Source: Cyanobacteriota bacterium (lineage in GTDB: Bacteria > Cyanobacteriota > Cyanobacteriia > PCC-6307 > Cyanobiaceae). Taken from it: 64,000 nucleotides of DNA. Under the pieces are notes generated by a model. It saw nothing but the letters and a program-made list of their open reading frames with translations. It did not search any database and had not been told where the DNA came from. The stretch covers positions 64,001 to 128,000 of the forward strand of contig JBJOMY010000004.1 of assembly GCA_046052125.1 (NCBI GenBank), given 5' to 3'. A program made the translations under genes and the position numbers. How positions within the stretch are numbered: position 1 is the first letter of the stretch; the number at the start of each line of letters is the position of its first letter. Shown one piece after another: positions 1-64,000 of the stretch.

Positions 1-766
<766 letters not shown>

Positions 767-772
767 TCGCGA

Positions 773-814
773 TGAGGTGAGCAGGTTGGGGCCCCTCCAA
801 CCCTGCTCACCTCA
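773..814 (+). terminator. Strong stem-loop after the subunit c gene (mRNA stabiliser or partial terminator)
   Basis: TGAGGTGAGCAGG ... CCTGCTCACCTCA 13-bp perfect arms plus inner TTGG/CCAA; no U-tract. Confidence 0.6.
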
Positions 815-874
815 CTGCTCCTTCAGCGCAAGACGCTTCAAGCGCCTGCTTTCACCCGCCCGCACCCCCGCTTC

Positions 875-1336
875 ATGACCAGCTGGCTTCTGCTTGGTGC
901 AACGGAGGGAGGTCTGTTTGACCTCGATGCCACCCTGCCGCTGATGGCGGTTCAGGTGGTGCTCCTCACCTTCATTCTCAACGCCCTGTTCTTCAGTCCC
1001 GTGGGTCGGGTTGTGGAAGAACGCGAGGGTTACGTCACGACCAGCCGCTCTGAGGCCAAGCAGAAGCTTGCTCAGGCTGAACGGTTGGAGGCGGACCTCA
1101 AGGACCAGCTCAAGGATGCCCGCCAGGCTGCCCAAAAGCTGATTCAGGAAGCCGAACAGGATTCCGACAAGCTCTATCGCGATGCCCTGGCTGCGGCAAC
1201 GGCCGATGCCAATGCCTCCCGAGAAAAGGCCCGCCGCGAGATCGATGCTCAGCGTGAGTCGGCCATGGGCCAGCTCAAAGCTGACGCCGACAAGCTCGGT
1301 GACCTGATCGTCGAACGTCTGCTGGCCGCCCGATGA
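875..1336 (+). CDS. atpF2: ATP synthase F0 subunit b'
   Basis: [17 protein letters not shown]-terminus, one TM helix plus coiled coil; operon position. Confidence 0.96.
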
Positions 1337-1850
1337 CCATTTCCGCTCTGCTCGCCACCCACGGCAGCTTCGGTCTGAACCTCAATGTGTTCGAGACCAA
1401 TATCGTCAACTTGGCGATCGTTATTTTCGGCCTCTACAAATTCCTCCCCAATTTCCTGGGTGGAATTCTGGAGCGTCGTCGCGCCATCATCCTTTCTGAG
1501 CTCAAGGATGCCGAGGAGCGTTTGGCTTCAGCCAACACATCCTTGGCTCAAGCCCAGAAGGACCTGGCTGCTGCCCAGCAAAAGGCAGAACAGATCCGTG
1601 CTGACGGCAAGGCCCGTGCTCAGGCCATTCGCCTCGACAGCGAGAAGCGCACCATCGAGGAGATGGCCCGTCTTAAGCAAGGTGCAGCGGCAGATCTCGA
1701 TGCCGAGGCAGCCCGGGTGACCAACCTTCTGCGCCGTGAAGCGGCCCGTCTGGCCATTGAAAAAGCTCTGGCCACGCTTCCCGCCAAGCTCGACGCCGAT
1801 GCCCAGGCAAAGCTGCTCAGTCAATCCATCAACACCCTGGGGAACGCCTG

Positions 1851-1851
<1 letters not shown>
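1333..1851 (+). CDS. atpF: ATP synthase F0 subunit b
   Basis: [15 protein letters not shown] motif, ATGA overlap with b'. Confidence 0.97.
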
Positions 1852-3969
<2,118 letters not shown>

Positions 3970-3999
3970 TCCTGACGGTTACCCCGGAGACCCCTTTCC

Positions 4000-4953
4000 A
4001 TGGCCAACCTCAAGGAGATCCGCGACAGGATCAGTTCGGTGAAGAACACCCGCAAGATCACCGAGGCCATGCGCCTGGTGGCCGCTGCGAAGGTGCGCCG
4101 TGCACAGGAGCAGGTGCTCCGTAGCCGTCCGTTCGCGGATCGTCTCGCCCGGATTCTGGAAAACCTCCAGACCCGCATGCAGTTCGAGTCGATGGATGCT
4201 CCCCTGCTCGAAAGCCGCGATGTGAGCACCATCACCCTGCTCGCCGTCACCGGCGATCGCGGTCTGTGCGGTGGCTACAACGCCAACATCATCAAGCGCA
4301 CCGAACAACGTCACGCTGAGCTCACCGCTCAGGGTTACAAGGTTGATCTGGTGTTGATCGGCCGCAAGGTGGCCACCTACTTCCAGAATCGCGCCAGCCA
4401 GTACAACATTCGCGCCACCTTCATGGGGCTCGAGCAGGTGCCCAATGCTTCCGAAGCGGGCAAGATCGCTGAGGAAGTGCTCGCCGAATTCCTCTCCGGC
4501 AGCACCGATCGTGTGGAGATCATCTTCACCAAGTTCATCAACCTGGTGAGCTCCAAGCCGGTGTCGCAGACCCTGCTGCCCCTGGATCCCCAGGGCATCG
4601 CCAGCCCGGATGATGAGATTTTCCGTCTCACCACCCGCGATGGTCAGCTGGGCGTGGAGAAGGGCAAGGTGGCCAACGAGCAACCGGCTCTTCCTTCCGA
4701 CCTGGTGTTCGAGCAGACCCCTGAGCAGCTGCTCAATGCTCTGCTGCCGCTGTATCTGCAAAACCAGCTGCTGCGCTCCCTTCAGGAAGCTGCCGCCTCT
4801 GAGCTGGCTAGCCGGATGACGGCCATGAACAACGCCAGCGATAACGCCAAGGCTCTCGCTAAGACCCTCACCCTCGACTACAACAAGGCCCGCCAGGCCG
4901 CCATTACCCAGGAGATCCTGGAAGTGGTTGGTGGCGCGGCGGCGATGTCCTAA
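4000..4953 (+). CDS. atpG: ATP synthase F1 gamma subunit
   Basis: [34 protein letters not shown]. Confidence 0.99.
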
Positions 4954-4964
4954 TCGAGCGCTTC

Positions 4965-5040
4965 GCCAAACCAAAACCCCCTCGCCTTCGGCCGTTACCG
5001 CTACGCGGATACGGCCTGGTCGAGGGGGTTTTGGTTTGGC
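4965..5040. repeat. 76-bp nested inverted repeat; probable operon terminator and possibly a small dispersed repeat
   Basis: Perfect 20-bp arms GCCAAACCAAAACCCCCTCG (4965-4984) / CGAGGGGGTTTTGGTTTGGC (5021-5040) around inner GGCCGT..CCGC-TAC-GCGG..ACGGCC. Confidence 0.8.
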
Positions 5041-5102
5041 CGCCGTTTGGGAGATGTGTGAGTGGGCGGGGAGGATGAAGCAGGTGCTGCTGCTCTGTCG
5101 TC

Positions 5103-5831
5103 GTGACCATGGAACTGCAGGGGTTGTTCCCGTTGGCGTTGGCGCGGGTGCAGTTGCGGCTGGATCCGTGGGATCTGGCGTTGCTGATGCAGGAGGTGTT
5201 GGCGCTGCGGGGTGAGGCGGAGGGGAACCCCGAGCCTGGTTGCGCCTGGACCGGCGACATCAATGGGATCTGGCAGCTGCATCGGCTTGAGGCCTTTGCC
5301 TCGATTACGGCCGAGGTGCAACGGCAGGCTTGGCTGTATCTGCAGGAGCTGGGCTTTCAGCCCGGCCAGGTGGCCCTGCACATCCAACGTTCTTGGCCGG
5401 TGGTGAGTGAGGCCGGTCAGTTGGTGGGGCGCCACCATCACCCCAATGCCCACCTCAGTGCCGTGCTCTATCTCAACGGCGATGGCAGCGGGCGCAGTGG
5501 TTGTCTGCGGTTGTTCCCGCCGCGGCAACTGAATGAGTTGGTGCCGGGGTTGGCGGTGGGCCATGGCGGCCCGATCGACACCACCAGTTCAGGCGGCCAG
5601 CGTTGGAATGCCCCTTGGCTTGATGTGGCCCCGCAAGCTGGATTGCTGGTGTTTTTCCCGGCTCAGACCGACCACGCCGTGACGCCAAACGACGACTGCG
5701 ACGATCTGCGCCTCTCCCTTGCCTTTGACCTGGCCCTCACAGCCCCGCTCGCCTCAGCGGATGCCGCGGCCCCGCCGGAGTATCTGGCTCCCCATCCCGC
5801 CCAGTGGAGTGAGGTGCCTGCAGACGGTTAG
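5103..5831 (+). CDS. Putative 2OG-Fe(II) oxygenase (TIGR02466-like)
   Basis: HHHPNAHLSAVLYL, FFPAQTDHAVTPN, RLSLAFD motifs. Confidence 0.8.
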   Translation: MTMELQGLFPLALARVQLRLDPWDLALLMQEVLALRGEAEGNPEPGCAWTGDINGIWQLHRLEAFASITAEVQRQAWLYLQELGFQPGQVALHIQRSWPVVSEAGQLVGRHHHPNAHLSAVLYLNGDGSGRSGCLRLFPPRQLNELVPGLAVGHGGPIDTTSSGGQRWNAPWLDVAPQAGLLVFFPAQTDHAVTPNDDCDDLRLSLAFDLALTAPLASADAAAPPEYLAPHPAQWSEVPADG

Positions 5832-5887
5832 CGGTTCGGCGATCCGGGACAATGAACGGCCACCAGCCCCAGCTGCCGCTGCGCCCC

Positions 5888-6211
5888 ATGAGCGACACCT
5901 TCACCGTTGTCTGTGAGATCAACGGCACCAGCCACAGCTTCAGCTGCAGCCCTGATCAGACCGTGCTGGCCGCCGCCGAAGCCGCCGGGGTGGACCTGCC
6001 CAGTTCCTGTTGCTCCGGTGTGTGCACCACCTGTGCCGCGCGCATTCACGAAGGCACCGTGCACCAGCCGGATGCCATGGGCGTGAAGGCCGAGCTGCAG
6101 GAGCAGGGCTACGCATTGCTCTGTGTGGCCTTCCCGCGCAGTGATCTCAAGCTCACCGCCGGCCAGGAAGATGCCCTCTACGAAGCTCAGTTCGGTCAGT
6201 ACCAGAAGTGA
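5888..6211 (+). CDS. Plant-type [2Fe-2S] ferredoxin (minor, divergent from PetF)
   Basis: SCCSGVCTTC...LLCVAFPRSD; ATG at 5888 preferred over 5852. Confidence 0.93.
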   Translation: MSDTFTVVCEINGTSHSFSCSPDQTVLAAAEAAGVDLPSSCCSGVCTTCAARIHEGTVHQPDAMGVKAELQEQGYALLCVAFPRSDLKLTAGQEDALYEAQFGQYQK

Positions 6212-6417
6212 GCCTTGGCGAGCTGCGCCCCGTGTTGCTGCAGTTGGAGCGCCGGCCCGGTTCCCTGCGCGCACAGGTGGAGTCGGCGTTACTGCACCAC
6301 GGCCAACCTTTGCGCTGGGCGATTACGGCCGTTGATCAATCGGCTGAGGGGCGCTCCCTGCTGCAGATCGAAGCCGTCGTGATCGGCGCGATCGATCCCC
6401 AGAGCAGCGAGGCCTGA
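6208..6417 (+). CDS. Small conserved cyanobacterial protein
   Basis: GQPLRWAITAV motif; overlaps both neighbours (translational coupling). Confidence 0.8.
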   Translation: MSLGELRPVLLQLERRPGSLRAQVESALLHHGQPLRWAITAVDQSAEGRSLLQIEAVVIGAIDPQSSEA

Positions 6418-7478
6418 TGGGATCAGCTGCGCCCTTGCCCACGTTGCTGGTGATCCCCACGGGGATCGGTTGTGCCGTGGGCGGCTTTGCCGGCGATGCG
6501 CTGCCTGCTGCCCGTTTGCTTGCAGCGGCCAGTGATTGCCTGATCACCCATCCCAACGTGATGAATGGGGCAGCGCTCTATTGGAGTGATCCCCGCATTC
6601 ACTACGTGGAGGGCTCGAGCCTCGATCGCTTCGCGGCTGGGGAGCTGCTTCTCCAGCCGGTGCGGCAACAGCGGGTGGGTTTGCTGCTTGATGCCGGCAT
6701 TGAGCCCGAGTTGCGTCAGCGCCACCTACAGGTGGCGGATGGTTGCCGCGCCACGCTCGGCTTGAACATTGGCCCGGTGGTCACCACCGATATGCCCTTG
6801 GAGGTGAGCCTCAGCCTGGGTGCCAGCGGCGTGAGTTGGGGGCAGCTCAGGCGCCCTGATGCCTTGCTGCGGGCGGGGGAGCAGCTCAAGGCGGCCGGCG
6901 CCACCGCCATTGCAGTGGTGGCGCGCTTTCCCGATGACCCTGAGAGCGAAGCATTGGCTGCCTACCGGCAGGGCAGCGGTGTGGATGCCCTGGCCGGCGC
7001 GGAAGCCGTGATCAGCCATCTGCTCAGCCGAGAGCTCGGCTTGCCCTGCGCCCATGCCCCAGCCTTGAGTCCGCTGCCGTTGGATCCCGACCTTGATCCC
7101 CGGGCCGCAGGCGAGGAATTGGGCTTCACCTTCCTGCCGTGTGTGTTGGTGGGGCTGAGTCGAGCTCCTTCTCTGCTGCCGGCAGATGCCCCAGCTGTTG
7201 CAGGTGTTTCTCCCCTCGCAATCGATGCGGTCGGCGCGGTGATCGCCCCGGCTGCTGCGCTGGGGGGCGCGGCGGTGCTGGCCTGCGCTGAGCGCGGTAT
7301 CCCGGTGATTGCTGTCGATAACCCCTGCTTGCTCAACGTCACCGCTGAATCCCTGGGGCTGGAGGCGATTCCCGCCGCCAGCTACAGCGATGCGGCGGGC
7401 TTGGTGTTGGCCCTGCGGGAGGGGATTGCGCCGGCCGCCTTGCGGCGACCGTTGCCCCCGTTGTCGGCGCGGCCCTGA
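6417..7478 (+). CDS. DUF3326 family protein
   Basis: IPTGIGCAVGGFAGDA, ITHPNVMNGA, GVDALAGAEAVISH. Confidence 0.92.
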   Translation: MGSAAPLPTLLVIPTGIGCAVGGFAGDALPAARLLAAASDCLITHPNVMNGAALYWSDPRIHYVEGSSLDRFAAGELLLQPVRQQRVGLLLDAGIEPELRQRHLQVADGCRATLGLNIGPVVTTDMPLEVSLSLGASGVSWGQLRRPDALLRAGEQLKAAGATAIAVVARFPDDPESEALAAYRQGSGVDALAGAEAVISHLLSRELGLPCAHAPALSPLPLDPDLDPRAAGEELGFTFLPCVLVGLSRAPSLLPADAPAVAGVSPLAIDAVGAVIAPAAALGGAAVLACAERGIPVIAVDNPCLLNVTAESLGLEAIPAASYSDAAGLVLALREGIAPAALRRPLPPLSARP

Positions 7479-7915
7479 TGGCGGGTTTCGCGACGGCCGG
7501 ATCGGCACAACAGCCTTGCCCTTGTGGCGGCGGCCCCTACAACCGCTGTTGCCGGCCCCTGCATCGCCAGGAGCGGTTGGCAGACACCGCGGAGCAGCTG
7601 ATGCGTTCTCGTTACAGCGCTTTTGCGCTTGGGGAGATCCAGCACCTGTTGTGCACCCAGCCCTCGGATCAACCCCTCGAGCAGCGGCGCCGCTCCCTGC
7701 AAGCCACCTGCCGCCAGCTCCGCTGGCGCGAGCTGGTGATCGTGGCTGCCGAGGCCGGCGGTGTGGGTGATCTCGAAGGCACCGTGCGCTTCGAGGCCCA
7801 CTACAGCGCCGCGGGTGAGCGAGGTGTGTTGCGGGAGTGCTCCCGGTTCGGCCGCGAGGGCGGCCGGCCCGATGGCGCCTGGCTCTACCTCGAGGCGCTC
7901 GAGCTCAATGACTAA
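7478..7915 (+). CDS. YchJ / SEC-C motif protein
   Basis: CPCGGGPYNRCC, TAEQLMRSRYSAF, GTVRFEAHY, W-Y C-terminus. Confidence 0.9.
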   Translation: MAGFATAGSAQQPCPCGGGPYNRCCRPLHRQERLADTAEQLMRSRYSAFALGEIQHLLCTQPSDQPLEQRRRSLQATCRQLRWRELVIVAAEAGGVGDLEGTVRFEAHYSAAGERGVLRECSRFGREGGRPDGAWLYLEALELND

Positions 7916-8207
7916 GGCTGGAGCAGATTCGCTCCAGCACAGAAGCGCAGCGGGTGCTCGAGCGGGCCATGCACTCACCACTGAGCGTTTCCAGCCACAG
8001 TTCGCCGGTGCTGGCGATGTCGCTCCAGTCGGCCCACACCCGCACGTAGTCGTTCACGCGGCGGCCGGAGCAGGGGCGCTCGATCGCCATCAGGGTGCGC
8101 TGGTCGGGCTGCTCTACCTCGAGGCCGAGCTGCTCCAGCAGCGGCCTGAGCAACTCCCCAGGGGAGCTGGAGTTGTGGAAGGGAACGAGGGCGCGGCAAT
8201 AAGCCAT
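7905..8207 (-). CDS. Hypothetical protein
   Basis: 100-aa ORF filling the gap downstream of ald on the same strand. Confidence 0.65.
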   Translation of the reverse strand: MAYCRALVPFHNSSSPGELLRPLLEQLGLEVEQPDQRTLMAIERPCSGRRVNDYVRVWADWSDIASTGELWLETLSGECMARSSTRCASVLERICSSLSH

Positions 8208-8297
8208 GGCGCTGGCGCGAAAAGGGCCGTGACTTCAACCTATGGATGCAGGCCAGATCGCCATGCGGGCTGCGCGGAATGATTTCCACTTCCCGCA

Positions 8298-9431
8298 TCA
8301 ATGCAGGCAGGCCATGGGATGGCGGGTGGGCAGTCCCAGGGCTTTGGCTACACCTGGATGACAGACGGCTCCGCCCACGGTGTTGAGGCCAGACACCAGT
8401 TCAGGCCTTTCCGTGACCGCCTCCACCAGACCCCTTCCGGCCACCGCCAGCACGTAGGGCAGGGTGACACTCACGAGCGCTTCGGTGGAGGTGAACGGCA
8501 CCGCGCCGGGCATGTTGCCCACGGCGTAGTGCTGCACCCCGTGGATCGTGACCACCGGATTGGTGTGGGTGGTTTCGCGGCTGGTGGCGATGCAGCCCCC
8601 TTGATCGATCGCTACATCCACGATCACCGAGCCCGGTTGCATGCGGCTCACCAGCTCCTCCTCCACCAGGGTCGGCGCTCGATCGCCAGGCAACAGCACC
8701 GCACCGATCAACAGGTCAGCGCTCGGGACCAGCCGCTCCAGCAGTCCGCGACTGCTCACCAAGCTCACGAGTCGGCCCTGCCGCTGGCTTTCCAACCGGC
8801 GGAGCCGTTCGGGGGAGAGGTCGAGCAGGAATACCTCCGCATCCATCGCCGCCGCCAGGCGGGCGGCATTCCAACCCACGCTTCCCGCTCCTAGCACTAC
8901 CACCCGTGCCGGTCGAACCCCAGTGCAACCGCCGATCAATACGCCACGGCCGCCATGGGGTTGCTCCAACAAGTGGGCGCCCACTTGAGCCGCCAAGCGC
9001 CCGGCGATCTCACTCATCGGTGCCAACAGCGGCAGACTGCCATCGGCGAGTTGCACGGTTTCGTAGGCGATCGAGGTAGTGCCGGCCTTCAGCAGCGCCT
9101 CCCCAACGGCCGGGTAGGCCGCCAGATGCAGGTAGGTGAACAGCACCAGATCTGGGCGCAAATAGCCGAACTCTTCGGCCTGCGGTTCCTTCACCTTCAC
9201 CACCAGATGAGCGGCCCAGGCATCTGAGCGGTTCACCAAGGTTGCGCCGGCGGCCTCGAAGGCGTCGTCGCTGATGCCAGCGCCCTGCCCCGCCCCCTGT
9301 TCGATCCGCACCTGTAGGCCATGGCTCACCAGCTCGCGCACCGCATCGGGCGTGAGCGCCACACGCCGCTCATCGGGCTTGATCTCCCGCGGCACGCCGA
9401 TGCTGGCGATCGGGGCGATGGAGCCGGCCAT
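8298..9431 (-). CDS. ald: Alanine dehydrogenase
   Basis: GVPREIKPDERRVALTP, KVKEP, FTYLHLAA, PMSEIAGR, DVAIDQGGC. Confidence 0.97.
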   Translation of the reverse strand: MAGSIAPIASIGVPREIKPDERRVALTPDAVRELVSHGLQVRIEQGAGQGAGISDDAFEAAGATLVNRSDAWAAHLVVKVKEPQAEEFGYLRPDLVLFTYLHLAAYPAVGEALLKAGTTSIAYETVQLADGSLPLLAPMSEIAGRLAAQVGAHLLEQPHGGRGVLIGGCTGVRPARVVVLGAGSVGWNAARLAAAMDAEVFLLDLSPERLRRLESQRQGRLVSLVSSRGLLERLVPSADLLIGAVLLPGDRAPTLVEEELVSRMQPGSVIVDVAIDQGGCIATSRETTHTNPVVTIHGVQHYAVGNMPGAVPFTSTEALVSVTLPYVLAVAGRGLVEAVTERPELVSGLNTVGGAVCHPGVAKALGLPTRHPMACLH

Positions 9432-9500
9432 GGGGCGCGAGCGGGGCTGATCAGCCTTCAGCTTGGCGCTGGCAATGGGGGTTGGCTACCTGCCGTGCGC

Positions 9501-11204
9501 TCAGCGTGCAGCGATGGGCATCCGCCAGCCGCTGCCGAAGGAGCGTTTGCTGAGCTTCAGCACCGGCGGCGCCTGGCGGCGTTTGAATTCCGCCCGCCGC
9601 AGCAGCCCCATCACCCGCTCGGCCAAGGCCGCATCCACGCCGTTGTGGATGAGGTCTTCAGGGCTTTGATGCTCCTCTAAAAGTGCCTGCAGCAGGGGAT
9701 CCAACACCGCGTAATCCGGGAGTGAATCGCTGTCGCGTTGATCCGGCCGCAGCTCAGCGCTTGGGGGTTTCTCGCGAATCGCCGCGCCCACCAGCTCCCC
9801 CTCACTCGGCAGCCCCAGGCTGCGGCGGCATGCGGCCGAAGCCGGCGCATCGATCCAGGCACACAGGCGAAACACCGTGGTCTTGTAGAGGTCGCCGATC
9901 ACGGCCAGCCCGCCGTTCATGTCGCCATAGAGGGTGCAGTAGCCGACTGCCAGCTCTGATTTGTTGCCCGTGGAGAGGAGCAGTTGGCCCTGCTCGTTGG
10001 CCACCGCCATCAGTAGCGTGCCGCGGATGCGTGATTGCAGGTTTTCGGCCGTTAATCCCGTTGGTCCGCCGTTGAGCGGAGCGGCGAGGGCGGTATCGAA
10101 GGTTGCCATCAGCGGCTCGATCGGCACCGTTTCGGTGGCGATGCCCAGCCGCTTGGCGAGGGCAAGGGAGTCGTTGATCGAGCCCTCCGAGCTCCAGGGT
10201 GACGGCATCAGCAGCGCCTGCACGTTGTTCGGCCCCAGGGCAGCCGCAGCAATCACGGCCACGAGGGCTGAATCAATGCCGCCGCTCAGCCCCAGGAGGG
10301 CTTGCTGAAAACCGCATTTGCGGGCGTAGTCGCGCACCCCCAAAACCAGGGAGCGCAGGAGCAGCTCCTCGGTGCCGGGCAGGCTCAGGTCCTTGGCAGT
10401 TGATTGCTCCGGGGCTTTGGCCGTCGTGCTGATCTCCCAGACGCCGAGATCTGCGGCGGCAAAGGCCAACTGGCAGACCACATCCCCTGCGGCGCTCGTG
10501 ATGAAGCTGCCACCGTCGAACACCAGTTCGTCGTTGCCGCCCACTTGGTTCACGTACACCACCGGGCAGTGGAGCCGTTTAGCGGCGGCGGCGGCCAACT
10601 CACGGCGCAGCTGCGCTTTGCCTTGCCCGAAGGGAGAGGCCGAGAGGTTGAGCAGCAGATCGGGTTGCAGCGCCTGCAGATCCGCCACCGGGTCGCCGCC
10701 GAGCAGCCGCTGTTCATGCAGCTCCTCTTCCACCCACAGGTCTTCGCAGAGGGTGAGGCCGAGCCGCCAAGGGCGGCCGTCGCCCTCCAGCTCCAGCAGA
10801 CAGGCTTGATCGGCAGGGCGGAAGTACCGCCGCTCATCAAACACGTCGTAGCTGGGCAGCAGGCGCTTGCGCGCCACCACACGCCACTGGCCGCCCTCCA
10901 CGAGCGCGGCGCTGTTGAACAGATCGGGTTGCTGGCCGTCGCTCACCGTTTCGCTGATGCCCAGCACCAGGGCCAGCCCTTCCGGCAGTTCAGCCGCCAG
11001 CTGATCGAGCACCTGCTGCTGGCGTTCGCGCAGGGCTGGCCGCAGCAGCAGGTCGCGGGGTGGGTATCCCCAGAGCGCCAGCTCCGGTGCCACCACCAGG
11101 CTGGCGGCCTCGGCAGCCGCACGCCGGCAGGCGTCGAGCAGCAGATCACCATTGCCTGCCAGGTCGCCCACCACGGGATTGATCTGGGCGAGGGCAAGAC
11201 GCAT
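9501..11204 (-). CDS. nadE: Glutamine-dependent NAD+ synthetase
   Basis: N-terminal CN-hydrolase domain plus SGGIDS, ENLQSRIRG, GNKSE, PPSAELRPDQ. Confidence 0.97.
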   Translation of the reverse strand: MRLALAQINPVVGDLAGNGDLLLDACRRAAAEAASLVVAPELALWGYPPRDLLLRPALRERQQQVLDQLAAELPEGLALVLGISETVSDGQQPDLFNSAALVEGGQWRVVARKRLLPSYDVFDERRYFRPADQACLLELEGDGRPWRLGLTLCEDLWVEEELHEQRLLGGDPVADLQALQPDLLLNLSASPFGQGKAQLRRELAAAAAKRLHCPVVYVNQVGGNDELVFDGGSFITSAAGDVVCQLAFAAADLGVWEISTTAKAPEQSTAKDLSLPGTEELLLRSLVLGVRDYARKCGFQQALLGLSGGIDSALVAVIAAAALGPNNVQALLMPSPWSSEGSINDSLALAKRLGIATETVPIEPLMATFDTALAAPLNGGPTGLTAENLQSRIRGTLLMAVANEQGQLLLSTGNKSELAVGYCTLYGDMNGGLAVIGDLYKTTVFRLCAWIDAPASAACRRSLGLPSEGELVGAAIREKPPSAELRPDQRDSDSLPDYAVLDPLLQALLEEHQSPEDLIHNGVDAALAERVMGLLRRAEFKRRQAPPVLKLSKRSFGSGWRMPIAAR

Positions 11205-11797
11205 CAGCGGGGCGTGCGGGAGGGCTCTTGCCCCAGGCCGTAGAGATTGTGCTTGACCAGTTCGGCCCAGAGCGCGGCTGGCACCTGTTCGGGGCTCGGG
11301 TGGCGGCGGATCGCTGAACTGGCGGTGGCGGGTACCGGCAGGTGCACCAGTTCTATCTGGCCCCCCAGCGCTTCGATCGTTGCCAGGGCCTTGGGATCCA
11401 GCGGGAATCCCTGGCGGGGCACCACCGCCAGCCGGCAGTGCTGCAACAGCTCCGCCGCTCGATACCAGCTGGGCACTTGAGCGGCCAGATCACCCCCCAC
11501 CACGAACACCAACGCGTGGCCGGGCCAGAGCTCGGCGGCGCGGGTCACGGTGTCCAGGGCGCGGGGGCTGCTGAGCGCCTGGCGATGGTGGATGCGCGGA
11601 TCAGCGAGGTCTTGCACCAGCGCCTCGAGCAGCTGGGCGCGCACGGCCAGGGGAGCACCGTGCTGTTTCAAGGGGTTGTCACTGGCCCAGGTCACCACCT
11701 GGCCGTAGTGCTCTGCTAATCCCGCCAGCAGGGCGCGATGTCCTTCGGTGGGCGGATCGGCACTGGTGCCCAGCAGCGCCAGGGTGGGCTGGCTCAT
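11204..11797 (-). CDS. nadD: Nicotinate-nucleotide adenylyltransferase
   Basis: LGTSADPPTEGH (cyanobacterial HxGH variant), SDNPLK, ASSAIR; ATGA overlap at 11794-11797. Confidence 0.93.
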   Translation of the reverse strand: MSQPTLALLGTSADPPTEGHRALLAGLAEHYGQVVTWASDNPLKQHGAPLAVRAQLLEALVQDLADPRIHHRQALSSPRALDTVTRAAELWPGHALVFVVGGDLAAQVPSWYRAAELLQHCRLAVVPRQGFPLDPKALATIEALGGQIELVHLPVPATASSAIRRHPSPEQVPAALWAELVKHNLYGLGQEPSRTPR

Positions 11798-13152
11798 GGC
11801 AGCAGCGGCTTCAGGGTTTGCGGCCTGGCTTCCAGCTCCCGCCACTGCTGCAGCCAGGAGCGCGCCTGGGGATCCTGCTGCGCGAGGCGGCGCAGCAGCG
11901 AGGCCGGCCGCAACCGCCCCCGTTCAGCACTCCGCAGCAGTTCGGCTGCAGCCAGCCGGCCCGTGAGCCGGGTGGTGTGCACCGCCAGCGCCGCCTGGGC
12001 GAGGGCCACCGGTGCGGCGGGGGCCAAACTCAGCCCACCGCTGAAGGGAGCAGCCAGCGTCAGCACCTGGCGCAGCCCCCCCAGCAAGAGCTGAATCCCC
12101 AGCTGGGTGCCGCCGAGCAGAGCGTTCTGGGCCGAGAGGCGCGTGAGCAGGGCCCGGGCCCCGCCACCGCCGAGTTCCAGCCCGTAGAGATCGCAGAGCT
12201 GCACCACCAGCGCTGTATCGAGGGCCAGGCCGCCGGCCAAATCCAAGAGCAGCAAGGGATTGGCGGCTACGCCGGTGGCCTTGAGAGCGGCGTAGCGCCC
12301 GATCAGGGCCTGGGCGCCCTCGCGGCCGCGCCGCAGCCGCCACTGATGCAGCCGCTGGGCGAAGCGATCGGCTGCCCGCAGCCCGTTCAGCCCCAGGAGC
12401 AGGGCGCCGTGCTGCTCCAGCAGATCGATCAAGGCCTGGCGCAGCGGTGCCACCTGGGGGGGCATCGGTTCACTGCGCACGCGCCCGTCATCCAGCACCA
12501 AGGCGCGCCGAGGGGCTGAGGCCACCGCCAACAGTTCCAGGTGCCGTGCCGCGGCAGGAAGACGGCGGCGAATGCTGGTGATCAGCGCGTCGCGTTCGCC
12601 CTGGGGCCAGCAATCGATGCGGTTGAGCACCAGCAGCACCGGTTTGCCGGCCGCCAGCAGTTGCTCGAGGGCTTCCGCCTCTGGGGTGGTGAGATCGCTG
12701 TCGAGCACCAGCAGCACCAGATCGGCACCGATGGCCACGCGCGCGGCCAGCCGTTGCCGAGCTCGAGCCGCGATTTCATCGATGCCAGGGGTATCCACCA
12801 GGTCCACCCCCGCGAGCCCGCGGATGGCGACGTCCCAGGGCTGGCGCTGTTGGTGGCGGGTGCAGCCATGGGCCACGTCGGTGGCGAAGGCGGCTTGGCC
12901 CAGCAGGGCATTGAGCAGGCTGGATTTGCCTACGCCCACGCGGCCGAACACAGCAACCCGCAGTCGCCGCTGATGCAGCGCCAACAGCTGTTGATCGAGG
13001 GCCTGCAGCTCAGGACTCAGCGCACTGCGCTCGCGATCGCTCAGCCGCAGCCCACTGCGCCACTCGCCCAGCAGCAGCTCGCAACGCTCAGCAGTGGAGG
13101 GTTGGCGCAAGGGCGGCGGTGGGTACGCCATGCATTGAAGCGGTTGTGCCAT
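11794..13152 (-). CDS. Era-like GTP-binding protein with DUF697 C-terminal domain (start uncertain: 13132/13152/13167)
   Basis: GRVGVGKSS, DTPG, NRID G-motifs; VAANPLLLLD C-terminal region. Confidence 0.88.
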   Translation of the reverse strand: MAQPLQCMAYPPPPLRQPSTAERCELLLGEWRSGLRLSDRERSALSPELQALDQQLLALHQRRLRVAVFGRVGVGKSSLLNALLGQAAFATDVAHGCTRHQQRQPWDVAIRGLAGVDLVDTPGIDEIAARARQRLAARVAIGADLVLLVLDSDLTTPEAEALEQLLAAGKPVLLVLNRIDCWPQGERDALITSIRRRLPAAARHLELLAVASAPRRALVLDDGRVRSEPMPPQVAPLRQALIDLLEQHGALLLGLNGLRAADRFAQRLHQWRLRRGREGAQALIGRYAALKATGVAANPLLLLDLAGGLALDTALVVQLCDLYGLELGGGGARALLTRLSAQNALLGGTQLGIQLLLGGLRQVLTLAAPFSGGLSLAPAAPVALAQAALAVHTTRLTGRLAAAELLRSAERGRLRPASLLRRLAQQDPQARSWLQQWRELEARPQTLKPLLP

Positions 13153-13178
13153 CGTCGCGCTCAGCACCGCTCACCCCC

Positions 13179-14501
13179 ATGCTGACCAGCCCAGCCGTGT
13201 TTGCAGAGCGTCGCAGCCGCTTCTTTCAGGCCCTGGGTGGCGCCGCAGCCGTGATCCCCGCGGCGCCGCTGGCGGTGCACCACGCCGACTGTGAGTGGCC
13301 CTTCCGCCAGAACAGCGACTTCTGGTACCTCACCGGCTTTGATGAACCCGATGCCGTGGCGCTGTTTCTGCCGCACCGGCCCGAGGGTGAGCGATTTGTG
13401 CTGTTTGTGCAGCCCAAGGAGCCCAGTGCCGAGGTGTGGAACGGCTTCCGTTGGGGTTGTGAAGGCGCGGTGCAGCAGTTTGGGGCTGATCTGGCCCATC
13501 CCCGCTCGGAGCTGGCGCAGCGATTGCCGGAGTATCTGAGTGGGGCCGAGGGCATCGCCTTCCGGGTGGGCAAACATCCCGCCGTGGAGCCGTTGGTGCT
13601 GCAGGCCTGGGCAGGGCAGTTGGATCGTGCTCCCCGCAGTGGTGCGGCTGCTCTGGGGCTGGTTGCTCCCTGCCCGCTGCTGCATCAGCTGCGTCTGCGC
13701 AAGACGCCCGAGGAGCTGGTGCGCATGCGCGAAGCCGCCCGCATCTCGGCCGAAGCTCATGAGCTGGCCCGTCAGGTGGCCCGGCCCGGTTTGATCGAGC
13801 GCCAGGTGCAGGCGGTGATCGAGCAGCACTTCCTCGAACAGGGTGCGCGCGGGCCTGCTTACAACTCAATCGTGGCCGGCGGTGATAACGCCTGCGTGCT
13901 GCACTACACCGCCAACAACGCCCCCCTGCGGGACGGCGATCTGCTGCTGATCGACGCCGGCTGCTCCCTCGCGGACTACTACAACGGCGACATCACCCGC
14001 ACCTTCCCCATCAACGGTCGCTTCAGCGCTGAGCAGCGGGCCCTCTATGAGCTTGTGCTGGCGTCTCAGGAAGCTGCTGTGGCTGCCGTGGCTCCGGGGC
14101 AGACCGCTGAAGGGGTGCATGCCACGGCTGTGCGTGTGCTCGTTGAGGGTCTGCTGGAGCTTGGTTTGCTTGCCGGCAGCGCCGACGGAATCATCGAGCA
14201 GGGCTCCTATCGCCACCTCTACATGCATCGCACCGGGCATTGGCTCGGCCTTGATGTGCACGATGTGGGCGCTTATCGCCTGGGTGAGCACCACGTGGCC
14301 CTCGAGCCCGGCATGGTGCTCACCGTGGAGCCGGGCCTGTACGTGAGTGATCGCCTGCCCGTGCCGGAGGGGCAGCCAGCCATCGAAGAACGCTGGAAGG
14401 GCATTGGCATCCGCATCGAAGACGACGTGGCCGTGACCGACCACGGCCACGACAACCTCACCGCCGCTGCCTTGAAAGCGCCCGCTGCGATGGAGCGCTG
14501 A
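13179..14501 (+). CDS. pepP: Xaa-Pro aminopeptidase P
   Basis: FRQNSDFWYLTG, LIDAG, DITRTF, HWLGLDVHD, EPGLY, GIRIEDDV. Confidence 0.96.
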   Translation: MLTSPAVFAERRSRFFQALGGAAAVIPAAPLAVHHADCEWPFRQNSDFWYLTGFDEPDAVALFLPHRPEGERFVLFVQPKEPSAEVWNGFRWGCEGAVQQFGADLAHPRSELAQRLPEYLSGAEGIAFRVGKHPAVEPLVLQAWAGQLDRAPRSGAAALGLVAPCPLLHQLRLRKTPEELVRMREAARISAEAHELARQVARPGLIERQVQAVIEQHFLEQGARGPAYNSIVAGGDNACVLHYTANNAPLRDGDLLLIDAGCSLADYYNGDITRTFPINGRFSAEQRALYELVLASQEAAVAAVAPGQTAEGVHATAVRVLVEGLLELGLLAGSADGIIEQGSYRHLYMHRTGHWLGLDVHDVGAYRLGEHHVALEPGMVLTVEPGLYVSDRLPVPEGQPAIEERWKGIGIRIEDDVAVTDHGHDNLTAAALKAPAAMER

Positions 14502-14507
14502 GGTCGC

Positions 14508-15287
14508 TCAGCGCAACAGCAGCTCGAGGCTTTCCAGGACAGCCGTGGTGCTCGGGATCACGGCATCCGCTCCGGCCTCGAGCAGTTGTGCCTCGTAGTG
14601 GCCGCGGCGTTCCTGCGCTTCAGGGGTGTGGAGGTGCGGCGGGGCGACGGCCAGGCTCAGGAAGGGGTGCTCCGGTTGCTCCTGGCGCGCGCGCTGCACC
14701 GTGATCACATCAGCCACCGTGTCCCCCAGATAAGCCACCGGGATCGAAGGCTGTGTTCCAAACGGCGCTTGGAGCAGCTCCGCCGCAAGCCTCAGGAACC
14801 CCGTGGGGTCGGGTTTGTCGGGGGCATCGCCCATGGCGATCAGCGGAGGCTGGTGCAGCCCCAGGCGTTGCTCGAGCACGAAGCGAGCCGATGGTGGTTC
14901 GGCTCCACTCACAAACCCCCAAGCCACGCCGGCGTGGCTGAGTTGATCGAAGAAGCGGGGCTCCACCAGCAGCGGCTCACTGCCGATGAAGCCCCGCCAC
15001 TGGCCGGGGTCGCCGTTGGGATTGCCGCCGAAATAGAAGCCGTTGAACACCTCCACCAGGGCCTCAAAGGCGGGGAGCTGGCCGAGCCCGCCGCGGCGCA
15101 GCAGTTCCAGGGAGGCCTCCCAGTCGTTGTTCCAGCAGCCCTCTGCCTTGAGCGCATCAATGGCGGCCGGCTCGGGCCGCACACCGCTGTAGTGATGCAC
15201 CGTTTCCACGATGGCGCGCCTGTAGCTGCCGCCCACATCCCGGATCACGCCGTCGATGTCGAACAGCAGCAGAGCTCGCGGTATCAG
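14508..15287 (-). CDS. TIGR01548-family HAD hydrolase (probable CTG or ATA start)
   Basis: LLLFDIDGVIRDV motif I lies upstream of the first GTG; WNNDW, KPDP and YLGDTVAD motifs. Confidence 0.88.
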   Translation of the reverse strand: MIPRALLLFDIDGVIRDVGGSYRRAIVETVHHYSGVRPEPAAIDALKAEGCWNNDWEASLELLRRGGLGQLPAFEALVEVFNGFYFGGNPNGDPGQWRGFIGSEPLLVEPRFFDQLSHAGVAWGFVSGAEPPSARFVLEQRLGLHQPPLIAMGDAPDKPDPTGFLRLAAELLQAPFGTQPSIPVAYLGDTVADVITVQRARQEQPEHPFLSLAVAPPHLHTPEAQERRGHYEAQLLEAGADAVIPSTTAVLESLELLLR

Positions 15288-15329
15288 GGGGTGGCGGCAG
15301 CGGCTGGTAGGTTAGTTCTTTGTGATTAA

Positions 15330-15812
<483 letters not shown>

Positions 15813-15840
15813 TCGCGCGAGCAAGGCACATCGTCGCTCT

Positions 15841-15867
15841 GAGCTCCCTCACGGGAGCTTTTTTATT
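15841..15867 (+). terminator. Rho-independent terminator of ycf65
   Basis: GAGCTCCC-TCAC-GGGAGCTT followed by T tract. Confidence 0.85.
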
Positions 15868-15901
15868 GGTCGCATAGGCTTTGTGGCACTGCGCTGCGGC
15901 G

Positions 15902-16876
15902 CTACTGCCGCCCCCGCATCACCTGGCCGAAGCTGCTGCCGGTGATCAGGGCGGGGTTGGTGGCGGTGTCAACGGTGAAGCTGCGGGATTCGCTCTGGCT
16001 GGTGCCGTCGGGGTACACAAAGGTCACCAACCCCTCCAGGGTCACAACGGAACCGTTGCGGCCCGTTTCCTGGAGTTGGTCCACGCTGACCCGTTGAAAC
16101 TGGCGGAAGAAGGCCGGATCGAACTGGTCGGCTGCTTCGCCGCTGAACCGTTGGCGAGCCGCCTGTATGTTGCCCATCGAGAGCTCGTTGTAGAGCTGCT
16201 CCACGCTGCTCACCGCTTGGGCGCCTGCCGTATCGGTGCTCCCGAGTCCGAGCTCCGGGGCTGGTGGGGTCTCTGTTCTGGGGGCCTGTGGCTCGGGTGT
16301 TGCGGTGGTGCCGTTCAGCCCAGGGAAGCCAGTGTTGCTCGGACCGGCCGTGGGTTGATTGGTTTGAAGCAGCAGCCAGGCCAGGCCGCCGCCCACGCCC
16401 ACCACCAACACACCGGCGATGAAGCTGAGCACCGCCACCAAACCGCCGCTGCCGTTTCCTTCCTGCGCCGGTTCTGAGTCGTCGTCCTGGTCTTGAGCGG
16501 GAAGAGGAGCTGCGGGCGGTTCGGGGCTTGCGGCAGCCGTGGGTGGTTGGATCCGGCTTGTTTCGCTGAGCCCGAGCAGGCCTCTCAGCACCGCATCCAT
16601 GCGTTCGCAGATTGGTGCCGCGAACACCTGGTTGAGTTCCTGCTGCAACCGCAATTGCAGCCGTTGATCGGCAGCCAAGGGTGGCTGCTGGGCCGTCGCG
16701 CTGCTGAAGGCTGGTGTCATCACCAGGTATTTGAGGGCTGGCAGCAGGGCCAGCTGGCTGTTGCCGCAGAAGTCGCCCACGAGGGCCTGCAGCCGGCGCC
16801 CATCACTCGCCAGGCCCCGCTCCAGGTCAGCCAGGATCTGCCGGCGCAGGTTGGCTCCGAGGTCGTAATCGTTCAC
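15902..16876 (-). CDS. Single-pass membrane protein: ~100-aa helical N-domain, Pro-rich linker, TM helix, C-terminal possibly NTF2-like domain
   Basis: GTG at 16876 overlaps the PP2C stop (GTGA); TM LVAVLSFIAGVLVVGVGGGLAWLLL; C-terminal helix-helix-beta pattern. Confidence 0.8.
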   Translation of the reverse strand: MNDYDLGANLRRQILADLERGLASDGRRLQALVGDFCGNSQLALLPALKYLVMTPAFSSATAQQPPLAADQRLQLRLQQELNQVFAAPICERMDAVLRGLLGLSETSRIQPPTAAASPEPPAAPLPAQDQDDDSEPAQEGNGSGGLVAVLSFIAGVLVVGVGGGLAWLLLQTNQPTAGPSNTGFPGLNGTTATPEPQAPRTETPPAPELGLGSTDTAGAQAVSSVEQLYNELSMGNIQAARQRFSGEAADQFDPAFFRQFQRVSVDQLQETGRNGSVVTLEGLVTFVYPDGTSQSESRSFTVDTATNPALITGSSFGQVMRGRQ

Positions 16877-18099
16877 GGCTTCACAGGCGCAGCGCCAGGC
16901 GTTGCAGGTGCAGGCATCTTGCCCTTTGTTGGCGGTTGGGGTGAGCGGGCCAGCTGCCATTGCAGGGCCAGTTCCTGGCGCAGCCTTGGGCAGCTCTTTA
17001 GCGAGTCTGATGGGCTGGCGGCAATCAGGGCCCCCAGGGGATCGATGGCCACGCGCTCGCGGAGCAGCGCCGCGGCTTGGGGCTGTTCCAGCAGTTGTCT
17101 GAACTGGGCTCGGCGTTGGCTGAGGCTTGAGCGGATCTGCTCGGGTTGGCCGCAAAGCGCCTGCACCTGAGCCTCCAGAGGTGAGGGGCGGCGCAGCACA
17201 AGCCAGCTTCCCAGGCCCAGCAGGCCGCCGAGCACCAGCAGAACGGCGATGGGGCCGGCGTGTCGCCAGCCCATCCCTGGGCGGGAGGGGCGCTCCTCAG
17301 GGCCGTTCGCCAGGGAGCAGATCGCCAGTGAGACGTCGTCGCCACTGCCGTCTCGGGTGATCTGTGCCAGTCCCCGTTCCAGCTCGGCGCTGTCCTCCAG
17401 ATCCACCACCCCGGCGCAGAGGGCCAGGAAGTCGACATCGGTGGCGCAGGATTTGCGCACCCCATCGGTGCTCAGCACCAGGGCCCGCAGCGTCTGGTTC
17501 GCCTCCAGTAGCTGCAGCTGGGCGCGCGGCTGCCAGCACTGCTGATCCGGCGCTTGGCAGAGGCTGCCAGTGGCCTCACTACCGCTGTGCTCTGTCTCCT
17601 CGCTGAGGAGCCAGGCTTGCCCCTGCCCATCCACGCCGGCGAGATCCCAGTCGCCGATGCCGCTGCAGGCCCACCAGCGCGGCGCCAGTAGGGCCAACCC
17701 CAGGGTGCTGCCGTAGCTGAGAGCGGAAAACGGTTGCACGCTGGCCTCGGGGCGCTGCTGCCAGTCGGCTTCGATCGCTTGCAGCCATTGGGCCTGGATG
17801 CGGGCTGGTAGATCGCTGTTCAGTCGTTGCCGCCAGCGCTCCGCCTGGTTCAGGGGCGTGTCCTTCAGCAGGTCGCTCACCACCTGCTGCGCCACGGCGC
17901 AGGCCAGGGCGCTGCCCCGGTGGCTCAGGTGGTAACGGCTGCCGCCGTGGCCATCGGCCACGGCCATCAGTTGCAGGCTGTCGTTCCCCGAGTGGAGGGT
18001 GATGCCGAGGCTGGCGTCCTGGCAGGGTTTGTTCTGGCGCTGGTGGGCAGCACCGATCACACTGCACACCCGCGCCGGCCGCCAGTTGCCGCTCACCAC
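16873..18099 (-). CDS. PP2C-family Ser/Thr phosphatase (TerY-P type) with C-terminal TM and extracytoplasmic domain
   Basis: SVIGAAHQRQNKPCQDA, AVADGHGG, IGD, STDGV, GSGDDVS; TM IAVLLVLGGLLGLGSWLVL. Confidence 0.92.
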   Translation of the reverse strand: MVSGNWRPARVCSVIGAAHQRQNKPCQDASLGITLHSGNDSLQLMAVADGHGGSRYHLSHRGSALACAVAQQVVSDLLKDTPLNQAERWRQRLNSDLPARIQAQWLQAIEADWQQRPEASVQPFSALSYGSTLGLALLAPRWWACSGIGDWDLAGVDGQGQAWLLSEETEHSGSEATGSLCQAPDQQCWQPRAQLQLLEANQTLRALVLSTDGVRKSCATDVDFLALCAGVVDLEDSAELERGLAQITRDGSGDDVSLAICSLANGPEERPSRPGMGWRHAGPIAVLLVLGGLLGLGSWLVLRRPSPLEAQVQALCGQPEQIRSSLSQRRAQFRQLLEQPQAAALLRERVAIDPLGALIAASPSDSLKSCPRLRQELALQWQLARSPQPPTKGKMPAPATPGAAPVKP

Positions 18100-18836
18100 A
18101 CCAGCGGGCCGACGTCATCGCTCGGATCCAGCAGGGTGGGAGGAAGATCCGGCAGGTGGATGTTGCTGCCGCTTTCTGGGCTGGGTTCTCCCGCCGGTGC
18201 CACGCGGCTGGCCGGCATGGATGCCGCACCCACCACGGCCGTGGAGGCCCACTGGATGTATTGCGCCAGGGTGGTGGCGTTACTGGCCTGCAGCGGCCGC
18301 CGTGGCGATTTGCTGCGCCCGCTTGGTTCCGGGCCGATGAACTGCTGCAGCACCTCCAGATCCGCGTCATGGCCCATGGCGATCGCCAGGCGCACCGCCT
18401 TTTGGGCCCAGGGACGGCGCATCAGGTTCGCCAGGCCCGCTTCGAAGTCGTCGGTGGGTTGGCCATCGGAGATCAGCACCAGCACCGGTGGGAGCGCCCG
18501 CTCTTCCATGGGCGGCGACTGCAGCGCCTCGGCCACGAGGTTCAGCGCATCGCCCATGGCGGTGATGCCTCCGGCCTCGAGGTCGCGCCACTGCAGCTGC
18601 TGCACTGGTGTGGGCTCCGCCAGGTGCCAGGCCGCCTGATCGGCAAAGCGCACGGCCCGCACCAGCACGCGCGCCTCAGGGTTTTCGCGGGCCACCTCAG
18701 CCATGCCCGGCAGCGACTGGCGGATGGCCTGATTCAGCGCCTGCATCTTCCCCTGGGCGGCCATCGAGCCGGAGCAGTCGCAGAGATAGATGAAGTGCAG
18801 CGGCCGGTTGCTGAGCCGAACGTTGGGGAAGGCCAT
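18093..18836 (-). CDS. terY: vWA-domain protein, TerY family
   Basis: MIDAS DCSGSM, GGITAMG, LISDGQPTD; lies between kinase and PP2C. Confidence 0.88.
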   Translation of the reverse strand: MAFPNVRLSNRPLHFIYLCDCSGSMAAQGKMQALNQAIRQSLPGMAEVARENPEARVLVRAVRFADQAAWHLAEPTPVQQLQWRDLEAGGITAMGDALNLVAEALQSPPMEERALPPVLVLISDGQPTDDFEAGLANLMRRPWAQKAVRLAIAMGHDADLEVLQQFIGPEPSGRSKSPRRPLQASNATTLAQYIQWASTAVVGAASMPASRVAPAGEPSPESGSNIHLPDLPPTLLDPSDDVGPLVW

Positions 18837-18839
18837 GGC

Positions 18840-20174
18840 TTAGGGGCGCAGCACCAGGATGGGCCCGGCGCTGCTGTTGAGCTGCTGCAGGGCCGAGAGA
18901 TTACAGGTTTTGCCTGGGGCCAGCTCGATGTGCTGCCCTGTGCGTGTCGATCCGTGCCAGGTGCTGGAGGTGAGGTTCTGCAAGCCCAGCAGGCTCGGAT
19001 CGCTGGGATGAGCCACCAGCCTGGCGAGCGGCGTTGCGATCGCCTCCCCCAGCAGCGGATCGAAGTGGTGGGGGTGCAGTTCGTTGCCGGCCGCCGCCGT
19101 GACCCGCCCGTGGGGCAGCTGCAGCTGCAGCGCTGCCGGTAGCGGAGTGCCGCAGCTCCAGCAGCTCCCTGGGCCCTCGGGGTTGGGAAAGGTTTCCTGG
19201 CCGCAGTGGCCGCACAGTTGCCGTTGATCGAGGCAGTGGCTGATCGCCTGCTTCCACTGGCCGGTGAGGGTGCGCTGCTCCGGGTTGCGCAGGCCGGGCC
19301 CGAAGCTCTGCACAAACAGCCGTTGCAGCGCTTCGGGGTAGATCGGCCAGGTGATCAGCGCTGCACTGTGCTCGATCGGATCGGGCCGGTTGGCGGGGTT
19401 GTGGGGATCGAAGATGAACAGCGCCCCTTCTCCGTAGATCCGGCGGCGGGCTGGTTCATCCAGGCAGCGAATCGCCAGTTCTCGCTGGCCGCGAAACGGA
19501 TCGTGGCGCGTCAGCAGCCGGAAGAGCAGCACCGCCAGGGAGAACAAATCGCTGCCGGTGCTCGGTCTGGCCTGGCCGAGCAGCACCTCCGGAGCCATGA
19601 ATCCAGGGGTGCCGAGCACGCTTCCCTGGCCCTGCCCGTCGATATCCACGTTGTCGTTGTCGCAGATCAGGATGCGGCCGCTGCTGTGCTCGAGGAACAG
19701 GTTGCCTAAGGAAATGTCCTTGTAGCAAAGGCCTTTGAGGTGCAGCTGGTGGAAGGCTTCCGCCAGGTGAAAGCAAGCCCGCAGCACGCTCTGCAGGCTG
19801 ATCTCCAGCTCACCGCCAGCGTGCTGATGGGCACCCACGAAGCCGCCGGGCCGCAGGCCCATCAGGTAGCCGAAGCCCGTTTGAGGGCCCTGAATGAGGC
19901 GCTGGCTGTCGGCGCTGGCTGAAAGCACCGCCAGCGGCCAGAGGAAATCGGCGTTCGGTGCCCCCAGGCGAATGCTCTGCTGCAGCCTTGAGCGCAGCTG
20001 CGGATCCCTGGCGATGCACGCCGGGAAGTACCACTTCAAGGCCAGTCGCTCGCCCGCCAGCTTCACCGCATACACCTGGCCCTGGCTGCCTCCTCCGAGG
20101 CCCTGCTCAATCAGCAGTGGCTGCTCCAGGCCTTCGAACTGCAGGCTTGAGCCTTCCGGGAGCAACCAGTTCAT
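18840..20174 (-). CDS. Ser/Thr protein kinase (TerY-P type) with Zn ribbon and C-terminal beta domain
   Basis: GGGSQGQVY, ALKWY, CYKDISLGN, CDNDN, GTPGFMAPE, SDLFSLAV; CGHC...CWSC. Confidence 0.93.
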   Translation of the reverse strand: MNWLLPEGSSLQFEGLEQPLLIEQGLGGGSQGQVYAVKLAGERLALKWYFPACIARDPQLRSRLQQSIRLGAPNADFLWPLAVLSASADSQRLIQGPQTGFGYLMGLRPGGFVGAHQHAGGELEISLQSVLRACFHLAEAFHQLHLKGLCYKDISLGNLFLEHSSGRILICDNDNVDIDGQGQGSVLGTPGFMAPEVLLGQARPSTGSDLFSLAVLLFRLLTRHDPFRGQRELAIRCLDEPARRRIYGEGALFIFDPHNPANRPDPIEHSAALITWPIYPEALQRLFVQSFGPGLRNPEQRTLTGQWKQAISHCLDQRQLCGHCGQETFPNPEGPGSCWSCGTPLPAALQLQLPHGRVTAAAGNELHPHHFDPLLGEAIATPLARLVAHPSDPSLLGLQNLTSSTWHGSTRTGQHIELAPGKTCNLSALQQLNSSAGPILVLRP

Positions 20175-20890
20175 GCCGGGGCGGTGCTGTCCTGGCCGAT
20201 GGCCTGACGGATGCCATTGCGATGCGCGAGGGCCGTGCGGCGGTTGGCGAAGCCATGGCGGAGGGCACGGCCATCACGCAGCACCAACACCAAGTTGTGC
20301 TCCTTGCGGGAGCCCAGCAGGATCCAGCCAGCCAGGGCTCCCGCCTGTAGCGGCCAGAACAGCAGCGGGAACGGCAGTAGCAAGAGGCCACCCAGGCAGA
20401 GCAGCAGCCACCAACTGAAGATGTGGGGATGCTGAGGCAGGCTTTGCACGGCCGCCGAGCGGATCTCGGCGATGGCCACTTGGCGCTCGCCCACGCTGAT
20501 GCTGCGCGGAGCGCTGGCTGAAGGAGGCGCGCTCGCGCGGGGCGCCTGGCTTGGCTTGGGAGCAGCTGGCTCAGGGCTGGCGCTGCACTCGAACACCAGC
20601 ACCGGACCGTTGCGCCCCAGCCGAATCTCATCGCCATCCTCGAGCCGGCGGCACTGACGGACTTGCTTGCCCTCGAGGAAGGTGCCATCGCTGCTCTGCC
20701 AGTCGCACACCAGCCAGCCCTGGCTGCGCGAGAAGCGCACCACGGCGTGGTGATCGGAGACCCCCTCGAGGCTGGCCAGGCAGAGGCGGTTGGCCGCAGC
20801 GCGCCCGATCGTGAGCGGCTGAGCCGGATCCAGCGGTGCCACCTTGCGGCGATCGCTGGCCAGCAGGAGCCGGGCGCTCGGGCTGCTCAT
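20171..20890 (-). CDS. FHA-domain membrane protein
   Basis: LTIGR...VSDHHA...SSDGTF FHA signature; Pro/Ala linker; hydrophobic hairpin near the C-terminus. Confidence 0.9.
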   Translation of the reverse strand: MSSPSARLLLASDRRKVAPLDPAQPLTIGRAAANRLCLASLEGVSDHHAVVRFSRSQGWLVCDWQSSDGTFLEGKQVRQCRRLEDGDEIRLGRNGPVLVFECSASPEPAAPKPSQAPRASAPPSASAPRSISVGERQVAIAEIRSAAVQSLPQHPHIFSWWLLLCLGGLLLLPFPLLFWPLQAGALAGWILLGSRKEHNLVLVLRDGRALRHGFANRRTALAHRNGIRQAIGQDSTAPA

Positions 20891-21162
20891 GGTTCACCCC
20901 GGCGGCGGCGCCACCACAGGCGCCAGTCGTCGCGGAGGTCGTTCCACCAGCCGCCATCACCCTCGCGGTAGGGCACCACACGGCCAGGAAAGAGCAGCGC
21001 TTTGCTGGCTAGGGCCAATGCAATGAGCACCATCACCAGCAGCACCCAGCCAGGGATGGCCCCCACCCAGGTGGCGGCGAAGAACGCCCGAATTGCATAC
21101 AGCCCGATCGTTAACGCCAGCCACAGCCGGAAGGGTTCCCAGGGGTCCCGCTGGCGCAGCAA
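20887..21162 (-). CDS. Small two-TM membrane protein
   Basis: Two hydrophobic segments, basic W/R-rich tail; stop overlaps the FHA gene ATG (ATGA). Confidence 0.7.
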   Translation of the reverse strand: MLRQRDPWEPFRLWLALTIGLYAIRAFFAATWVGAIPGWVLLVMVLIALALASKALLFPGRVVPYREGDGGWWNDLRDDWRLWWRRRRGEP

Positions 21163-21251
21163 CGATCCGCTTGAAGGCTGGCCGTAGCCTATGGCCGGGC
21201 TGCAACACCCGCCTGGTTACCCCTTCTCAGCTCGAATACCTGAAGGCGCGC

Positions 21252-23483
21252 TTGGCCTCGGAGGAGGTGCGTCAGGCCTGGCGTGCGTTGGCCAAGGCGG
21301 CGCTGCAAGGACCCTGGCGGCAGCGGCCAGCGGCCATCACCCAGGCCTGGCAACCGCTGCGCGCCCATCAGGCCAGCGTGGAGCTCTGGGCCGGCGGCCA
21401 GAAGCTCACCGAGCTGGCGCTCGAACCCCAGCGCTACAGGCTGGGCCGCGATCCTTCCTGCGATTTGCCCCTGGCGGAAGCCGGCTTGAGCCGTGTGCAC
21501 GCCATCCTCGAGAAGCAGCGCCCGAGCGATCGCGAGTTCGCGCTCGAAGATTTCAACTCCGCCAATGGGCTGTTCCACCGTGACCGCCGGATTCGCTGGA
21601 TTCAGCTCCGCGATGGCGATGCGGTGCGACTGGGCTCTCCCCTCAAGGGCGAGGCACCGGAGCTGCGCTATCGCCACCCCCGCAGCCCGCTGGAGCAGGC
21701 GGTGCATCTATTGGGTGTTGCAGCCCTAGCTGGATCCACGCTGTTGGTGAGCGGCATGCTCGTGGCGGCGAGCATCGGCGGCGGTTCGAAGATCCGCTCC
21801 ATCTCGGGCCCGGTGAAGATCTTTTCGGCCGACCGCCGCCAGATCGATGCCAAAGAGGGATCCTCTACGGCTCTTCCCTCGCTGCAGTCGTATCCCCTGC
21901 ATCTGCGCCAGGCGCTGATGGCTTCCGAGGAAGCTCGCTTTGGCTGGAACAGCGGCATCGATCTGTTTGGCACGCTGCGCTCAGCTCTGCTGGGTACAGG
22001 CGGCGGCAGTGGCCTCACTCAACAGGTGGCCCGGATGGTGTATCCGGAGGTGGGTCGAGATCTGAGCCTCACGCGCAAGTTGCGGGAGCTTTGGGTGGCG
22101 CTGCAGCTGGAGGTGGGCTTCAGCAAAAACCGGATCCTCAAGCTTTACCTCGATCGCGCTTACCTCGGCCTGGGCAGTGAGGGGTTTGAGCAGGCCTCGC
22201 AGCTGTATTTCCGCAAATCAGCCAGCGATCTCGATGTGGGTCAGGCGGCGTTTCTCGTGGGCCTGCTGCCCAGTCCCAATGGCTACAGCCCCTGCAATCC
22301 AGAGGATCCCGGCGCCGGCCTGGAACGGCGCAATCTGGTGCTCAAGCTGATGCATGAGCAGGGTTGGCTCAGCGATCAGGCCCTGATCGATGCGCAGCGG
22401 CGCCCACTCAACATCGATCCCTCAGCCTGCCGCGAATCCACCTTCAGCAGCTATCCCTTCTTCAGTGATTACGTGCTGGGGGAGCTCGAAGGCACACGCT
22501 TTGGGCTTGATCTCAGCAGTGCTGATGCCGATGGCAATTACGCCGTGGTCAGCACGATCAACCCCCGCTTGCAGCAGCTGGCGCAGGATCAGCTCAAGCG
22601 CTTTCTCGAAGGGCCAGCCGCTGCAGCCGGGTTGAGCCAGGGAGCCCTGATCACGGTGAACACCGAAACCGGCGACATCGTGGCCTACGTGGGTGGGGGC
22701 GACTACAGCCGCTCCAGCTTTGATCGGGTGCAGGCGCTCCGCCAACCCGGCTCCACGTTCAAGCTCTTCCCCTATCTGGCGGCCTTGGCGGCCGGGGCCT
22801 CACCCGCTGATCCGATCTCCTGTGCGCCGCTGGCCTATGTCGCGGGTTGCCGTCACGGCGGCGGCAGCACCTCCATGGCGGATGGCCTGGCCTTCTCGGA
22901 AAACGTGGTGGCCTTGCGCTTGGCGGAGCGGGCCGGGTTCTCAGCGGTGCTCAAGATGGCGCGTCGCCTCGGCATCTCCACACCGCTGGACGCCGACTAC
23001 AACACCATGCTGGGTGGGCGCGAAACCTATCTCTACGAGCTGGCCCGGGCCTACGCGGTGGTGGCCAACGGCGGCCGTTCCGTGCCGATGCACGGTGTCA
23101 GCCGGATCTACGACCTGGGGATCTGTGGCTCGATCAAAAGCCTGGAGACCTGCCCGGAGCGTGGCGTAACCGTGCCGATTGGCGAGCAGTCGCGCCAGCT
23201 GATCAGCCCAGAGGTGGCGGCCAGCATGGATGAGCTGCTCGCTGGGGTGGTGCAGCGCGGCACAGGCCGTGCCGCAGCCCTGGTGCCCGATGCCCGCGGT
23301 AAGACCGGCACCACCAACAACGGCGTGGATGTGTTGTTTGTGGGCTACTCCCCAGCCAGCAAACTGCTCACGGCGATCTGGATGGGCAACGACGACAACA
23401 CTCCGGCTCAGGCCGCCAGTGGCGCTTTGGTGGCTGATTTGTGGGGGCGTTACATGCAGCAGGCCCCTACAGCAGCTCCTTGA
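21252..23483 (+). CDS. Class A penicillin-binding protein with N-terminal FHA domain (start uncertain: CTG 21213 / TTG 21252 / GTG 21267; frame open from 21093)
   Basis: FHA LGR..SRVHA..SANG; TM; transglycosylase SEEARF, GSGLTQQ, RKLRE; transpeptidase STFK, SEN, KTGT. Confidence 0.93.
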   Translation: MASEEVRQAWRALAKAALQGPWRQRPAAITQAWQPLRAHQASVELWAGGQKLTELALEPQRYRLGRDPSCDLPLAEAGLSRVHAILEKQRPSDREFALEDFNSANGLFHRDRRIRWIQLRDGDAVRLGSPLKGEAPELRYRHPRSPLEQAVHLLGVAALAGSTLLVSGMLVAASIGGGSKIRSISGPVKIFSADRRQIDAKEGSSTALPSLQSYPLHLRQALMASEEARFGWNSGIDLFGTLRSALLGTGGGSGLTQQVARMVYPEVGRDLSLTRKLRELWVALQLEVGFSKNRILKLYLDRAYLGLGSEGFEQASQLYFRKSASDLDVGQAAFLVGLLPSPNGYSPCNPEDPGAGLERRNLVLKLMHEQGWLSDQALIDAQRRPLNIDPSACRESTFSSYPFFSDYVLGELEGTRFGLDLSSADADGNYAVVSTINPRLQQLAQDQLKRFLEGPAAAAGLSQGALITVNTETGDIVAYVGGGDYSRSSFDRVQALRQPGSTFKLFPYLAALAAGASPADPISCAPLAYVAGCRHGGGSTSMADGLAFSENVVALRLAERAGFSAVLKMARRLGISTPLDADYNTMLGGRETYLYELARAYAVVANGGRSVPMHGVSRIYDLGICGSIKSLETCPERGVTVPIGEQSRQLISPEVAASMDELLAGVVQRGTGRAAALVPDARGKTGTTNNGVDVLFVGYSPASKLLTAIWMGNDDNTPAQAASGALVADLWGRYMQQAPTAAP

Positions 23484-24582
23484 TCCTGGTGACCAGGGCC
23501 CAACCCAGTCCGAGCAGCAGACCCCACCCCCAGCAGCTGCTCAGCAGCCGTTGCCACGGGGTGGTTGGCTCCTGCGGATCGAGCCGCGGCAGTTGCCATC
23601 CCAGTTGCAGCGCCCCGTAGACCAGCAGCAGCACCCAGGCTGGGATTTCCAGCCCAACGCTCTCGAAGCTGAACGCACGCCAGTGCAGCAGGCTCAACCC
23701 CGCCGCCAGGGCGATCAAGGCGCTGATCGCTCCCGATGCACCACTCCAGACCCGCAGGACGCCCCAACGACTGGCGCCCAGGGCGGCCAGTCCAAGGCAG
23801 GCCAGGGCTGTGAGGCTGTAGCGCAGGATCACGGCGCCCAGCGGCAGGGGTGAGTTGCCCAGCAGGATGAGCAACAGCGTCAGGTTGAGGCTGGCTTCAA
23901 GCCCATTGCGGTGGATCCAGGCCTGGCTCAGCCATTGCCAGGCCTGGCGCGGCAGGCCGGCTTCATCGCTTGCCAGGGGCCAATGGCGCTTCAGTTGTTT
24001 CAGCGGCCCCAACGCCAGGGCTTGAATCAACCCCAGAACAACCACCAGCACCACCCCACCGCTCCAGCCCCAGGCGTCGAACAGGGCTCGATCCAGCTCG
24101 GTGCCGCTCCAGGCGAACACCAGAGCGCCTGCCGCCGCTAAGGCGATACCAGGTGCGAACAGCTCCAGATCCCTGCGGATGCTCCGGGAGCGCTTGGCTG
24201 CGGCACGAGCAGAAACCGCTTCAGCGGCGCTGGCCGGCTCAGGCTCTGGTTCGGTTGGAGGCTTTGAGGGTTGGGCGCCGCCGCTCTGCCCCGTGGCGGC
24301 TTGCAGCAGATCGAGGAGCTCGTGCAGTACCGCCGGGGAGTAGGTGTTGCTGAGTTGGCTCGTGAGGCTGGCCAAGGCCGATTGCTGCGTGGCTCCCTGG
24401 CTGTGGAGTGCTTGCAGCAGCAGAGGCTGAGCCGCTAGATCGCGGATGGGCCCCCGCAGGCTGTCGTTGGCCCCGAGCGCATCCATTAGCCGGTTGGTGA
24501 GGGCCCGCGATTGACGCAGGCTGCTGGCATCCGCCACCAGCCATTGGCGCACCTGTTCCCCCAGTTCGTGGCCGACGCCCAT
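23467..24582 (-). CDS. Rhomboid-like membrane protein with N-terminal helical domain; probably catalytically inactive
   Basis: WQWLSQAWIH...N, GASGAI motif, several TMs; no His in the expected last catalytic helix. Confidence 0.75.
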   Translation of the reverse strand: MGVGHELGEQVRQWLVADASSLRQSRALTNRLMDALGANDSLRGPIRDLAAQPLLLQALHSQGATQQSALASLTSQLSNTYSPAVLHELLDLLQAATGQSGGAQPSKPPTEPEPEPASAAEAVSARAAAKRSRSIRRDLELFAPGIALAAAGALVFAWSGTELDRALFDAWGWSGGVVLVVVLGLIQALALGPLKQLKRHWPLASDEAGLPRQAWQWLSQAWIHRNGLEASLNLTLLLILLGNSPLPLGAVILRYSLTALACLGLAALGASRWGVLRVWSGASGAISALIALAAGLSLLHWRAFSFESVGLEIPAWVLLLVYGALQLGWQLPRLDPQEPTTPWQRLLSSCWGWGLLLGLGWALVTRIKELL

Positions 24583-24607
24583 TCGTGCCTTCTCGCAGGC
24601 TCACACT

Positions 24608-24634
24608 AAAAAAGCGCCCCACAAGGGGCGCTTT
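24608..24634 (-). terminator. Rho-independent terminator of the beta-epsilon operon
   Basis: AAAAAA-GCGCCCC-ACAA-GGGGCGC on the + strand. Confidence 0.85.
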
Positions 24635-24655
24635 GAATCAGGAATCAGATGTGGT

Positions 24656-25060
24656 TCAGGCCTTGCTGGCTTGCACGCGAGCGCGAGCGCGGGCGAGTTC
24701 CTGCTGAGCCTTGATTTTTTCGGTGCTGGAGGGCTGACCCTCGAACTTGGCGAGAGCAGCGGTTGCGGCATCCAACTCCTTGCTGGCGGCCTCAGCGTTG
24801 ATGCTGCTGCCTAGTTCGGCAGCATTCACCAACACGGTGACTTCATCGGCGTCGACTTCAGCGAAGCCTGCCTGGAGGGCAATGGCTTTCCAGCCGTTGC
24901 CTTCACGCACCCGCAGCACACCGAAATCAAGGGCGGTGAGCAGGGAAACGTGACCGGGAAGGATCCCGAGCTGACCAGTGGTGCTGGGCAGGATCACTTC
25001 GTCGGCGGTGCCGTCGAAAACGCTCTGGTCAGGCGCCAGAACGCGAAGGGTGAGAGACAT
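24656..25060 (-). CDS. atpC: ATP synthase F1 epsilon subunit
   Basis: LPSTTGQLGILPGH, GFAEV, RARARV. Confidence 0.98.
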   Translation of the reverse strand: MSLTLRVLAPDQSVFDGTADEVILPSTTGQLGILPGHVSLLTALDFGVLRVREGNGWKAIALQAGFAEVDADEVTVLVNAAELGSSINAEAASKELDAATAALAKFEGQPSSTEKIKAQQELARARARVQASKA

Positions 25061-25076
25061 CGGTTAAGCCTCCGGA

Positions 25077-26537
<1,461 letters not shown>

Positions 26538-26703
26538 TTATGGGAGAAGTCGCTGGGGACGCAAAGCGGGAGTAGACCCGCTCCGAAGCGGCGCAACCTT
26601 ACCACTGCGTGCCATCCCCCCTGGGCGGTTCGGTTGGGTCACCGCTGCTGTTCGGTCACCCGCCCCCGCCAGCGCTTGAAGCTGCCTGGGTACGCCCAAT
26701 AGC

Positions 26704-26730
26704 TTGGCACTCACGGCAGGCGAGTGCTAA
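26704..26730 (+). promoter_or_regulatory. CIRCE element (HrcA operator)
   Basis: TTGGCACTC-N9-GAGTGCTAA upstream of groES, 1 mismatch to TTAGCACTC-N9-GAGTGCTAA. Confidence 0.95.
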
Positions 26731-26819
26731 CTCCCTCCGCCGGGCGTCTCGACGCCGCGACCCTGGCAGCGTCTCTGGCGCCATGCCAATGGTTTCGCCT
26801 TCTTCATTGCATTCCATCC

Positions 26820-27131
26820 ATGGCTGCTGTTTCTCTCAGCGTTTCCACCGTCAAGCCCCTCGGCGATCGCATCTTCATCAAGGTGTCGGAGTCTGAGGAA
26901 AAAACCGCCGGCGGCATCCTTCTGCCCGACACCGCCAAGGAAAAGCCCCAGGTGGGCGAAGTGGTGCAGGTGGGCCCCGGTAAGCGCAACGACGACGGCT
27001 CCCGTCAGTCCCCCGAAGTGAGCGTGGGCGACAAGGTCCTCTACAGCAAGTACGCCGGCACCGACATCAAGCTCGGCACCGATGAATACGTGCTGCTGTC
27101 CGAGAAGGACATCCTGGCTGTCGTCAACTGA
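26820..27131 (+). CDS. groES: Co-chaperonin GroES
   Basis: [31 protein letters not shown]. Confidence 0.99.
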
Positions 27132-27157
27132 GCTCAGGCTCGCCTTCAGTTCTTTAA

Positions 27158-28816
<1,659 letters not shown>

Positions 28817-28867
28817 TGAGCCCGCGGGGAGGGCAACCTCCCCAAAGTCATCCACGCGATCAACCGG

Positions 28868-28890
28868 GAGGGCGCAAGCCCTCTTTTTTT
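28868..28890 (+). terminator. Rho-independent terminator of groESL
   Basis: GAGGGC-GCAA-GCCCTC plus T7; preceded by a second hairpin GGGGAGG-GCAA-CCTCCCC. Confidence 0.88.
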
Positions 28891-28970
28891 GTTGCCGGTT
28901 TTTGTTGCCAGAGGCTTGCCGAGCAGGCCTGTGCCGACTGTTACGGATGACACTGAAAGCGGCCGGGACG

Positions 28971-28984
28971 GTAACTGTTGATAC
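28971..28984 (+). promoter_or_regulatory. NtcA binding site
   Basis: GTA-ACTGTTGA-TAC, exact GTA-N8-TAC, about 50 nt upstream of an ammonium transporter start. Confidence 0.8.
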
Positions 28985-29033
28985 CAAGCAGGGGGCTGCT
29001 TGGACGGCAGGGTCGCTGCCAACTGATGAGGCA

Positions 29034-30302
29034 ATGGTGCTTCTGTTTGCTGCCGATCCGGCATTGCACAGCGCCAATAACGGCTTTGTGCTGATGAGTG
29101 CGGCGCTGGTGTTGATGATGACGCCGGCCTTGGCGCTTTTCTACGCCGGCTTTGTGCGCAGCCGCAATGTGCTCAACACCATGGTGATGAGCTTCGCTGC
29201 CATGGGGCTAGTGAGCGTGCTCTGGGTGCTGTTCGGCTACAGCCTGGCGTTCTCCCCCGGCCAGGGCGCTTTGGCTCCGTTCATCGGTGGCTTGCAGTGG
29301 GCGGGGTTGAGCAATTGGTCGGCCCCCTACGGCGATGGCCAGCTCAGCCATGGCGCCGTGGCCTTCTTCCAGCTCACCTTCGCGATCATCACGCCTGCAC
29401 TGATCTCAGGGGCCGTGGTGGAGCGCATGAATTTCCGCGCTTGGCTGGCGTTCGTGATTCTTTGGAGCACCTTCATTTATCTGCCTCTGGCCCACATGGT
29501 GTGGGGGCCTGGCGGTTTCCTTGGGCCTGAGGGCCTTGGTGCCCTCGACTTCGCCGGTGGCCTGGTGGTGGAGATGGCTTCGGGTGTGGGTGCAGCCGTG
29601 ACGGCTGCGGTGGTGGGCAGCCGCCGCAACTACCCCGCCCACAACTCACCGCCGCACAACGTGCCCTTCATCCTGCTCGGGGCTGGCTTGCTGTGGTTCG
29701 GCTGGTTTGGCTTCAACGGTGGCAGTGGCCTGGTGGCGGGTAATCTCGCCTCGCTGGCCTGCCTCACCACCAACTCTGCCGGCGCGGCTGCAGCCCTGGG
29801 CTGGATGGTGATCGAAACCCTGCAGCGCGGCAAGCCCACGGCCGTGGGTGTCGCCACCGGTGCTGTGGCTGGCCTGGTAGCGATCACGCCGGCGGCAGGG
29901 TTTGTGAGCCCGATCGGCGCCTTGGTGATCGGTTTCGCCGCTGCGGTGGTCTGCAACTGGGCCCTGCAGCTCAAGAACCGCTCCAAACTCGATGACAGCC
30001 TCGACGTGCTGCCTGTGCACGGGGTGGCTGGCCTGCTCGGCATCCTGCTCACTGGCCTGTTCGCCCTGAAGGCGGTGAACCCCGCGGGTGCCGATGGTCT
30101 GCTGGCCGGCAACGCCGCTCAGTTTTGGATTCAGCTCAAGGCTGCTGGTTTCACCGCACTCTGGGTGGGGGTGGGCACCTTCGTGATCCTGCAGGTGCTG
30201 CGCATGCTGATGCCCTTGCGGGCCAGCGAAAACGACGAGCGCCAGGGGCTCGACATCAACGCCCACGGTGAGGAGGCTTACAACACCGAGTTCACGGGGT
30301 AG
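29034..30302 (+). CDS. amt: Ammonium transporter (Amt/AmtB family)
   Basis: MTPALALFYAG, FQLTFAIIT, LDFAGG, WFGWFGFNGGS, DDSLDV..VHG, GLDINAHGE. Confidence 0.96.
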   Translation: MVLLFAADPALHSANNGFVLMSAALVLMMTPALALFYAGFVRSRNVLNTMVMSFAAMGLVSVLWVLFGYSLAFSPGQGALAPFIGGLQWAGLSNWSAPYGDGQLSHGAVAFFQLTFAIITPALISGAVVERMNFRAWLAFVILWSTFIYLPLAHMVWGPGGFLGPEGLGALDFAGGLVVEMASGVGAAVTAAVVGSRRNYPAHNSPPHNVPFILLGAGLLWFGWFGFNGGSGLVAGNLASLACLTTNSAGAAAALGWMVIETLQRGKPTAVGVATGAVAGLVAITPAAGFVSPIGALVIGFAAAVVCNWALQLKNRSKLDDSLDVLPVHGVAGLLGILLTGLFALKAVNPAGADGLLAGNAAQFWIQLKAAGFTALWVGVGTFVILQVLRMLMPLRASENDERQGLDINAHGEEAYNTEFTG

Positions 30303-30303
30303 C

Positions 30304-30792
30304 TCAGGCCTGAGGCTTGAAGGTGAGGGCCACGCCGTTGTTGCAATAGCGCTTGCCGGTGGGTTTGGGGCCGTCGTTAAACACGTGCCCCTGATGTCCG
30401 CCGCAGCGCCGGCAGTGGTATTCCGTGCGCGGCACGATCAGCTTGAAATCCACTTGGGTGGCAATCGCTTTGGGCAACGGTTGCCAGAAGCTGGGCCAGC
30501 CGGTGCCGCTCTCGTATTTCGCCTTGGAGCTGAACAGCGGGAGATCGCAGCCGGCGCAATGGAAGGTGCCAGCCCGCTTTTCATTGTTCAGCGGGCTGCT
30601 GAAGGGCCGCTCGGTGCCTTCCTTGCGCAGCACCTGATACGCGGCGGGGCTCAGCAGTTGCTTCCACTGGGCATCAGTGAGCTGCCATTGGGGATCTGCG
30701 GCGGCGGCTGCCGCTTCGGCGGCCCGAGGCATGAGCAGCGGGCTCAGCAGGGCCGCCATCTGGGCCAGAAGCGTGCGGCGAGGCATGGTCAA
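30304..30792 (-). CDS. msrB: Peptide-methionine (R)-S-oxide reductase with Tat-like signal
   Basis: GTERPF, SGTGWPSF, GHVFNDGP, RYCNN; two CxxC; N-terminal RRTLL. Confidence 0.95.
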   Translation of the reverse strand: MTMPRRTLLAQMAALLSPLLMPRAAEAAAAAADPQWQLTDAQWKQLLSPAAYQVLRKEGTERPFSSPLNNEKRAGTFHCAGCDLPLFSSKAKYESGTGWPSFWQPLPKAIATQVDFKLIVPRTEYHCRRCGGHQGHVFNDGPKPTGKRYCNNGVALTFKPQA

Positions 30793-30805
30793 GGAGTGCT
30801 CCGGA

Positions 30806-31039
30806 TCAGAGCTTGAACCAGCCGGCGCTCAACGCCGTGGCCAGGCCGAGGAAGATCGCGAGCAGGGTCCAGCTGATGCGGTTGAGAGTGGCTTCAGCAC
30901 TGCGGGCACTGCTGAACATTGAGCTGCCGCTGGAGGCCAGGCCGCCCATGCCATCGCCCTTGGGGCTGTGGAGCAGCACGCTGATCATCAGCAGCACGCC
31001 GCTGACCAGCCAGATCCAGGTGAAAACAGTTTGGAGCAT
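30806..31039 (-). CDS. secG: Preprotein translocase SecG
   Basis: VLLHSPKGDGMGG, SAEATLNR. Confidence 0.96.
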   Translation of the reverse strand: MLQTVFTWIWLVSGVLLMISVLLHSPKGDGMGGLASSGSSMFSSARSAEATLNRISWTLLAIFLGLATALSAGWFKL

Positions 31040-31061
31040 GGCTTAAGGCTAGTGGCAGGGC

Positions 31062-32717
31062 TCAGACGCCAAGGGTCTGAGGAATGCGGCTGGGCACGGC
31101 AGGACTCCCCACCGGCAGGATCAGCGAGGTGCCTGTCATGCGAGCCGGTTGGGGCAGCCCCAGGATCTCCAGCAGCGTGGGGGCCACATCCGCCAGGCCG
31201 CCGCCGCTCCGCAGTTCAACAGCGTTGCCATGGCCCGGAAGCTTGCGCTGTTCCCCTTCCACGAGGATCACGGGCACGGGGTTGGTGGTGTGAGCCGTCC
31301 AGGGGCGCCCGTCGGGGCCCTCCATCAATTCGGCATTGCCGTGATCGGCGGTCACCAGCAACGTGCCGCCCATGCGGTTGGTGGCCTCCAGCAGGCGACC
31401 GACGCTCTGATCCACGGTGGCAATGGCCTCAACGGTGGCGCCCATCTCACCGGTGTGCCCCACCATGTCGGGGTTGGCGTAATTGATCACCACCAGGGAA
31501 TAGATGCCTTTGTTGATCGCGGCGATGCAGTGATCCGTGAGCACTTCGGCCGACATGGCCGGCGCCTGGTCGTAGGTGGCCACCCTGGGGGAGGGCACCA
31601 AATGACGGTCTTCGCCTGGGTAAGGCTGCTCGATGCCACCGTTCATGAAATAGGTGACATGGGGATATTTTTCAGTTTCAGCGGTGCGGAACTGCCGCAA
31701 GCCGGCTTCTGACACCACCTGCCCGAGCAGGCCATCCAGCGATTCCGGTGGGAAGGCCACGGCCACGGGAAGGCCGGCTTCGTATTGGGTGAAGGTGACC
31801 ACCGAGAGGTCGTTGATCAGATCCCGATCGAAATCAGCGAACTCCGGCAGCACCAACGCGCGGATCAACTGCCGCACCCGATCGGGCCGGAAGTTGAAAC
31901 AGATCAAGCCGTCGCCGGCCTGAATGCTGCCCTTCTCCAGCCGGGTGGGTTCGAGGAATTCATCGCTGGTCCCAGCGGCGTAGGCGCTCTCCAGGATTTG
32001 CTGAGGAGTGGCCGTTTCGAGCGGGCCCTCCTCGCAGAGCAGCCGATAGGCCTTTTCGGTGCGGTCCCAGCGGTTGTCACGATCCATGGCCCAGTAGCGG
32101 CCGCAGATCGTGCTGATCCGGCCCACGCCAGCGGAGTCGATCTGCTCCTGAATGGTGAGCAGAAAACCGGGTGCGCTCTCGGTGGGTGTGTCGCGCCCGT
32201 CGGTGATCACGTGGACGCATACGTCCTTGAGGCCGCGGCTTGCCGCCCACTGGAGCAGCCCGCCCAAGTGGGTGATGTGGCTGTGCACTCCGCCGTCGGA
32301 GCAGAGGCCGATCAGGTGGAGGGTTTTGCCGTTGGCCACCAGATGGTCGGCCAGGGCGTTGATTTCGGGGTTGTCGTTGAGGCTGCCGTCGCGCACCGCC
32401 TGGCTGATCCGCACGAGCTCCTGGCGGATGACCCGGCCAGCACCGATGGTGAGGTGCCCCACTTCCGAATTGCCCATTTGATCGTCGGGCAGGCCCACAT
32501 CGGCGCCGCTCGCTTCAATCAGGGTGTGGGGATAGGCATGCCACAGGGCATCCATCACCGGTGTTTTGGCGGCCCGAATGGCGTTGTGGGCATCCTCGTG
32601 GCGATAGCCCCAGCCATCGAGGATGCAGAGAACAACGGGAGCGACTGAGCCTCTCTGGGCGCCGGGACCCGAGGAACCTGAAGGCTTGCCGTGCTCGGTC
32701 GACGGTACAGCTGTCAC
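31062..32717 (-). CDS. gpmI: 2,3-bisphosphoglycerate-independent phosphoglycerate mutase (start uncertain)
   Basis: [39 protein letters not shown]. Confidence 0.97.
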
Positions 32718-32857
32718 CCGGTAAACCCTGCCTCTCCGCAACACCTGCTCGGTCCAACCTACCCTGCGCCCCGGGCTGATCCAGCCTTGATCCCGAGTGC
32801 GTCAGCTTTTGGCTACACCGGCTGATCCCGGTACGATCACCGCCCGCCAGCTGTCGT

Positions 32858-33397
32858 ATGTCTGCCGATCGTGTGGAGATCCTCTCGGCTGACGAGCTGG
32901 GACGGACCCTGAACCGCCTGGCCTCTCAGGTGCTGGAAAGCGTGGCGGACAGTCGCCAGCTGGTGCTGGTGGGCATTCCCACGCGGGGCGTGGCCCTGGC
33001 CGAGGTGCTGGCTCAGAAGCTCGAACAGCTCTGCGGCCATCCGATCGCCTGCGGCAGGCTCGATCCCACGTTTCACCGGGATGACCTAGAGCGCATCGGC
33101 ACCCGGCTCAGCACGCCCACCCAATTACCGGCAGATCTCGAAGGCCGTGATCTGGTGCTGGTGGACGACGTGATCTTTACGGGCCGCACCGTGCGGGCGG
33201 CTCTCGAGGCCTTGCAAGCCTGGGGACGGCCCCATCGGGTGCGCCTGCTGGTGATGGTGGATCGCGGTCACCGCGAATTGCCGATCCAGCCCGATTTCTG
33301 TGGCCGTGTCGTTCCCACCAGTCGCCAGGAGCTGATTGCTCTCTGCCTGCAGTCGATTGATCAGGAGGAGGGTGTCTTCCTGATCAAGGAGAGCTGA
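32858..33397 (+). CDS. pyrR: Pyrimidine regulatory protein / uracil phosphoribosyltransferase
   Basis: GIPTRG, LVDDVIFTGRT, VDRGHRELPIQPD. Confidence 0.96.
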   Translation: MSADRVEILSADELGRTLNRLASQVLESVADSRQLVLVGIPTRGVALAEVLAQKLEQLCGHPIACGRLDPTFHRDDLERIGTRLSTPTQLPADLEGRDLVLVDDVIFTGRTVRAALEALQAWGRPHRVRLLVMVDRGHRELPIQPDFCGRVVPTSRQELIALCLQSIDQEEGVFLIKES

Positions 33398-33423
33398 GCA
33401 CAGCCAGCCCAGCCAAGCGCCGC

Positions 33424-33642
33424 TTAAACCGCTTCGAGTTCGTCGTTGCGGAAGTGGGCGCGGAAGCGGCCGAAGGCCACGATCACCGGCATGGTCGGGC
33501 TGATCGTGCGGCCTTTGTAGTCGTTCAGCACCTGAAACACCTCACCCTGCTGGCCCTTGAGATCGAAGGCCTGGCCGCGGTGCTCGGGGTGGTGATACAC
33601 CACCACGCTCTGACTGACCCTGACCTGATCGCCTGCCTGCAT
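33424..33642 (-). CDS. ftrV: Ferredoxin-thioredoxin reductase variable chain
   Basis: VVVYHHPEHRGQAFD, FRAHF..DEL. Confidence 0.93.
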   Translation of the reverse strand: MQAGDQVRVSQSVVVYHHPEHRGQAFDLKGQQGEVFQVLNDYKGRTISPTMPVIVAFGRFRAHFRNDELEAV

Positions 33643-33682
33643 CGAGAGTGTTGGGGATGGCGCACCATCCTGTCACGCGTGA

Positions 33683-34516
33683 TCAGCGCCTGCAGGCGGT
33701 CTCTGGACCTGCCTCCACCACGCGGCCGCCGAGTTCCTTGCAGGCGGAGCTGAAGGCCTGCCAGTCGTCGGCTCCAGCCGCCAGCTTCTTGGAGATCAGG
33801 TCATTGAGCCGCTCCGCTGGCACATTCGATTCGAGATCCGAGCCGTGGGAGCTGTGATGGGCTGCTTCGGAGGAGCGCAGGCCCTCGATGCCCTGCTCCA
33901 CTTGGCGCCGTAACGCCTGGGTGTGCTGCTTCCACCAGGGGTGTTCGATGCGGTTGAGGGCATCGAGGGCTTCCCACCAGCGTTTTTGAGGGATCAGCTG
34001 AGCGGCCCGTTCCTTCAGGAAGCGCTGGCGGTTCCAGTCTTCGTTCAGTTGATCCCCGAGCGCGGTGCCGTTGGTGTTGTGGCGGGCATTCAGGGCGCCG
34101 AGGATCTGCAGGGCCTGCTCCAGTTTCCCGTCGCGATAGAGGCTGAGGGCCCGGGTTTCCAGCTGCTGTTGCCAGCTGATCAGTTGCTGCTGATCCTCCG
34201 GGGTGCTCGTGCCGGAGTTCACGAGTTGCAGTTGCAGCTTCAGCGCTTCAGCCCAGTCTTCCTGCCGCCAGAGCTCTTGGGCTTTGAGGCGGCGGCAGCG
34301 GCTCTGCTCGAGTGGAGCCTTGCCCCCCAGCCAGCGCAGGGCTGCCAATTGCTCGCCGTAGCGAAGGCAGTCGTCGAGCCTGCCCTGCTGCGCGGCCCGC
34401 TCGAGCTGGCGGGGCAGTTGCTTCTCCCACCAGTAGGCCGATCCCACTCCGGCGGCAACGAGCCCGAGCGTGAGCACCAGCCAGAAGCGAGGAAGCCGGT
34501 GCCGGCGAATGGCCAA
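33683..34516 (-). CDS. Hypothetical membrane-anchored helical protein
   Basis: N-terminal TM, helical-repeat-like body. Confidence 0.75.
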   Translation of the reverse strand: MAIRRHRLPRFWLVLTLGLVAAGVGSAYWWEKQLPRQLERAAQQGRLDDCLRYGEQLAALRWLGGKAPLEQSRCRRLKAQELWRQEDWAEALKLQLQLVNSGTSTPEDQQQLISWQQQLETRALSLYRDGKLEQALQILGALNARHNTNGTALGDQLNEDWNRQRFLKERAAQLIPQKRWWEALDALNRIEHPWWKQHTQALRRQVEQGIEGLRSSEAAHHSSHGSDLESNVPAERLNDLISKKLAAGADDWQAFSSACKELGGRVVEAGPETACRR

Positions 34517-34614
34517 GGGGGGTGGAGGCGATCTACTGCGTCCGTTCTATGGATCGATCTCCCCCGGATCACGATCCCGGGGGCAGCACGCCATCCGTCA
34601 CGTCAGGGATCAGC

Positions 34615-36204
34615 TCAGCGCACGCTGCCAAGCCGGCGGCTTGGGATCTCCTGGTCGTTTAACAGGTCTTGGCCTTCCACCAGCAACTCCCCTTGGGCGT
34701 TGATCGAGAAGCGCAATTCCAGCCGGTCGGCTCCTGGCTCTCCTGCCGGTGCCAAGGGAATGGCAGCAGGCTGCGCGGCCCAGGCGTCCACGGCGGCGCT
34801 GCCAGCGGATTGGCGCCGCAACACGGGCAGCCCGTTCACGAACACCACTTCGCTGCGCTGCTCCTCTTGCGGCTCCCCCAGCACCAGCTCCAAATCGGCT
34901 TGGTCATTGCGGCTGCAGCCCAGGCGCAACTGCAGGGGTTGTTCACTGGGCCAGGGCTGCCCCGGCAGAAACAGGGGGTGCCAGCGGTGCTCAGCGCTGC
35001 GTTGATCCCAGCAGCGCAAGGCCACCCCCCGTCGCAGCACATCCCGCACCACCACGCCCGGTGTGAGACGCAGCGCTCCAAGGGCCACCGCTTCCACGGG
35101 GCGCTCACCGCGCAGCGGCACATGCGGAAGCCGCTCTTGAAGCCAGCTGCGGATCAGTGGCACCCGGCTGCATCCGCCCACGGGCAGGACGGCGTCAATG
35201 TCCTGCTCACCCACGCCGCAGGCTCGGGCTGAGGCCAACACCTGCTCCAGCAGTTCATCCAGTAGCTGCAACAGCTGCTGCTTCTGCAGCAGTTCTTCGA
35301 GTTGGCTGCGGCTGAGGCGTAATTCCAGGGGGGCGGCGTTCGTTTCCGGGCACCAGAGCACCAGCGCATCGGTGGCATCGCTCAGTTGACACTTCAGGCG
35401 CTCACAGCAGCTCAACAGGCTCGGCTCGCTCGGATCCAGCCCGCCTGCCGCATCGAGCTGTTCCAGGAGGCTGGCGGCGATCCAGCGATCCAGGTCGCGG
35501 CCGCCCAGGGCCAGGCCGGCCTTGCCCAGCACCCTGGCGGTGCGCAGGCTCTGGCGACTGCCGCTGAGATCGCGGCCGCCGAAGCGCAGGAGCTGCGCGA
35601 TCGGTGCGGCCTTGCCCTCCCCGCCTTCGAGGGCTACCAGGGAAAAGTCGGTGGTGCCGCCGCCTAAATCGATCACCAACACCCGGCTGCCGGCGGGAAG
35701 CCCCGCGCCGATGGCCGCGGCGGTGGGCTCATCCACAAGGGCGATTTCCGGAACTTCCAAGCGGCTGGTGGCCTCCAGCAACCACTCGCGATAGCCCCGG
35801 TAGCTGTCAATCGGTGCGGTGAGCACCAGGCGCTGGGGGTTCAGTTGCTCCGGCAGCCGTTGCCAGATTTGCTCGAGGAGAAGCTGTCCGCTCTGCTCAG
35901 GACTGAGCAGACTGCTGCCCTGCTCAGGGGCAGAGGCCCAAGCAGCACCGGCGCCGATCCAGCGCTTGAAATCACGATGAAGGCCGGCGCCGCCCTGCTC
36001 CAGCAGGCCCGCTTCGATCACCTGGCGACCGATCAGCGGTTGGCTGGAGCTGGCTTCGCTGAGCCAGATCAGGCTGGGCACCACTGCCGGGTCGTGGGTG
36101 CTGATTGGGGCCAGCTCCATCAGCTGAGGGCTGGCGTCGCCAGGGCCCTGGTAGGCCACCACCGTGGTGGTGCTGCCCAGGTCGATGGCGAGGGTGCCAG
36201 CCAT
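34615..36204 (-). CDS. Divergent Hsp70/DnaK-family protein
   Basis: AIDLGSTTT, DEPTAAA, IDLGGGTTD, VGGCSRVP. Confidence 0.92.
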   Translation of the reverse strand: MAGTLAIDLGSTTTVVAYQGPGDASPQLMELAPISTHDPAVVPSLIWLSEASSSQPLIGRQVIEAGLLEQGGAGLHRDFKRWIGAGAAWASAPEQGSSLLSPEQSGQLLLEQIWQRLPEQLNPQRLVLTAPIDSYRGYREWLLEATSRLEVPEIALVDEPTAAAIGAGLPAGSRVLVIDLGGGTTDFSLVALEGGEGKAAPIAQLLRFGGRDLSGSRQSLRTARVLGKAGLALGGRDLDRWIAASLLEQLDAAGGLDPSEPSLLSCCERLKCQLSDATDALVLWCPETNAAPLELRLSRSQLEELLQKQQLLQLLDELLEQVLASARACGVGEQDIDAVLPVGGCSRVPLIRSWLQERLPHVPLRGERPVEAVALGALRLTPGVVVRDVLRRGVALRCWDQRSAEHRWHPLFLPGQPWPSEQPLQLRLGCSRNDQADLELVLGEPQEEQRSEVVFVNGLPVLRRQSAGSAAVDAWAAQPAAIPLAPAGEPGADRLELRFSINAQGELLVEGQDLLNDQEIPSRRLGSVR

Positions 36205-36286
36205 GCTCGAAAGCTGAAGGGAAAACACTGCCCATGAGCGTGGCGCAGTTCAGCGCTTCATGGTGAGACCAGTGGGTCTACGGGCC

Positions 36287-36592
36287 ATGGAGCGGACGTT
36301 GCTGACGGTGTTGTCGTTTTACCGGGAGGATCCCGATCAGCTTCGCCGGCTCGATCCCCTCTCGGCCTGTCGGGTGTCGCGCGGTTGGGCCGGCCTTCGC
36401 ATTGAGTGCCGCGACCCTGCCCATCGCAAGGTGGTGTGCGGCGTCGTGGAGCTGCTGCGGCCGCCGCTGGAGGCCCTCGGATTGGCCCGCGAAATCCGTC
36501 TGCTGGCGCCAGGCGTCGAGCCGCTGGTGTTCCCCGTGAGCGTGCCGTTGTCACGCAACCTGCTGACCTACGATGGTTCGATTGGTGAGTAG
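36287..36592 (+). CDS. Conserved hypothetical protein
   Basis: ORF ending 3 nt before rpoZ; alternative start 36260. Confidence 0.7.
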   Translation: MERTLLTVLSFYREDPDQLRRLDPLSACRVSRGWAGLRIECRDPAHRKVVCGVVELLRPPLEALGLAREIRLLAPGVEPLVFPVSVPLSRNLLTYDGSIGE

Positions 36593-36595
36593 GTC

Positions 36596-36826
36596 ATGTA
36601 TCTCGGCGTCAACGTCAGCCCCAAGGAGCTCGCTCAGCGCGCCGAGAGTCTGGTGCGTTACTCCAGCAACCGTTATCTCACCACCGTGCGCATTGCCTTC
36701 CGGGCCAAGCAGCGCCGCTTCGATGATTTCGATGGCCTGCTGGAGGATTCGATGGTGAAGCCCGTGCAGCGCGCCATCATCGAGCTCAGCGATGAGCAGG
36801 ACCAGCCCGATTTGCTGCCTGGCTGA
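36596..36826 (+). CDS. rpoZ: RNA polymerase omega subunit (Ycf61)
   Basis: [32 protein letters not shown]. Confidence 0.95.
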
Positions 36827-36839
36827 GCGCTGAGCCGCG

Positions 36840-37211
36840 GTGATCCAGAAAGAAGGAGAGGGTTGGCGATTGGCCTGGGATGGCAGCCGCCAACCCTTTT
36901 CTGTGTTGGTTGGCGGCGATGGCTGGGCTGCCGAGCTCACCCGAGAAGAGGCTGAGGCCCTGCGCAACGCCTTGGCCGATCTGGTGGCTCAGCACCGGGG
37001 TCTGATCGATCAGTTGATGGCGGAAGAGTCGATCGAGCTTGAGTTGGAGCGCGATCCTTGGTGGCTAGCGATCGAAGGGGATCGCAACGCCTGGTCGTTG
37101 CGGGTGATGCTCAGCCCCGCCCCTGGGCAGCGGGCCATGGAAGGCAGCTGGTCAACGGCGGCGGCCGGGCCCTTTAGCCAGGCTCTACAACAGCTGTTCG
37201 GCCAGCCGTGA
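36840..37211 (+). CDS. DUF1818 family protein
   Basis: EGEGWRLAWD, LVGGDGWAAELT, EGSW. Confidence 0.88.
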   Translation: MIQKEGEGWRLAWDGSRQPFSVLVGGDGWAAELTREEAEALRNALADLVAQHRGLIDQLMAEESIELELERDPWWLAIEGDRNAWSLRVMLSPAPGQRAMEGSWSTAAAGPFSQALQQLFGQP

Positions 37212-38052
37212 GTGCATGCAGGGCGCAGTAGTCGAGGGGATCAAGGCCAGCGGCCGTGGCCCGCTCCAGCAGGGCCGCCAGACCATCCAAGCCTTCGCTG
37301 TTGAGGCCGGCCTCTTGGGCTGAGGCGATGAACAGGTTCAGGTCCTTGCGCAGATGGGCTGTGGGGAAATTCGGATTGCTGTAGTTGGCACTCAGTTCCC
37401 GATCCAACTTCTTATCGAAGGTGGGGGCGTAGAGGGCGCTGCTGCGCAGCAGATCCATGAACGGCTCCACCGCCACGCCGCCCTGCTGCACCAGATGCAA
37501 CGACAGGCTGAAGGCGTGGGTGAGGCTGGCGATCAGTTGATTCAGGGCCTGCTTGGCGGTCATCGCACTGCCCACCTCTCCCAGGTGCACTGGGTTCTGG
37601 CTCAGTTGGCTCAGCACGGGCATGGCCTCCTGCACCAGCGCTGGTGCACCGCCCACCATCAGCTGCAGGCTGCCGTTCAGCGCTTCAGGCCGGCTGCCCA
37701 GCACTGGTGCTTCCAGGTACGTCCCCCCGCGTTCCTGAACGGCACCAGCCAGGGCCTGGCTCTCGGCAGGGCTGATGGTGCCGATCTGAATCACCCGGCG
37801 CCCCATCAGTTGGCGGTCCACCTGATCGAGCAGAACGTTGTGGGTGGTGGGGCCGTCGCTGAGCACCGTGATCAGCCAGTCCGCCTGGTTCGCGGCCTCC
37901 GCCGGCGTGGCGGCCCGATGGGCACCCAGCTCCTCGAGGGGAAGGCATCGCTCGGGGTTGCGGTTCCACACCGTCAGCCGTTCACCGCCAGCCAGCAGGC
38001 GAGTGGCGATGGCACTGCCAAGCAGGCCTGTGCCGAGAAGCGCGATCGTCAT
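37174..38052 (-). CDS. NAD(P)-dependent beta-hydroxyacid dehydrogenase (3-hydroxyisobutyrate dehydrogenase family)
   Basis: LLGTGLLG, WNR, EAPVLGS, K...N, F..AHLRKDL. Confidence 0.92.
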   Translation of the reverse strand: MTIALLGTGLLGSAIATRLLAGGERLTVWNRNPERCLPLEELGAHRAATPAEAANQADWLITVLSDGPTTHNVLLDQVDRQLMGRRVIQIGTISPAESQALAGAVQERGGTYLEAPVLGSRPEALNGSLQLMVGGAPALVQEAMPVLSQLSQNPVHLGEVGSAMTAKQALNQLIASLTHAFSLSLHLVQQGGVAVEPFMDLLRSSALYAPTFDKKLDRELSANYSNPNFPTAHLRKDLNLFIASAQEAGLNSEGLDGLAALLERATAAGLDPLDYCALHALTAGRTAVVEPG

Positions 38053-38425
38053 GGCTTCAGCATGCCTGAGCTGCTCCGCTGAGATTGCCCACGAGATTGG
38101 GCTGCTGATCAGCACTGCTGATCAGCCCTGTTCTCCCAACGCCACGCCCACTCTCCGCAGGTTTTTGCACGTTTTTTCCACAGGTCTGGGCCCTTGCATC
38201 GGGCTGTGGGGTCGGTTCTGGGGAGAACGCCCACGTTGCCGGATTTCCCGTTGACAGGCGCTGGGCGGTTGAACAGCCGCGGCGCTCGGAGCGCTGTCGG
38301 CGCACCGGGATTGCCGACGAGACCTGGGGTCTTGCCATGAGAAGCCCTGGGAAAACGGCGTTGTGGCTCCGGTTGACCGCCGCCGCCTGCTGTGGGGAAC
38401 TGGATGGCGTTACGGGGTGATTGGG

Positions 38426-38653
38426 ATGGAGAGCGCGGGCACGGTGAGCATGCGGGCGGAGGTGCCCGAGCCCCTGCTGCAGTCGATGCAAGGCTTCATT
38501 GAGGCCCATCCCAACTGGGATCAATACCGCTTGTTCCAGGCCGCGTTGGCCGGATTTCTGGTGCAGAACGGTGTGCAGTCCCGTGCGATCACCCGCTGCT
38601 ATCTGGCCAACCTCTTTCCCCAGCAGCCGCGCTTCAGCGATCCGATCGCTTGA
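38426..38653 (+). CDS. DUF2811 family protein
   Basis: EVPEPL, FIEAHPNWDQYRLFQAALAGFLVQNG. Confidence 0.9.
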   Translation: MESAGTVSMRAEVPEPLLQSMQGFIEAHPNWDQYRLFQAALAGFLVQNGVQSRAITRCYLANLFPQQPRFSDPIA

Positions 38654-39413
38654 TCGAGCTGGTGGTGGTGAGTTCGGGGCGCAGCTGCCAGTAAGCCCCA
38701 GTCACGCTGGTGGTGATCAGCGGCAGCACCACCACCAGGCTCAACGCGGTGACCGCAATCCCGAGCCCTTCCAGCAAGGCTTCTGCGAGCAGCCCTGCCA
38801 GCAAGGGCAGCAGCAAGAGGGCGACGAGGTAACCACTGAGTTCGAGGAGGCCGGCCCAGTGATGCTCCAGCAGCCACACCCCCTGGCGGAACACCGCTGC
38901 GGTGCTCAAGCGCGTGTCCACCACCAGACACGGCCCGAACAGCTGGCTGAGGATCAGGGCACCCGCAGCGATCAGGCCCATTAAGGCTGGCACCACGCTC
39001 ATCGCTGGCAGTGCCAGCAGCAGCAGCGACCAGATCAGCCCGCTGATCAAGCCTGTTGCTGCCAGAGCCGCCACCAGAGCTCCGAGGCAGAGGCAGAGTC
39101 GCCCGCTGTGGCGACACGCCCCGGGGCTGAGCTCCTTCCAGCTGAGCGCTTGCCCCTGCGCCAGGCTTAGACCGGCCTGGGTGAAGCCTTCGATCATCCA
39201 GAGCAGGCTGCCGGCATAGAGCGCAATCCCCAGTAGGTGCAGGAGTGCGGCCAGCACCCCGCTGTCCACCTGCTCCGCCGCGGCGAACAGGGCCCAACCC
39301 AACAGATGTGCTCCGAGGGACACCAGGCTGAAGCCCAGCAGCAACGGTTGTTGCCGCAGGGCAGTCCAGCTCTGCCTGCAGGCTCTACGGCACTGCAGCC
39401 GAACCGCTTTCAC
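38634..39413 (-). CDS. Hypothetical multi-pass membrane protein
   Basis: About 6 hydrophobic segments; GTGA overlap with the EVE gene. Confidence 0.75.
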   Translation of the reverse strand: MKAVRLQCRRACRQSWTALRQQPLLLGFSLVSLGAHLLGWALFAAAEQVDSGVLAALLHLLGIALYAGSLLWMIEGFTQAGLSLAQGQALSWKELSPGACRHSGRLCLCLGALVAALAATGLISGLIWSLLLLALPAMSVVPALMGLIAAGALILSQLFGPCLVVDTRLSTAAVFRQGVWLLEHHWAGLLELSGYLVALLLLPLLAGLLAEALLEGLGIAVTALSLVVVLPLITTSVTGAYWQLRPELTTTSSIKRSDR

Positions 39414-39868
39414 AGAGGGCCGAGCAGCTCGAACAGCCGCTGGGCGCTGGCCTCTGGCACCGGCAGGATTGAAAGGCGGTTGCCATTGCGCACCACTGGC
39501 AACTCCTCAACGCTGAATTGCTCGCGCAACGCATCGAGGCTGAGCAGCTCGCCGAAGGTGCCCACGTAGCGCAGTCGCACACAGTCCCAGCGGGGCTTTT
39601 CGGGGCTCGATTTGGGGTCGAAGTATTTGTTGCTGGGGTCGAATTGGCTCGGGTCGGTGATGCCCGTTTCCACCACCTCCATCAGCCCAACGATGCCGGG
39701 TGGTTTGGCATTGGAGTGGTAAAAAAATGCCCGATCGCCGATGGCCATCGAGCGCATGAAGTTGCGGGCCTGGTAGTTGCGAATGCCGTCCCAGAGGGTG
39801 GTGCCTTCCTGCTGAAGATGCTGGATCCCGTACACATCGGGCTCACTTTTCATCAGCCAGTAGGCCAT
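39410..39868 (-). CDS. EVE domain protein
   Basis: YWLMKSEP, WDGIRNYQARN, FFYHSN, RLSILPV. Confidence 0.96.
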   Translation of the reverse strand: MAYWLMKSEPDVYGIQHLQQEGTTLWDGIRNYQARNFMRSMAIGDRAFFYHSNAKPPGIVGLMEVVETGITDPSQFDPSNKYFDPKSSPEKPRWDCVRLRYVGTFGELLSLDALREQFSVEELPVVRNGNRLSILPVPEASAQRLFELLGPL

Positions 39869-39925
39869 CGCAGCTCTTCGGGTGCGGCGAGGCTAGCGGC
39901 GCTGCCTCTGACGCTTGAGCCTGGG

Positions 39926-41299
39926 TCAGAAGCTCTGCACGAGCGCGCGGAAATGCTCGCCGCGGGCCTCGAAATCCTTGTATTGATCAAAGCTGGCGCA
40001 GGCCGGTGAGAGCAGGACTGCCCCGCAGCCGTGGTCCGCCGCCAGCTGTCGGGCCAGGGGCACGGCTTCCGCCAAGCCATCGACGCTGTGCACCAGGCCG
40101 CCGTAGTTGGCGTCCTTGAGCAGTTGTGCAAAAGCAGCTTGCGCTGCACCGAACAGCACCACGGCAGGGGCTTCCCGTTGCAACCCAGCGATCCAGCCAG
40201 TGGCGTCGCCCTGCTTGGCTTCGCCGCCCGCTAGCACCACCAGCGGGCCCTCCAGGGCGCGAAGAGCCACTTCAGCCGCGTCGTAATTGGTGGCTTTGCT
40301 GTCGTTGAACCAGGTCACCCCATTCAGTTCTCGGATGCGCTCAAGGCGGTGGGGCACGCCCGGGAAACTGCGCAGTGCGGCTTCCATCTGGGCGGGGCTC
40401 AGGCCCACCTCCAGGCCCACCGCAACCGCCATCAGCAGGTTCTGGCGGTTGTGGGCGCCAGGCATCGCCAGGGCCCTGGCATCCAGCAGCGCTCCGCTGG
40501 CGTCGCACACCTGATCCGCCTCGATCCACAACGCCGGCTCCAGCCCAGCCGCCAGGGCCGCTTCCCGGGAGCCGGCGGTGATCCAGCGGGCCTGATCCCA
40601 GCTGGCGGCGCGGTCTCGCAGATCGGGATCATCCCCATTGAGGATGCGTACGGCCGAGCGTTCCAACAGGCTGCGTTTGATGGCGCGGTAGTTGTCGAGG
40701 CTGCCGTGGCGCTCAAGGTGATCGGGGGTGAGGGTGGTCCACACCCCGATGCGCGGTGCGAGCTGGGGGGCGGATTCGATCTGGTAGCTGCTCAGTTCCA
40801 CCACCAACCAACTGGGCGCTGCTGCACCACCCCGAGCCAGTGCCAGCTCAGCCGCCGAGTAGCCCACGTTGCCGCACATCGGTGCATCCAATCCCGCCTG
40901 TTGCAGCAGGTGCGCCACCAGATGCGTCACGGTGGTTTTGCCGTTGGTGCCGGTGATGCCGATCCAGGGAACGTCTGCAGTGGCTTCCCAGGCGGTGGTG
41001 ATCTCTCCGTCGGTGCGAATGCCCTGCTGACGAATGCTCACCAGGGTGGGGTGATCCCAGCGGATGCCAGGGCTCACGATCACCCGCTCTGGTTGATTCG
41101 GCAGCGCCGCGAAGCTCTCGGGCTGAAGCGGGGTGTTCAGTTGCACGCTGATGCCTTCACCACGGAGGGTTTCAGCGCGTTGTTGAAGCTCCGGGCTGTC
41201 GCCGCTCTCGAGCACCAGCACCGCCTCGCCGCGCTGATGCAACAGCCTTGCCGCCCCCAGCCCTGATCGTCCAAGCCCCAGCACCACCTGCAAAGTCAT
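39926..41299 (-). CDS. murD: UDP-MurNAc-L-Ala--D-Glu ligase
   Basis: GLGRSG, ITGTNGKTT, ELSSYQ, NDSKATN, LSPACASFDQY. Confidence 0.98.
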   Translation of the reverse strand: MTLQVVLGLGRSGLGAARLLHQRGEAVLVLESGDSPELQQRAETLRGEGISVQLNTPLQPESFAALPNQPERVIVSPGIRWDHPTLVSIRQQGIRTDGEITTAWEATADVPWIGITGTNGKTTVTHLVAHLLQQAGLDAPMCGNVGYSAAELALARGGAAAPSWLVVELSSYQIESAPQLAPRIGVWTTLTPDHLERHGSLDNYRAIKRSLLERSAVRILNGDDPDLRDRAASWDQARWITAGSREAALAAGLEPALWIEADQVCDASGALLDARALAMPGAHNRQNLLMAVAVGLEVGLSPAQMEAALRSFPGVPHRLERIRELNGVTWFNDSKATNYDAAEVALRALEGPLVVLAGGEAKQGDATGWIAGLQREAPAVVLFGAAQAAFAQLLKDANYGGLVHSVDGLAEAVPLARQLAADHGCGAVLLSPACASFDQYKDFEARGEHFRALVQSF

Positions 41300-41330
41300 G
41301 GCTTGCGGGAGGGCAGAAGCCTCAAGCGAA

Positions 41331-41402
41331 TGGGCGATACTGGAATCGAACCAGTGACTCCTACCGTGTCAAGGTAGTGCTCTACCTCTGAGCTAATCGC
41401 CC
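41331..41402 (-). tRNA. tRNA-Val(GAC)
   Basis: Reverse complement GGGCGATTAGCTCAGAGGTAGAGCACTACCTTGACACGGTAGGAGTCACTGGTTCGATTCCAGTATCGCCCA folds as a cloverleaf; anticodon GAC; CCA not encoded. Confidence 0.97.
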
Positions 41403-41453
41403 TCAGAGTGCCGTTCGGCCTAAGGAACCTAGCAGCCGAGATCGGCACCGGCT

Positions 41454-42245
41454 TCAGCGGCGTTGCATCACCAGCCGCCAGCGCTCGCGCTTCGTGGGTT
41501 GGATCTCGAGGATCTCCAACTCGCCGCGGCCATCGAGTCGCACCCGATCCCCACGGTTGAGTTCCCGGCTGGGGGTGGTGATCACTTGCCAGTTCACCCG
41601 CACCGCTCCGCTGCGGATCAGCTCAGCCATGCGGCTGCGCGACATCCCAAGGCCCGCGGAGGCCACGGCATCCAGCCTCAGCGAGGCTTCCACGCTGCTC
41701 ACCTGCCGGGGCACCCGGCTTGCAGGCCACTGCAGCTGCTCGAGCGGCACCACTTGCAGCAGTACCCCCACGCTGCGGACCTGGGCCTCCAGCCCATCGC
41801 AGCGTGGGACCGCTTCGCTGCAGATCACGGCCTGGGCGCCGCGATCGCCCCGCATCCAGATGTCGCCCAGTTCGCCGGCCTCCAGACAGGCTTTCAGTAA
41901 GCCCTGGCGCACCTCCTCCGGTTCGGCTGGGTCAAACAGAAAGTTTCCGCTCACCACCAAGCCGCTGAGGGCTGCAGAGGGGGCAGTCGCTCCAGGCTCT
42001 TCGCTGAGCTCCGCCCGGCGTAGCAACAGCCGGCAGCGCTCCGCCTGGGGCCAACCTCCATCCGCGTGCAGGTGGAGTTCGCTCAAGGCTCCCAGGCGCT
42101 GCTGGGCCTCCTCCTGCAGTTCCGCCCCTACAAATTCACTCCAGCAGGGCTCCCAGGTGCGCAGCGCTTGCTCGGCCAACCCGATCAGCTGGGCCAGCTC
42201 CTCGGGTCTGCCACTGCCCTTCAGCAGTTCATCGCGCGGCAGCAT
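41454..42245 (-). CDS. Photosystem II S4-domain protein (YlmH/Sll1252 family)
   Basis: GG..QAER, GNFLFD, GDRGAQ, EASLRLDAVAS..MSRS. Confidence 0.93.
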   Translation of the reverse strand: MLPRDELLKGSGRPEELAQLIGLAEQALRTWEPCWSEFVGAELQEEAQQRLGALSELHLHADGGWPQAERCRLLLRRAELSEEPGATAPSAALSGLVVSGNFLFDPAEPEEVRQGLLKACLEAGELGDIWMRGDRGAQAVICSEAVPRCDGLEAQVRSVGVLLQVVPLEQLQWPASRVPRQVSSVEASLRLDAVASAGLGMSRSRMAELIRSGAVRVNWQVITTPSRELNRGDRVRLDGRGELEILEIQPTKRERWRLVMQRR

Positions 42246-42254
42246 CGCCTGTCC

Positions 42255-42758
42255 TCAGTTTTCGTTGAGCCGCACCACAGCCTTGGGTTTCGCCACCTGC
42301 AGCCGGGTCCAGGGCACTTCGATGCCGTTGGGCATCTCCACCAGCAGCAGCCAGTTGCCTTCCTCAAGGCGATTGCGAAGCGCGCGGACGCGATCGTCAG
42401 CTTCTGAGCTCACGCTGGCCGCAGCCGCGAAGCTGCCCATCCAGCCCGAGCCCAACCCCAGCAGGCCGCCGATCAGGTGGGAGCCCCAAGTGCCTGCGAA
42501 AGCAAAGGTGTCGAGGTCGGTGATGAAGGTGAAGGTGAGGCCGGCGAAGAACCCGAACGGAATGAGCCAAGTGGCCATCCGCTTCTGGCGCAGCTGGCGG
42601 GTGAGGGCGGGGTTGAGGTCGGCGACGTCGTTGATCGGGGTTTCGCCCTCACCGATCGCCACCAGCCGCTGCGGTGCAGGCTTGAGCTCTTGCAATTGAT
42701 CTTTGAGCTGGTGCAGGCGCTTGCGCTCCGCGATCACCGCCACCACGCTGCTGCCCAC
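42255..42758 (-). CDS. Conserved hypothetical membrane protein
   Basis: WLIPFGFFAGLTF and a Gly-zipper-like TM. Confidence 0.8.
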   Translation of the reverse strand: MGSSVVAVIAERKRLHQLKDQLQELKPAPQRLVAIGEGETPINDVADLNPALTRQLRQKRMATWLIPFGFFAGLTFTFITDLDTFAFAGTWGSHLIGGLLGLGSGWMGSFAAAASVSSEADDRVRALRNRLEEGNWLLLVEMPNGIEVPWTRLQVAKPKAVVRLNEN

Positions 42759-42867
42759 GAAGCTCTGCCCCCAGTTCGCCTGATTCTGTCCCGAGCGCGT
42801 CTGGCCTGGAGGGCGTGAGACCCACCTCTCTACACTTCACCTCCGGCCGCCCCCACCCCGCCGGGTC

Positions 42868-44454
42868 ATGACAAAGGTTCTGGTTTCCGATCCCATCGAT
42901 CAGACAGGGATCGACATCCTGTCGCAGGTGGCTCAGGTGGATGTGCGCACGGGCCTGCCGCCCGAGCAGCTCAAGGAGATCATCGGCGAGTACGACGCGC
43001 TGATGATTCGTTCCGGCACCACGGTGACGGCCGACATCATCGAAGCCGCAGACAAGCTGCGGATCATTGGCCGCGCCGGTGTGGGGGTCGACAACGTCGA
43101 CGTGCCGGCGGCCACCAAGCGCGGCGTGATTGTGGTGAATTCGCCCGAGGGCAACACCATCGCTGCGGCGGAGCACGCCCTGGCACTGATGCTCTCGCTA
43201 TCGCGCCACGTGCCCCACGCTCACGTGAGCACCATGGCTGGCGGCTGGGATCGCAAGAAATACGTGGGCAACGAGCTCTACAAGAAGAAGCTCGGTGTGG
43301 TGGGCCTGGGCAAGATCGGTTCCCACGTCGCCCGCGTGGCCAAGGCCATGGGCATGGAACTGCTGGCCTACGACCCGTTTGTGTCGCCTGAGCGCGCCCA
43401 GCAGATGCAGGTGAAGCTGCTGCCGCTGGCTGAGCTGTTCGCCGAGGCTGACTACGTGAGCCTGCACCTGCCCCGCACGCCAGACACCGAAAACCTGGTG
43501 AACGCCGAGCTGCTGCGCACGATGAAGCCGACAGCCCGGATTGTGAACTGTGCCCGCGGCGGCATCATTGATGAGGCAGCGATTGCTGAGGCGGTGGAGA
43601 AGGGCGTGATCGCCGGCGCTGCCCTCGACGTTTATGCCAAGGAGCCCCTCGAGGCTGATTCAGCGCTGCGCAGCGTGAACGAGCGCCTGATCCTCACTCC
43701 GCACCTGGGCGCTTCCACGGAGGAAGCCCAGGAAAACGTGGCTATCGATGTGGCCGAGCAGATCCGCGATGTGCTGCTGGGCCTGCCCGCGCGCAGCGCC
43801 GTGAACATCCCCGGCCTCAACGCCGAGGTGATGGAGCAGCTCAAGCCCCATCTGCAGCTGGCGGAAACCCTGGGTCAGCTGCTCAGCCAGCTGGCGGGCG
43901 GTCAGATCAGCGAGCTGGAAGTGCGGCTGCAGGGCGAATTTGCCAGCCATCCCGCCCAGCCCCTGGTGATCGCGGCCCTCAAGGGTCTGCTCTCCACCGC
44001 CCTGGGCGATTCGATCAACTATGTGAACGCCGGCCTGGAGGCCAAGGAGCGCGGCATCCACGTGCTCGAAGTGAAGGATGACGCCGCCCGCGATTTCGCC
44101 GGTGGTTCCCTCCAGCTCAGCTCCAAGGGCGCCAACGGCAACCACACCGTGACCGGTGCTGTGTTTGCCGATGGCGAATTGCGCATCACCACCATTGATG
44201 AGTTCCCGGTGAATGTGGCGCCCAGCCGCCACATGCTCTTCACCCGTCACCGCGACATGCCAGGCATCATCGGCAACCTGGGTTCGGTGCTGGGCGAGCA
44301 CAACGTGAACATCGCCTCGATGCAGGTGGGCCGCCGCATCGTGCGTGGCGACGCCGTGATGGTGCTTAGCCTCGACGATCCCCTGCCCGCCAGCCTGCTG
44401 GCCACCATCCATGCGATCGAGGGCATCCAGGAAGCCCATCCGGTGACCCTCTGA
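42868..44454 (+). CDS. serA: D-3-phosphoglycerate dehydrogenase
   Basis: GRAGVGVDN, GLGKIG, TPHLGAST, C-terminal ACT domain. Confidence 0.98.
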   Translation: MTKVLVSDPIDQTGIDILSQVAQVDVRTGLPPEQLKEIIGEYDALMIRSGTTVTADIIEAADKLRIIGRAGVGVDNVDVPAATKRGVIVVNSPEGNTIAAAEHALALMLSLSRHVPHAHVSTMAGGWDRKKYVGNELYKKKLGVVGLGKIGSHVARVAKAMGMELLAYDPFVSPERAQQMQVKLLPLAELFAEADYVSLHLPRTPDTENLVNAELLRTMKPTARIVNCARGGIIDEAAIAEAVEKGVIAGAALDVYAKEPLEADSALRSVNERLILTPHLGASTEEAQENVAIDVAEQIRDVLLGLPARSAVNIPGLNAEVMEQLKPHLQLAETLGQLLSQLAGGQISELEVRLQGEFASHPAQPLVIAALKGLLSTALGDSINYVNAGLEAKERGIHVLEVKDDAARDFAGGSLQLSSKGANGNHTVTGAVFADGELRITTIDEFPVNVAPSRHMLFTRHRDMPGIIGNLGSVLGEHNVNIASMQVGRRIVRGDAVMVLSLDDPLPASLLATIHAIEGIQEAHPVTL

Positions 44455-44484
44455 TCCGACACTGATCAGAGACGTTTCACACCG

Positions 44485-45408
44485 ATGACGCTCTCCTGGT
44501 GGCGCCTCGAGCTCCCTTCCCTTCCGGAGCTGGAGGAATCGCTGATCTGGAAGCTGAATGCCCTCGGCATCCCTCGGGTTGCCGTGCGGCATCGGCCGGA
44601 AGCCCCCGATCAGCGTCAGCTGGTGGCCTGGCTGCCGGAAGCCGATTGGCCGGAGCCTGAGCGCCTACAGCTCGAGCAGGCCCTGGCCCCACTGGCCGAC
44701 ACCTTCGGCCTCACCCTGCCGGCGATCTCCTGGGAGCACCAGGACGACGAGGACTGGAGCCTCAGCTGGAAGCAGCACTGGGAGGCCGATCCGGTGGGTC
44801 GTCGGTTGCTGATCCTGCCGGCCTGGTTGGAGCTTCCCCCAGAACATGCCGAGCGGCTGGTGATCCGGATGGATCCAGGCAGTGCCTTCGGCACCGGTAG
44901 CCACCCCACCACGCGCCTCTGCCTCGAGGCGATCGAGCAGCTGGCCGAGGACCGCGGTTCGCCGGCAGCGCCGGATCTGGGCCCGATCCGCGTGGCCGAC
45001 CTCGGATGCGGCAGCGGCATCCTGGGGATTGCGGCGCTCCTGCAGGGCGCCATCAGCGTGGCGGCGGCGGATACCGACTCCCTGGCGGTGCGTGCCACCC
45101 GCGACAACGCGGTGGTGAGCGGCTTCGCCGACCGCTTTTCAGTGGAGCTGGGCTCCGTGGAGCGCCTGGCGCAGCTGTTGGACGGCCGTCCAGCTGATCT
45201 CTTGCTCTGCAACATCCTGGCGCCGGTGATTGAGGCCCTCTGTCCCGCCTTCCACACCGTGCTGGCAGCGGACGGCCTCGGCTTGCTGAGTGGCTTGCTG
45301 GTGGAACAGGCGCCGCGCTTGCAGCAGGCCCTGGCCGATGAGGGCTGGCATGCCGAGCTCACCGCGCAACAAAGCCAATGGGGCTTGATGACGATCCGGC
45401 GGGCTTAA
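44485..45408 (+). CDS. prmA: Ribosomal protein L11 methyltransferase
   Basis: DPGSAFGTGSHPTT, DLGCGSGIL, NILA. Confidence 0.96.
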   Translation: MTLSWWRLELPSLPELEESLIWKLNALGIPRVAVRHRPEAPDQRQLVAWLPEADWPEPERLQLEQALAPLADTFGLTLPAISWEHQDDEDWSLSWKQHWEADPVGRRLLILPAWLELPPEHAERLVIRMDPGSAFGTGSHPTTRLCLEAIEQLAEDRGSPAAPDLGPIRVADLGCGSGILGIAALLQGAISVAAADTDSLAVRATRDNAVVSGFADRFSVELGSVERLAQLLDGRPADLLLCNILAPVIEALCPAFHTVLAADGLGLLSGLLVEQAPRLQQALADEGWHAELTAQQSQWGLMTIRRA

Positions 45409-45589
45409 GCCTCGGCGCGGCGAATTCGCGGATGTTGCATAAGGCACGCTGATCTGTGCCCTGCGTTCTGATTGGGCTTCACGGCCTGAGGCGCTCAGAA
45501 CCCCAGGAACATGCCCCGGCGGATGTAGGAAGGGTCCGTCCTACGGGCCCGGGAACTTTCCCAGGAGCCTGTGAGCCCCAATCCCTTCC

Positions 45590-45889
45590 ATGGCTTCCTA
45601 CAAGGTCACCCTCATCAGCGAGGCAGAGGGCCTCAACAAGACCATCGAGGTTCCCGACGATCAGTACATCCTCGACGCCGCTGAAGAGCAGGGCATCGAC
45701 CTCCCCTACTCCTGCCGTGCTGGTGCTTGCAGCACCTGCGCCGGCAAGATCACTGCTGGCACCGTGGACCAGTCTGACCAGAGCTTCCTCGACGACGACC
45801 AGATCGAAGCTGGCTTCGTGCTCACCTGCGTGGCCTACCCCACCAGCGACTGCACCATCAAGACCCACGCTGAAGAAGAGCTCTATTGA
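45590..45889 (+). CDS. petF: Ferredoxin I
   Basis: [28 protein letters not shown]. Confidence 0.98.
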
Positions 45890-45940
45890 GCCTCTGCTCG
45901 AGGGCGTGCCTGTTCACGCCCCGGCAGCTTCATCTCCCCA

Positions 45941-45964
45941 GCCACCCCTCGGGGTGGTTTTTTT
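45941..45964 (+). terminator. Terminator after petF
   Basis: GCCACCCC-TC-GGGGTGG plus T7. Confidence 0.85.
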
Positions 45965-45988
45965 GTCTTCACCCCCATCTCTCTCGCC

Positions 45989-46396
45989 GTGCCCGCCGCC
46001 TCTGCCTCGGCATCAACGCCTCCTCAGGTGGCTGAGCTTTATGCGCCGGGGAGTGAGCACACCAGCCCTGGCGGGCAATACAGCTTTCGGGTGTTAGGGC
46101 CGTGCTGCCGGCTGTTTGATCGCGAGGAGCTGCCCTGGCCCTGCTGCCGCATCGCCTGGCGCAGCAAGGAGCCCAGCTGGCGGCGGGTGGGTCGTCGCTT
46201 CGTGGCTGATCTGGCATCGCGGCGCTGCCCGTCCTATGCCGTGGAGCTGCTGCAGCCTGGCTCCAGGCCCACCGCCACGGTGCTCACGCTCTTTTCGCTG
46301 CGGCTCAGCGCGCCCCTGCAGGAGTGGTGGTACAGCAAGCAGCCCGGTTCCTGCGAGCCAGCCAATAGTGCTCCGCCGCTGGCCGAGCAGCCATAA
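45989..46396 (+). CDS. Conserved hypothetical protein
   Basis: W/C-rich ORF (PCCRLFDREELPWPCCR, KEPSWRR) between petF and psbV. Confidence 0.75.
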   Translation: MPAASASASTPPQVAELYAPGSEHTSPGGQYSFRVLGPCCRLFDREELPWPCCRIAWRSKEPSWRRVGRRFVADLASRRCPSYAVELLQPGSRPTATVLTLFSLRLSAPLQEWWYSKQPGSCEPANSAPPLAEQP

Positions 46397-46426
46397 AAAA
46401 AGACCCCACCGATCGGGCGGAGTCTT
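46395..46426 (-). terminator. Terminator after psbV
   Basis: A tract followed by an imperfect AAGAC...GTCTT hairpin on the + strand. Confidence 0.65.
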
Positions 46427-46457
46427 GCTCGTTGATTGGGCCGGTGGGCCTGACGGA

Positions 46458-46967
46458 TCAGAAGTAGATCTTGCCGCCGCCCCAGGCCGAACCCTGAACC
46501 TTGGGGGCCACCAGGATGAAGCCGGCCATCAGGCGCAGGTCTTCGTCGTTGAGATCGCGCATCTTCACGAACACGTCGCTGCTGCGGATGCTGGGGTGAA
46601 CGTCGGCAATGCTGTATTCGCCGTCGTAGCTGGTGGGGTCCTTCATGTAGTCCACCAGGGCGTCCACGTTGTCGCGGGCCGGGGTGGCCAGCGCGAGGGT
46701 TTCGGGGTCGAGACCCACGTTGTGGTTGGTCTTGGTGATGCCACCGGCGTGGCACTCGCCACAGCTGGTGTTGAAGATCTTGCGGCCCGCTTTGATCTCC
46801 TGCTCGCTGAAGGTCACCGTGGTGCCATCGGCATTCACCGGAACGGTGAGCTGATCAGCGGTCCACTGGGCGGCCTGTGCGGGGGCCGCCAGGCCCATCA
46901 GCAGGGCAAGGGGCAGAACCAGCACCCGGGCCAGGGTCCGGAGGGCAGAAGAGAAGGAAGAGGCCAT
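46458..46967 (-). CDS. psbV: Photosystem II cytochrome c-550
   Basis: Signal peptide, CGECH, KTNHNVGL, WGGGKIYF. Confidence 0.97.
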   Translation of the reverse strand: MASSFSSALRTLARVLVLPLALLMGLAAPAQAAQWTADQLTVPVNADGTTVTFSEQEIKAGRKIFNTSCGECHAGGITKTNHNVGLDPETLALATPARDNVDALVDYMKDPTSYDGEYSIADVHPSIRSSDVFVKMRDLNDEDLRLMAGFILVAPKVQGSAWGGGKIYF

Positions 46968-47074
46968 CGAAAAAGCCGGCAAGGTGGCGGTAGAGACCGC
47001 GCCTGAGCCCTTGTATCACGGCCGATGGGCCTGCCGGCTGCCTAGGCCGTTGGCACTCACGAACTGTTGCAGCC

Positions 47075-48025
47075 TCAGCTCTCGTCCGCTGCCACTTCCA
47101 CGGTGAGGAAGTCTTTGGCCAGCTCGGTGTTGGGGAAGATCGCCCGGGCCTCGTTGAGCAGATCGTCGGGAGTGACGGGGTTGCCCGGCACGTAGCGGGG
47201 GCTGAGGTGGGTGAGCATCAGCTGTTTCACGCCGGCGGCGAGGGCCGTTTGGGCGGCCATGGTGCTGGTGGAGTGCTGCCGGGCGAAGGCCATCTCGGCT
47301 TCGGCGTGGGCGAAGGTGCTCTCGTGGATCAGCAGATCGGCCCCCTGGGCGAGTTCCACGGCCGCTTCGCTGAACACGGTGTCGGTGCAGTACACCACGC
47401 TGCTGCCAGGACGCTCCGGCCCGCAGAGGCTGGCGCCGTTGATGATCCGGCCGTCCTCGAGCACCACCTCGCGTCCGGCTTTGAGCTCGGCGTAGATCGG
47501 GCCGGGTGGGATCCCAAGGGCGCGGGCCTGCTCCACATCGAAGCGCCCAGCACGAGGCTTTTGATCCACCCGGTAGGCGTAGGCGGGCACGCGGTGGATG
47601 AGCTTGGTGCAGCGCACGGTGATGTCGTCGTCGTCGAGCAGCAGCGCGCCGCTGCTGGCGGCCTCCTTCACGCGATGGCTGCGCAGCGGGTAGCCGATGC
47701 GGGTGGATGAGGTGCGCAGCACGCCTTCCAAGTAGTCGCGCAGGGGATCCGGTCCATAGAGATCGATGCCACTGCAGGTGCCCGCCAGCCCGAGGCTGGC
47801 CAGTAGGCCCGGGAGGCCGAACACATGATCCCCGTGCATGTGGGTCACAAACACGCGCCGCAGCTGGCTGACCCGCAGGTCGCTGCGCAGAAATTGATGC
47901 TGGGTGCCCTCACCGCAGTCGAACAGCCAGAGCTCCGAGCGCTGCGGTAGGCGCAGGGCCACGGCTGAAACGTTGCGCCCCTTCGTGGGAACGCCGGAGC
48001 TGGTGCCGAGGAAGGTGACCTGCAC
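47075..48025 (-). CDS. rnz: Ribonuclease Z
   Basis: [37 protein letters not shown]. Confidence 0.97.
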
Positions 48026-48141
48026 GGCGGCCGGACGCTCCCCGGTGTGACTGATCTGATGGTGCCATGCCGCAGCGGGAGAGCACTGGCGCTTCGTTCA
48101 GTCGCTCGTCACAATGGCCTGCCCTGCCAGCTCGGTCTTCG

Positions 48142-49488
48142 ATGGTGCGCCTGAGCAGCTTCACGCTGGGATCGATGGCCCTCACGGCAGCCCTGCTGAT
48201 GCCTCAGGCTGAGTTGGCCCGGGCGGCGCAGCCCGCGGCCAACAGAACACTTGGCGATCCGCTGCTGCGGGTGCTCGTGTTTCAGGGCGAACAGGTGCGG
48301 CTGAGGCCGGCCCTGTCTGCTGCAGGCCTGAGGTTGCGCGATGCCCAGGGCCGGATGCTGGAGGAGTTCAGCGGCCAAGTGGTGCTGCAGGCGGAGCCCG
48401 TCGATGGTTGGTTGCGGCTCAGCCGCGCCGATGCCGCCAATTCAGAGCAGTGGCAGGCCCGGGAGGTGTGGCTCGATGCGGTAGCCGGCGCTGAGGAGAG
48501 TGATCCTGGCCTCTGGATAGGGCAGCGGCGTTACCGCGGCAGGGTCCAGCTGCGTCTCGAGGCGGGCCGGGTGCAGGTGGTGAATCACGTGCCCTTGGAG
48601 GTGTACCTCCCCAGCGTGGTGGGCAGTGAGATGCCCGCCAGCTGGCCTCTGGAGGCCCTGCGTGCCCAGGCGGTGGCGGCGCGCACCTATGCACTCAAGG
48701 CCCGTAAACCGGCGGCTCTGTTTGATCTGCAAGCCACGACGTCAAGCCAGGTCTACAAGGGTGTTGAGGCGGAAACGCCCTCCACCCGGGCCGCTGTGGA
48801 GGGCACCCGTGGGCTGGTGCTCACGTACAACCATGCACTGATCGATGCGGTGTTCCACAGCAGTAGTGGCGGCAACACCGAGAGCAGTGGCGACCTCTGG
48901 CCGCGGCAGGTGCCCTACCTGGTGAGCGTGCCCGATTACGACAACGCCTCGCCGGTACGCGATTGGCGCCAACCTCTCGATCAGACGAAGTTGCGCCAGG
49001 CCTTCCCGGAGCTCGGTGGTGCCCTTGGGATTGATGTGCTCTCCACCACCCCCACCGGACGGGTGCGGCAGGCACGGGTGGTGGGCCCCTCTGGCCAGCT
49101 GGCGCTCACGGGGGCTCAGTTGCGTTCGCGGCTGGGCCTCAAGAGCACCTGGGTGCGCTTTGAACTGCTGCCGACGACCGCGACGCCAGGGGAATCGACT
49201 TCCCCAACGCCACCACCATCCGTCGCGGCCCTCACCCTGCCCGCTCCCGCTGCTGCGAGTGAAGAAGCCGTGCAACTGGTGGCGGTGGGCCGTGGCTTTG
49301 GCCATGGGGTTGGCATGAGCCAGTGGGGTGCCCTGGCCATGGCCCAGCGCGGAGACACCTACGCCACGATCCTGCGTCACTACTACCGAGGCACCGAGCT
49401 GCAGCCCTATGGCGAGCTGGCGCGCACCGCCAGTGCTGAGCGAGGCTTGGGGAACGACGCCCCCCGGACCCTGGCTGCCTCCCCTTGA
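48142..49488 (+). CDS. SpoIID/LytB-domain lytic transglycosylase (start uncertain)
   Basis: YL.SVVGSEMP.SWPLEALRAQAVAARTYA, QVYKG, GFGHGVGMSQWGA. Confidence 0.94.
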   Translation: MVRLSSFTLGSMALTAALLMPQAELARAAQPAANRTLGDPLLRVLVFQGEQVRLRPALSAAGLRLRDAQGRMLEEFSGQVVLQAEPVDGWLRLSRADAANSEQWQAREVWLDAVAGAEESDPGLWIGQRRYRGRVQLRLEAGRVQVVNHVPLEVYLPSVVGSEMPASWPLEALRAQAVAARTYALKARKPAALFDLQATTSSQVYKGVEAETPSTRAAVEGTRGLVLTYNHALIDAVFHSSSGGNTESSGDLWPRQVPYLVSVPDYDNASPVRDWRQPLDQTKLRQAFPELGGALGIDVLSTTPTGRVRQARVVGPSGQLALTGAQLRSRLGLKSTWVRFELLPTTATPGESTSPTPPPSVAALTLPAPAAASEEAVQLVAVGRGFGHGVGMSQWGALAMAQRGDTYATILRHYYRGTELQPYGELARTASAERGLGNDAPRTLAASP

Positions 49489-50273
49489 TCGCCTCCTCCG
49501 CATCGCTCCGCTCACTGTCCCGGCACGGGCATCTACGGGTTGAGCGGGATGCGGAGGCTGTGGCTGCTGTGGTTGCTGAGCGCATACATCACGCGCTCGA
49601 ATCCCGAGCTGTGCTCGGGTTGGCCACTGGGCGCACGATGGAGCCGGTGTACGCCACCCTGCGGGAACGGCTGCTGACCCTGCCTCAGCAGCAGTGCCAA
49701 GCGTTGTTGGCGGGCTGGTGCAGCTTCAACCTTGATGAATATGTGGGTCTTGGGCCGGAGCAGCCCAACTCCTTCGCTGCCTTCATGCAGCAGCACTTGG
49801 CCGGGCCTTTGGAGTTGCGGCCAGGGTGCCTGCAGCTGCCCGATGGCCTGGCTCCCGAGCCGGATCAGGAGGCCGGTCGCTACGGGGCAGCGGTGCTGGC
49901 GTCTGGCGGGATCGATCTGCAGTTGCTTGGGCTTGGGAGCAATGGCCATGTGGGCTTCAACGAGCCTCCCTGCGCTGCCGATGTGCCTTGCCGTTGCCTC
50001 TCGCTCAGCCAGGCCACCCGCGAGCAAAATGCCGCCGCCTTCGGCGGAGATCCCCTGGCGGTGCCCTCCAAGGCCATCACCCTGGGCACTGCCGAGATCC
50101 TGCGTGCCCGGCGGGTGCTGCTGGTGGTGACCGGTGCGGCCAAGGCCGAGATTCTGCGCCGCAGCTTGCAGGAGCCTCCCTGCCCGGAGGTGCCAGCCAG
50201 CTGGCTGCAGCGGCATCCCCACCTGGAGGTGGTGGTGGATCAGGCCGCGGCAGCCGCGTTGTCGCTCAGCTGA
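49485..50273 (+). CDS. nagB: Glucosamine-6-phosphate deaminase
   Basis: [38 protein letters not shown]. Confidence 0.92.
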
Positions 50274-51039
50274 CCAGCGATTTCAGTGTTTCTTCATCCG
50301 CCTCCAGGTTGCTGGTCACGCTGCGCACATCGTCGAGTTCATCGAGTGCATCCAGCAGCTTCAGGCAGCTGGCAAGGCTGGCGGGCTCGTTGAGCGGGCA
50401 GGGGGTCTGGGCGATCCAGCGGTGCTCCCAGCTGCTCACGGGCAGGCCCAGGCTGCGCAGACCGTCCTGCAAAGCCTCCAGCTGCTCAAAGGCGCCGAAC
50501 ACGTCCGCGCCTTCTTCGTCGAGCTCGTAGCCAACGATCTCCGGCCCGCCCTGGCCCTCAAGCTCCAGCAAGCCCTCCAGCAGCGCTTCCTCCTGCAGCC
50601 CGGCCTGCTCCAGTCGCACCACGCTGCGGTGCTCAAACAGGTAGCCCACGCAGCCCGTTTCGCCGAGATTGCCGCCGTTCTTGCTGAAGGCCAGGCGGAT
50701 TTCTGCGGCGGTGCGATTGCGGTTGTCGGTGAGTGATTCGATCAGCACCGCCACCCCGCCGGGGCCATAGCCCTCGTAGCGCACCTCTTCAAACTGTTCA
50801 CCTCCGCCGCCGGCTTGGCCGGCGCCCTTGGCGATCGCCCGTTCGATGTTGGCGTTCGGCACCCGGGCGGCCTTGGCTTTTTCAATCGCTGTGCGCAGCT
50901 GGAAGTTGCCGTTGGGATCGGCACCGGCCCTGGCCGCCACCATGATTTCCCGCCCCAGTCGGGTGAACACGGCACCGCGCTTGGCATCCACCACCGCTTT
51001 GGTGCGCTTGATCTGGGCCCATCGGCTATGGCCGGCCAT
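50266..51039 (-). CDS. yebC: YebC/PmpR family protein
   Basis: [26 protein letters not shown]. Confidence 0.96.
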
Positions 51040-51083
51040 GTTGCGGAGGAACGGGGTCGGGACGAGAGAACGAAAACCGGAGC

Positions 51084-51995
51084 TCAGCCAGCGGCGTCGA
51101 GCACCAGCCGCGGTTGCAGGGTTCCGGTGGCCTGCACTCGGGCCATGCCGGCCAGATTGCCATCCGGGCTCACCACCACCACCGCGGTGTCGGGTTCCCA
51201 GCTTGGATCGCAGTCCTGCAGCCGCCCGCAGCGCCAGCCCTGCAGTTGCTCCTGCTCCAAGGGGTGCCTTGGCAGATGCGCCAGGGCGTTGAGCGGATCC
51301 ACCAGGAGCGGACGCGGCTCCTGATCCAGTTGCTCCAGGCTCACGCTCTGCTGGAGCCCAAAGCCGAGGGCTTCGGTGCGGCGCAATCGGGCCAGAGCGC
51401 CTCCGCAGCCCAGCGCGTCGCCCAGATCCCGCGCGATCGAACGGATGTACGTGCCGGCTGAGCAAGCCACCTCCAGCTCCAGCTGGCCCTGATCCGGCGT
51501 CCAGCTCAGCAGGCTGAGGCGATGCACGCTCACGCTGCGGGCCGGCAGCTCCAGTGAAACTCCGGCGCGGGCCAGCTTGTAGGCGCGCTCCCCATTCACA
51601 TGCACGGCGGACACCGCAGGCGGCCGCTGCGCGATCGTGCCGCGAAACCGATCCAGGGCGGCCTCCAGGTCGGCGTCCACAAGGGCTGGCACAGGCTTGC
51701 GTTCCAGCATCTCGCCCTCCAGGTCGTCGCTGTCGGTGCGCACACCCAGTTGGATGACGCCCCGGTAGGTCTTGTCACCACTGAGGTAGGGCAGCAGGCG
51801 GGTGGCGGGCCCCAGTGCAATCGGCAGCACCCCTGTCACGGCTGGATCCAGGGTTCCGCCATGGCCCACGCGCTTCAGGCCATAGGCGCGACGCACCCGA
51901 CTAACGCAGCTGTGGGAACTCAGTCCGGCCGGCTTATCGAGCACCAGGAAGCCGCAGGTCACAGCAGAGGCCGCGTTCAACCCTGATGCTCCCAT
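51084..51995 (-). CDS. truB: tRNA pseudouridine(55) synthase (start uncertain)
   Basis: [23 protein letters not shown]. Confidence 0.96.
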
Positions 51996-52044
51996 TGCGG
52001 CCCGCGCCGATCCCGCCAGGCTGGGAGCCCGCGTTGCCTTGCTG

Positions 52045-52812
52045 ATGTCTGGCCCTTCGGCCCTCGGCACTTTGTCCCTCAGCGCATCAGCACTGGAGCG
52101 CCGCCGCGAGCTCGCCTTCATGGTGCTCGCTGGGTTGTTTCTGGGCACCATGGGCATGCTCAACATCCTTGGCCTCACCCGCTTTCTGCAGCTGGGCAGC
52201 ATCGGCTCCTGGCCTGTGGTGGTGGCGGTGGGAGCGCTTCCCTATCCGGTGACGTTCCTCTGCACCGATCTGATCAGCGAGATCTGGGGTGAAGAGCGCG
52301 CCAGCCAGCTGGTGTGGGTGGGCTTGCTGCTCAACGGCTGGATTGTGCTGATCCTCTGGCTAGGCGGCGTATTGCCGGGGCTTCCGGGTGCACCCGATCA
52401 GACCTTCTTTGCGGTTCAGGAGCTGGCCTTCGGCGCTGTGGGGGCCTCGATGGTGGCCTACCTGGCCGCTCAGTTCACCGATGTGCGCCTCTTCCATTTC
52501 TGGAAACGGCTGAGCGGTGGCCGGGCGCTGTGGCTGCGCAACAACGGCTCCACCCTGGTGAGCCAGCTGGTAGACACCACGGCCGTGGTGCTGATCAGCC
52601 ACTACGCCGCCCATGTGCTGCCGGTGCGGCCCGATGCGCCGGTGTGGCCCCAGCTCGGCAGCTTCATCGCCAGTGGCTATCTGTTCAAGGCTGTGGCAGC
52701 CCTGGCCGACACCCTGCCCTTCTATTGGCTAACCGCCTGGCTGCGGCATTGGTTGGTGGTGCCAGGGGCGGGCGCCGAGCTCGATCCAACTCCAGGCTCA
52801 CCTCTACGGTGA
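52045..52812 (+). CDS. Queuosine precursor transporter (YhhQ/DUF165)
   Basis: YPVTFLCTDLISE, ASMVAYLAAQF.DV, WLRNNGSTLVSQLVDT. Confidence 0.92.
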   Translation: MSGPSALGTLSLSASALERRRELAFMVLAGLFLGTMGMLNILGLTRFLQLGSIGSWPVVVAVGALPYPVTFLCTDLISEIWGEERASQLVWVGLLLNGWIVLILWLGGVLPGLPGAPDQTFFAVQELAFGAVGASMVAYLAAQFTDVRLFHFWKRLSGGRALWLRNNGSTLVSQLVDTTAVVLISHYAAHVLPVRPDAPVWPQLGSFIASGYLFKAVAALADTLPFYWLTAWLRHWLVVPGAGAELDPTPGSPLR

Positions 52813-52818
52813 GCTCCC

Positions 52819-53571
52819 ATGAGCCCTCACGCCACCCTCTCCCTCGATCAATTCCTCAACGGAGGCTTTGATCTGCGCCGCCAGCTGGCTGATCACCTCG
52901 CCCTTGAGCTCGAGGAGCTGGAGCGCCGCCTGCCCCTGGCCACCGATGCGCTGGCCGCGGCCCATCCCGGTGCCTTTGCGCCCGATCAGGCGGAGGCTTT
53001 CTACGAAACCGCCGTGGGCACAGGGCATTTGCTGGAGCTGGCGGCCTGGCATCTGAGCAGTGCTGATTACATCGCCGACACCCTGCGCCTGCAGCAGCAG
53101 TTCGCCCGTGGGCAGGTGCTGGATTTCGGTGGAGGCATTGGCACCCATGCGCTGGCAGCGGCGGCGTTGCCTCAAGTGGAGGCGGTGTGGTTCGTGGATC
53201 TGAATCCGGAAAACCGCCGGTTTGTGCAGGCCCGGGCTGAGCGCTTTGGGCTTGCCCACAAGCTCCGCTGTTTCCGCGATCTCGATGCGCAGGAGCTTCC
53301 CGCCCAGTTCGACACGATTGTGTGCCTCGATGTGCTGGAGCACCTCAGTGACCCCAGCGCCCAGTTGGAGCAGTTCGCGGCACGGATGTCCCCCGCGGCT
53401 ATCGCTCTGCTCAATTGGTACTTCTTCAAGGGCTTCTCAGGCGAGTATCCCTTCCATTTCGATGATCCCCAACTGGTGGAGCGGTTCTTCCGCACGCTGC
53501 AGAGCCGTTTCCTCGAGGTGTTTCACCCCTTCTTGATCACCACCAGGGCCTACCGGGTGCTGGCCGGCTGA
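52819..53571 (+). CDS. Class I SAM-dependent methyltransferase
   Basis: VLDFGGGIG, FDTIVCLDVLEHL. Confidence 0.9.
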   Translation: MSPHATLSLDQFLNGGFDLRRQLADHLALELEELERRLPLATDALAAAHPGAFAPDQAEAFYETAVGTGHLLELAAWHLSSADYIADTLRLQQQFARGQVLDFGGGIGTHALAAAALPQVEAVWFVDLNPENRRFVQARAERFGLAHKLRCFRDLDAQELPAQFDTIVCLDVLEHLSDPSAQLEQFAARMSPAAIALLNWYFFKGFSGEYPFHFDDPQLVERFFRTLQSRFLEVFHPFLITTRAYRVLAG

Positions 53572-53596
53572 GGCCGCCCCGATGGGAACGGGCCAT

Positions 53597-53623
53597 AAAA
53601 AAGCCGGCACCACGGGTGCCGGC
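53597..53623 (-). terminator. Terminator of rplU-rpmA
   Basis: A6-GCCGGCACC-ACG-GGTGCCGGC on the + strand. Confidence 0.88.
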
Positions 53624-53663
53624 CGATTCAGCCTGAGCGAGCAGGCCTAGTGCGAGCTAACGA

Positions 53664-53927
53664 TCAGCCGACAGCCACGTTGATGCGCTTGCGGGTGCGT
53701 AGGCCACGCTTGATGGTGTCGAAGCTCACCACGCCGTCCACGAGGGCGAAGAGGGTGTCGTCGGAGCCGCGGCCAACGTTGTTGCCGGGCAGCACGGAGG
53801 TGCCGCGCTGGCGGATCAGGATCGAGCCAGCGTTCACCGACTCACCGCCGTAACGCTTCACGCCGAGACGCTTGGAGTTGGAGTCGCGGCCGTTGCGGGT
53901 GGAGCCGGTGCCTTTCTTGTGGGCCAT
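53664..53927 (-). CDS. rpmA: 50S ribosomal protein L27
   Basis: [16 protein letters not shown]. Confidence 0.99.
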
Positions 53928-53966
53928 GGTTCAGAGGAGTGTTTGGTTGAGGAACGCTGCGGCTGA

Positions 53967-54332
53967 TCAGGCCAGGGCTTTGCCGCCCACGCTGATGGAC
54001 TTCACCATCACGCGGGTCAGCTCCTGACGGTGACCGTTCTTACGGCGGGTCTTCTTCTTGGGGCGCATCTTGTAGACGATCACCTTGGGGCCGCGGCGAT
54101 GCTCCATCACCTGCAGTTCCACGGTGGCGCCCTTCACGTAGGGCTGACCCACGTTGGCGGCCTTGCCGTCGTTCACCAGGAGCACGTTCTCCAGGGTGAG
54201 GGTGCTTTCGACGTCAGCGTTGATGCGGTTGAGGTCGTAGTAGCGGTTGGGCTGAACCCACACCTGGGTGCCTGAGGTCTCAACGATCGCGTAAGGAGCG
54301 GCGTCGGAACCGTTGCTGGAGGTCGTACTCAT
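53967..54332 (-). CDS. rplU: 50S ribosomal protein L21
   Basis: [24 protein letters not shown]. Confidence 0.98.
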
Positions 54333-54500
54333 GGCGTGTAGGGCGTGGACAGGCTGACGGTGGGAGCCCCTGGGGTGACCCCTGGAGATCGTTCGTCATT
54401 TCGGCCTGCCGCACGGCAATCGAAAGACAAACAATGATCTTCCCCTTTTGCCCTCCGAACCGTCAACACTGTGGGCGTTGCCAGGCCCCGATCGCGGCGG

Positions 54501-55379
54501 ATGTCACAGCCGGCCCTCACGATTGCCTCGCTGTTGCCGGATCCGCGCGTGGAGCGGGCGTGCCGCACCTGGCTCAAGGGTGGCCGCTACCGGCTTGAGG
54601 ATCTCGGCTCGTTGCCCGACCCGATCCGCGAACTGCAGGAGCGGCGTGAACTCTTTGATGTGGTGCTGTTGCAGCAGGGGGTGCAACCTCCAGATGTGTT
54701 TGAGGGGCTGCGTCAGCAGGGGCTGCTGCTCCCCGCCGTGGTGATCGGTGAAGTGAGCGGCCGCGTCGAGTATCACGACGCGGAGGTGCACCTGCCTCAG
54801 GATCAGCTCGAGCAGATCGCCTACAGCGTTGATGCGGCCGTATCGCGCTTTCTGCGGCGCGGGCTGCCGGCTCCCGTCGGTGGCCAGGCTGATGGCGCGG
54901 CCACGGCGGAGACGCCGGAAGGCTGGCGCTTGCCTAATCGCCTCAAGGGCCGCCTTGGCTATCTGGGCGTTTTCTACAAGCGCGATCCCTCGCTGTTTCT
55001 GCGCAACCTGCCCCAGGAGGAGCGTGAGGAGCTGCTGCGCTCCCTTCAGCGCAGTTACCGCGATGTGCTGATCAGCTACTTCCGGGATCCGGCGGCGGCC
55101 AACCAGGCGATCGAAAGCTTCGTGCATTCCGCCTTCTTCGCAGATCTGCCGATCAACAAGGTGGTGGAAATTCACGTCGATCTGATTGACGCCTTCTGGA
55201 AGCAGCTCAAGCTGGAGGGGCACAAGAACGACTTCCTCCAGGACTACCGCCTCGCCTTGCTCGATGTGATGGCCCATCTCTGTGAGATGTACCGCCGTTC
55301 GGTCCCGCCCGATTTGCCTCTTGGGGGTGCCGAACTATCAGCCGACGTCAGCCAGTCCCAATCCCAGGAGGTGATTTAG
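54501..55379 (+). CDS. kaiA: Circadian clock protein KaiA (full length)
   Basis: RLGYLGVFYKRDP, DYRLALLDVMAHLCEMYRRS. Confidence 0.97.
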   Translation: MSQPALTIASLLPDPRVERACRTWLKGGRYRLEDLGSLPDPIRELQERRELFDVVLLQQGVQPPDVFEGLRQQGLLLPAVVIGEVSGRVEYHDAEVHLPQDQLEQIAYSVDAAVSRFLRRGLPAPVGGQADGAATAETPEGWRLPNRLKGRLGYLGVFYKRDPSLFLRNLPQEEREELLRSLQRSYRDVLISYFRDPAAANQAIESFVHSAFFADLPINKVVEIHVDLIDAFWKQLKLEGHKNDFLQDYRLALLDVMAHLCEMYRRSVPPDLPLGGAELSADVSQSQSQEVI

Positions 55380-55727
55380 ATGAGCCCCCGCAAGACCTAC
55401 ATCCTCAAGCTGTATGTGGCAGGGAATACGCCCAACTCGATGCGGGCGTTGAAGACCCTGCGCAACATCCTCGATACCGAATTTCAAGGGGTCTATGCCC
55501 TGAAGGTGATCGATGTGCTGAAAAACCCGCAGTTGGCCGAGGAAGACAAGATTCTGGCCACCCCCACCTTGGCCAAGATCCTGCCGCCACCGGTGCGCCG
55601 GATCATCGGCGACCTCTCGGATCGCGAACGGGTCCTGATCGGTCTCGACCTCCTGTATGAGGAGCTCAGCGATGAAGGGTTGGCTGATCCTGTTGGAGAG
55701 GAGGAGGCCCCCGGCGGTTTGCTTTAG
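55380..55727 (+). CDS. kaiB: Circadian clock protein KaiB
   Basis: [23 protein letters not shown]. Confidence 0.99.
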
Positions 55728-55790
55728 CTCCCCTGATCGCCTGTGTTTTCAGTCAGATCCATCTAAATTCCCATCAGGCCCATTCGTTCC

Positions 55791-57326
55791 ATGCAGGACC
55801 CCACCGCCCCTAGCCATTCACTCTCCTCGGTGCAGAAGCTGCCCACCGGGATTGAGGGTTTCGATGACATCTGTCAGGGCGGTCTGCCGATCGGTCGCTC
55901 CACGCTGATCAGCGGCACCTCCGGCACGGGTAAGACCGTCTTCTCGCTGAACTTTCTCTACAACGGGATCCGGCAGTTTGATGAGCCGGGCATCTTCGTC
56001 ACCTTTGAGGAGTCGCCGCTCGATATCCTGCGTAACGCCGCCAGCTTCGGCTGGAACTTGCAGGAAATGGTGGAGCAGGACAAGTTGTTCCTGCTGGATG
56101 CCTCCCCTGATCCGGAAGGCCAGGATGTGGCGGGAAGTTTTGATCTCTCAGGCCTGATCGAGCGGATCAACTACGCGATCCGCAAATACAAGGCCCGCCG
56201 TGTGGCGATCGATTCGATCACGGCGGTGTTTCAGCAATACGACGCCGTTTCGGTGGTGCGGCGCGAGATCTTCCGCCTGATCGCCCGGCTCAAGGAAATC
56301 GGTGTGACCACGGTGATGACCACCGAGCGCATCGATGAGTATGGCCCCATCGCCCGCTACGGGGTGGAGGAGTTCGTGAGTGACAACGTGGTGATCCTGC
56401 GCAACGTGCTGGAGGGGGAGCGCAGGCGCCGCACGGTGGAGATCCTCAAGTTGCGCGGCACCACCCACATGAAAGGGGAATTCCCCTTCACGATGGGATC
56501 CCACGGCATCAGCATCTTCCCGCTGGGGGCGATGCGCCTCACCCAGCGCAGCTCGAATGTGCGCGTGAGCTCCGGTGTGCCGCGGCTTGACGAGATGTGC
56601 GGTGGCGGCTTCTTCAAGGATTCGATCATCCTGGCTACAGGCGCCACCGGCACTGGCAAGACGCTGCTGGTGAGCAAGTTTGTGGAGAACGCCTGCGCCA
56701 ACAAGGAGCGAGCGATCCTATTTGCCTATGAGGAATCGCGGGCCCAGCTGCTGCGGAATGCCACCAGCTGGGGCATCGATTTTGAGCAGATGGAGCGTGA
56801 TGGTCTGCTCAAGATCATCTGTGCCTATCCCGAATCCACGGGCCTTGAAGATCACCTGCAGATCATCAAAACGGAGATCGGTCAGTTCAAGCCTTCGCGC
56901 ATGGCGATCGATTCGCTCTCGGCCCTGGCCCGCGGCGTGAGTCATAACGCCTTCCGCCAGTTTGTGATCGGCGTGACCGGTTACGCCAAGCAGGAGGAGA
57001 TCGCCGGCTTCTTCACGAACACCTCCGAGGAGTTCATGGGCAGTCACTCAATCACCGATTCCCACATCTCCACGATCACCGACACGATCCTGCTGCTGCA
57101 ATACGTGGAGATCCGCGGTGAAATGGCCCGGGCTCTCAACGTGTTCAAGATGCGCGGTTCCTGGCACGACAAGGGCATCCGCGAATTCATGATCACCAGC
57201 AACGGCCCTGAGATCAAGGATTCCTTCTCCAACTTCGAGCGGATCATTAGCGGCGTTCCCCATCGGATCAACACCGATGAGCGCAGCGAACTCTCCCGAA
57301 TCGTTCAGGGTGTGAGCGGAGACTGA
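55791..57326 (+). CDS. kaiC: Circadian clock protein KaiC
   Basis: Two P-loops (GTSGTGKT, GATGTGKT); HISTITDT phosphorylation sites intact. Confidence 0.99.
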   Translation: MQDPTAPSHSLSSVQKLPTGIEGFDDICQGGLPIGRSTLISGTSGTGKTVFSLNFLYNGIRQFDEPGIFVTFEESPLDILRNAASFGWNLQEMVEQDKLFLLDASPDPEGQDVAGSFDLSGLIERINYAIRKYKARRVAIDSITAVFQQYDAVSVVRREIFRLIARLKEIGVTTVMTTERIDEYGPIARYGVEEFVSDNVVILRNVLEGERRRRTVEILKLRGTTHMKGEFPFTMGSHGISIFPLGAMRLTQRSSNVRVSSGVPRLDEMCGGGFFKDSIILATGATGTGKTLLVSKFVENACANKERAILFAYEESRAQLLRNATSWGIDFEQMERDGLLKIICAYPESTGLEDHLQIIKTEIGQFKPSRMAIDSLSALARGVSHNAFRQFVIGVTGYAKQEEIAGFFTNTSEEFMGSHSITDSHISTITDTILLLQYVEIRGEMARALNVFKMRGSWHDKGIREFMITSNGPEIKDSFSNFERIISGVPHRINTDERSELSRIVQGVSGD

Positions 57327-59314
57327 GCCTGGTCGGAGCGGCGGCGTTCGGCCTCGAGCCTGAGTTCGTCGTCGTCAGCTTCCTCGAGCGGTAGGTCGAA
57401 CCAGAAGGTGGTGCCGACCCCGAGTTCGCTGGCCATGCGCACGCTGGTGCCGTGCTTCTCGAGGATGCCGCGCACGATGGAGAGCCCCAGTCCCGTGCCC
57501 ACTTCGGTATGAACGGCGTTCTCAACCCGGTAGAAGCGCTCGAAGATGCGCTCCTGGTCTTCGCGGGAAATACCTGAGCCGGTATCGGCGATCTCCACCC
57601 GCAGCCGCGGCAGCGGAGCGGTGAGGGCACAGTTGGGGTTGTCGTCGTTGGCGGCGGTGCTGGGATCGATCAGGCAGGTGTCGGGCCAGGGGTAGGCGCG
57701 CAGCATCAGGCGGCCGCCGCTGGCGGTGAACTTGAGGGCATTGCCCACCAGGTTGTCGAAGATCTGCAGCAGCAGATCCCAGTTGCCGCGCACGCGGGGC
57801 AGTTGCTCATCTACCTCCAGGGAGAGTTCCACCCCCTTGTCCTGGGCATTGAGGCGGTAATTGCGCAGGGTCTGCTCCATGGCGGGCCGCAGCTCCACCG
57901 GCTCCATGCTCCAGGCCCGATCGCTCTCCAGCCGCGAGAGATCGAGCACATCGTTCACCAGGCGCGTGAGCCGATCGGTTTCGGCGTTGGCGATCGCCAG
58001 AAATTCTTTGCGGTCTTCTTCGCTCAGCTGATCACCGAGGTCGTGGAGGGTTTCCACGTAGCTCTTGATGTTGAACAACGGCGTCCGCAGCTCGTGGGAG
58101 ACGTTGCTGATGAAACGGCTCTGGGCAGCGTTGAGTTCCACCTCGCGGGTGAGGTCCTGCACGGTGACGGCGATGCCCTTGAGGCTCTCGCCGCTCACAT
58201 CCCGGACTGACTGCAGAACAATTCGAAGGGTGCGGGCTGGTTCGCCGAAACTGCAACGCACATCGGTGCTGTCGCGCTCACCGCTGAGCAGGCTGTCGAG
58301 CGGGGCCTGCAGTTCCACCGCCAGCACCTCGGGCAGCTCCTCGCCTACCAGGGCCCCTTCGAGCTTGCGGCCCTCCCAGCGGAACAGGCGCCGGGCCGTG
58401 GGATTCACGAGCACCAGGCGCCCCTCCGCATCCAGCAGGAGTGCCCCGTCCGCCATGGTGGCGATCAGCGACTGCTGCTTCACCTGAGCGGCGGTGAGCT
58501 CCTCGATGTTGGCTTCGTTGTAGGCCTCGAGCTGGGAGGCCATGTCGTTGAACCCCTCGAGCAGCTCCCCGAGCTCGCCGCCCACGGGCAAGGCAATCCG
58601 GGCCTCGAAATCACCGCTGGCGATCGAGCGCACCCCCCGCAACAGCTCTTTCACCGGCTGGGTGATCGTGAGGGCGTTGAACACGGCCCCCAGGATCACG
58701 AGCACCCAGATCGAGATGAACACCGCCACTGTCACCTCGCGGCTGAGGGCAGCGCTGGCCAGGGCGGCTTCGTTGGGGTTGATGCCCAGGGCCAGCACTC
58801 CGAGGTAGCGATCGCCCGATACCAGCGGCACGAACACATCGGTCACTTGCCCATCGGGGCTGAGGTGCTGGCGGATCAGGGGGTTCTGGGGGCGGCGGGC
58901 TAGATCGGCCGGCAGCTCGAGTCGGCGACTGAGCAGCAGTTCACTGCCGCCGCTGCTGCCGCTGATGGGGATCCCGAGATAGATCACCCCATCGGGATCG
59001 GCGAAAAAGATGTAGCGGAGGCTGCGGCTGGATTTCCAGAAGCGTTCCGCCACCGCCGCCAGTTCCCGGTCGTTGCCTTCGGCCACGAGTGGCGTCACGT
59101 TGGCCGAGAGCAGCAGGCCCAGATCGCGGGCAAAGCGGGTGTCGCTCATGCGCACATCCGCCTGAATGCCGTTGAGGGCAAAGAAGCAGATCGCCGCCAT
59201 CACCAGGCTCACCACCAGGGTGGCGGCCGCCAGCAATTTGGTTTGCAGGCTGAATTCCGCCCACCAGCGGGCCAGCCGCTGCCACCAGCTCAGCGGAGCG
59301 GTGCCCGCGTTCAT
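57305..59314 (-). CDS. nblS: Sensor histidine kinase NblS/Hik33
   Basis: Two TMs, HAMP, PAS, SNVSHELRTPLFNIKSY, RVENAVHTEVGTGLGL; position after kaiC. Confidence 0.93.
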   Translation of the reverse strand: MNAGTAPLSWWQRLARWWAEFSLQTKLLAAATLVVSLVMAAICFFALNGIQADVRMSDTRFARDLGLLLSANVTPLVAEGNDRELAAVAERFWKSSRSLRYIFFADPDGVIYLGIPISGSSGGSELLLSRRLELPADLARRPQNPLIRQHLSPDGQVTDVFVPLVSGDRYLGVLALGINPNEAALASAALSREVTVAVFISIWVLVILGAVFNALTITQPVKELLRGVRSIASGDFEARIALPVGGELGELLEGFNDMASQLEAYNEANIEELTAAQVKQQSLIATMADGALLLDAEGRLVLVNPTARRLFRWEGRKLEGALVGEELPEVLAVELQAPLDSLLSGERDSTDVRCSFGEPARTLRIVLQSVRDVSGESLKGIAVTVQDLTREVELNAAQSRFISNVSHELRTPLFNIKSYVETLHDLGDQLSEEDRKEFLAIANAETDRLTRLVNDVLDLSRLESDRAWSMEPVELRPAMEQTLRNYRLNAQDKGVELSLEVDEQLPRVRGNWDLLLQIFDNLVGNALKFTASGGRLMLRAYPWPDTCLIDPSTAANDDNPNCALTAPLPRLRVEIADTGSGISREDQERIFERFYRVENAVHTEVGTGLGLSIVRGILEKHGTSVRMASELGVGTTFWFDLPLEEADDDELRLEAERRRSDQAQSPLTP

Positions 59315-60612
59315 CGGCTGCGCACCTGGTGGCCAATGTCGCGCCGGTAGGTCATGCCTTCGAACTGCACCTGAGCCAGGCCGGTGTAAGCCCGCTCAAA
59401 CGCGTTGTCAAAACTGTCGGCCTGCGCCACCACCGCCAGCACCCGCCCGCCGCTGGTGATGCAGCGGCCATCGGCCTGGCGTTGGGTGCCCGCATGGAAC
59501 AGTTGCAGGTCTTCGCTGCTGCGCAGATCGCTGGTGATCGGATCGCCCTTGCGGATCTCGCCGGGGTAGCCCTGCGCGGCCGCGATCACGCAGGCGCTGC
59601 AGTGGGGCGCGATGCTCAGCGCCGGCGCCTGATCCAGTCGTCCTGTGGCGCAGGCCAGCAGCACCGCCGCCAGCTCCGGGCCGAGCAGGGGCATCAGCGT
59701 TTCGCACTCCGGATCACCGAAGCGGCAATTGAATTCGATCACGCTCGGCCCATCGCTGGTGAGCATCAAGCCGGCGTAAATCACGCCGCGGTAGCTGATC
59801 CCACGGGCCTGAAGGGCCGCCAGGGTGGGCTCGAGCACCAGCTCGCGCACATGCTCGAGCCCTGCGGCATCGAGCAGCGGGGCCGGGGCGTAGGCGCCCA
59901 TGCCGCCGGTGTTGGGGCCGGTGTCACCTTCGCCGATGCGCTTGTGGTCCTGAGCAGGAGGCAGCAGCACCATCCGCTCACCATCGGTGAGGGCGAACAC
60001 CGACACCTCGGGGCCATGGGTGCGCTCCTCCAGCACCAATGAAGCTTCAGCGCCGAAGCGGCCCGCAAAGATGTCCTCGATGGCGGCGCGAGCCTCCTCG
60101 ATCGTGTCGGCGACGGTGACGCCCTTGCCAGCGGCGAGGCCATCGGCCTTCACCACCAGGGGCTTCGCCTGCGCCTCCAGGGCTACGAGAGCCTGCTCCC
60201 GGCTGTTGGCCTGCCAGTAGCCGGCGGTGGGCACACCGGCCTCCACCATCAGGGCCTTGGCCCACTGCTTGCTTGCTTCGAGCTGGGCTCCATCGGCGCC
60301 TGGGCCGAACACCGGGAATCCGGCCGCCCGAAGGCGATCGCCCAGGCCGGCGGCCAGCGGCGCCTCTGGACCCACCACCACCAGATCCACGGCGTGCTCG
60401 CGGCAGGCGGCGAGCAGCCCGTCGTGGTCGCTTTCGGCAATGGCCAGCTGCTGGCAGCCCGCCAGATCCTGGGTGCCGCCATTGCCGGGGCTCACCCACA
60501 CCTGCTCCACGCCGTGGCTGCGGTTGAGGGCCCAGGCCAGGGCGTTCTCGCGGCCGCCGCCGCCCACCACGAGCACGCGGGCGGGGCTCACTCCAGGGGC
60601 AGCGGTGCTCAT
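59311..60612 (-). CDS. purD: Phosphoribosylamine--glycine ligase
   Basis: GGGGRENAL, VKADGLAAGKGV, QDHKR, NTGGMGAY, EFNCRFGDPE. Confidence 0.98.
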   Translation of the reverse strand: MSTAAPGVSPARVLVVGGGGRENALAWALNRSHGVEQVWVSPGNGGTQDLAGCQQLAIAESDHDGLLAACREHAVDLVVVGPEAPLAAGLGDRLRAAGFPVFGPGADGAQLEASKQWAKALMVEAGVPTAGYWQANSREQALVALEAQAKPLVVKADGLAAGKGVTVADTIEEARAAIEDIFAGRFGAEASLVLEERTHGPEVSVFALTDGERMVLLPPAQDHKRIGEGDTGPNTGGMGAYAPAPLLDAAGLEHVRELVLEPTLAALQARGISYRGVIYAGLMLTSDGPSVIEFNCRFGDPECETLMPLLGPELAAVLLACATGRLDQAPALSIAPHCSACVIAAAQGYPGEIRKGDPITSDLRSSEDLQLFHAGTQRQADGRCITSGGRVLAVVAQADSFDNAFERAYTGLAQVQFEGMTYRRDIGHQVRSR

Positions 60613-60679
60613 GAGGCAGCTTGAAACGGTGTCTGCTCCGGCGGACTCCCCTAGGTTGAGGCCAAGAGGACAGCCGCTG

Positions 60680-61780
60680 GTGCCTTCCCTTCTTTACACG
60701 CCGGTGGTTCTGCGTTCAGGCCTGTTGCTCGGGTTGATGGCCCTGCTCTTGGCCCCACCGGTTCGGGCCCAGGAGCTGTTCATCTTGAAGGTGATCGGCG
60801 GCTTCTTTGAACCCAAGGCGCCGGTGCCTGAACCCGGTCCGTCGGCGCCTGCCGTTCCCGGAAGCATGCCGGAAGCGCAGTTCCAGGAGCTGCTGGTGAA
60901 GGGGGATCTGCCAGCGCTCAACTTGGCCTGCGTAGAAGCCGATGGCTTCGGCTTCAACAAGCGCCTCCAGCTGTTGCAGGCCCGTCTGCTCGAGATGGCG
61001 CCAGCGCCCCAGCCGTTTCAGACCGTGCTGGTGAATGCCAATGCCCTGCTGAGCTGCCGGGCGCCGGATGGGGCCCTGGCGGTGCTCAACCGCTTCAGTC
61101 CCCGCGCCGGTGAGGAGCGCAACCAGTGGTTGGTGCAGCGCTGGCGTGCCGCCCAGGCCGGCCTGCATCACGGCCTGGCGGCGGAGACCCTCGAGGAGCT
61201 GGCTCAGGGCAATCCGGCCAGCCTGGAAACCCTCGCCCTGCCGCTGAAGCTGCGCGAGGACGGCACCGTGGCGACCCGCTCGGCTCTGGATGTTTACGTG
61301 GATCACCTGCTGGTGTTGGGCCGTCGCCGCGAGGCCGCGGCGGCTCTGCTGGCGGGCCAGATGCCCGGTCAGCCGATGGCGCAACGCTTGAAGCAGGCGG
61401 TGGCGCTGCTCAAGGAGCTGCCGCTGCAGGAGCGGGATCAGCTCCTCGAGCGCGCCCTCGATCAGGCCGCTGTCGCAGAGGCCTGGGGGCTCGCGATCGA
61501 GTTGCTGGATCAGCAGCGGGCGCTGCTCGAAGCGGAAGGGGTGGCTGCCAGCCGGCCGCGCGAGCGCCTCGAGCGGCTCAGCCAGCGGGTCGATGACGCC
61601 TACAGCTCCTGGCAGCTGGCACGGCAGGATTCTCAACAGAGCGAGCGGGCGGCGCAGCTGCAGCACCAGCTGCGCAGTCCACGCGCCGCCGGTGGCCACG
61701 CCGCCGTGCTGCTCGCCGCCCCGCCCAGCTCACTGCCCAGCTCCCCCTCCACCGCTTCACCCCGTCCTTCGCAGCCATGA
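60680..61780 (+). CDS. Hypothetical exported helical protein (start uncertain)
   Basis: Signal-peptide-like N-terminus; stop overlaps the purC ATG (ATGA). Confidence 0.75.
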
Positions 61781-62532
61781 CCGCCTACAGCCTTGGATCG
61801 CTGCTCTACGAAGGGAAGGCCAAGCGGGTGTTCGCCACCGATCAGCCGGATCTGGTGGCGGTGGAATACAAGGACGACGCCACGGCCTTCAATGCCCTCA
61901 AGAAGGCCCAGCTGGCCGGCAAGGGAGAGCTGAACTGCCAGATCTCCTCGCGCCTGTTCGAGCTGCTGGAGCGTGAGGGCATTCCCACTCACTACCTCTC
62001 ACTGCAGCAGCCCAACTGGATGCTGGTGCGCCCGGTGCAGATCGTGCCGGTGGAGGTGGTGGTGCGCAACACCGCCTTCGGCTCCCTCTGCAAGCAGATG
62101 CCGATCGAGCCCGGTACCCCTCTCGATCCGCCACTGCTCGATCTCTATTACAAGGACGACGCCTTCGGCGATCCGCTGCTCACCGATGCCCGCCTGGAGC
62201 GGCTGGGGCTGCTGATACCCGATCAGCGCCGCGAGCTCGAGCGGCTGGCCATGGCCGTGAACGACAGCCTGCTCCGCTTCTTCGCCGGTATCGGCCTGCA
62301 GCTGGTGGATTTCAAGATTGAGCTGGGCTTCAGCGCCGATGGTGCCCTGGTGGTGGCGGATGAGATCAGTCCCGATACCTGCCGCCTCTGGGATCAGCAG
62401 GTGAGCGATGCAAGCGACCGAATCCTCGACAAGGACCGTTTCCGCCAGGATCTCGGCGGCGTGGTGGAGGCCTACGGGGAGGTTCTCAAACGGGTCCAAG
62501 CGGCATGTCCCCCACCCCGTTCAGGCAAGTAA
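61777..62532 (+). CDS. purC: SAICAR synthetase
   Basis: [41 protein letters not shown]. Confidence 0.98.
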
Positions 62533-62574
62533 GTTCGGCGGAATTTGCGGCATCGCCGCACCTTCGCTGTACCC

Positions 62575-64000
62575 ATGGCCGCCATCCGCAACGGTTTGAG
62601 CCGCGCTCTGCGCAATCGCGGCTCCCTTGGGCTGGCCTCCGTTCTGCCGCTGGCCGCTGGTGCGGTTCTGGTCTCGGCGCCTGCAGCTCTGGCTCAGGCT
62701 GAGGCCCCTGGCGGACCACCGGCGCAAAACCCGGCAGCCGCGCCGGGGTTGAGCCCTGAATCCCTCGCACCTGCGCCCAAGGCCGAGCCGAAGGTGCTGA
62801 TCAGCGAGGTGGTGGTGAAGGGCATCGAGGGCCATCCCGAGCAGGAACGGCTTGAGATCGCGGTCTACGACGCGATGGCCACCCGCCCGGGCACCCAGGT
62901 GACCCGCAGTGAGCTGCAGAACGATCTCTCGGCGATCTACGCCACCGGTTGGTTCTCCGATGTGCGCATCCAGCCGGCCGATGGCCCGCTCGGGGTGCAG
63001 CTGGTGGTGACTGTGGTGCCTAACCCCGTGCTCACCAAGGTGGAGCTCGAGGGCGTGGGGGCGAAGACCAAGATGCCTCCCAACCTGATCCCCGACACCT
63101 TCGCCGCTGATTACGGCAAAACCCTCAACCTGAACACCCTGCAGGCCCGCATCGCTGAGCTGCAGAAGTGGTACGCCGACCAGGGCTATTCCCTGGCTCG
63201 GGTGAGCGGCCCCACCCGGGTGAGTCCGGAAGGTGTGGCTCAGCTGCAGGTGCGGGAAGGCACCGTGGCGGGTGTGGAGGTGCAGTTCCTCAACAAGGAA
63301 GGCGAGAACACCAACGACAAGGGCCAGCCGATCCGCGGCAAGACCAAGCCCTGGGTGGTGACCCGCGAGGTGTCGATCAAGCCCGGCGACACCTTCAACC
63401 GCCGCCAGCTGGAAGACGACATCAAACGCCTGTACGGCACTGGCCTGTTCGGTGATGTGAAGGTGACCCTCCGGCCCGTGGCGGGGAACCCCGGTGAAGT
63501 AACGATCGTGCTCGGCATCGTTGAGCAGTCGAGCGGTTCACTCTCCGGTGGCTTGGGCTACAGCCAAGCCCAGGGCGTATTCGGCCAGGTGCAGCTGCAG
63601 GACAGCAACCTGCTGGGCCGTGCCTGGGATCTGGCGGTGAACTTCACCTATGGGCAATTCGGCGGCCTGGGTGATATCTCCTTCACCGATCCCTGGATCA
63701 AAGGCGATAAGTTCCGCACCGCTTTCCGGGCACGGGTGTTCTTCAGCCGGGAGGTTCCGCAGATCTTCCAGAGCCAGAACAACGGCACGATCAACACCGT
63801 GTCGGATGTGTCGAACGACTTCTTCAAGGCACCGGCGAGCGCCAACGCCTACAACATCCAAAGCAAGAACAACCCCACCGGCACGTCCTTCGGCTCGATT
63901 TCCAAGGCCGAGAAGGCTGATCCCAGCCTCAACTGGTTCAACCTCGATAACAACTCCATCGCCCTGCAGCGCATCGGTGCGAACGTTCAGTTCGTTCGCC
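62575..64000 (+). CDS. bamA: Omp85/BamA outer-membrane assembly factor (3' truncated; absent from the ORF track)
   Basis: Translated by eye from ATG 62575: MAAIRNG..., POTRA motifs DLSAIYATGWFSDV, WYADQGY, LYGTGLFGDV, then barrel start GSLSGGLGYS. Confidence 0.93.
   Translation, partial: MAAIRNGLSRALRNRGSLGLASVLPLAAGAVLVSAPAALAQAEAPGGPPAQNPAAAPGLSPESLAPAPKAEPKVLISEVVVKGIEGHPEQERLEIAVYDAMATRPGTQVTRSELQNDLSAIYATGWFSDVRIQPADGPLGVQLVVTVVPNPVLTKVELEGVGAKTKMPPNLIPDTFAADYGKTLNLNTLQARIAELQKWYADQGYSLARVSGPTRVSPEGVAQLQVREGTVAGVEVQFLNKEGENTNDKGQPIRGKTKPWVVTREVSIKPGDTFNRRQLEDDIKRLYGTGLFGDVKVTLRPVAGNPGEVTIVLGIVEQSSGSLSGGLGYSQAQGVFGQVQLQDSNLLGRAWDLAVNFTYGQFGGLGDISFTDPWIKGDKFRTAFRARVFFSREVPQIFQSQNNGTINTVSDVSNDFFKAPASANAYNIQSKNNPTGTSFGSISKAEKADPSLNWFNLDNNSIALQRIGANVQFVR

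Follow-up and report, generated by a model that had tools for sequence, protein, structure and literature searches.

A dispensable picocyanobacterial gene block combining a TerY-P-like triad with TAH-domain membrane proteins and an FHA-class A PBP: a candidate envelope-sensing phospho-switch

In the window (the whole 64,000-nucleotide stretch analysed), we identified at positions 15902–24582 a block of eight genes, composed of a six-gene core and a set of TAH-domain membrane proteins that varies between genomes. TAH is our working name for an unnamed helical N-terminal domain of about 100 residues which, by sequence comparison, is common to the rhomboid-like and NTF2-like proteins of the block. 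We interpret the block as a dispensable envelope-sensing Ser/Thr phospho-switch, organised like a split receptor kinase, in which a TerY-P-like triad would be coupled to TAH-tagged receptors and an envelope output; we place the probability of this reading at about one half.

ORF analysis of this genome confirmed all eight genes in the arrangement described by the initial annotation, including the tight spacing it reported: four minus-strand junctions are 4-nt start/stop overlaps of the ATGA/GTGA type and the kinase and vWA genes are separated by 3 nt. The rhomboid-like gene is convergent with the FHA-PBP gene, with a 17-nt overlap, and these two genes form transcription units separate from the six-gene operon. 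Pfam matches in the block comprised PP2C_2, VWA, Pkinase, two FHA, Transgly and Transpeptidase. A hydrophobic helix was called in six of the eight products, as had been claimed, and there are two Pkinase matches genome-wide, consistent with the expected scarcity of Hanks-type kinases. Terminators had also been placed on either side of the block. Terminator-like hairpins are present at both ends (15841–15860, plus strand, 3′ of psrp3; 24611–24634, minus strand, 3′ of atpC), but each is a consensus match only and the scan yielded no excess over shuffled sequences (7 versus 5.7 sites). No Rfam family or sigma-70 consensus site was found in the block, and none of the eight genes was recognised by Pfam as encoding a nuclease, a helicase or another effector. 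Genes for ter functions, restriction or DNA processing were likewise absent from the eight genes and the psrp3 and atpC flanks; such neighbours are a frequent published context of TerY-P rather than a strict requirement. Contigs spanning parts of the block occur in four freshwater metatranscriptomes, although contigs cannot show transcription or its level.

The core of the operon is a triad of adjacent vWA, PP2C and kinase genes, which bears out its original identification as TerY-P-like. The kinase (18840–20174, minus strand; PF00069) is a soluble atypical Ser/Thr kinase followed by a zinc ribbon and a C-terminal beta-rich domain. Residues Lys47, Asp153, Asn158 and Asp172 are invariant across 51 sequences, as are zinc-ribbon cysteines 321, 324, 338 and 341, and the zinc-ribbon Pfam match is weak. 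We found no TM helix, PASTA or sensor domain in this protein, and its C-terminal domain had no Pfam or PDB sequence match; assignment of this domain as a degenerate FHA was not supported (at most 30%). The vWA protein (18093–18836, minus strand; PF00092) is stand-alone and resembles YegL/TerY; its MIDAS residues are intact and its C-terminal Trp is invariant. The only PADLOC family it matched was TerY, weakly (37/48 homologues, best E 8.5e-5), and its match to 8S05/5A8J was weak and confined to the vWA domain. The PP2C protein (16873–18096, minus strand; PF13672, E 5e-28) has invariant metal-binding Asp columns and a single TM helix, and ends in a small helical domain that contains two Cys. 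Across the block PADLOC returned generic kinase matches and the weak TerY match, but nothing for the PP2C.

Two further operon products are membrane proteins. The FHA-TM protein (20171–20890, minus strand; PF00498, E 1e-14) consists of an FHA domain, a linker and a DUF6232-like membrane-inserted domain, the DUF6232 match being below the cut-off (13/24 homologues, best E 1.7e-4). Upstream of it lies a gene for a membrane protein of 91 aa that belongs to no known family (20887–21162, minus strand), whose homologues begin at the same codon, with a median dN/dS of 0.22 and Atlas matches only to unnamed cyanobacterial clusters. It had been labelled a 2-TM protein; the membrane assignment stands, with one helix called at the scan threshold.

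The divergent gene (ORF 21093–23483, plus strand; candidate starts 21171, 21252 and 21267) encodes an FHA-TM-class A PBP, and its FHA, Transgly and Transpeptidase matches agree with the initial annotation. Together with the kinase, PP2C and FHA-TM protein it supports the proposed anatomy of one writer, one eraser and two readers. Since the same genome encodes a second FHA-PBP with canonical motifs, the fusion is not special to the block; sequence comparison identifies the block PBP as a second, block-specific paralogue with an altered glycosyltransferase pocket. The SxxK, SxN and KTG transpeptidase motifs, catalytic Glu237 and motif III Glu290 are kept in 64 of 65 rows. In the pocket, four conserved residues differ from the consensus, among them His to Asn and Thr to Gly (64/65 rows) and Asp to Glu (50/65), and the flap is shorter by six residues than those of the genome's two other class A PBPs. 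The replaced residues are given as conserved in the available part of PMC6053601; a literature search for PBP1b residue data gave nothing. The glycosyltransferase may therefore be impaired, and since four conserved pocket positions differ, the suggested peptidoglycan synthase output is not assured.

The remaining two proteins carry the TAH domain, and the rhomboid copy and the 15902–16876 copy were matched as homologues at 97.6%. The product of 15902–16876 (minus strand) is receptor-like in its AlphaFold model, with TAH (residues 1–103), a Pro-rich linker, one TM helix and a C-terminal NTF2-like domain that is predicted to be periplasmic. This domain matched NTF2-like folds (Z about 12, rmsd 2.4, 113 residues aligned). 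The protein has no Pfam match and aligns across both domains with L120:8768–9931. A peptidoglycan-binding role for the NTF2-like domain may be presumed from its fold neighbours; a literature search on RsgI9-NTF2 found nothing. The product of 23467–24582 (minus strand) joins TAH (residues 1–100) to a membrane domain that matched the GlpG fold (Z 12.8, rmsd 3.4, 148 aligned), with a Rhomboid Pfam score slightly below cut-off; a PDB sequence search with its alignment gave no match. The rhomboid fold assigned originally is thus retained, but Ser283 is kept in only 19 of 38 sequences and position 351, where His is expected from motif spacing rather than structural alignment, is Trp in all 38. Based on these residues, the protein has probably lost the catalytic dyad and is likely a pseudoprotease.

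TAH was found in all 60 kinase-bearing genomes and in one of the 191 others among the 251 family genomes, at 1 to 8 genes per genome. Within the domain, Asp35 is almost invariant. Of 121 TAH proteins of at least 240 aa, 93 have a single TM helix after the domain, and the tails of proteins in this length class fall into 8 clusters and 14 singletons, including ARC6-IMS, TPR and FtsH_ext. TAH had no Pfam or NCBIfam family match and no match in a PDB sequence search; fold searches, whose query was not a stand-alone TAH model, gave nothing above Z 5.5. The Atlas returned an EAD7 row at 0.77, which we treat as a lead only. Complex prediction for TAH, kinase, vWA and Mg scored 0.28 and 0.30 against a mark of 0.32 and was counted neither for nor against.

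A neighbourhood survey showed that the genes added to the triad are linked to it far above chance. The kinase was present in 60 of the 251 family genomes, the 91-aa protein in 59 and the block-type FHA-PBP (E ≤ 1e-55) in 57. The six-gene core occurs in 42 of 44 long-flank loci and all eight genes in 29, with the vWA in 69/70 and the PP2C in 63/63 loci with sufficient flank. The unit is a six-gene core with a variable TAH set rather than the eight-gene module first proposed. The chromosomal slot is fixed in most loci, and trees of the triad and the envelope genes have 16 supported splits in common and one conflicting pair; the block has mostly been inherited vertically and at a single site. It went undetected in 191 family genomes, and a close congener with a 100% complete genome (G076) has lost it entirely, leaving a deletion scar, which makes it dispensable. 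We found no close relatives on mobile elements among viral contigs (9 distant kinase matches), plasmid records (2, <40% identity) or phage records (1, matching the vWA at 30%).

Beyond the family, 80 distant metagenome loci with kinases of this clade were examined: 50 have a probable TAH homologue next to the kinase, and in 33 of these the two are within 500 nt of each other. Profile comparison places picocyanobacterial TAH in this wider family with moderate confidence (84–89%); the rhomboid copy reaches it only via the other copy (1.3% directly), and the single-sequence comparison with L102 gave 0.6%, the two being linked by profiles only. One member, P0291, carries by inspection a vWA domain of the block type. 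FHA-fused membrane machines recur near the triad, as FHA-ABC (L047 and L080) and FHA-PrsW (L102). PBP, rhomboid and FHA-TM genes were found beside the kinase in none of the 80 loci. Their wiring is thus lineage-specific, and the linkage of the extra genes that the initial annotation staked its proposal on holds within the family and not in these distant loci.

The linkage of the genes, their domain make-up and the conservation of catalytic residues are observed directly; from them we infer the following scheme. TAH-TM-ectodomain proteins, here the NTF2-like one, would monitor the condition of the periplasm or wall, and their cytoplasmic TAH domains, acting as activators or as substrates, would draw the soluble kinase and its vWA partner to the membrane. 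The membrane PP2C, with its own outer domain, would set the threshold; the dedicated PBP and the FHA-TM protein would read the resulting phospho-Thr marks through their FHA domains, with the TAH pseudo-rhomboid and the 91-aa protein as possible membrane scaffolds. The output would be local peptidoglycan cross-linking or repair after envelope damage or cell contact. We favour this envelope switch because the kinase keeps its catalytic residues with no TM or sensor domain of its own, because TAH tracks the kinase so closely in the family and mostly bears one TM helix and varied tails, and because in one locus (L041) tail clustering places an NTF2-like domain fused directly to the PP2C-TM. The proximity of wider TAH members to the kinase, the recurrent FHA-fused machines, the agreeing trees and the fixed slot point the same way. 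Several results count against it. Of 12 TAH-positive genomes in a phylum sample, 11 had no close kinase match, and none of the five such loci checked had a triad gene near TAH; the wider family link is moderate, the PBP glycosyltransferase is possibly impaired, and six of the 44 long loci lack a TAH gene within the locus itself. Only 23 of 67 distant TAH proteins have a TM helix, so an envelope focus is not general.

Alternatively, the block may be an anti-phage or wider conflict system, like the TerY-P tested in E. coli: its receptors would recognise phage as it attaches or injects, the kinase would set off dormancy or death, and the PBP would be accessory. We consider this unlikely. TerY-P-like modules are stand-alone antiphage systems (PMC11090510, available part), TAH gene number is variable, distant TAH fusion partners are typical recognition modules (of 53: WD40 10, FGE-sulfatase 8, LRR 5, beta-helix 5, SH3 5), and the block is dispensable, with an integrase adjoining the triad in L047. 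The lack of an effector gene, the sparse PADLOC result and mostly vertical inheritance, 16 of the 17 genomes in the genus carrying the kinase, argue otherwise. The altered pocket and shortened flap, in a domain that remains highly conserved (identities within the genus reach 97%), would also suit a PBP that serves as input, a polymerase-impaired binder of lipid II or beta-lactam feeding wall status to the switch in a PASTA- or BlaR-like manner. We regard this as quite unlikely, since both Glu residues and the three transpeptidase motifs are kept, and since FHA domains normally read phosphorylation, which fits a regulated target.

By analogy with the actinobacterial pstP-rodA-pbpA-pknAB-fhaAB cluster, the block could regulate growth, shape or colony formation in normal division. 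The matching parts list (membrane PP2C, PBP, kinase and two FHA proteins; PMC6554272, available part) and the ARC6-IMS domain of one TAH protein favour this, but absence from most family genomes, deletion in the congener and canonical class A PBPs elsewhere in the genome make it improbable. That a triad operon and a PBP/rhomboid pair are unrelated units sharing an insertion site is very improbable and already largely refuted: the PBP and rhomboid genes lie in transcription units of their own and the triad occurs without them in L027 and L047, but the block-type PBP is confined to kinase-positive genomes (57/57) and accompanies the core even where the locus is not next to atpC, the rhomboid and the operon's last gene both carry TAH, and the whole block was lost together.

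If the envelope-switch reading is correct, it would account for how a kinase/phosphatase/vWA module with a so far unclear signal receives its input, make TAH a named and directly testable domain, provide abundant, kinase-poor freshwater picocyanobacteria with a pathway dedicated to linking envelope sensing with peptidoglycan, and place a bacterial inactive rhomboid in a defined signalling context. Cultured carriers exist among the named loci and the congener has lost the block, so comparison of carriers with non-carriers is practical. More speculatively, and less probably than not, the triads of this clade may be four-part systems, in at least Cyanobacteria and Chloroflexota, in which TAH serves as the adaptor between a soluble kinase and exchangeable sensors (LRR, WD40, lectin-like, SH3, NTF2, pseudo-rhomboid), a bacterial counterpart of receptor-adaptor-kinase immune signalling; in freshwater picocyanobacteria this would be wired to a phospho-gated PBP and an iRhom-like pseudoprotease for wall rebuilding under attack.

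We found no published description of the block in the literature searched, which excluded the founding TerY-P paper, and to that extent the earlier remark that the architecture was not recognisable as a described system stands. The antiphage TerY-P type of Gao 2020 reportedly has its kinase fused to an OB fold. In the available parts of PMC11090510 and PMC4978471, the TerY-P triad includes E. coli yegL-pphC-yegI. As in that triad, the block has a stand-alone vWA, a PP2C and a Ser/Thr kinase in one operon, the kinase being followed by a zinc ribbon and having a non-canonical Mg-binding motif; YegI departs in the same motif yet is active (10.1101/819920, available part). Unlike TerY-P as described there, the block has no restriction, helicase, WXG/FtsK or ter genes, adds FHA readers, a PBP, a pseudo-rhomboid and TAH receptors, and matches PADLOC weakly. 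The GAP1-N2 neighbourhood theme also combines a kinase, zinc ribbon and beta-rich domain with PP2C and stand-alone vWA, but is described in the accessible text (PMC7159879) as restricted to actinobacterial GTPase systems, and the block has no GAP1 or GTPase. The same text describes effector-associated domains (EADs) as small helical N-terminal adaptors with variable fusion partners and further copies elsewhere in the genome (PMC7159879). TAH is similarly small, all-helical, non-enzymatic, N-terminal and fused to variable partners; it has no Pfam EAD match and in this block is not fused to the kinase, vWA or PP2C, the core components. The actinobacterial fhaA-fhaB-pstP-rodA-pbpA-pknA-pknB cluster has the same kinds of parts, a likeness that we take as a works-like analogy only. 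In the part of PMC6554272 available, that cluster is cell-wall-tied and essential, with PASTA membrane kinases, SEDS and a class B PBP, and no vWA, whereas the block is dispensable, with a soluble kinase lacking PASTA and an FHA-fused class A PBP. Deinococcus DRA0331–0334 likewise holds vWA, kinase, FHA and PP2C in one operon, but its kinase has TM helices, its phosphatase has a KI-FHA domain and it includes no PBP or TAH (10.64898/2026.01.23.701218). Archaeal ArnA/ArnB were grouped with this operon as a close vWA/kinase/FHA/PP2C likeness. Relative to the known triad, the block is TerY-P-like, with the TAH proteins, FHA readers and PBP as added parts.

The block (15902–24582) lies between psrp3 and atpC, and it agrees with the initial annotation in its eight ORFs, in their strands and in how tightly they are joined. 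The minus strand carries genes for an NTF2 protein (15902–16876), a membrane-anchored PP2C (16873–18096), a vWA protein (18093–18836), a kinase (18840–20174), an FHA-TM protein (20171–20890), a 91-aa small membrane protein (20887–21162) and a rhomboid-like protein (23467–24582), and the plus strand an FHA-class A PBP (21093–23483). Pfam searches returned PP2C_2, VWA, Pkinase, FHA and FHA+Transgly+Transpeptidase, with Rhomboid borderline; the genes at either end of the minus-strand operon matched no family. The PBP start is ambiguous within 21093–21267; a start at 21171 would lie 8 nt from that of the divergent 91-aa gene and would thus leave no intergenic space for either promoter. The source genome has two Pkinase and three FHA matches, the third FHA match being part of a second FHA-class A PBP, located elsewhere and 41% identical. 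This second PBP (L081:5680–7818, G000 C1) has canonical motifs and lies immediately upstream of a DUF697-like GTPase gene; by inspection, window 11794–13167 is similar in kind. An Rfam ATPC motif and a tRNA (368–458 and 41331–41402) both fall outside the block.

Our survey drew on the 80 top-ranked of 194 loci with the kinase, left out L079 and L080 from other taxa and used loci with sufficient flank as denominators; the sample leans to close relatives. The nearest named loci bear the labels Vulcanococcus, Cyanobium and freshwater Synechococcus. In this sample, the FHA-TM gene was found in 69/71 loci, the small membrane protein in 68/70, the PBP in 64/66, vWA in 69/70 and PP2C in 63/63; the rhomboid (39/56) and the NTF2 protein (41/57) were more variable. 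Linkage of the extra genes to the kinase–vWA–PP2C triad, as initially proposed, holds among family relatives, where loci long on both sides contain the six-gene core in 42/44 cases and all eight genes in 29/44. The block adjoins atpC in 29/49 loci and psrp3 in 37/50, so a minority of blocks occupy another site. In G189 (L089:11246–12570) the kinase is apparently split or frameshifted near its C-terminus, with the remaining genes present.

Across 251 Cyanobiaceae genomes, the kinase occurs in 60 (16/17 within the genus) and the small membrane protein in 59. The block-type PBP is found in 57 (E ≤ 1e-55), and two further genomes have a diverged PBP inside the block; because the genomes are kin, these are not independent events. 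Outside the family, the kinase clade is rare (1/286 genomes of the phylum sample). The atpC–psrp3 distance was ≤0.6 kb in all five tested genomes without the block. In G076, from the same genus, this gap holds remnants of the NTF2 and FHA-TM genes (blastn E 2e-26 to 1e-9), so the block was deleted there and is dispensable. Across 22 loci that contain a full set of 12 genes, the triad and envelope-gene trees shared 16 supported splits with one conflicting pair, and each shared 10/12 splits with flanking core genes, with five conflicting pairs. Median dN/dS was 0.18–0.65.

Kinase residues Lys47, Asp153, Asn158 and Asp172 and four zinc-ribbon cysteines are invariant across 51 sequences. An Asp-x-Asp triplet replaces DFG, as in YegI, which the available part of its description reports as active (10.1101/819920). 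The metal ligands of PP2C and vWA are conserved, as are Arg and Ser-x-x-His in both FHA domains. The vWA protein matches 8S05 and 5A8J weakly, over the vWA domain alone. The rhomboid-like assignment was borne out for the fold (Z 12.8 versus GlpG, Z 12.0 versus iRhom1) but not for the catalytic dyad: only 19/38 sequences have Ser at the nucleophile position, and the expected His position, assigned by spacing, is Trp in 38/38, so this protein reads from sequence as a pseudoprotease.

In the block PBP, the catalytic Glu is retained, as are the transpeptidase motifs. Compared with pocket residues in the accessible part of PMC6053601, His is replaced by Asn and Thr by Gly in 64/65 rows and Asp by Glu in 50/65; one row, deviating in almost all columns, is probably an ORF included by mistake. 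Relative to the other two class A PBPs of this genome, motif IV has Asp for Asn and the flap is six residues shorter. In E. coli PBP1b, the equivalent His and Thr are reportedly essential.

The rhomboid-like and NTF2 proteins share a homologous N-terminal stretch of ~100 residues (97.6%, E 2.7e-12), which in both has a confident all-helical predicted fold. We gave this domain, of which these are the genome's only two copies, the working name TAH (triad-associated helical). A profile search found it in 61/251 family genomes: every one of the 60 kinase carriers plus one 87%-complete genome that lacks the kinase. Each has one to eight copies, most at the edges of the block and some at other places. 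The family comprises 526 representatives at 50% identity; among the best 150, 121 are ≥240 aa, with one TM after TAH in 93, several in 23 and none in five, and their tails form eight clusters and 14 singletons. At L027 and L047, the triad lacks the PBP and FHA-TM, yet a TAH gene is nearby, accompanied at L047 by an FHA-ABC transporter. L047 (749–16361; labelled Prochlorococcus sp. MIT 0707) also contains trypsin, trypsin-TPR and COP23 genes and a short PP2C without TM, and adjoins an integrase. At L101 (10807–17318), at least five tandem TAH genes, some partial, lie between PP2C and psrp3, and its genome (G213) has eight TAH matches. In L041, PP2C is fused to an NTF2-like domain.

A similar domain occurs in distant bacteria. 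At L079 (labelled Litorilinea), L080 (labelled Chamaesiphon) and L102, the triad or kinase adjoins a gene whose product begins with a helical domain. The distant profile matched picocyanobacterial TAH at 84–89% (E about 2e-6 to 7e-6; reversed control 0.25%) and ranked the window NTF2 protein best of the genome's 24,457 ORFs (E 0.012); this protein aligns with an L120 protein over both domains (41%, E 3e-21; 26%, E 4e-6). Among the best 80 of 126 distant metagenome loci, the TAH-type domain was present in 50 (29/37 of those ≥8 kb), PP2C in 57, vWA in 48, FHA in five, PrsW in three and ABC in two, while the proposed linkage did not extend to the PBP or rhomboid, each found, like the DUF6232-like domain, in 0/80. 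The TAH-type gene lay <500 nt from the kinase ORF in 33/50 loci, distances that are understated because they run stop to stop. Against exclusivity, 12/301 phylum genomes have the TAH-type domain, just one of them together with the kinase clade, and no triad gene was present at five orphan loci examined. Orphan genes at L199–L201, from a distant family of the phylum, have no triad within 14–18 kb.

Only 23/67 distant TAH-type proteins have a TM. Scanning 53 of the 67, with near-duplicates, fragments and previously scanned proteins left out, identified WD40 (10), FGE-sulfatase (8), LRR, beta-helix and SH3 (5 each), Lcl_C and MORN (2 each), and fn3, TPR, ARC6-IMS, DUF1036 and RecG (one each) as partners; 11/53 had no partner family. 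The RecG helicase fusion (L168:11363–13798) lies directly 3' of the kinase, a possible DNA-processing link. A second kinase gene shares the locus with the triad-type kinase at L133 (11399–13990), L166 and L184. The kinase's beta-rich C-terminal domain is a second unnamed repeated module, recurring at the C-termini of PrsW proteases and other multi-TM proteins of the same loci (L119:9651–15031, L120, L134, L140, L117 and L080:14959–16233).

The observed linkage and anatomy suggest a split receptor kinase, for which we infer binding, signal direction, substrates and trigger. Variable TAH-tagged proteins would be the sensors, the soluble kinase would work with its vWA partner, and the membrane phosphatase would be the eraser. 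FHA-fused membrane machines would serve as readers, the PBP in this block and an ABC transporter or PrsW protease elsewhere (L047, L080, L102). We favour envelope-stress-driven wall remodelling as the block's function, at a probability of about 0.5. Phage or conflict defence is unlikely, and the PBP itself acting as the sensor somewhat more so; a role in shape or division appears improbable, and chance co-location of the genes highly improbable. We conclude that the block is genuine and conserved and that it elaborates a TerY-P-like triad in a lineage-specific manner.

TAH is apparently a fourth, unnamed component beyond the triad, reaching outside the picocyanobacterial lineage. Our literature search, with sources available in part, found no published description of the block or TAH; an earlier mention of a TAH-type domain in Anantharaman 2012 or its supplement is possible. 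PP2C and TerY are absent from the available part of PMC8195603 and the searched supplement of PMC7159879, as are Cyanobium, Vulcanococcus and penicillin from that of PMC11090510. According to the accessible portions of these papers, TerY-P combines vWA, PP2C and a kinase–zinc ribbon, with OB-fold versions being antiphage (PMC11090510, PMC4978471), and actinobacterial GAP1-N2 systems share the theme of kinase plus zinc ribbon plus beta domain, PP2C and vWA (PMC7159879). TAH resembles in logic the EAD adaptors as defined there (PMC7159879) but has no Pfam match to them. In their available parts, a Deinococcus operon (10.64898/2026.01.23.701218) and the actinobacterial pstP cluster (PMC6554272) provide analogies for how the block may work.

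Follow-up and report, generated by a model that had tools for sequence, protein, structure and literature searches.

Triads of the TerY-P type are, to our knowledge, widespread, some of them in phage defence, and we know of no report on what they act on. As far as the accessible text of the source goes, such a triad consists of a vWA protein, a PP2C phosphatase and a kinase with a C-terminal zinc ribbon, and works as a phosphorylation switch (PMC11090510). In the accessible parts of the literature searched, we found no description of a client domain common to TerY-P partners.

We analyzed a gene island in a 64,000-nucleotide stretch of DNA, in the following called the window. Its outermost genes, gene A (15902..16876, minus strand) and the rhomboid-like gene B (23467..24582, minus strand), have an N-terminal domain of ~100 residues in common (N-domain). 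Between them lies what, according to its predicted domains, is a TerY-P-type triad together with an FHA-TM protein and an FHA-fused class A PBP. These core genes and a hairpin beyond gene B are:

16873..18099, minus strand: PP2C phosphatase with a C-terminal transmembrane (TM) segment (PF13672, E 5e-28), its stop overlapping the start of gene A
18093..18836, minus strand: TerY-like vWA protein with the MIDAS motif D20-x-S22-x-S24 (Pfam VWA, E 2e-6)
18840..20174, minus strand: soluble Ser/Thr kinase (Pkinase, E 8e-16) with a CxxC-x13-CxxC zinc ribbon and a C-terminal region of ~100 aa
20171..20890, minus strand: FHA-domain protein with C-terminal TM segments (FHA, E 1e-14; resembles FhaB/FipA)
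21093..23483, plus strand: class A PBP with an N-terminal cytoplasmic FHA domain (FHA, Transgly and Transpeptidase; PBP_1a_fam), start codon uncertain
24611..24634, minus strand: terminator-like hairpin between atpC and gene B (10-bp stem with seven G-C pairs, T-run)

The features of the published triad are found here, i.e., a vWA protein with an intact DxSxS MIDAS motif, whose residues D20, S22 and S24 were invariant in 9 sequences, a PP2C gene in the same operon, and a kinase followed by the CxxC-x13-CxxC ribbon. The ribbon cysteines C321, C324, C338 and C341 were invariant; Pfam zinc-ribbon models matched them only marginally (E 0.08–0.2), and kinase residues 340–444 had no Pfam match. No TM segment was found in the kinase. 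In contrast to the published triads, the one described here has as neighbours two FHA proteins, a class A PBP and N-domain membrane proteins and lacks accompanying DNA restriction or processing genes, and its vWA protein matched the PADLOC TerY model only marginally (E 7e-4, 17 bits). In this genome the block is flanked by the housekeeping genes PSRP-3 and atpC, and its gene order is the same in several genera. A promoter scan of positions 15700–25200 found no sigma-70-like site.

Actinobacteria possess a cell-wall phospho-signalling cluster with the gene order fhaA-fhaB-pstP-rodA-pbpA-pknA-pknB, and Rv1747 is an FHA-FHA-ABC exporter. The island resembles this cluster in bringing together a kinase, a PP2C, FHA readers and a peptidoglycan synthase. 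Its FHA domains scored best against the FhaB/FipA model, and an FHA-FHA-ABC transporter gene with the layout of Rv1747 lies directly upstream of an N-domain gene elsewhere (locus L080; genome G043). The island differs from the actinobacterial cluster, however, by a soluble kinase with a zinc ribbon, by the presence of a vWA protein, by an FHA domain fused to the PBP itself and by the N-domain family, which has no counterpart there. A phospho-dependent module of ArnA (FHA) and ArnB (vWA) acts under Ser/Thr kinases and a phosphatase in Sulfolobus; it is similar in its combination of vWA and FHA proteins with these enzymes, but is archaeal, soluble and transcription-related and has no membrane client family. 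Finally, prokaryotic conflict systems contain effector-associated (Death-like) adaptor domains, which are small and helical. The N-domain is comparable as a helical domain of ~100 residues, with six predicted helices, common to unrelated proteins of one locus. PDB profile and Foldseek searches gave no sequence or fold match to Death-like domains, however, the N-domain always precedes a membrane anchor, and the island has no NTPase core.

The coordinates and reading frames of both N-domain genes were checked and are correct. Gene A starts with GTG at 16876, overlapping the PP2C stop, and its homologues start with M-N-D-[YH] at the same place; gene B starts with ATG at 24582. The two proteins are composed as follows:

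16565..16876, minus strand: gene A, shared N-terminal domain, residues 1–104 (homology searches; six helices in the AlphaFold2 model)
16445..16564, minus strand: gene A, Pro/Ala/Asp-rich linker, residues 105–144 (translation; family linker statistics)
16367..16444, minus strand: gene A, single predicted TM helix, about residues 145–170 (hydrophobic stretch; 116 of 150 relatives alike)
15902..16366, minus strand: gene A, extracytoplasmic part with a C-terminal domain at about residues 219–324, stop included (conserved in 339 homologues)
24283..24582, minus strand: gene B, shared N-terminal domain, residues 1–100 (homology searches; six helices in the AlphaFold2 model)
24181..24282, minus strand: gene B, Pro/Glu/Ala-rich disordered linker, residues 101–134 (pLDDT below 50 at 101–129)
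23467..24180, minus strand: gene B, rhomboid-fold membrane domain, stop included (Pfam, Foldseek)

The original prediction, a by-eye alignment, had proposed that A and B share an unrecognised N-terminal domain of ~100 aa, followed in both by a Pro-rich linker, a TM helix and unrelated C-termini. The latter layout was confirmed by the translations, the Pfam scan and the model of B. Pairwise comparison would have left the shared domain in doubt: BLASTP gave no significant match between A and B, its best alignment covering 14 residues at E 0.68, hhalign restricted to close homologues yielded P 0.02 (probability 2%), and HMMs of the A family or the B family alone found no cross match among the ORFs of this genome. 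These results would fit a chance or compositional likeness of two Leu/Ala/Gln-rich helical N-termini. The link is significant because intermediates were found in other genomes. Single-sequence searches with the N-termini of A and B matched the same ORFs in four genomes, G213, G315, G392 and G386 (per-genome E 1e-8 to 3e-3), and the B-only HMM matched nine intermediate ORFs among 1,114 (E 4e-10 to 7.5e-4) on the residues that the A-only HMM also covers. With intermediates known, hhalign aligned A with B over 94 columns (residues 4–102 versus 5–98) at P 8.8e-5 and aligned the intermediates with A at P 2.5e-16 and with B at P 8e-20. The direct score of 29.6 was not reached by any of 150 column-shuffled controls (best 21.1), and reversed controls gave P 0.07–0.13. 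Moreover, an HMM built from 20 intermediates alone picked out B at E 3.4e-14 and A at E 2.7e-9 from the 24,457 ORFs of this genome, with the next match at E 0.16; profile search of these ORFs thus yields exactly two copies of the domain. A and B also have the same helix pattern and a common presence and absence across genomes. The N-termini of A and B are homologous copies of one domain of about 100 residues, and a chance origin of their likeness, contradicted by the intermediates-only HMM, hhalign and the shuffled controls, is hardly conceivable.

In an alignment of 49 sequences, the columns G7, D35, L44, L51 and L77 were nearly invariant; the motifs LG, D..G, LxxPL and a terminal G, picked by eye in the original prediction, fall on such columns. 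Conserved positions are mostly Leu, Gly and Asp and mainly hydrophobic, and there is no conserved Ser or Thr inside the domain. AlphaFold2 modelled the domain of A with six helices (residues 3–19, 26–36, 39–51, 55–62, 71–84 and 87–101; pLDDT 93.8, pTM 0.85). For B, it predicted the same order of helices (pLDDT 87–94). The model of B was built on an alignment of the B family only, whereas that of A is not independent of B because a joint alignment was used. Between the predicted models, the secondary-structure state was equal at 85 of 99 aligned positions. The domain is hence predicted to be helical, as had been suggested.

It is also new with respect to the Pfam, NCBIfam and PDB libraries searched. 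No Pfam family matched the N-domain in A, B, 14 intermediates or 150 representatives, and in NCBIfam there was no match below E 0.0019 for 49 members. The best hits were at E 0.86 in a PDB sequence profile search, at E 2.0 with Foldseek against the PDB and at E 1.8 among the viral structures of BFVD. No match to the domain was obtained in VIA, Protein Atlas listed only unnamed cyanobacterial clusters as relatives, and no PADLOC model matched A or B. The literature searched holds no description of the domain or of the gene island in cyanobacteria.

Among 1.84 billion proteins, the family comprised 523 cluster representatives at E≤1e-3; a stricter cut-off of E≤1e-10 left 277. Its layout was analyzed for the best 150 of the 523. 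In 149 of these the domain started no further than residue 40; it was followed by at least one predicted TM segment in 126, by exactly one in 116. For the 126 linkers, the median length was 52 aa; Pro made up 16%, Ser 12% and Thr 6% of their composition, and 114 of them contained Thr at least once. The usual order is thus N-domain, Pro/Ser/Thr-rich linker, a single TM helix and a C-terminus that varies. In 138 of the best 150 relatives, the C-terminal part had no Pfam family at all. The remaining partners varied (TPR in five, ARC6-like IMS in three, and FtsH_ext, DUF805, GUN4 and Rhomboid in one each), in agreement with the earlier idea of a domain attached to different membrane outputs. A grouping of C-termini by single-linkage clustering collapsed into one cluster of 93, probably via low-complexity linkers, and was discarded. 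The domain itself is probably cytoplasmic, since it is N-terminal, no signal peptide is present and, in the family, there is more Lys plus Arg on the N-terminal side of the TM helix (1.9) than on its C-terminal side (1.2).

The C-terminal domain of gene A had no Pfam match at E≤1, and a relationship to the ARC6-like IMS domain was dropped (hhalign P 0.45). In gene B, the Pfam Rhomboid match lies just below its cut-off (22.1 versus 22.6 bits), and Foldseek related the membrane domain to GlpG (probability 1.00 over about 200 columns, TMt 0.60–0.68), with iRhoms further down the list; the rhomboid fold is thus present. GlpG also has an extra N-terminal cytoplasmic domain, as in gene B, whose N-domain is nevertheless unrelated to anything found in the PDB. 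The serine of the GxSG motif is present in the window protein (Ser283), but 44 of 121 relatives have Ala there and 75 have Ser. In contrast to rhomboid proteases, no His is conserved among these relatives in the last two helices, the position of the GlpG histidine having been placed from motifs, not from structural alignment. Gene B hence probably encodes a rhomboid-fold pseudoprotease and not a protease.

As far as sampled, the family was found only in the picocyanobacterial family. Of 396 genomes within the order, 100 had the domain and 97 the vWA gene, with the same pattern genus by genus, and all 97 vWA-positive genomes had the domain. Among the 150 copies listed, 122 were on the same contig as the vWA gene at a distance of 1.5 to 7.8 kb, and 25 were far from it or on another contig. 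Some vWA-distant copies adjoin unrelated genes, such as COP23, trypsin-like peptidases, integrases or a TIR gene. At some loci the domain gene directly follows the PP2C gene, and in genus g20 it directly follows the FHA-PBP gene at 5 of 5 loci. In G098, a genome of the same genus as the window and 100% complete, PSRP-3 adjoins atpC and the entire block from A to B is absent. Together with the co-occurrence in 97 of 97 genomes, this ties the rhomboid-like gene to the operon, as had been proposed.

What the domain does in these proteins may be read in several ways. It may be a lineage-specific module for self-association or folding, forming homo- or hetero-oligomers without direct contact to the core, so that the genes would share a pathway only. 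Its mainly hydrophobic conserved positions would suit such a role, several genomes contain two to six copies able to pair, and no kinase, FHA, vWA or PP2C domain was fused to it either in the best 150 relatives or in the best 120 longer proteins, a list consisting only of A- and B-type proteins. However, many genomes have a single copy, and most genomes of genus g10 have the rhomboid type only. The linkage is also tighter than expected from a loose pathway link because of the 97/97 co-occurrence and the direct adjacency to PP2C or FHA genes. We thus regard this role as quite improbable.

Instead, we give an even chance to the proposal that the N-domain is a cytoplasmic docking handle, which would couple interchangeable membrane proteins to the kinase/vWA/PP2C core. 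We regard the core as a putative phospho-switch because its kinase has no TM segment and because it fits the TerY-P triad as far as the accessible text describes it. On the cytoplasmic side, the N-domain would serve as a common dock onto this soluble core, and the docked proteins would be exchangeable: the outer domain of gene A and the putative rhomboid-fold pseudoprotease here, coiled-coil, TPR and GUN4 types elsewhere. The membrane proteins might be sensor subunits carrying envelope signals to the TM-less kinase. Alternatively, they might be clients that become phosphorylated in the Thr-containing linker adjacent to the docked domain; the PBP and the FHA-TM protein would then recognise the phosphorylated linker through their FHA domains, and peptidoglycan synthesis would be tuned. 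Of these candidate models, we favour docking with linker phosphorylation. Points against docking are the lack of fusions to signalling domains in the proteins listed above and the 25 copies far from the vWA gene or on another contig. The original prediction had seen in the domain an adaptor or kinase-substrate module; the absence of a conserved Ser or Thr within it also counts against the proposal.

The same switch could also serve defence. The block would then be an anti-phage conflict system of the TerY-P type, with the N-domain as an effector-associated handle. Firing of the kinase switch would cause the effectors, here the membrane proteins, to damage or remodel the envelope. TerY-P-like triads act as stand-alone defence systems, according to the accessible parts of two reports (PMC7699616, PMC11090510), and the triad features are present in the island. 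The patchy occurrence of the block within genera (52 of 63 genomes in g10, 13 of 24 in g20, 2 of 33 in g8, absence from G098) would agree with this, as would a tandem array of 5–6 diversified N-domain genes, one copy broken, in G213 and the integrase/resolvase genes, or TIR and vWA genes, beside some copies. Against it stand the conserved gene order in several genera and the housekeeping flanks, a full class A PBP inside the block, and the MurF-Alr (Mur ligase) and NlpC/P60 genes adjoining other copies. Apart from the marginal TerY match, no island protein fitted a specific defence model in PADLOC, the kinase matched only generic kinase models, and the block holds no nuclease or other classical effector. 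We therefore consider a conflict system unlikely; the PBP, Mur ligase and NlpC/P60 context points to envelope signalling as at least equally likely.

Docking can be taken a step further, to a reading that we hold only tentatively. The N-domain would be a specific plug for the TerY-P switch that recruits swappable membrane modules, the soluble kinase would act as a split receptor kinase, and the output would be the FHA-fused peptidoglycan synthase. If so, a TerY-P triad would have its first defined client family and a physiological output, through a plug domain without detectable fold relative.

The triad is always accompanied by at least one member of one recognisable domain family, with an FHA-fused class A PBP nearby, and these are concrete candidate partners. 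Picocyanobacteria rank among the important primary producers of fresh and brackish waters, and the candidate partners suggest a possible route by which Ser/Thr phosphorylation could reach their cell-wall synthesis. In addition, the analysis yields a domain family that comprises some 500 clusters at 50% identity and whose members have no informative name in the sources searched, and it points to gene B as encoding a probable pseudoprotease of the rhomboid fold.

Metatranscriptome contigs were not taken as evidence for expression or co-transcription because DNA carry-over is possible. In four runs, such contigs covered parts of A and B at a low depth of 3–9, and one contig spanned the PP2C/A junction.

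The stretch from gene A to gene B (15902–24582) comprises seven genes. Its neighbours are housekeeping genes: PSRP-3 adjoins one end, while atpC, atpD and GroEL lie beyond the opposite end. Database names of close homologues point to a picocyanobacterium of the Cyanobium/Vulcanococcus type.

15902–16876, minus strand: gene A, GTG start overlapping the PP2C stop
16873–18099, minus strand: PP2C phosphatase with a transmembrane (TM) segment
18093–18836, minus strand: vWA protein
18840–20174, minus strand: Ser/Thr kinase
20171–20890, minus strand: FHA protein with C-terminal TM segments (FHA-TM)
about 21093–23483, plus strand: class A penicillin-binding protein with an N-terminal FHA domain (FHA-PBP), divergent from the minus-strand operon
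23467–24582, minus strand: gene B, rhomboid-like membrane protein, convergent with the PBP gene

The ends of the five minus-strand genes from FHA-TM to gene A overlap or nearly abut. The original prediction held that genes A and B share an N-terminal domain of about 100 residues, here called the N-domain. Direct comparison gave no significant match: BLASTP aligned A and B over 14 residues (E 0.68), hhalign, comparing N-terminal profiles of A and B that each drew on 120 close homologues, returned P 0.02 and a probability of 2%, and A-family and B-family HMMs run against the genome (24,457 six-frame ORFs) each found their own gene only.

Each N-terminus was also searched singly against about 400 genomes of the order. 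The A query matched 57/401 genomes and the B query 94/401, and both independently matched the same ORFs in four genomes (G213, G315, G392 and G386; per-genome E 1e-8 to 3e-3). Such ORFs bridge the diverged copies, and we refer to them as intermediates. Among the 1,114 ORFs of the fetched loci, a B-only HMM found nine intermediate ORFs (E 4e-10 to 7.5e-4), in which it matched identical residues in identical order to an A-only HMM; as these loci had been chosen with the A query, only the B matches count as an independent test. With intermediate-enriched profiles, hhalign aligned the A-clade with the B-clade over 94 columns (4–102 versus 5–98) at P 8.8e-5, and aligned A and B with the intermediates at P 2.5e-16 and 8e-20, respectively. 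Reversed targets gave P 0.07–0.13, and none of 150 column-shuffled B profiles reached the A–B score of 29.6 (best 21.1). Pairwise profile alignment failed with close homologues only and succeeded with enriched profiles. The cleanest test was an HMM built from 20 intermediate domains of other genomes only: in the 24,457 ORFs of the window's own genome, the ORFs of gene B (E 3.4e-14) and gene A (E 2.7e-9) came out on top, and the third-ranking match had E 0.16. We therefore conclude that the similarity reflects true homology, which confirms the predicted shared domain; chance resemblance, with which the direct comparisons alone would agree, is highly improbable.

An AlphaFold2 model of the A domain from a 49-sequence whole-family alignment (mean pLDDT 93.8, pTM 0.85) contains six helices (3–19, 26–36, 39–51, 55–62, 71–84 and 87–101). 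Full-length B was modeled from an alignment restricted to B-family proteins; its residues 1–100 (pLDDT 87–94) show the same succession of helices, followed by a disordered linker (101–129, pLDDT below 50) and a helical membrane domain. Along the sequence alignment, the secondary-structure state of both models is equal at 85/99 aligned positions. Foldseek found no convincing relative of the N-domain in the PDB (best E 2.0) or among BFVD viral predicted structures (best E 1.8), and a PDB sequence profile search reached E 0.86 at best. No NCBIfam model matched the N-domain, nor did any Pfam family cover it in A, B, 14 intermediates or 150 representatives, in line with the novelty originally claimed.

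A profile of 14 domains, searched against 1.84 billion proteins, retrieved 523 cluster representatives with E ≤ 1e-3, of which 277 reached E ≤ 1e-10. In 149 of the best 150 representatives, the N-domain begins no later than residue 40. At least one TM segment is predicted behind it in 126 of these 150, exactly one in 116; the 24 proteins lacking a TM segment are mostly short and may be fragments. In the same set, the linker behind the N-domain measures 52 residues at the median, is enriched in Pro (16%), Ala (16%), Ser (12%) and Thr (6%), and contains at least one Thr in 114/126 cases, and the 15 residues before the TM segment hold 1.9 Lys plus Arg versus 1.2 after it, which fits a cytoplasmic N-terminus. 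Only 12 of these 150 carry a Pfam family, always downstream of the N-domain (TPR 5, ARC6-like IMS 3, and FtsH_ext, DUF805, GUN4 and Rhomboid one each). One homologous N-terminal helical domain is thus borne by interchangeable membrane proteins, as had been proposed. Database entries are named 'hypothetical protein' or after the C-terminal part (rhomboid protease, TPR); Synechococcus lacustris was the sole organism named among ten clusters checked. In a phylum sample, the profile matched 4/29 genomes of the window's own family and 0/371 of other families, and we describe the N-domain as previously undescribed and lineage-restricted.

Across 396 genomes of the order, the N-domain occurred in 100 and the island vWA gene in 97, with the same pattern per genus.

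Genomes with the N-domain and with the island vWA gene, by genus (g numbers denote genera)
g1: N-domain 17/18, vWA gene 17/18
g10: N-domain 52/63, vWA gene 50/63
g17: N-domain 11/11, vWA gene 11/11
g20: N-domain 13/24, vWA gene 12/24
g28: N-domain 2/2, vWA gene 2/2
g8: N-domain 2/33, vWA gene 2/33
g6: N-domain 1/2, vWA gene 1/2
g12: N-domain 1/6, vWA gene 1/6
g4: N-domain 0/111, vWA gene 0/111

All 97 vWA-positive genomes (97/97) had the N-domain, and the three genomes with the N-domain but no vWA match come from assemblies split into 110 to 320 contigs. These counts include related, non-independent genomes, yet N-domain and vWA gene covary within six genera. Among the 150 N-domain matches listed, with 19 further ones outside the list, 122 share a contig with the vWA gene at a distance of 1.5–7.8 kb and 3 share one at a long distance, while 22 are placed on a different contig and 3 come from vWA-less genomes. 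G098, a 100% complete genome of the same genus, has neither N-domain nor vWA gene, and its PSRP-3 lies about 0.5 kb from atpC; the whole A-to-B block is therefore missing as one unit, a presence/absence block that has an N-domain gene at either end. Gene B, though separately placed, accordingly belongs with the operon as originally suggested, and the association of the N-domain with the block is close to obligate.

Gene order in other genomes agrees with this: A-type genes follow PP2C. In all five g20 loci (5/5), a third type (N-domain, TM helix, long coiled coil) stands directly after the FHA-PBP gene, and in G089 B, PBP, operon, A and a further N-domain type form one row. Downstream of PP2C, genome G213 carries a tandem run of five or six N-domain genes with differing outer domains (locus L032, G213:C4:134000-150000, 4645–11318), among them a broken one; one A-type gene there is spread across two frames (ORFs 8944–9567 and 9571–10275). 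This looks like a diversifying cassette array. In locus L080 (1768–5398, genome G043), 26 bases separate an N-domain gene from the upstream gene, which encodes an ABC transporter with two N-terminal FHA stretches, a protein type also present in L091 (G128); this N-domain copy is far from the main block and has an rve integrase gene nearby. Stray copies away from the block occur in loci L079, L081, L086, L082 and L092. One stray copy is flanked by a MurF-Alr fusion gene and an NlpC/P60 gene, and others adjoin COP23 and several trypsin-like peptidase genes or lie between phage-integrase and resolvase genes; a weak match, fused to a part resembling the SRP54 M-domain, adjoins TIR and vWA genes. 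Loci L089 (G022) and L090 (G005) show the block in two other genera of the family, g8 and g6, with a short PP2C of about 270 residues without TM extension; in G005 the query used detected no FHA-TM gene, yet an N-domain gene is still there.

In the vWA protein, D20, S22 and S24 are invariant and make up a MIDAS motif. The kinase lacks a TM segment and has four invariant cysteines behind its kinase domain (CxxC-x13-CxxC); its last ~100 residues after this zinc ribbon (18843–19157, minus strand) match no Pfam family, yet are conserved in relatives. Both island FHA domains score highest against the mycobacterial FhaB/FipA model. As far as extracts of PMC11090510 describe the TerY-P triad, the island vWA, PP2C and kinase-CxxC-x13-CxxC proteins fit it. 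Extracts of PMC11090510 and PMC7699616 portray the triad as a presumed metal-sensing phosphorylation switch and related triads as stand-alone anti-phage systems. The block might accordingly be a defence system that uses the same handle on envelope-directed effectors; however, the match to the PADLOC TerY model was marginal (17 bits), and specific PADLOC defence models matched none of the remaining island proteins. We consider a defence role unlikely.

We infer, at about even confidence, that the N-domain is a putative cytoplasmic handle docking membrane proteins on the soluble kinase/vWA/PP2C core. These could be sensor subunits for a kinase that is blind to the envelope by itself. Alternatively, they could be clients: phosphorylation would fall on the Thr-containing linker next to the docked domain, and the FHA domains of PBP and FHA-TM protein would subsequently recognise it. 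That N-domain genes repeatedly stand directly after genes for FHA-fused membrane proteins favors a link to FHA reading, and the PBP together with peptidoglycan genes near other copies points to cell-wall control. Counting against docking, the N-domain contains no conserved Ser/Thr, and no fusion to a core domain was found among the best 150 and 120 proteins listed. That the N-domain merely self-associates seems still less probable than a defence role. With docking, the block would represent a TerY-P-type switch with an undescribed, lineage-restricted client domain and a peptidoglycan synthase. The original interpretation is in part supported: a helical module carried by different membrane proteins and the bond between gene B and the operon stand, while the adaptor or substrate role and the likeness to conflict systems are conjectural.

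The membrane part of gene B has a rhomboid fold (Foldseek, GlpG chains with probability 1.00 and TMt 0.60–0.68, iRhoms ranking further down). Of 121 family members, 75 keep the GxSG serine (Ser283) and 44 have Ala in its place. Conservation extends to H224 and N233, but the last two helices hold no conserved His; judging from GlpG motifs, W351 presumably takes the place of the catalytic His. The rhomboid-fold part (23467–24180, minus strand) is thus probably a pseudoprotease without protease activity.

In four metatranscriptome runs, contigs extend over portions of A and B at low depths of 3–9, versus hundreds for PSRP-3 and atpC, and one bridges the PP2C/A junction; as DNA carry-over is possible, we do not take them as evidence of transcription. 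A strong terminator-like hairpin (24611–24634, minus strand; 10-bp stem, T-run) separates atpC from gene B and lies just some 30 bases ahead of the gene B start codon. Across it, RNA-library contig depth in run X2 drops from about 1400 to about 8, and gene B may rely on read-through or on a promoter inside atpC.
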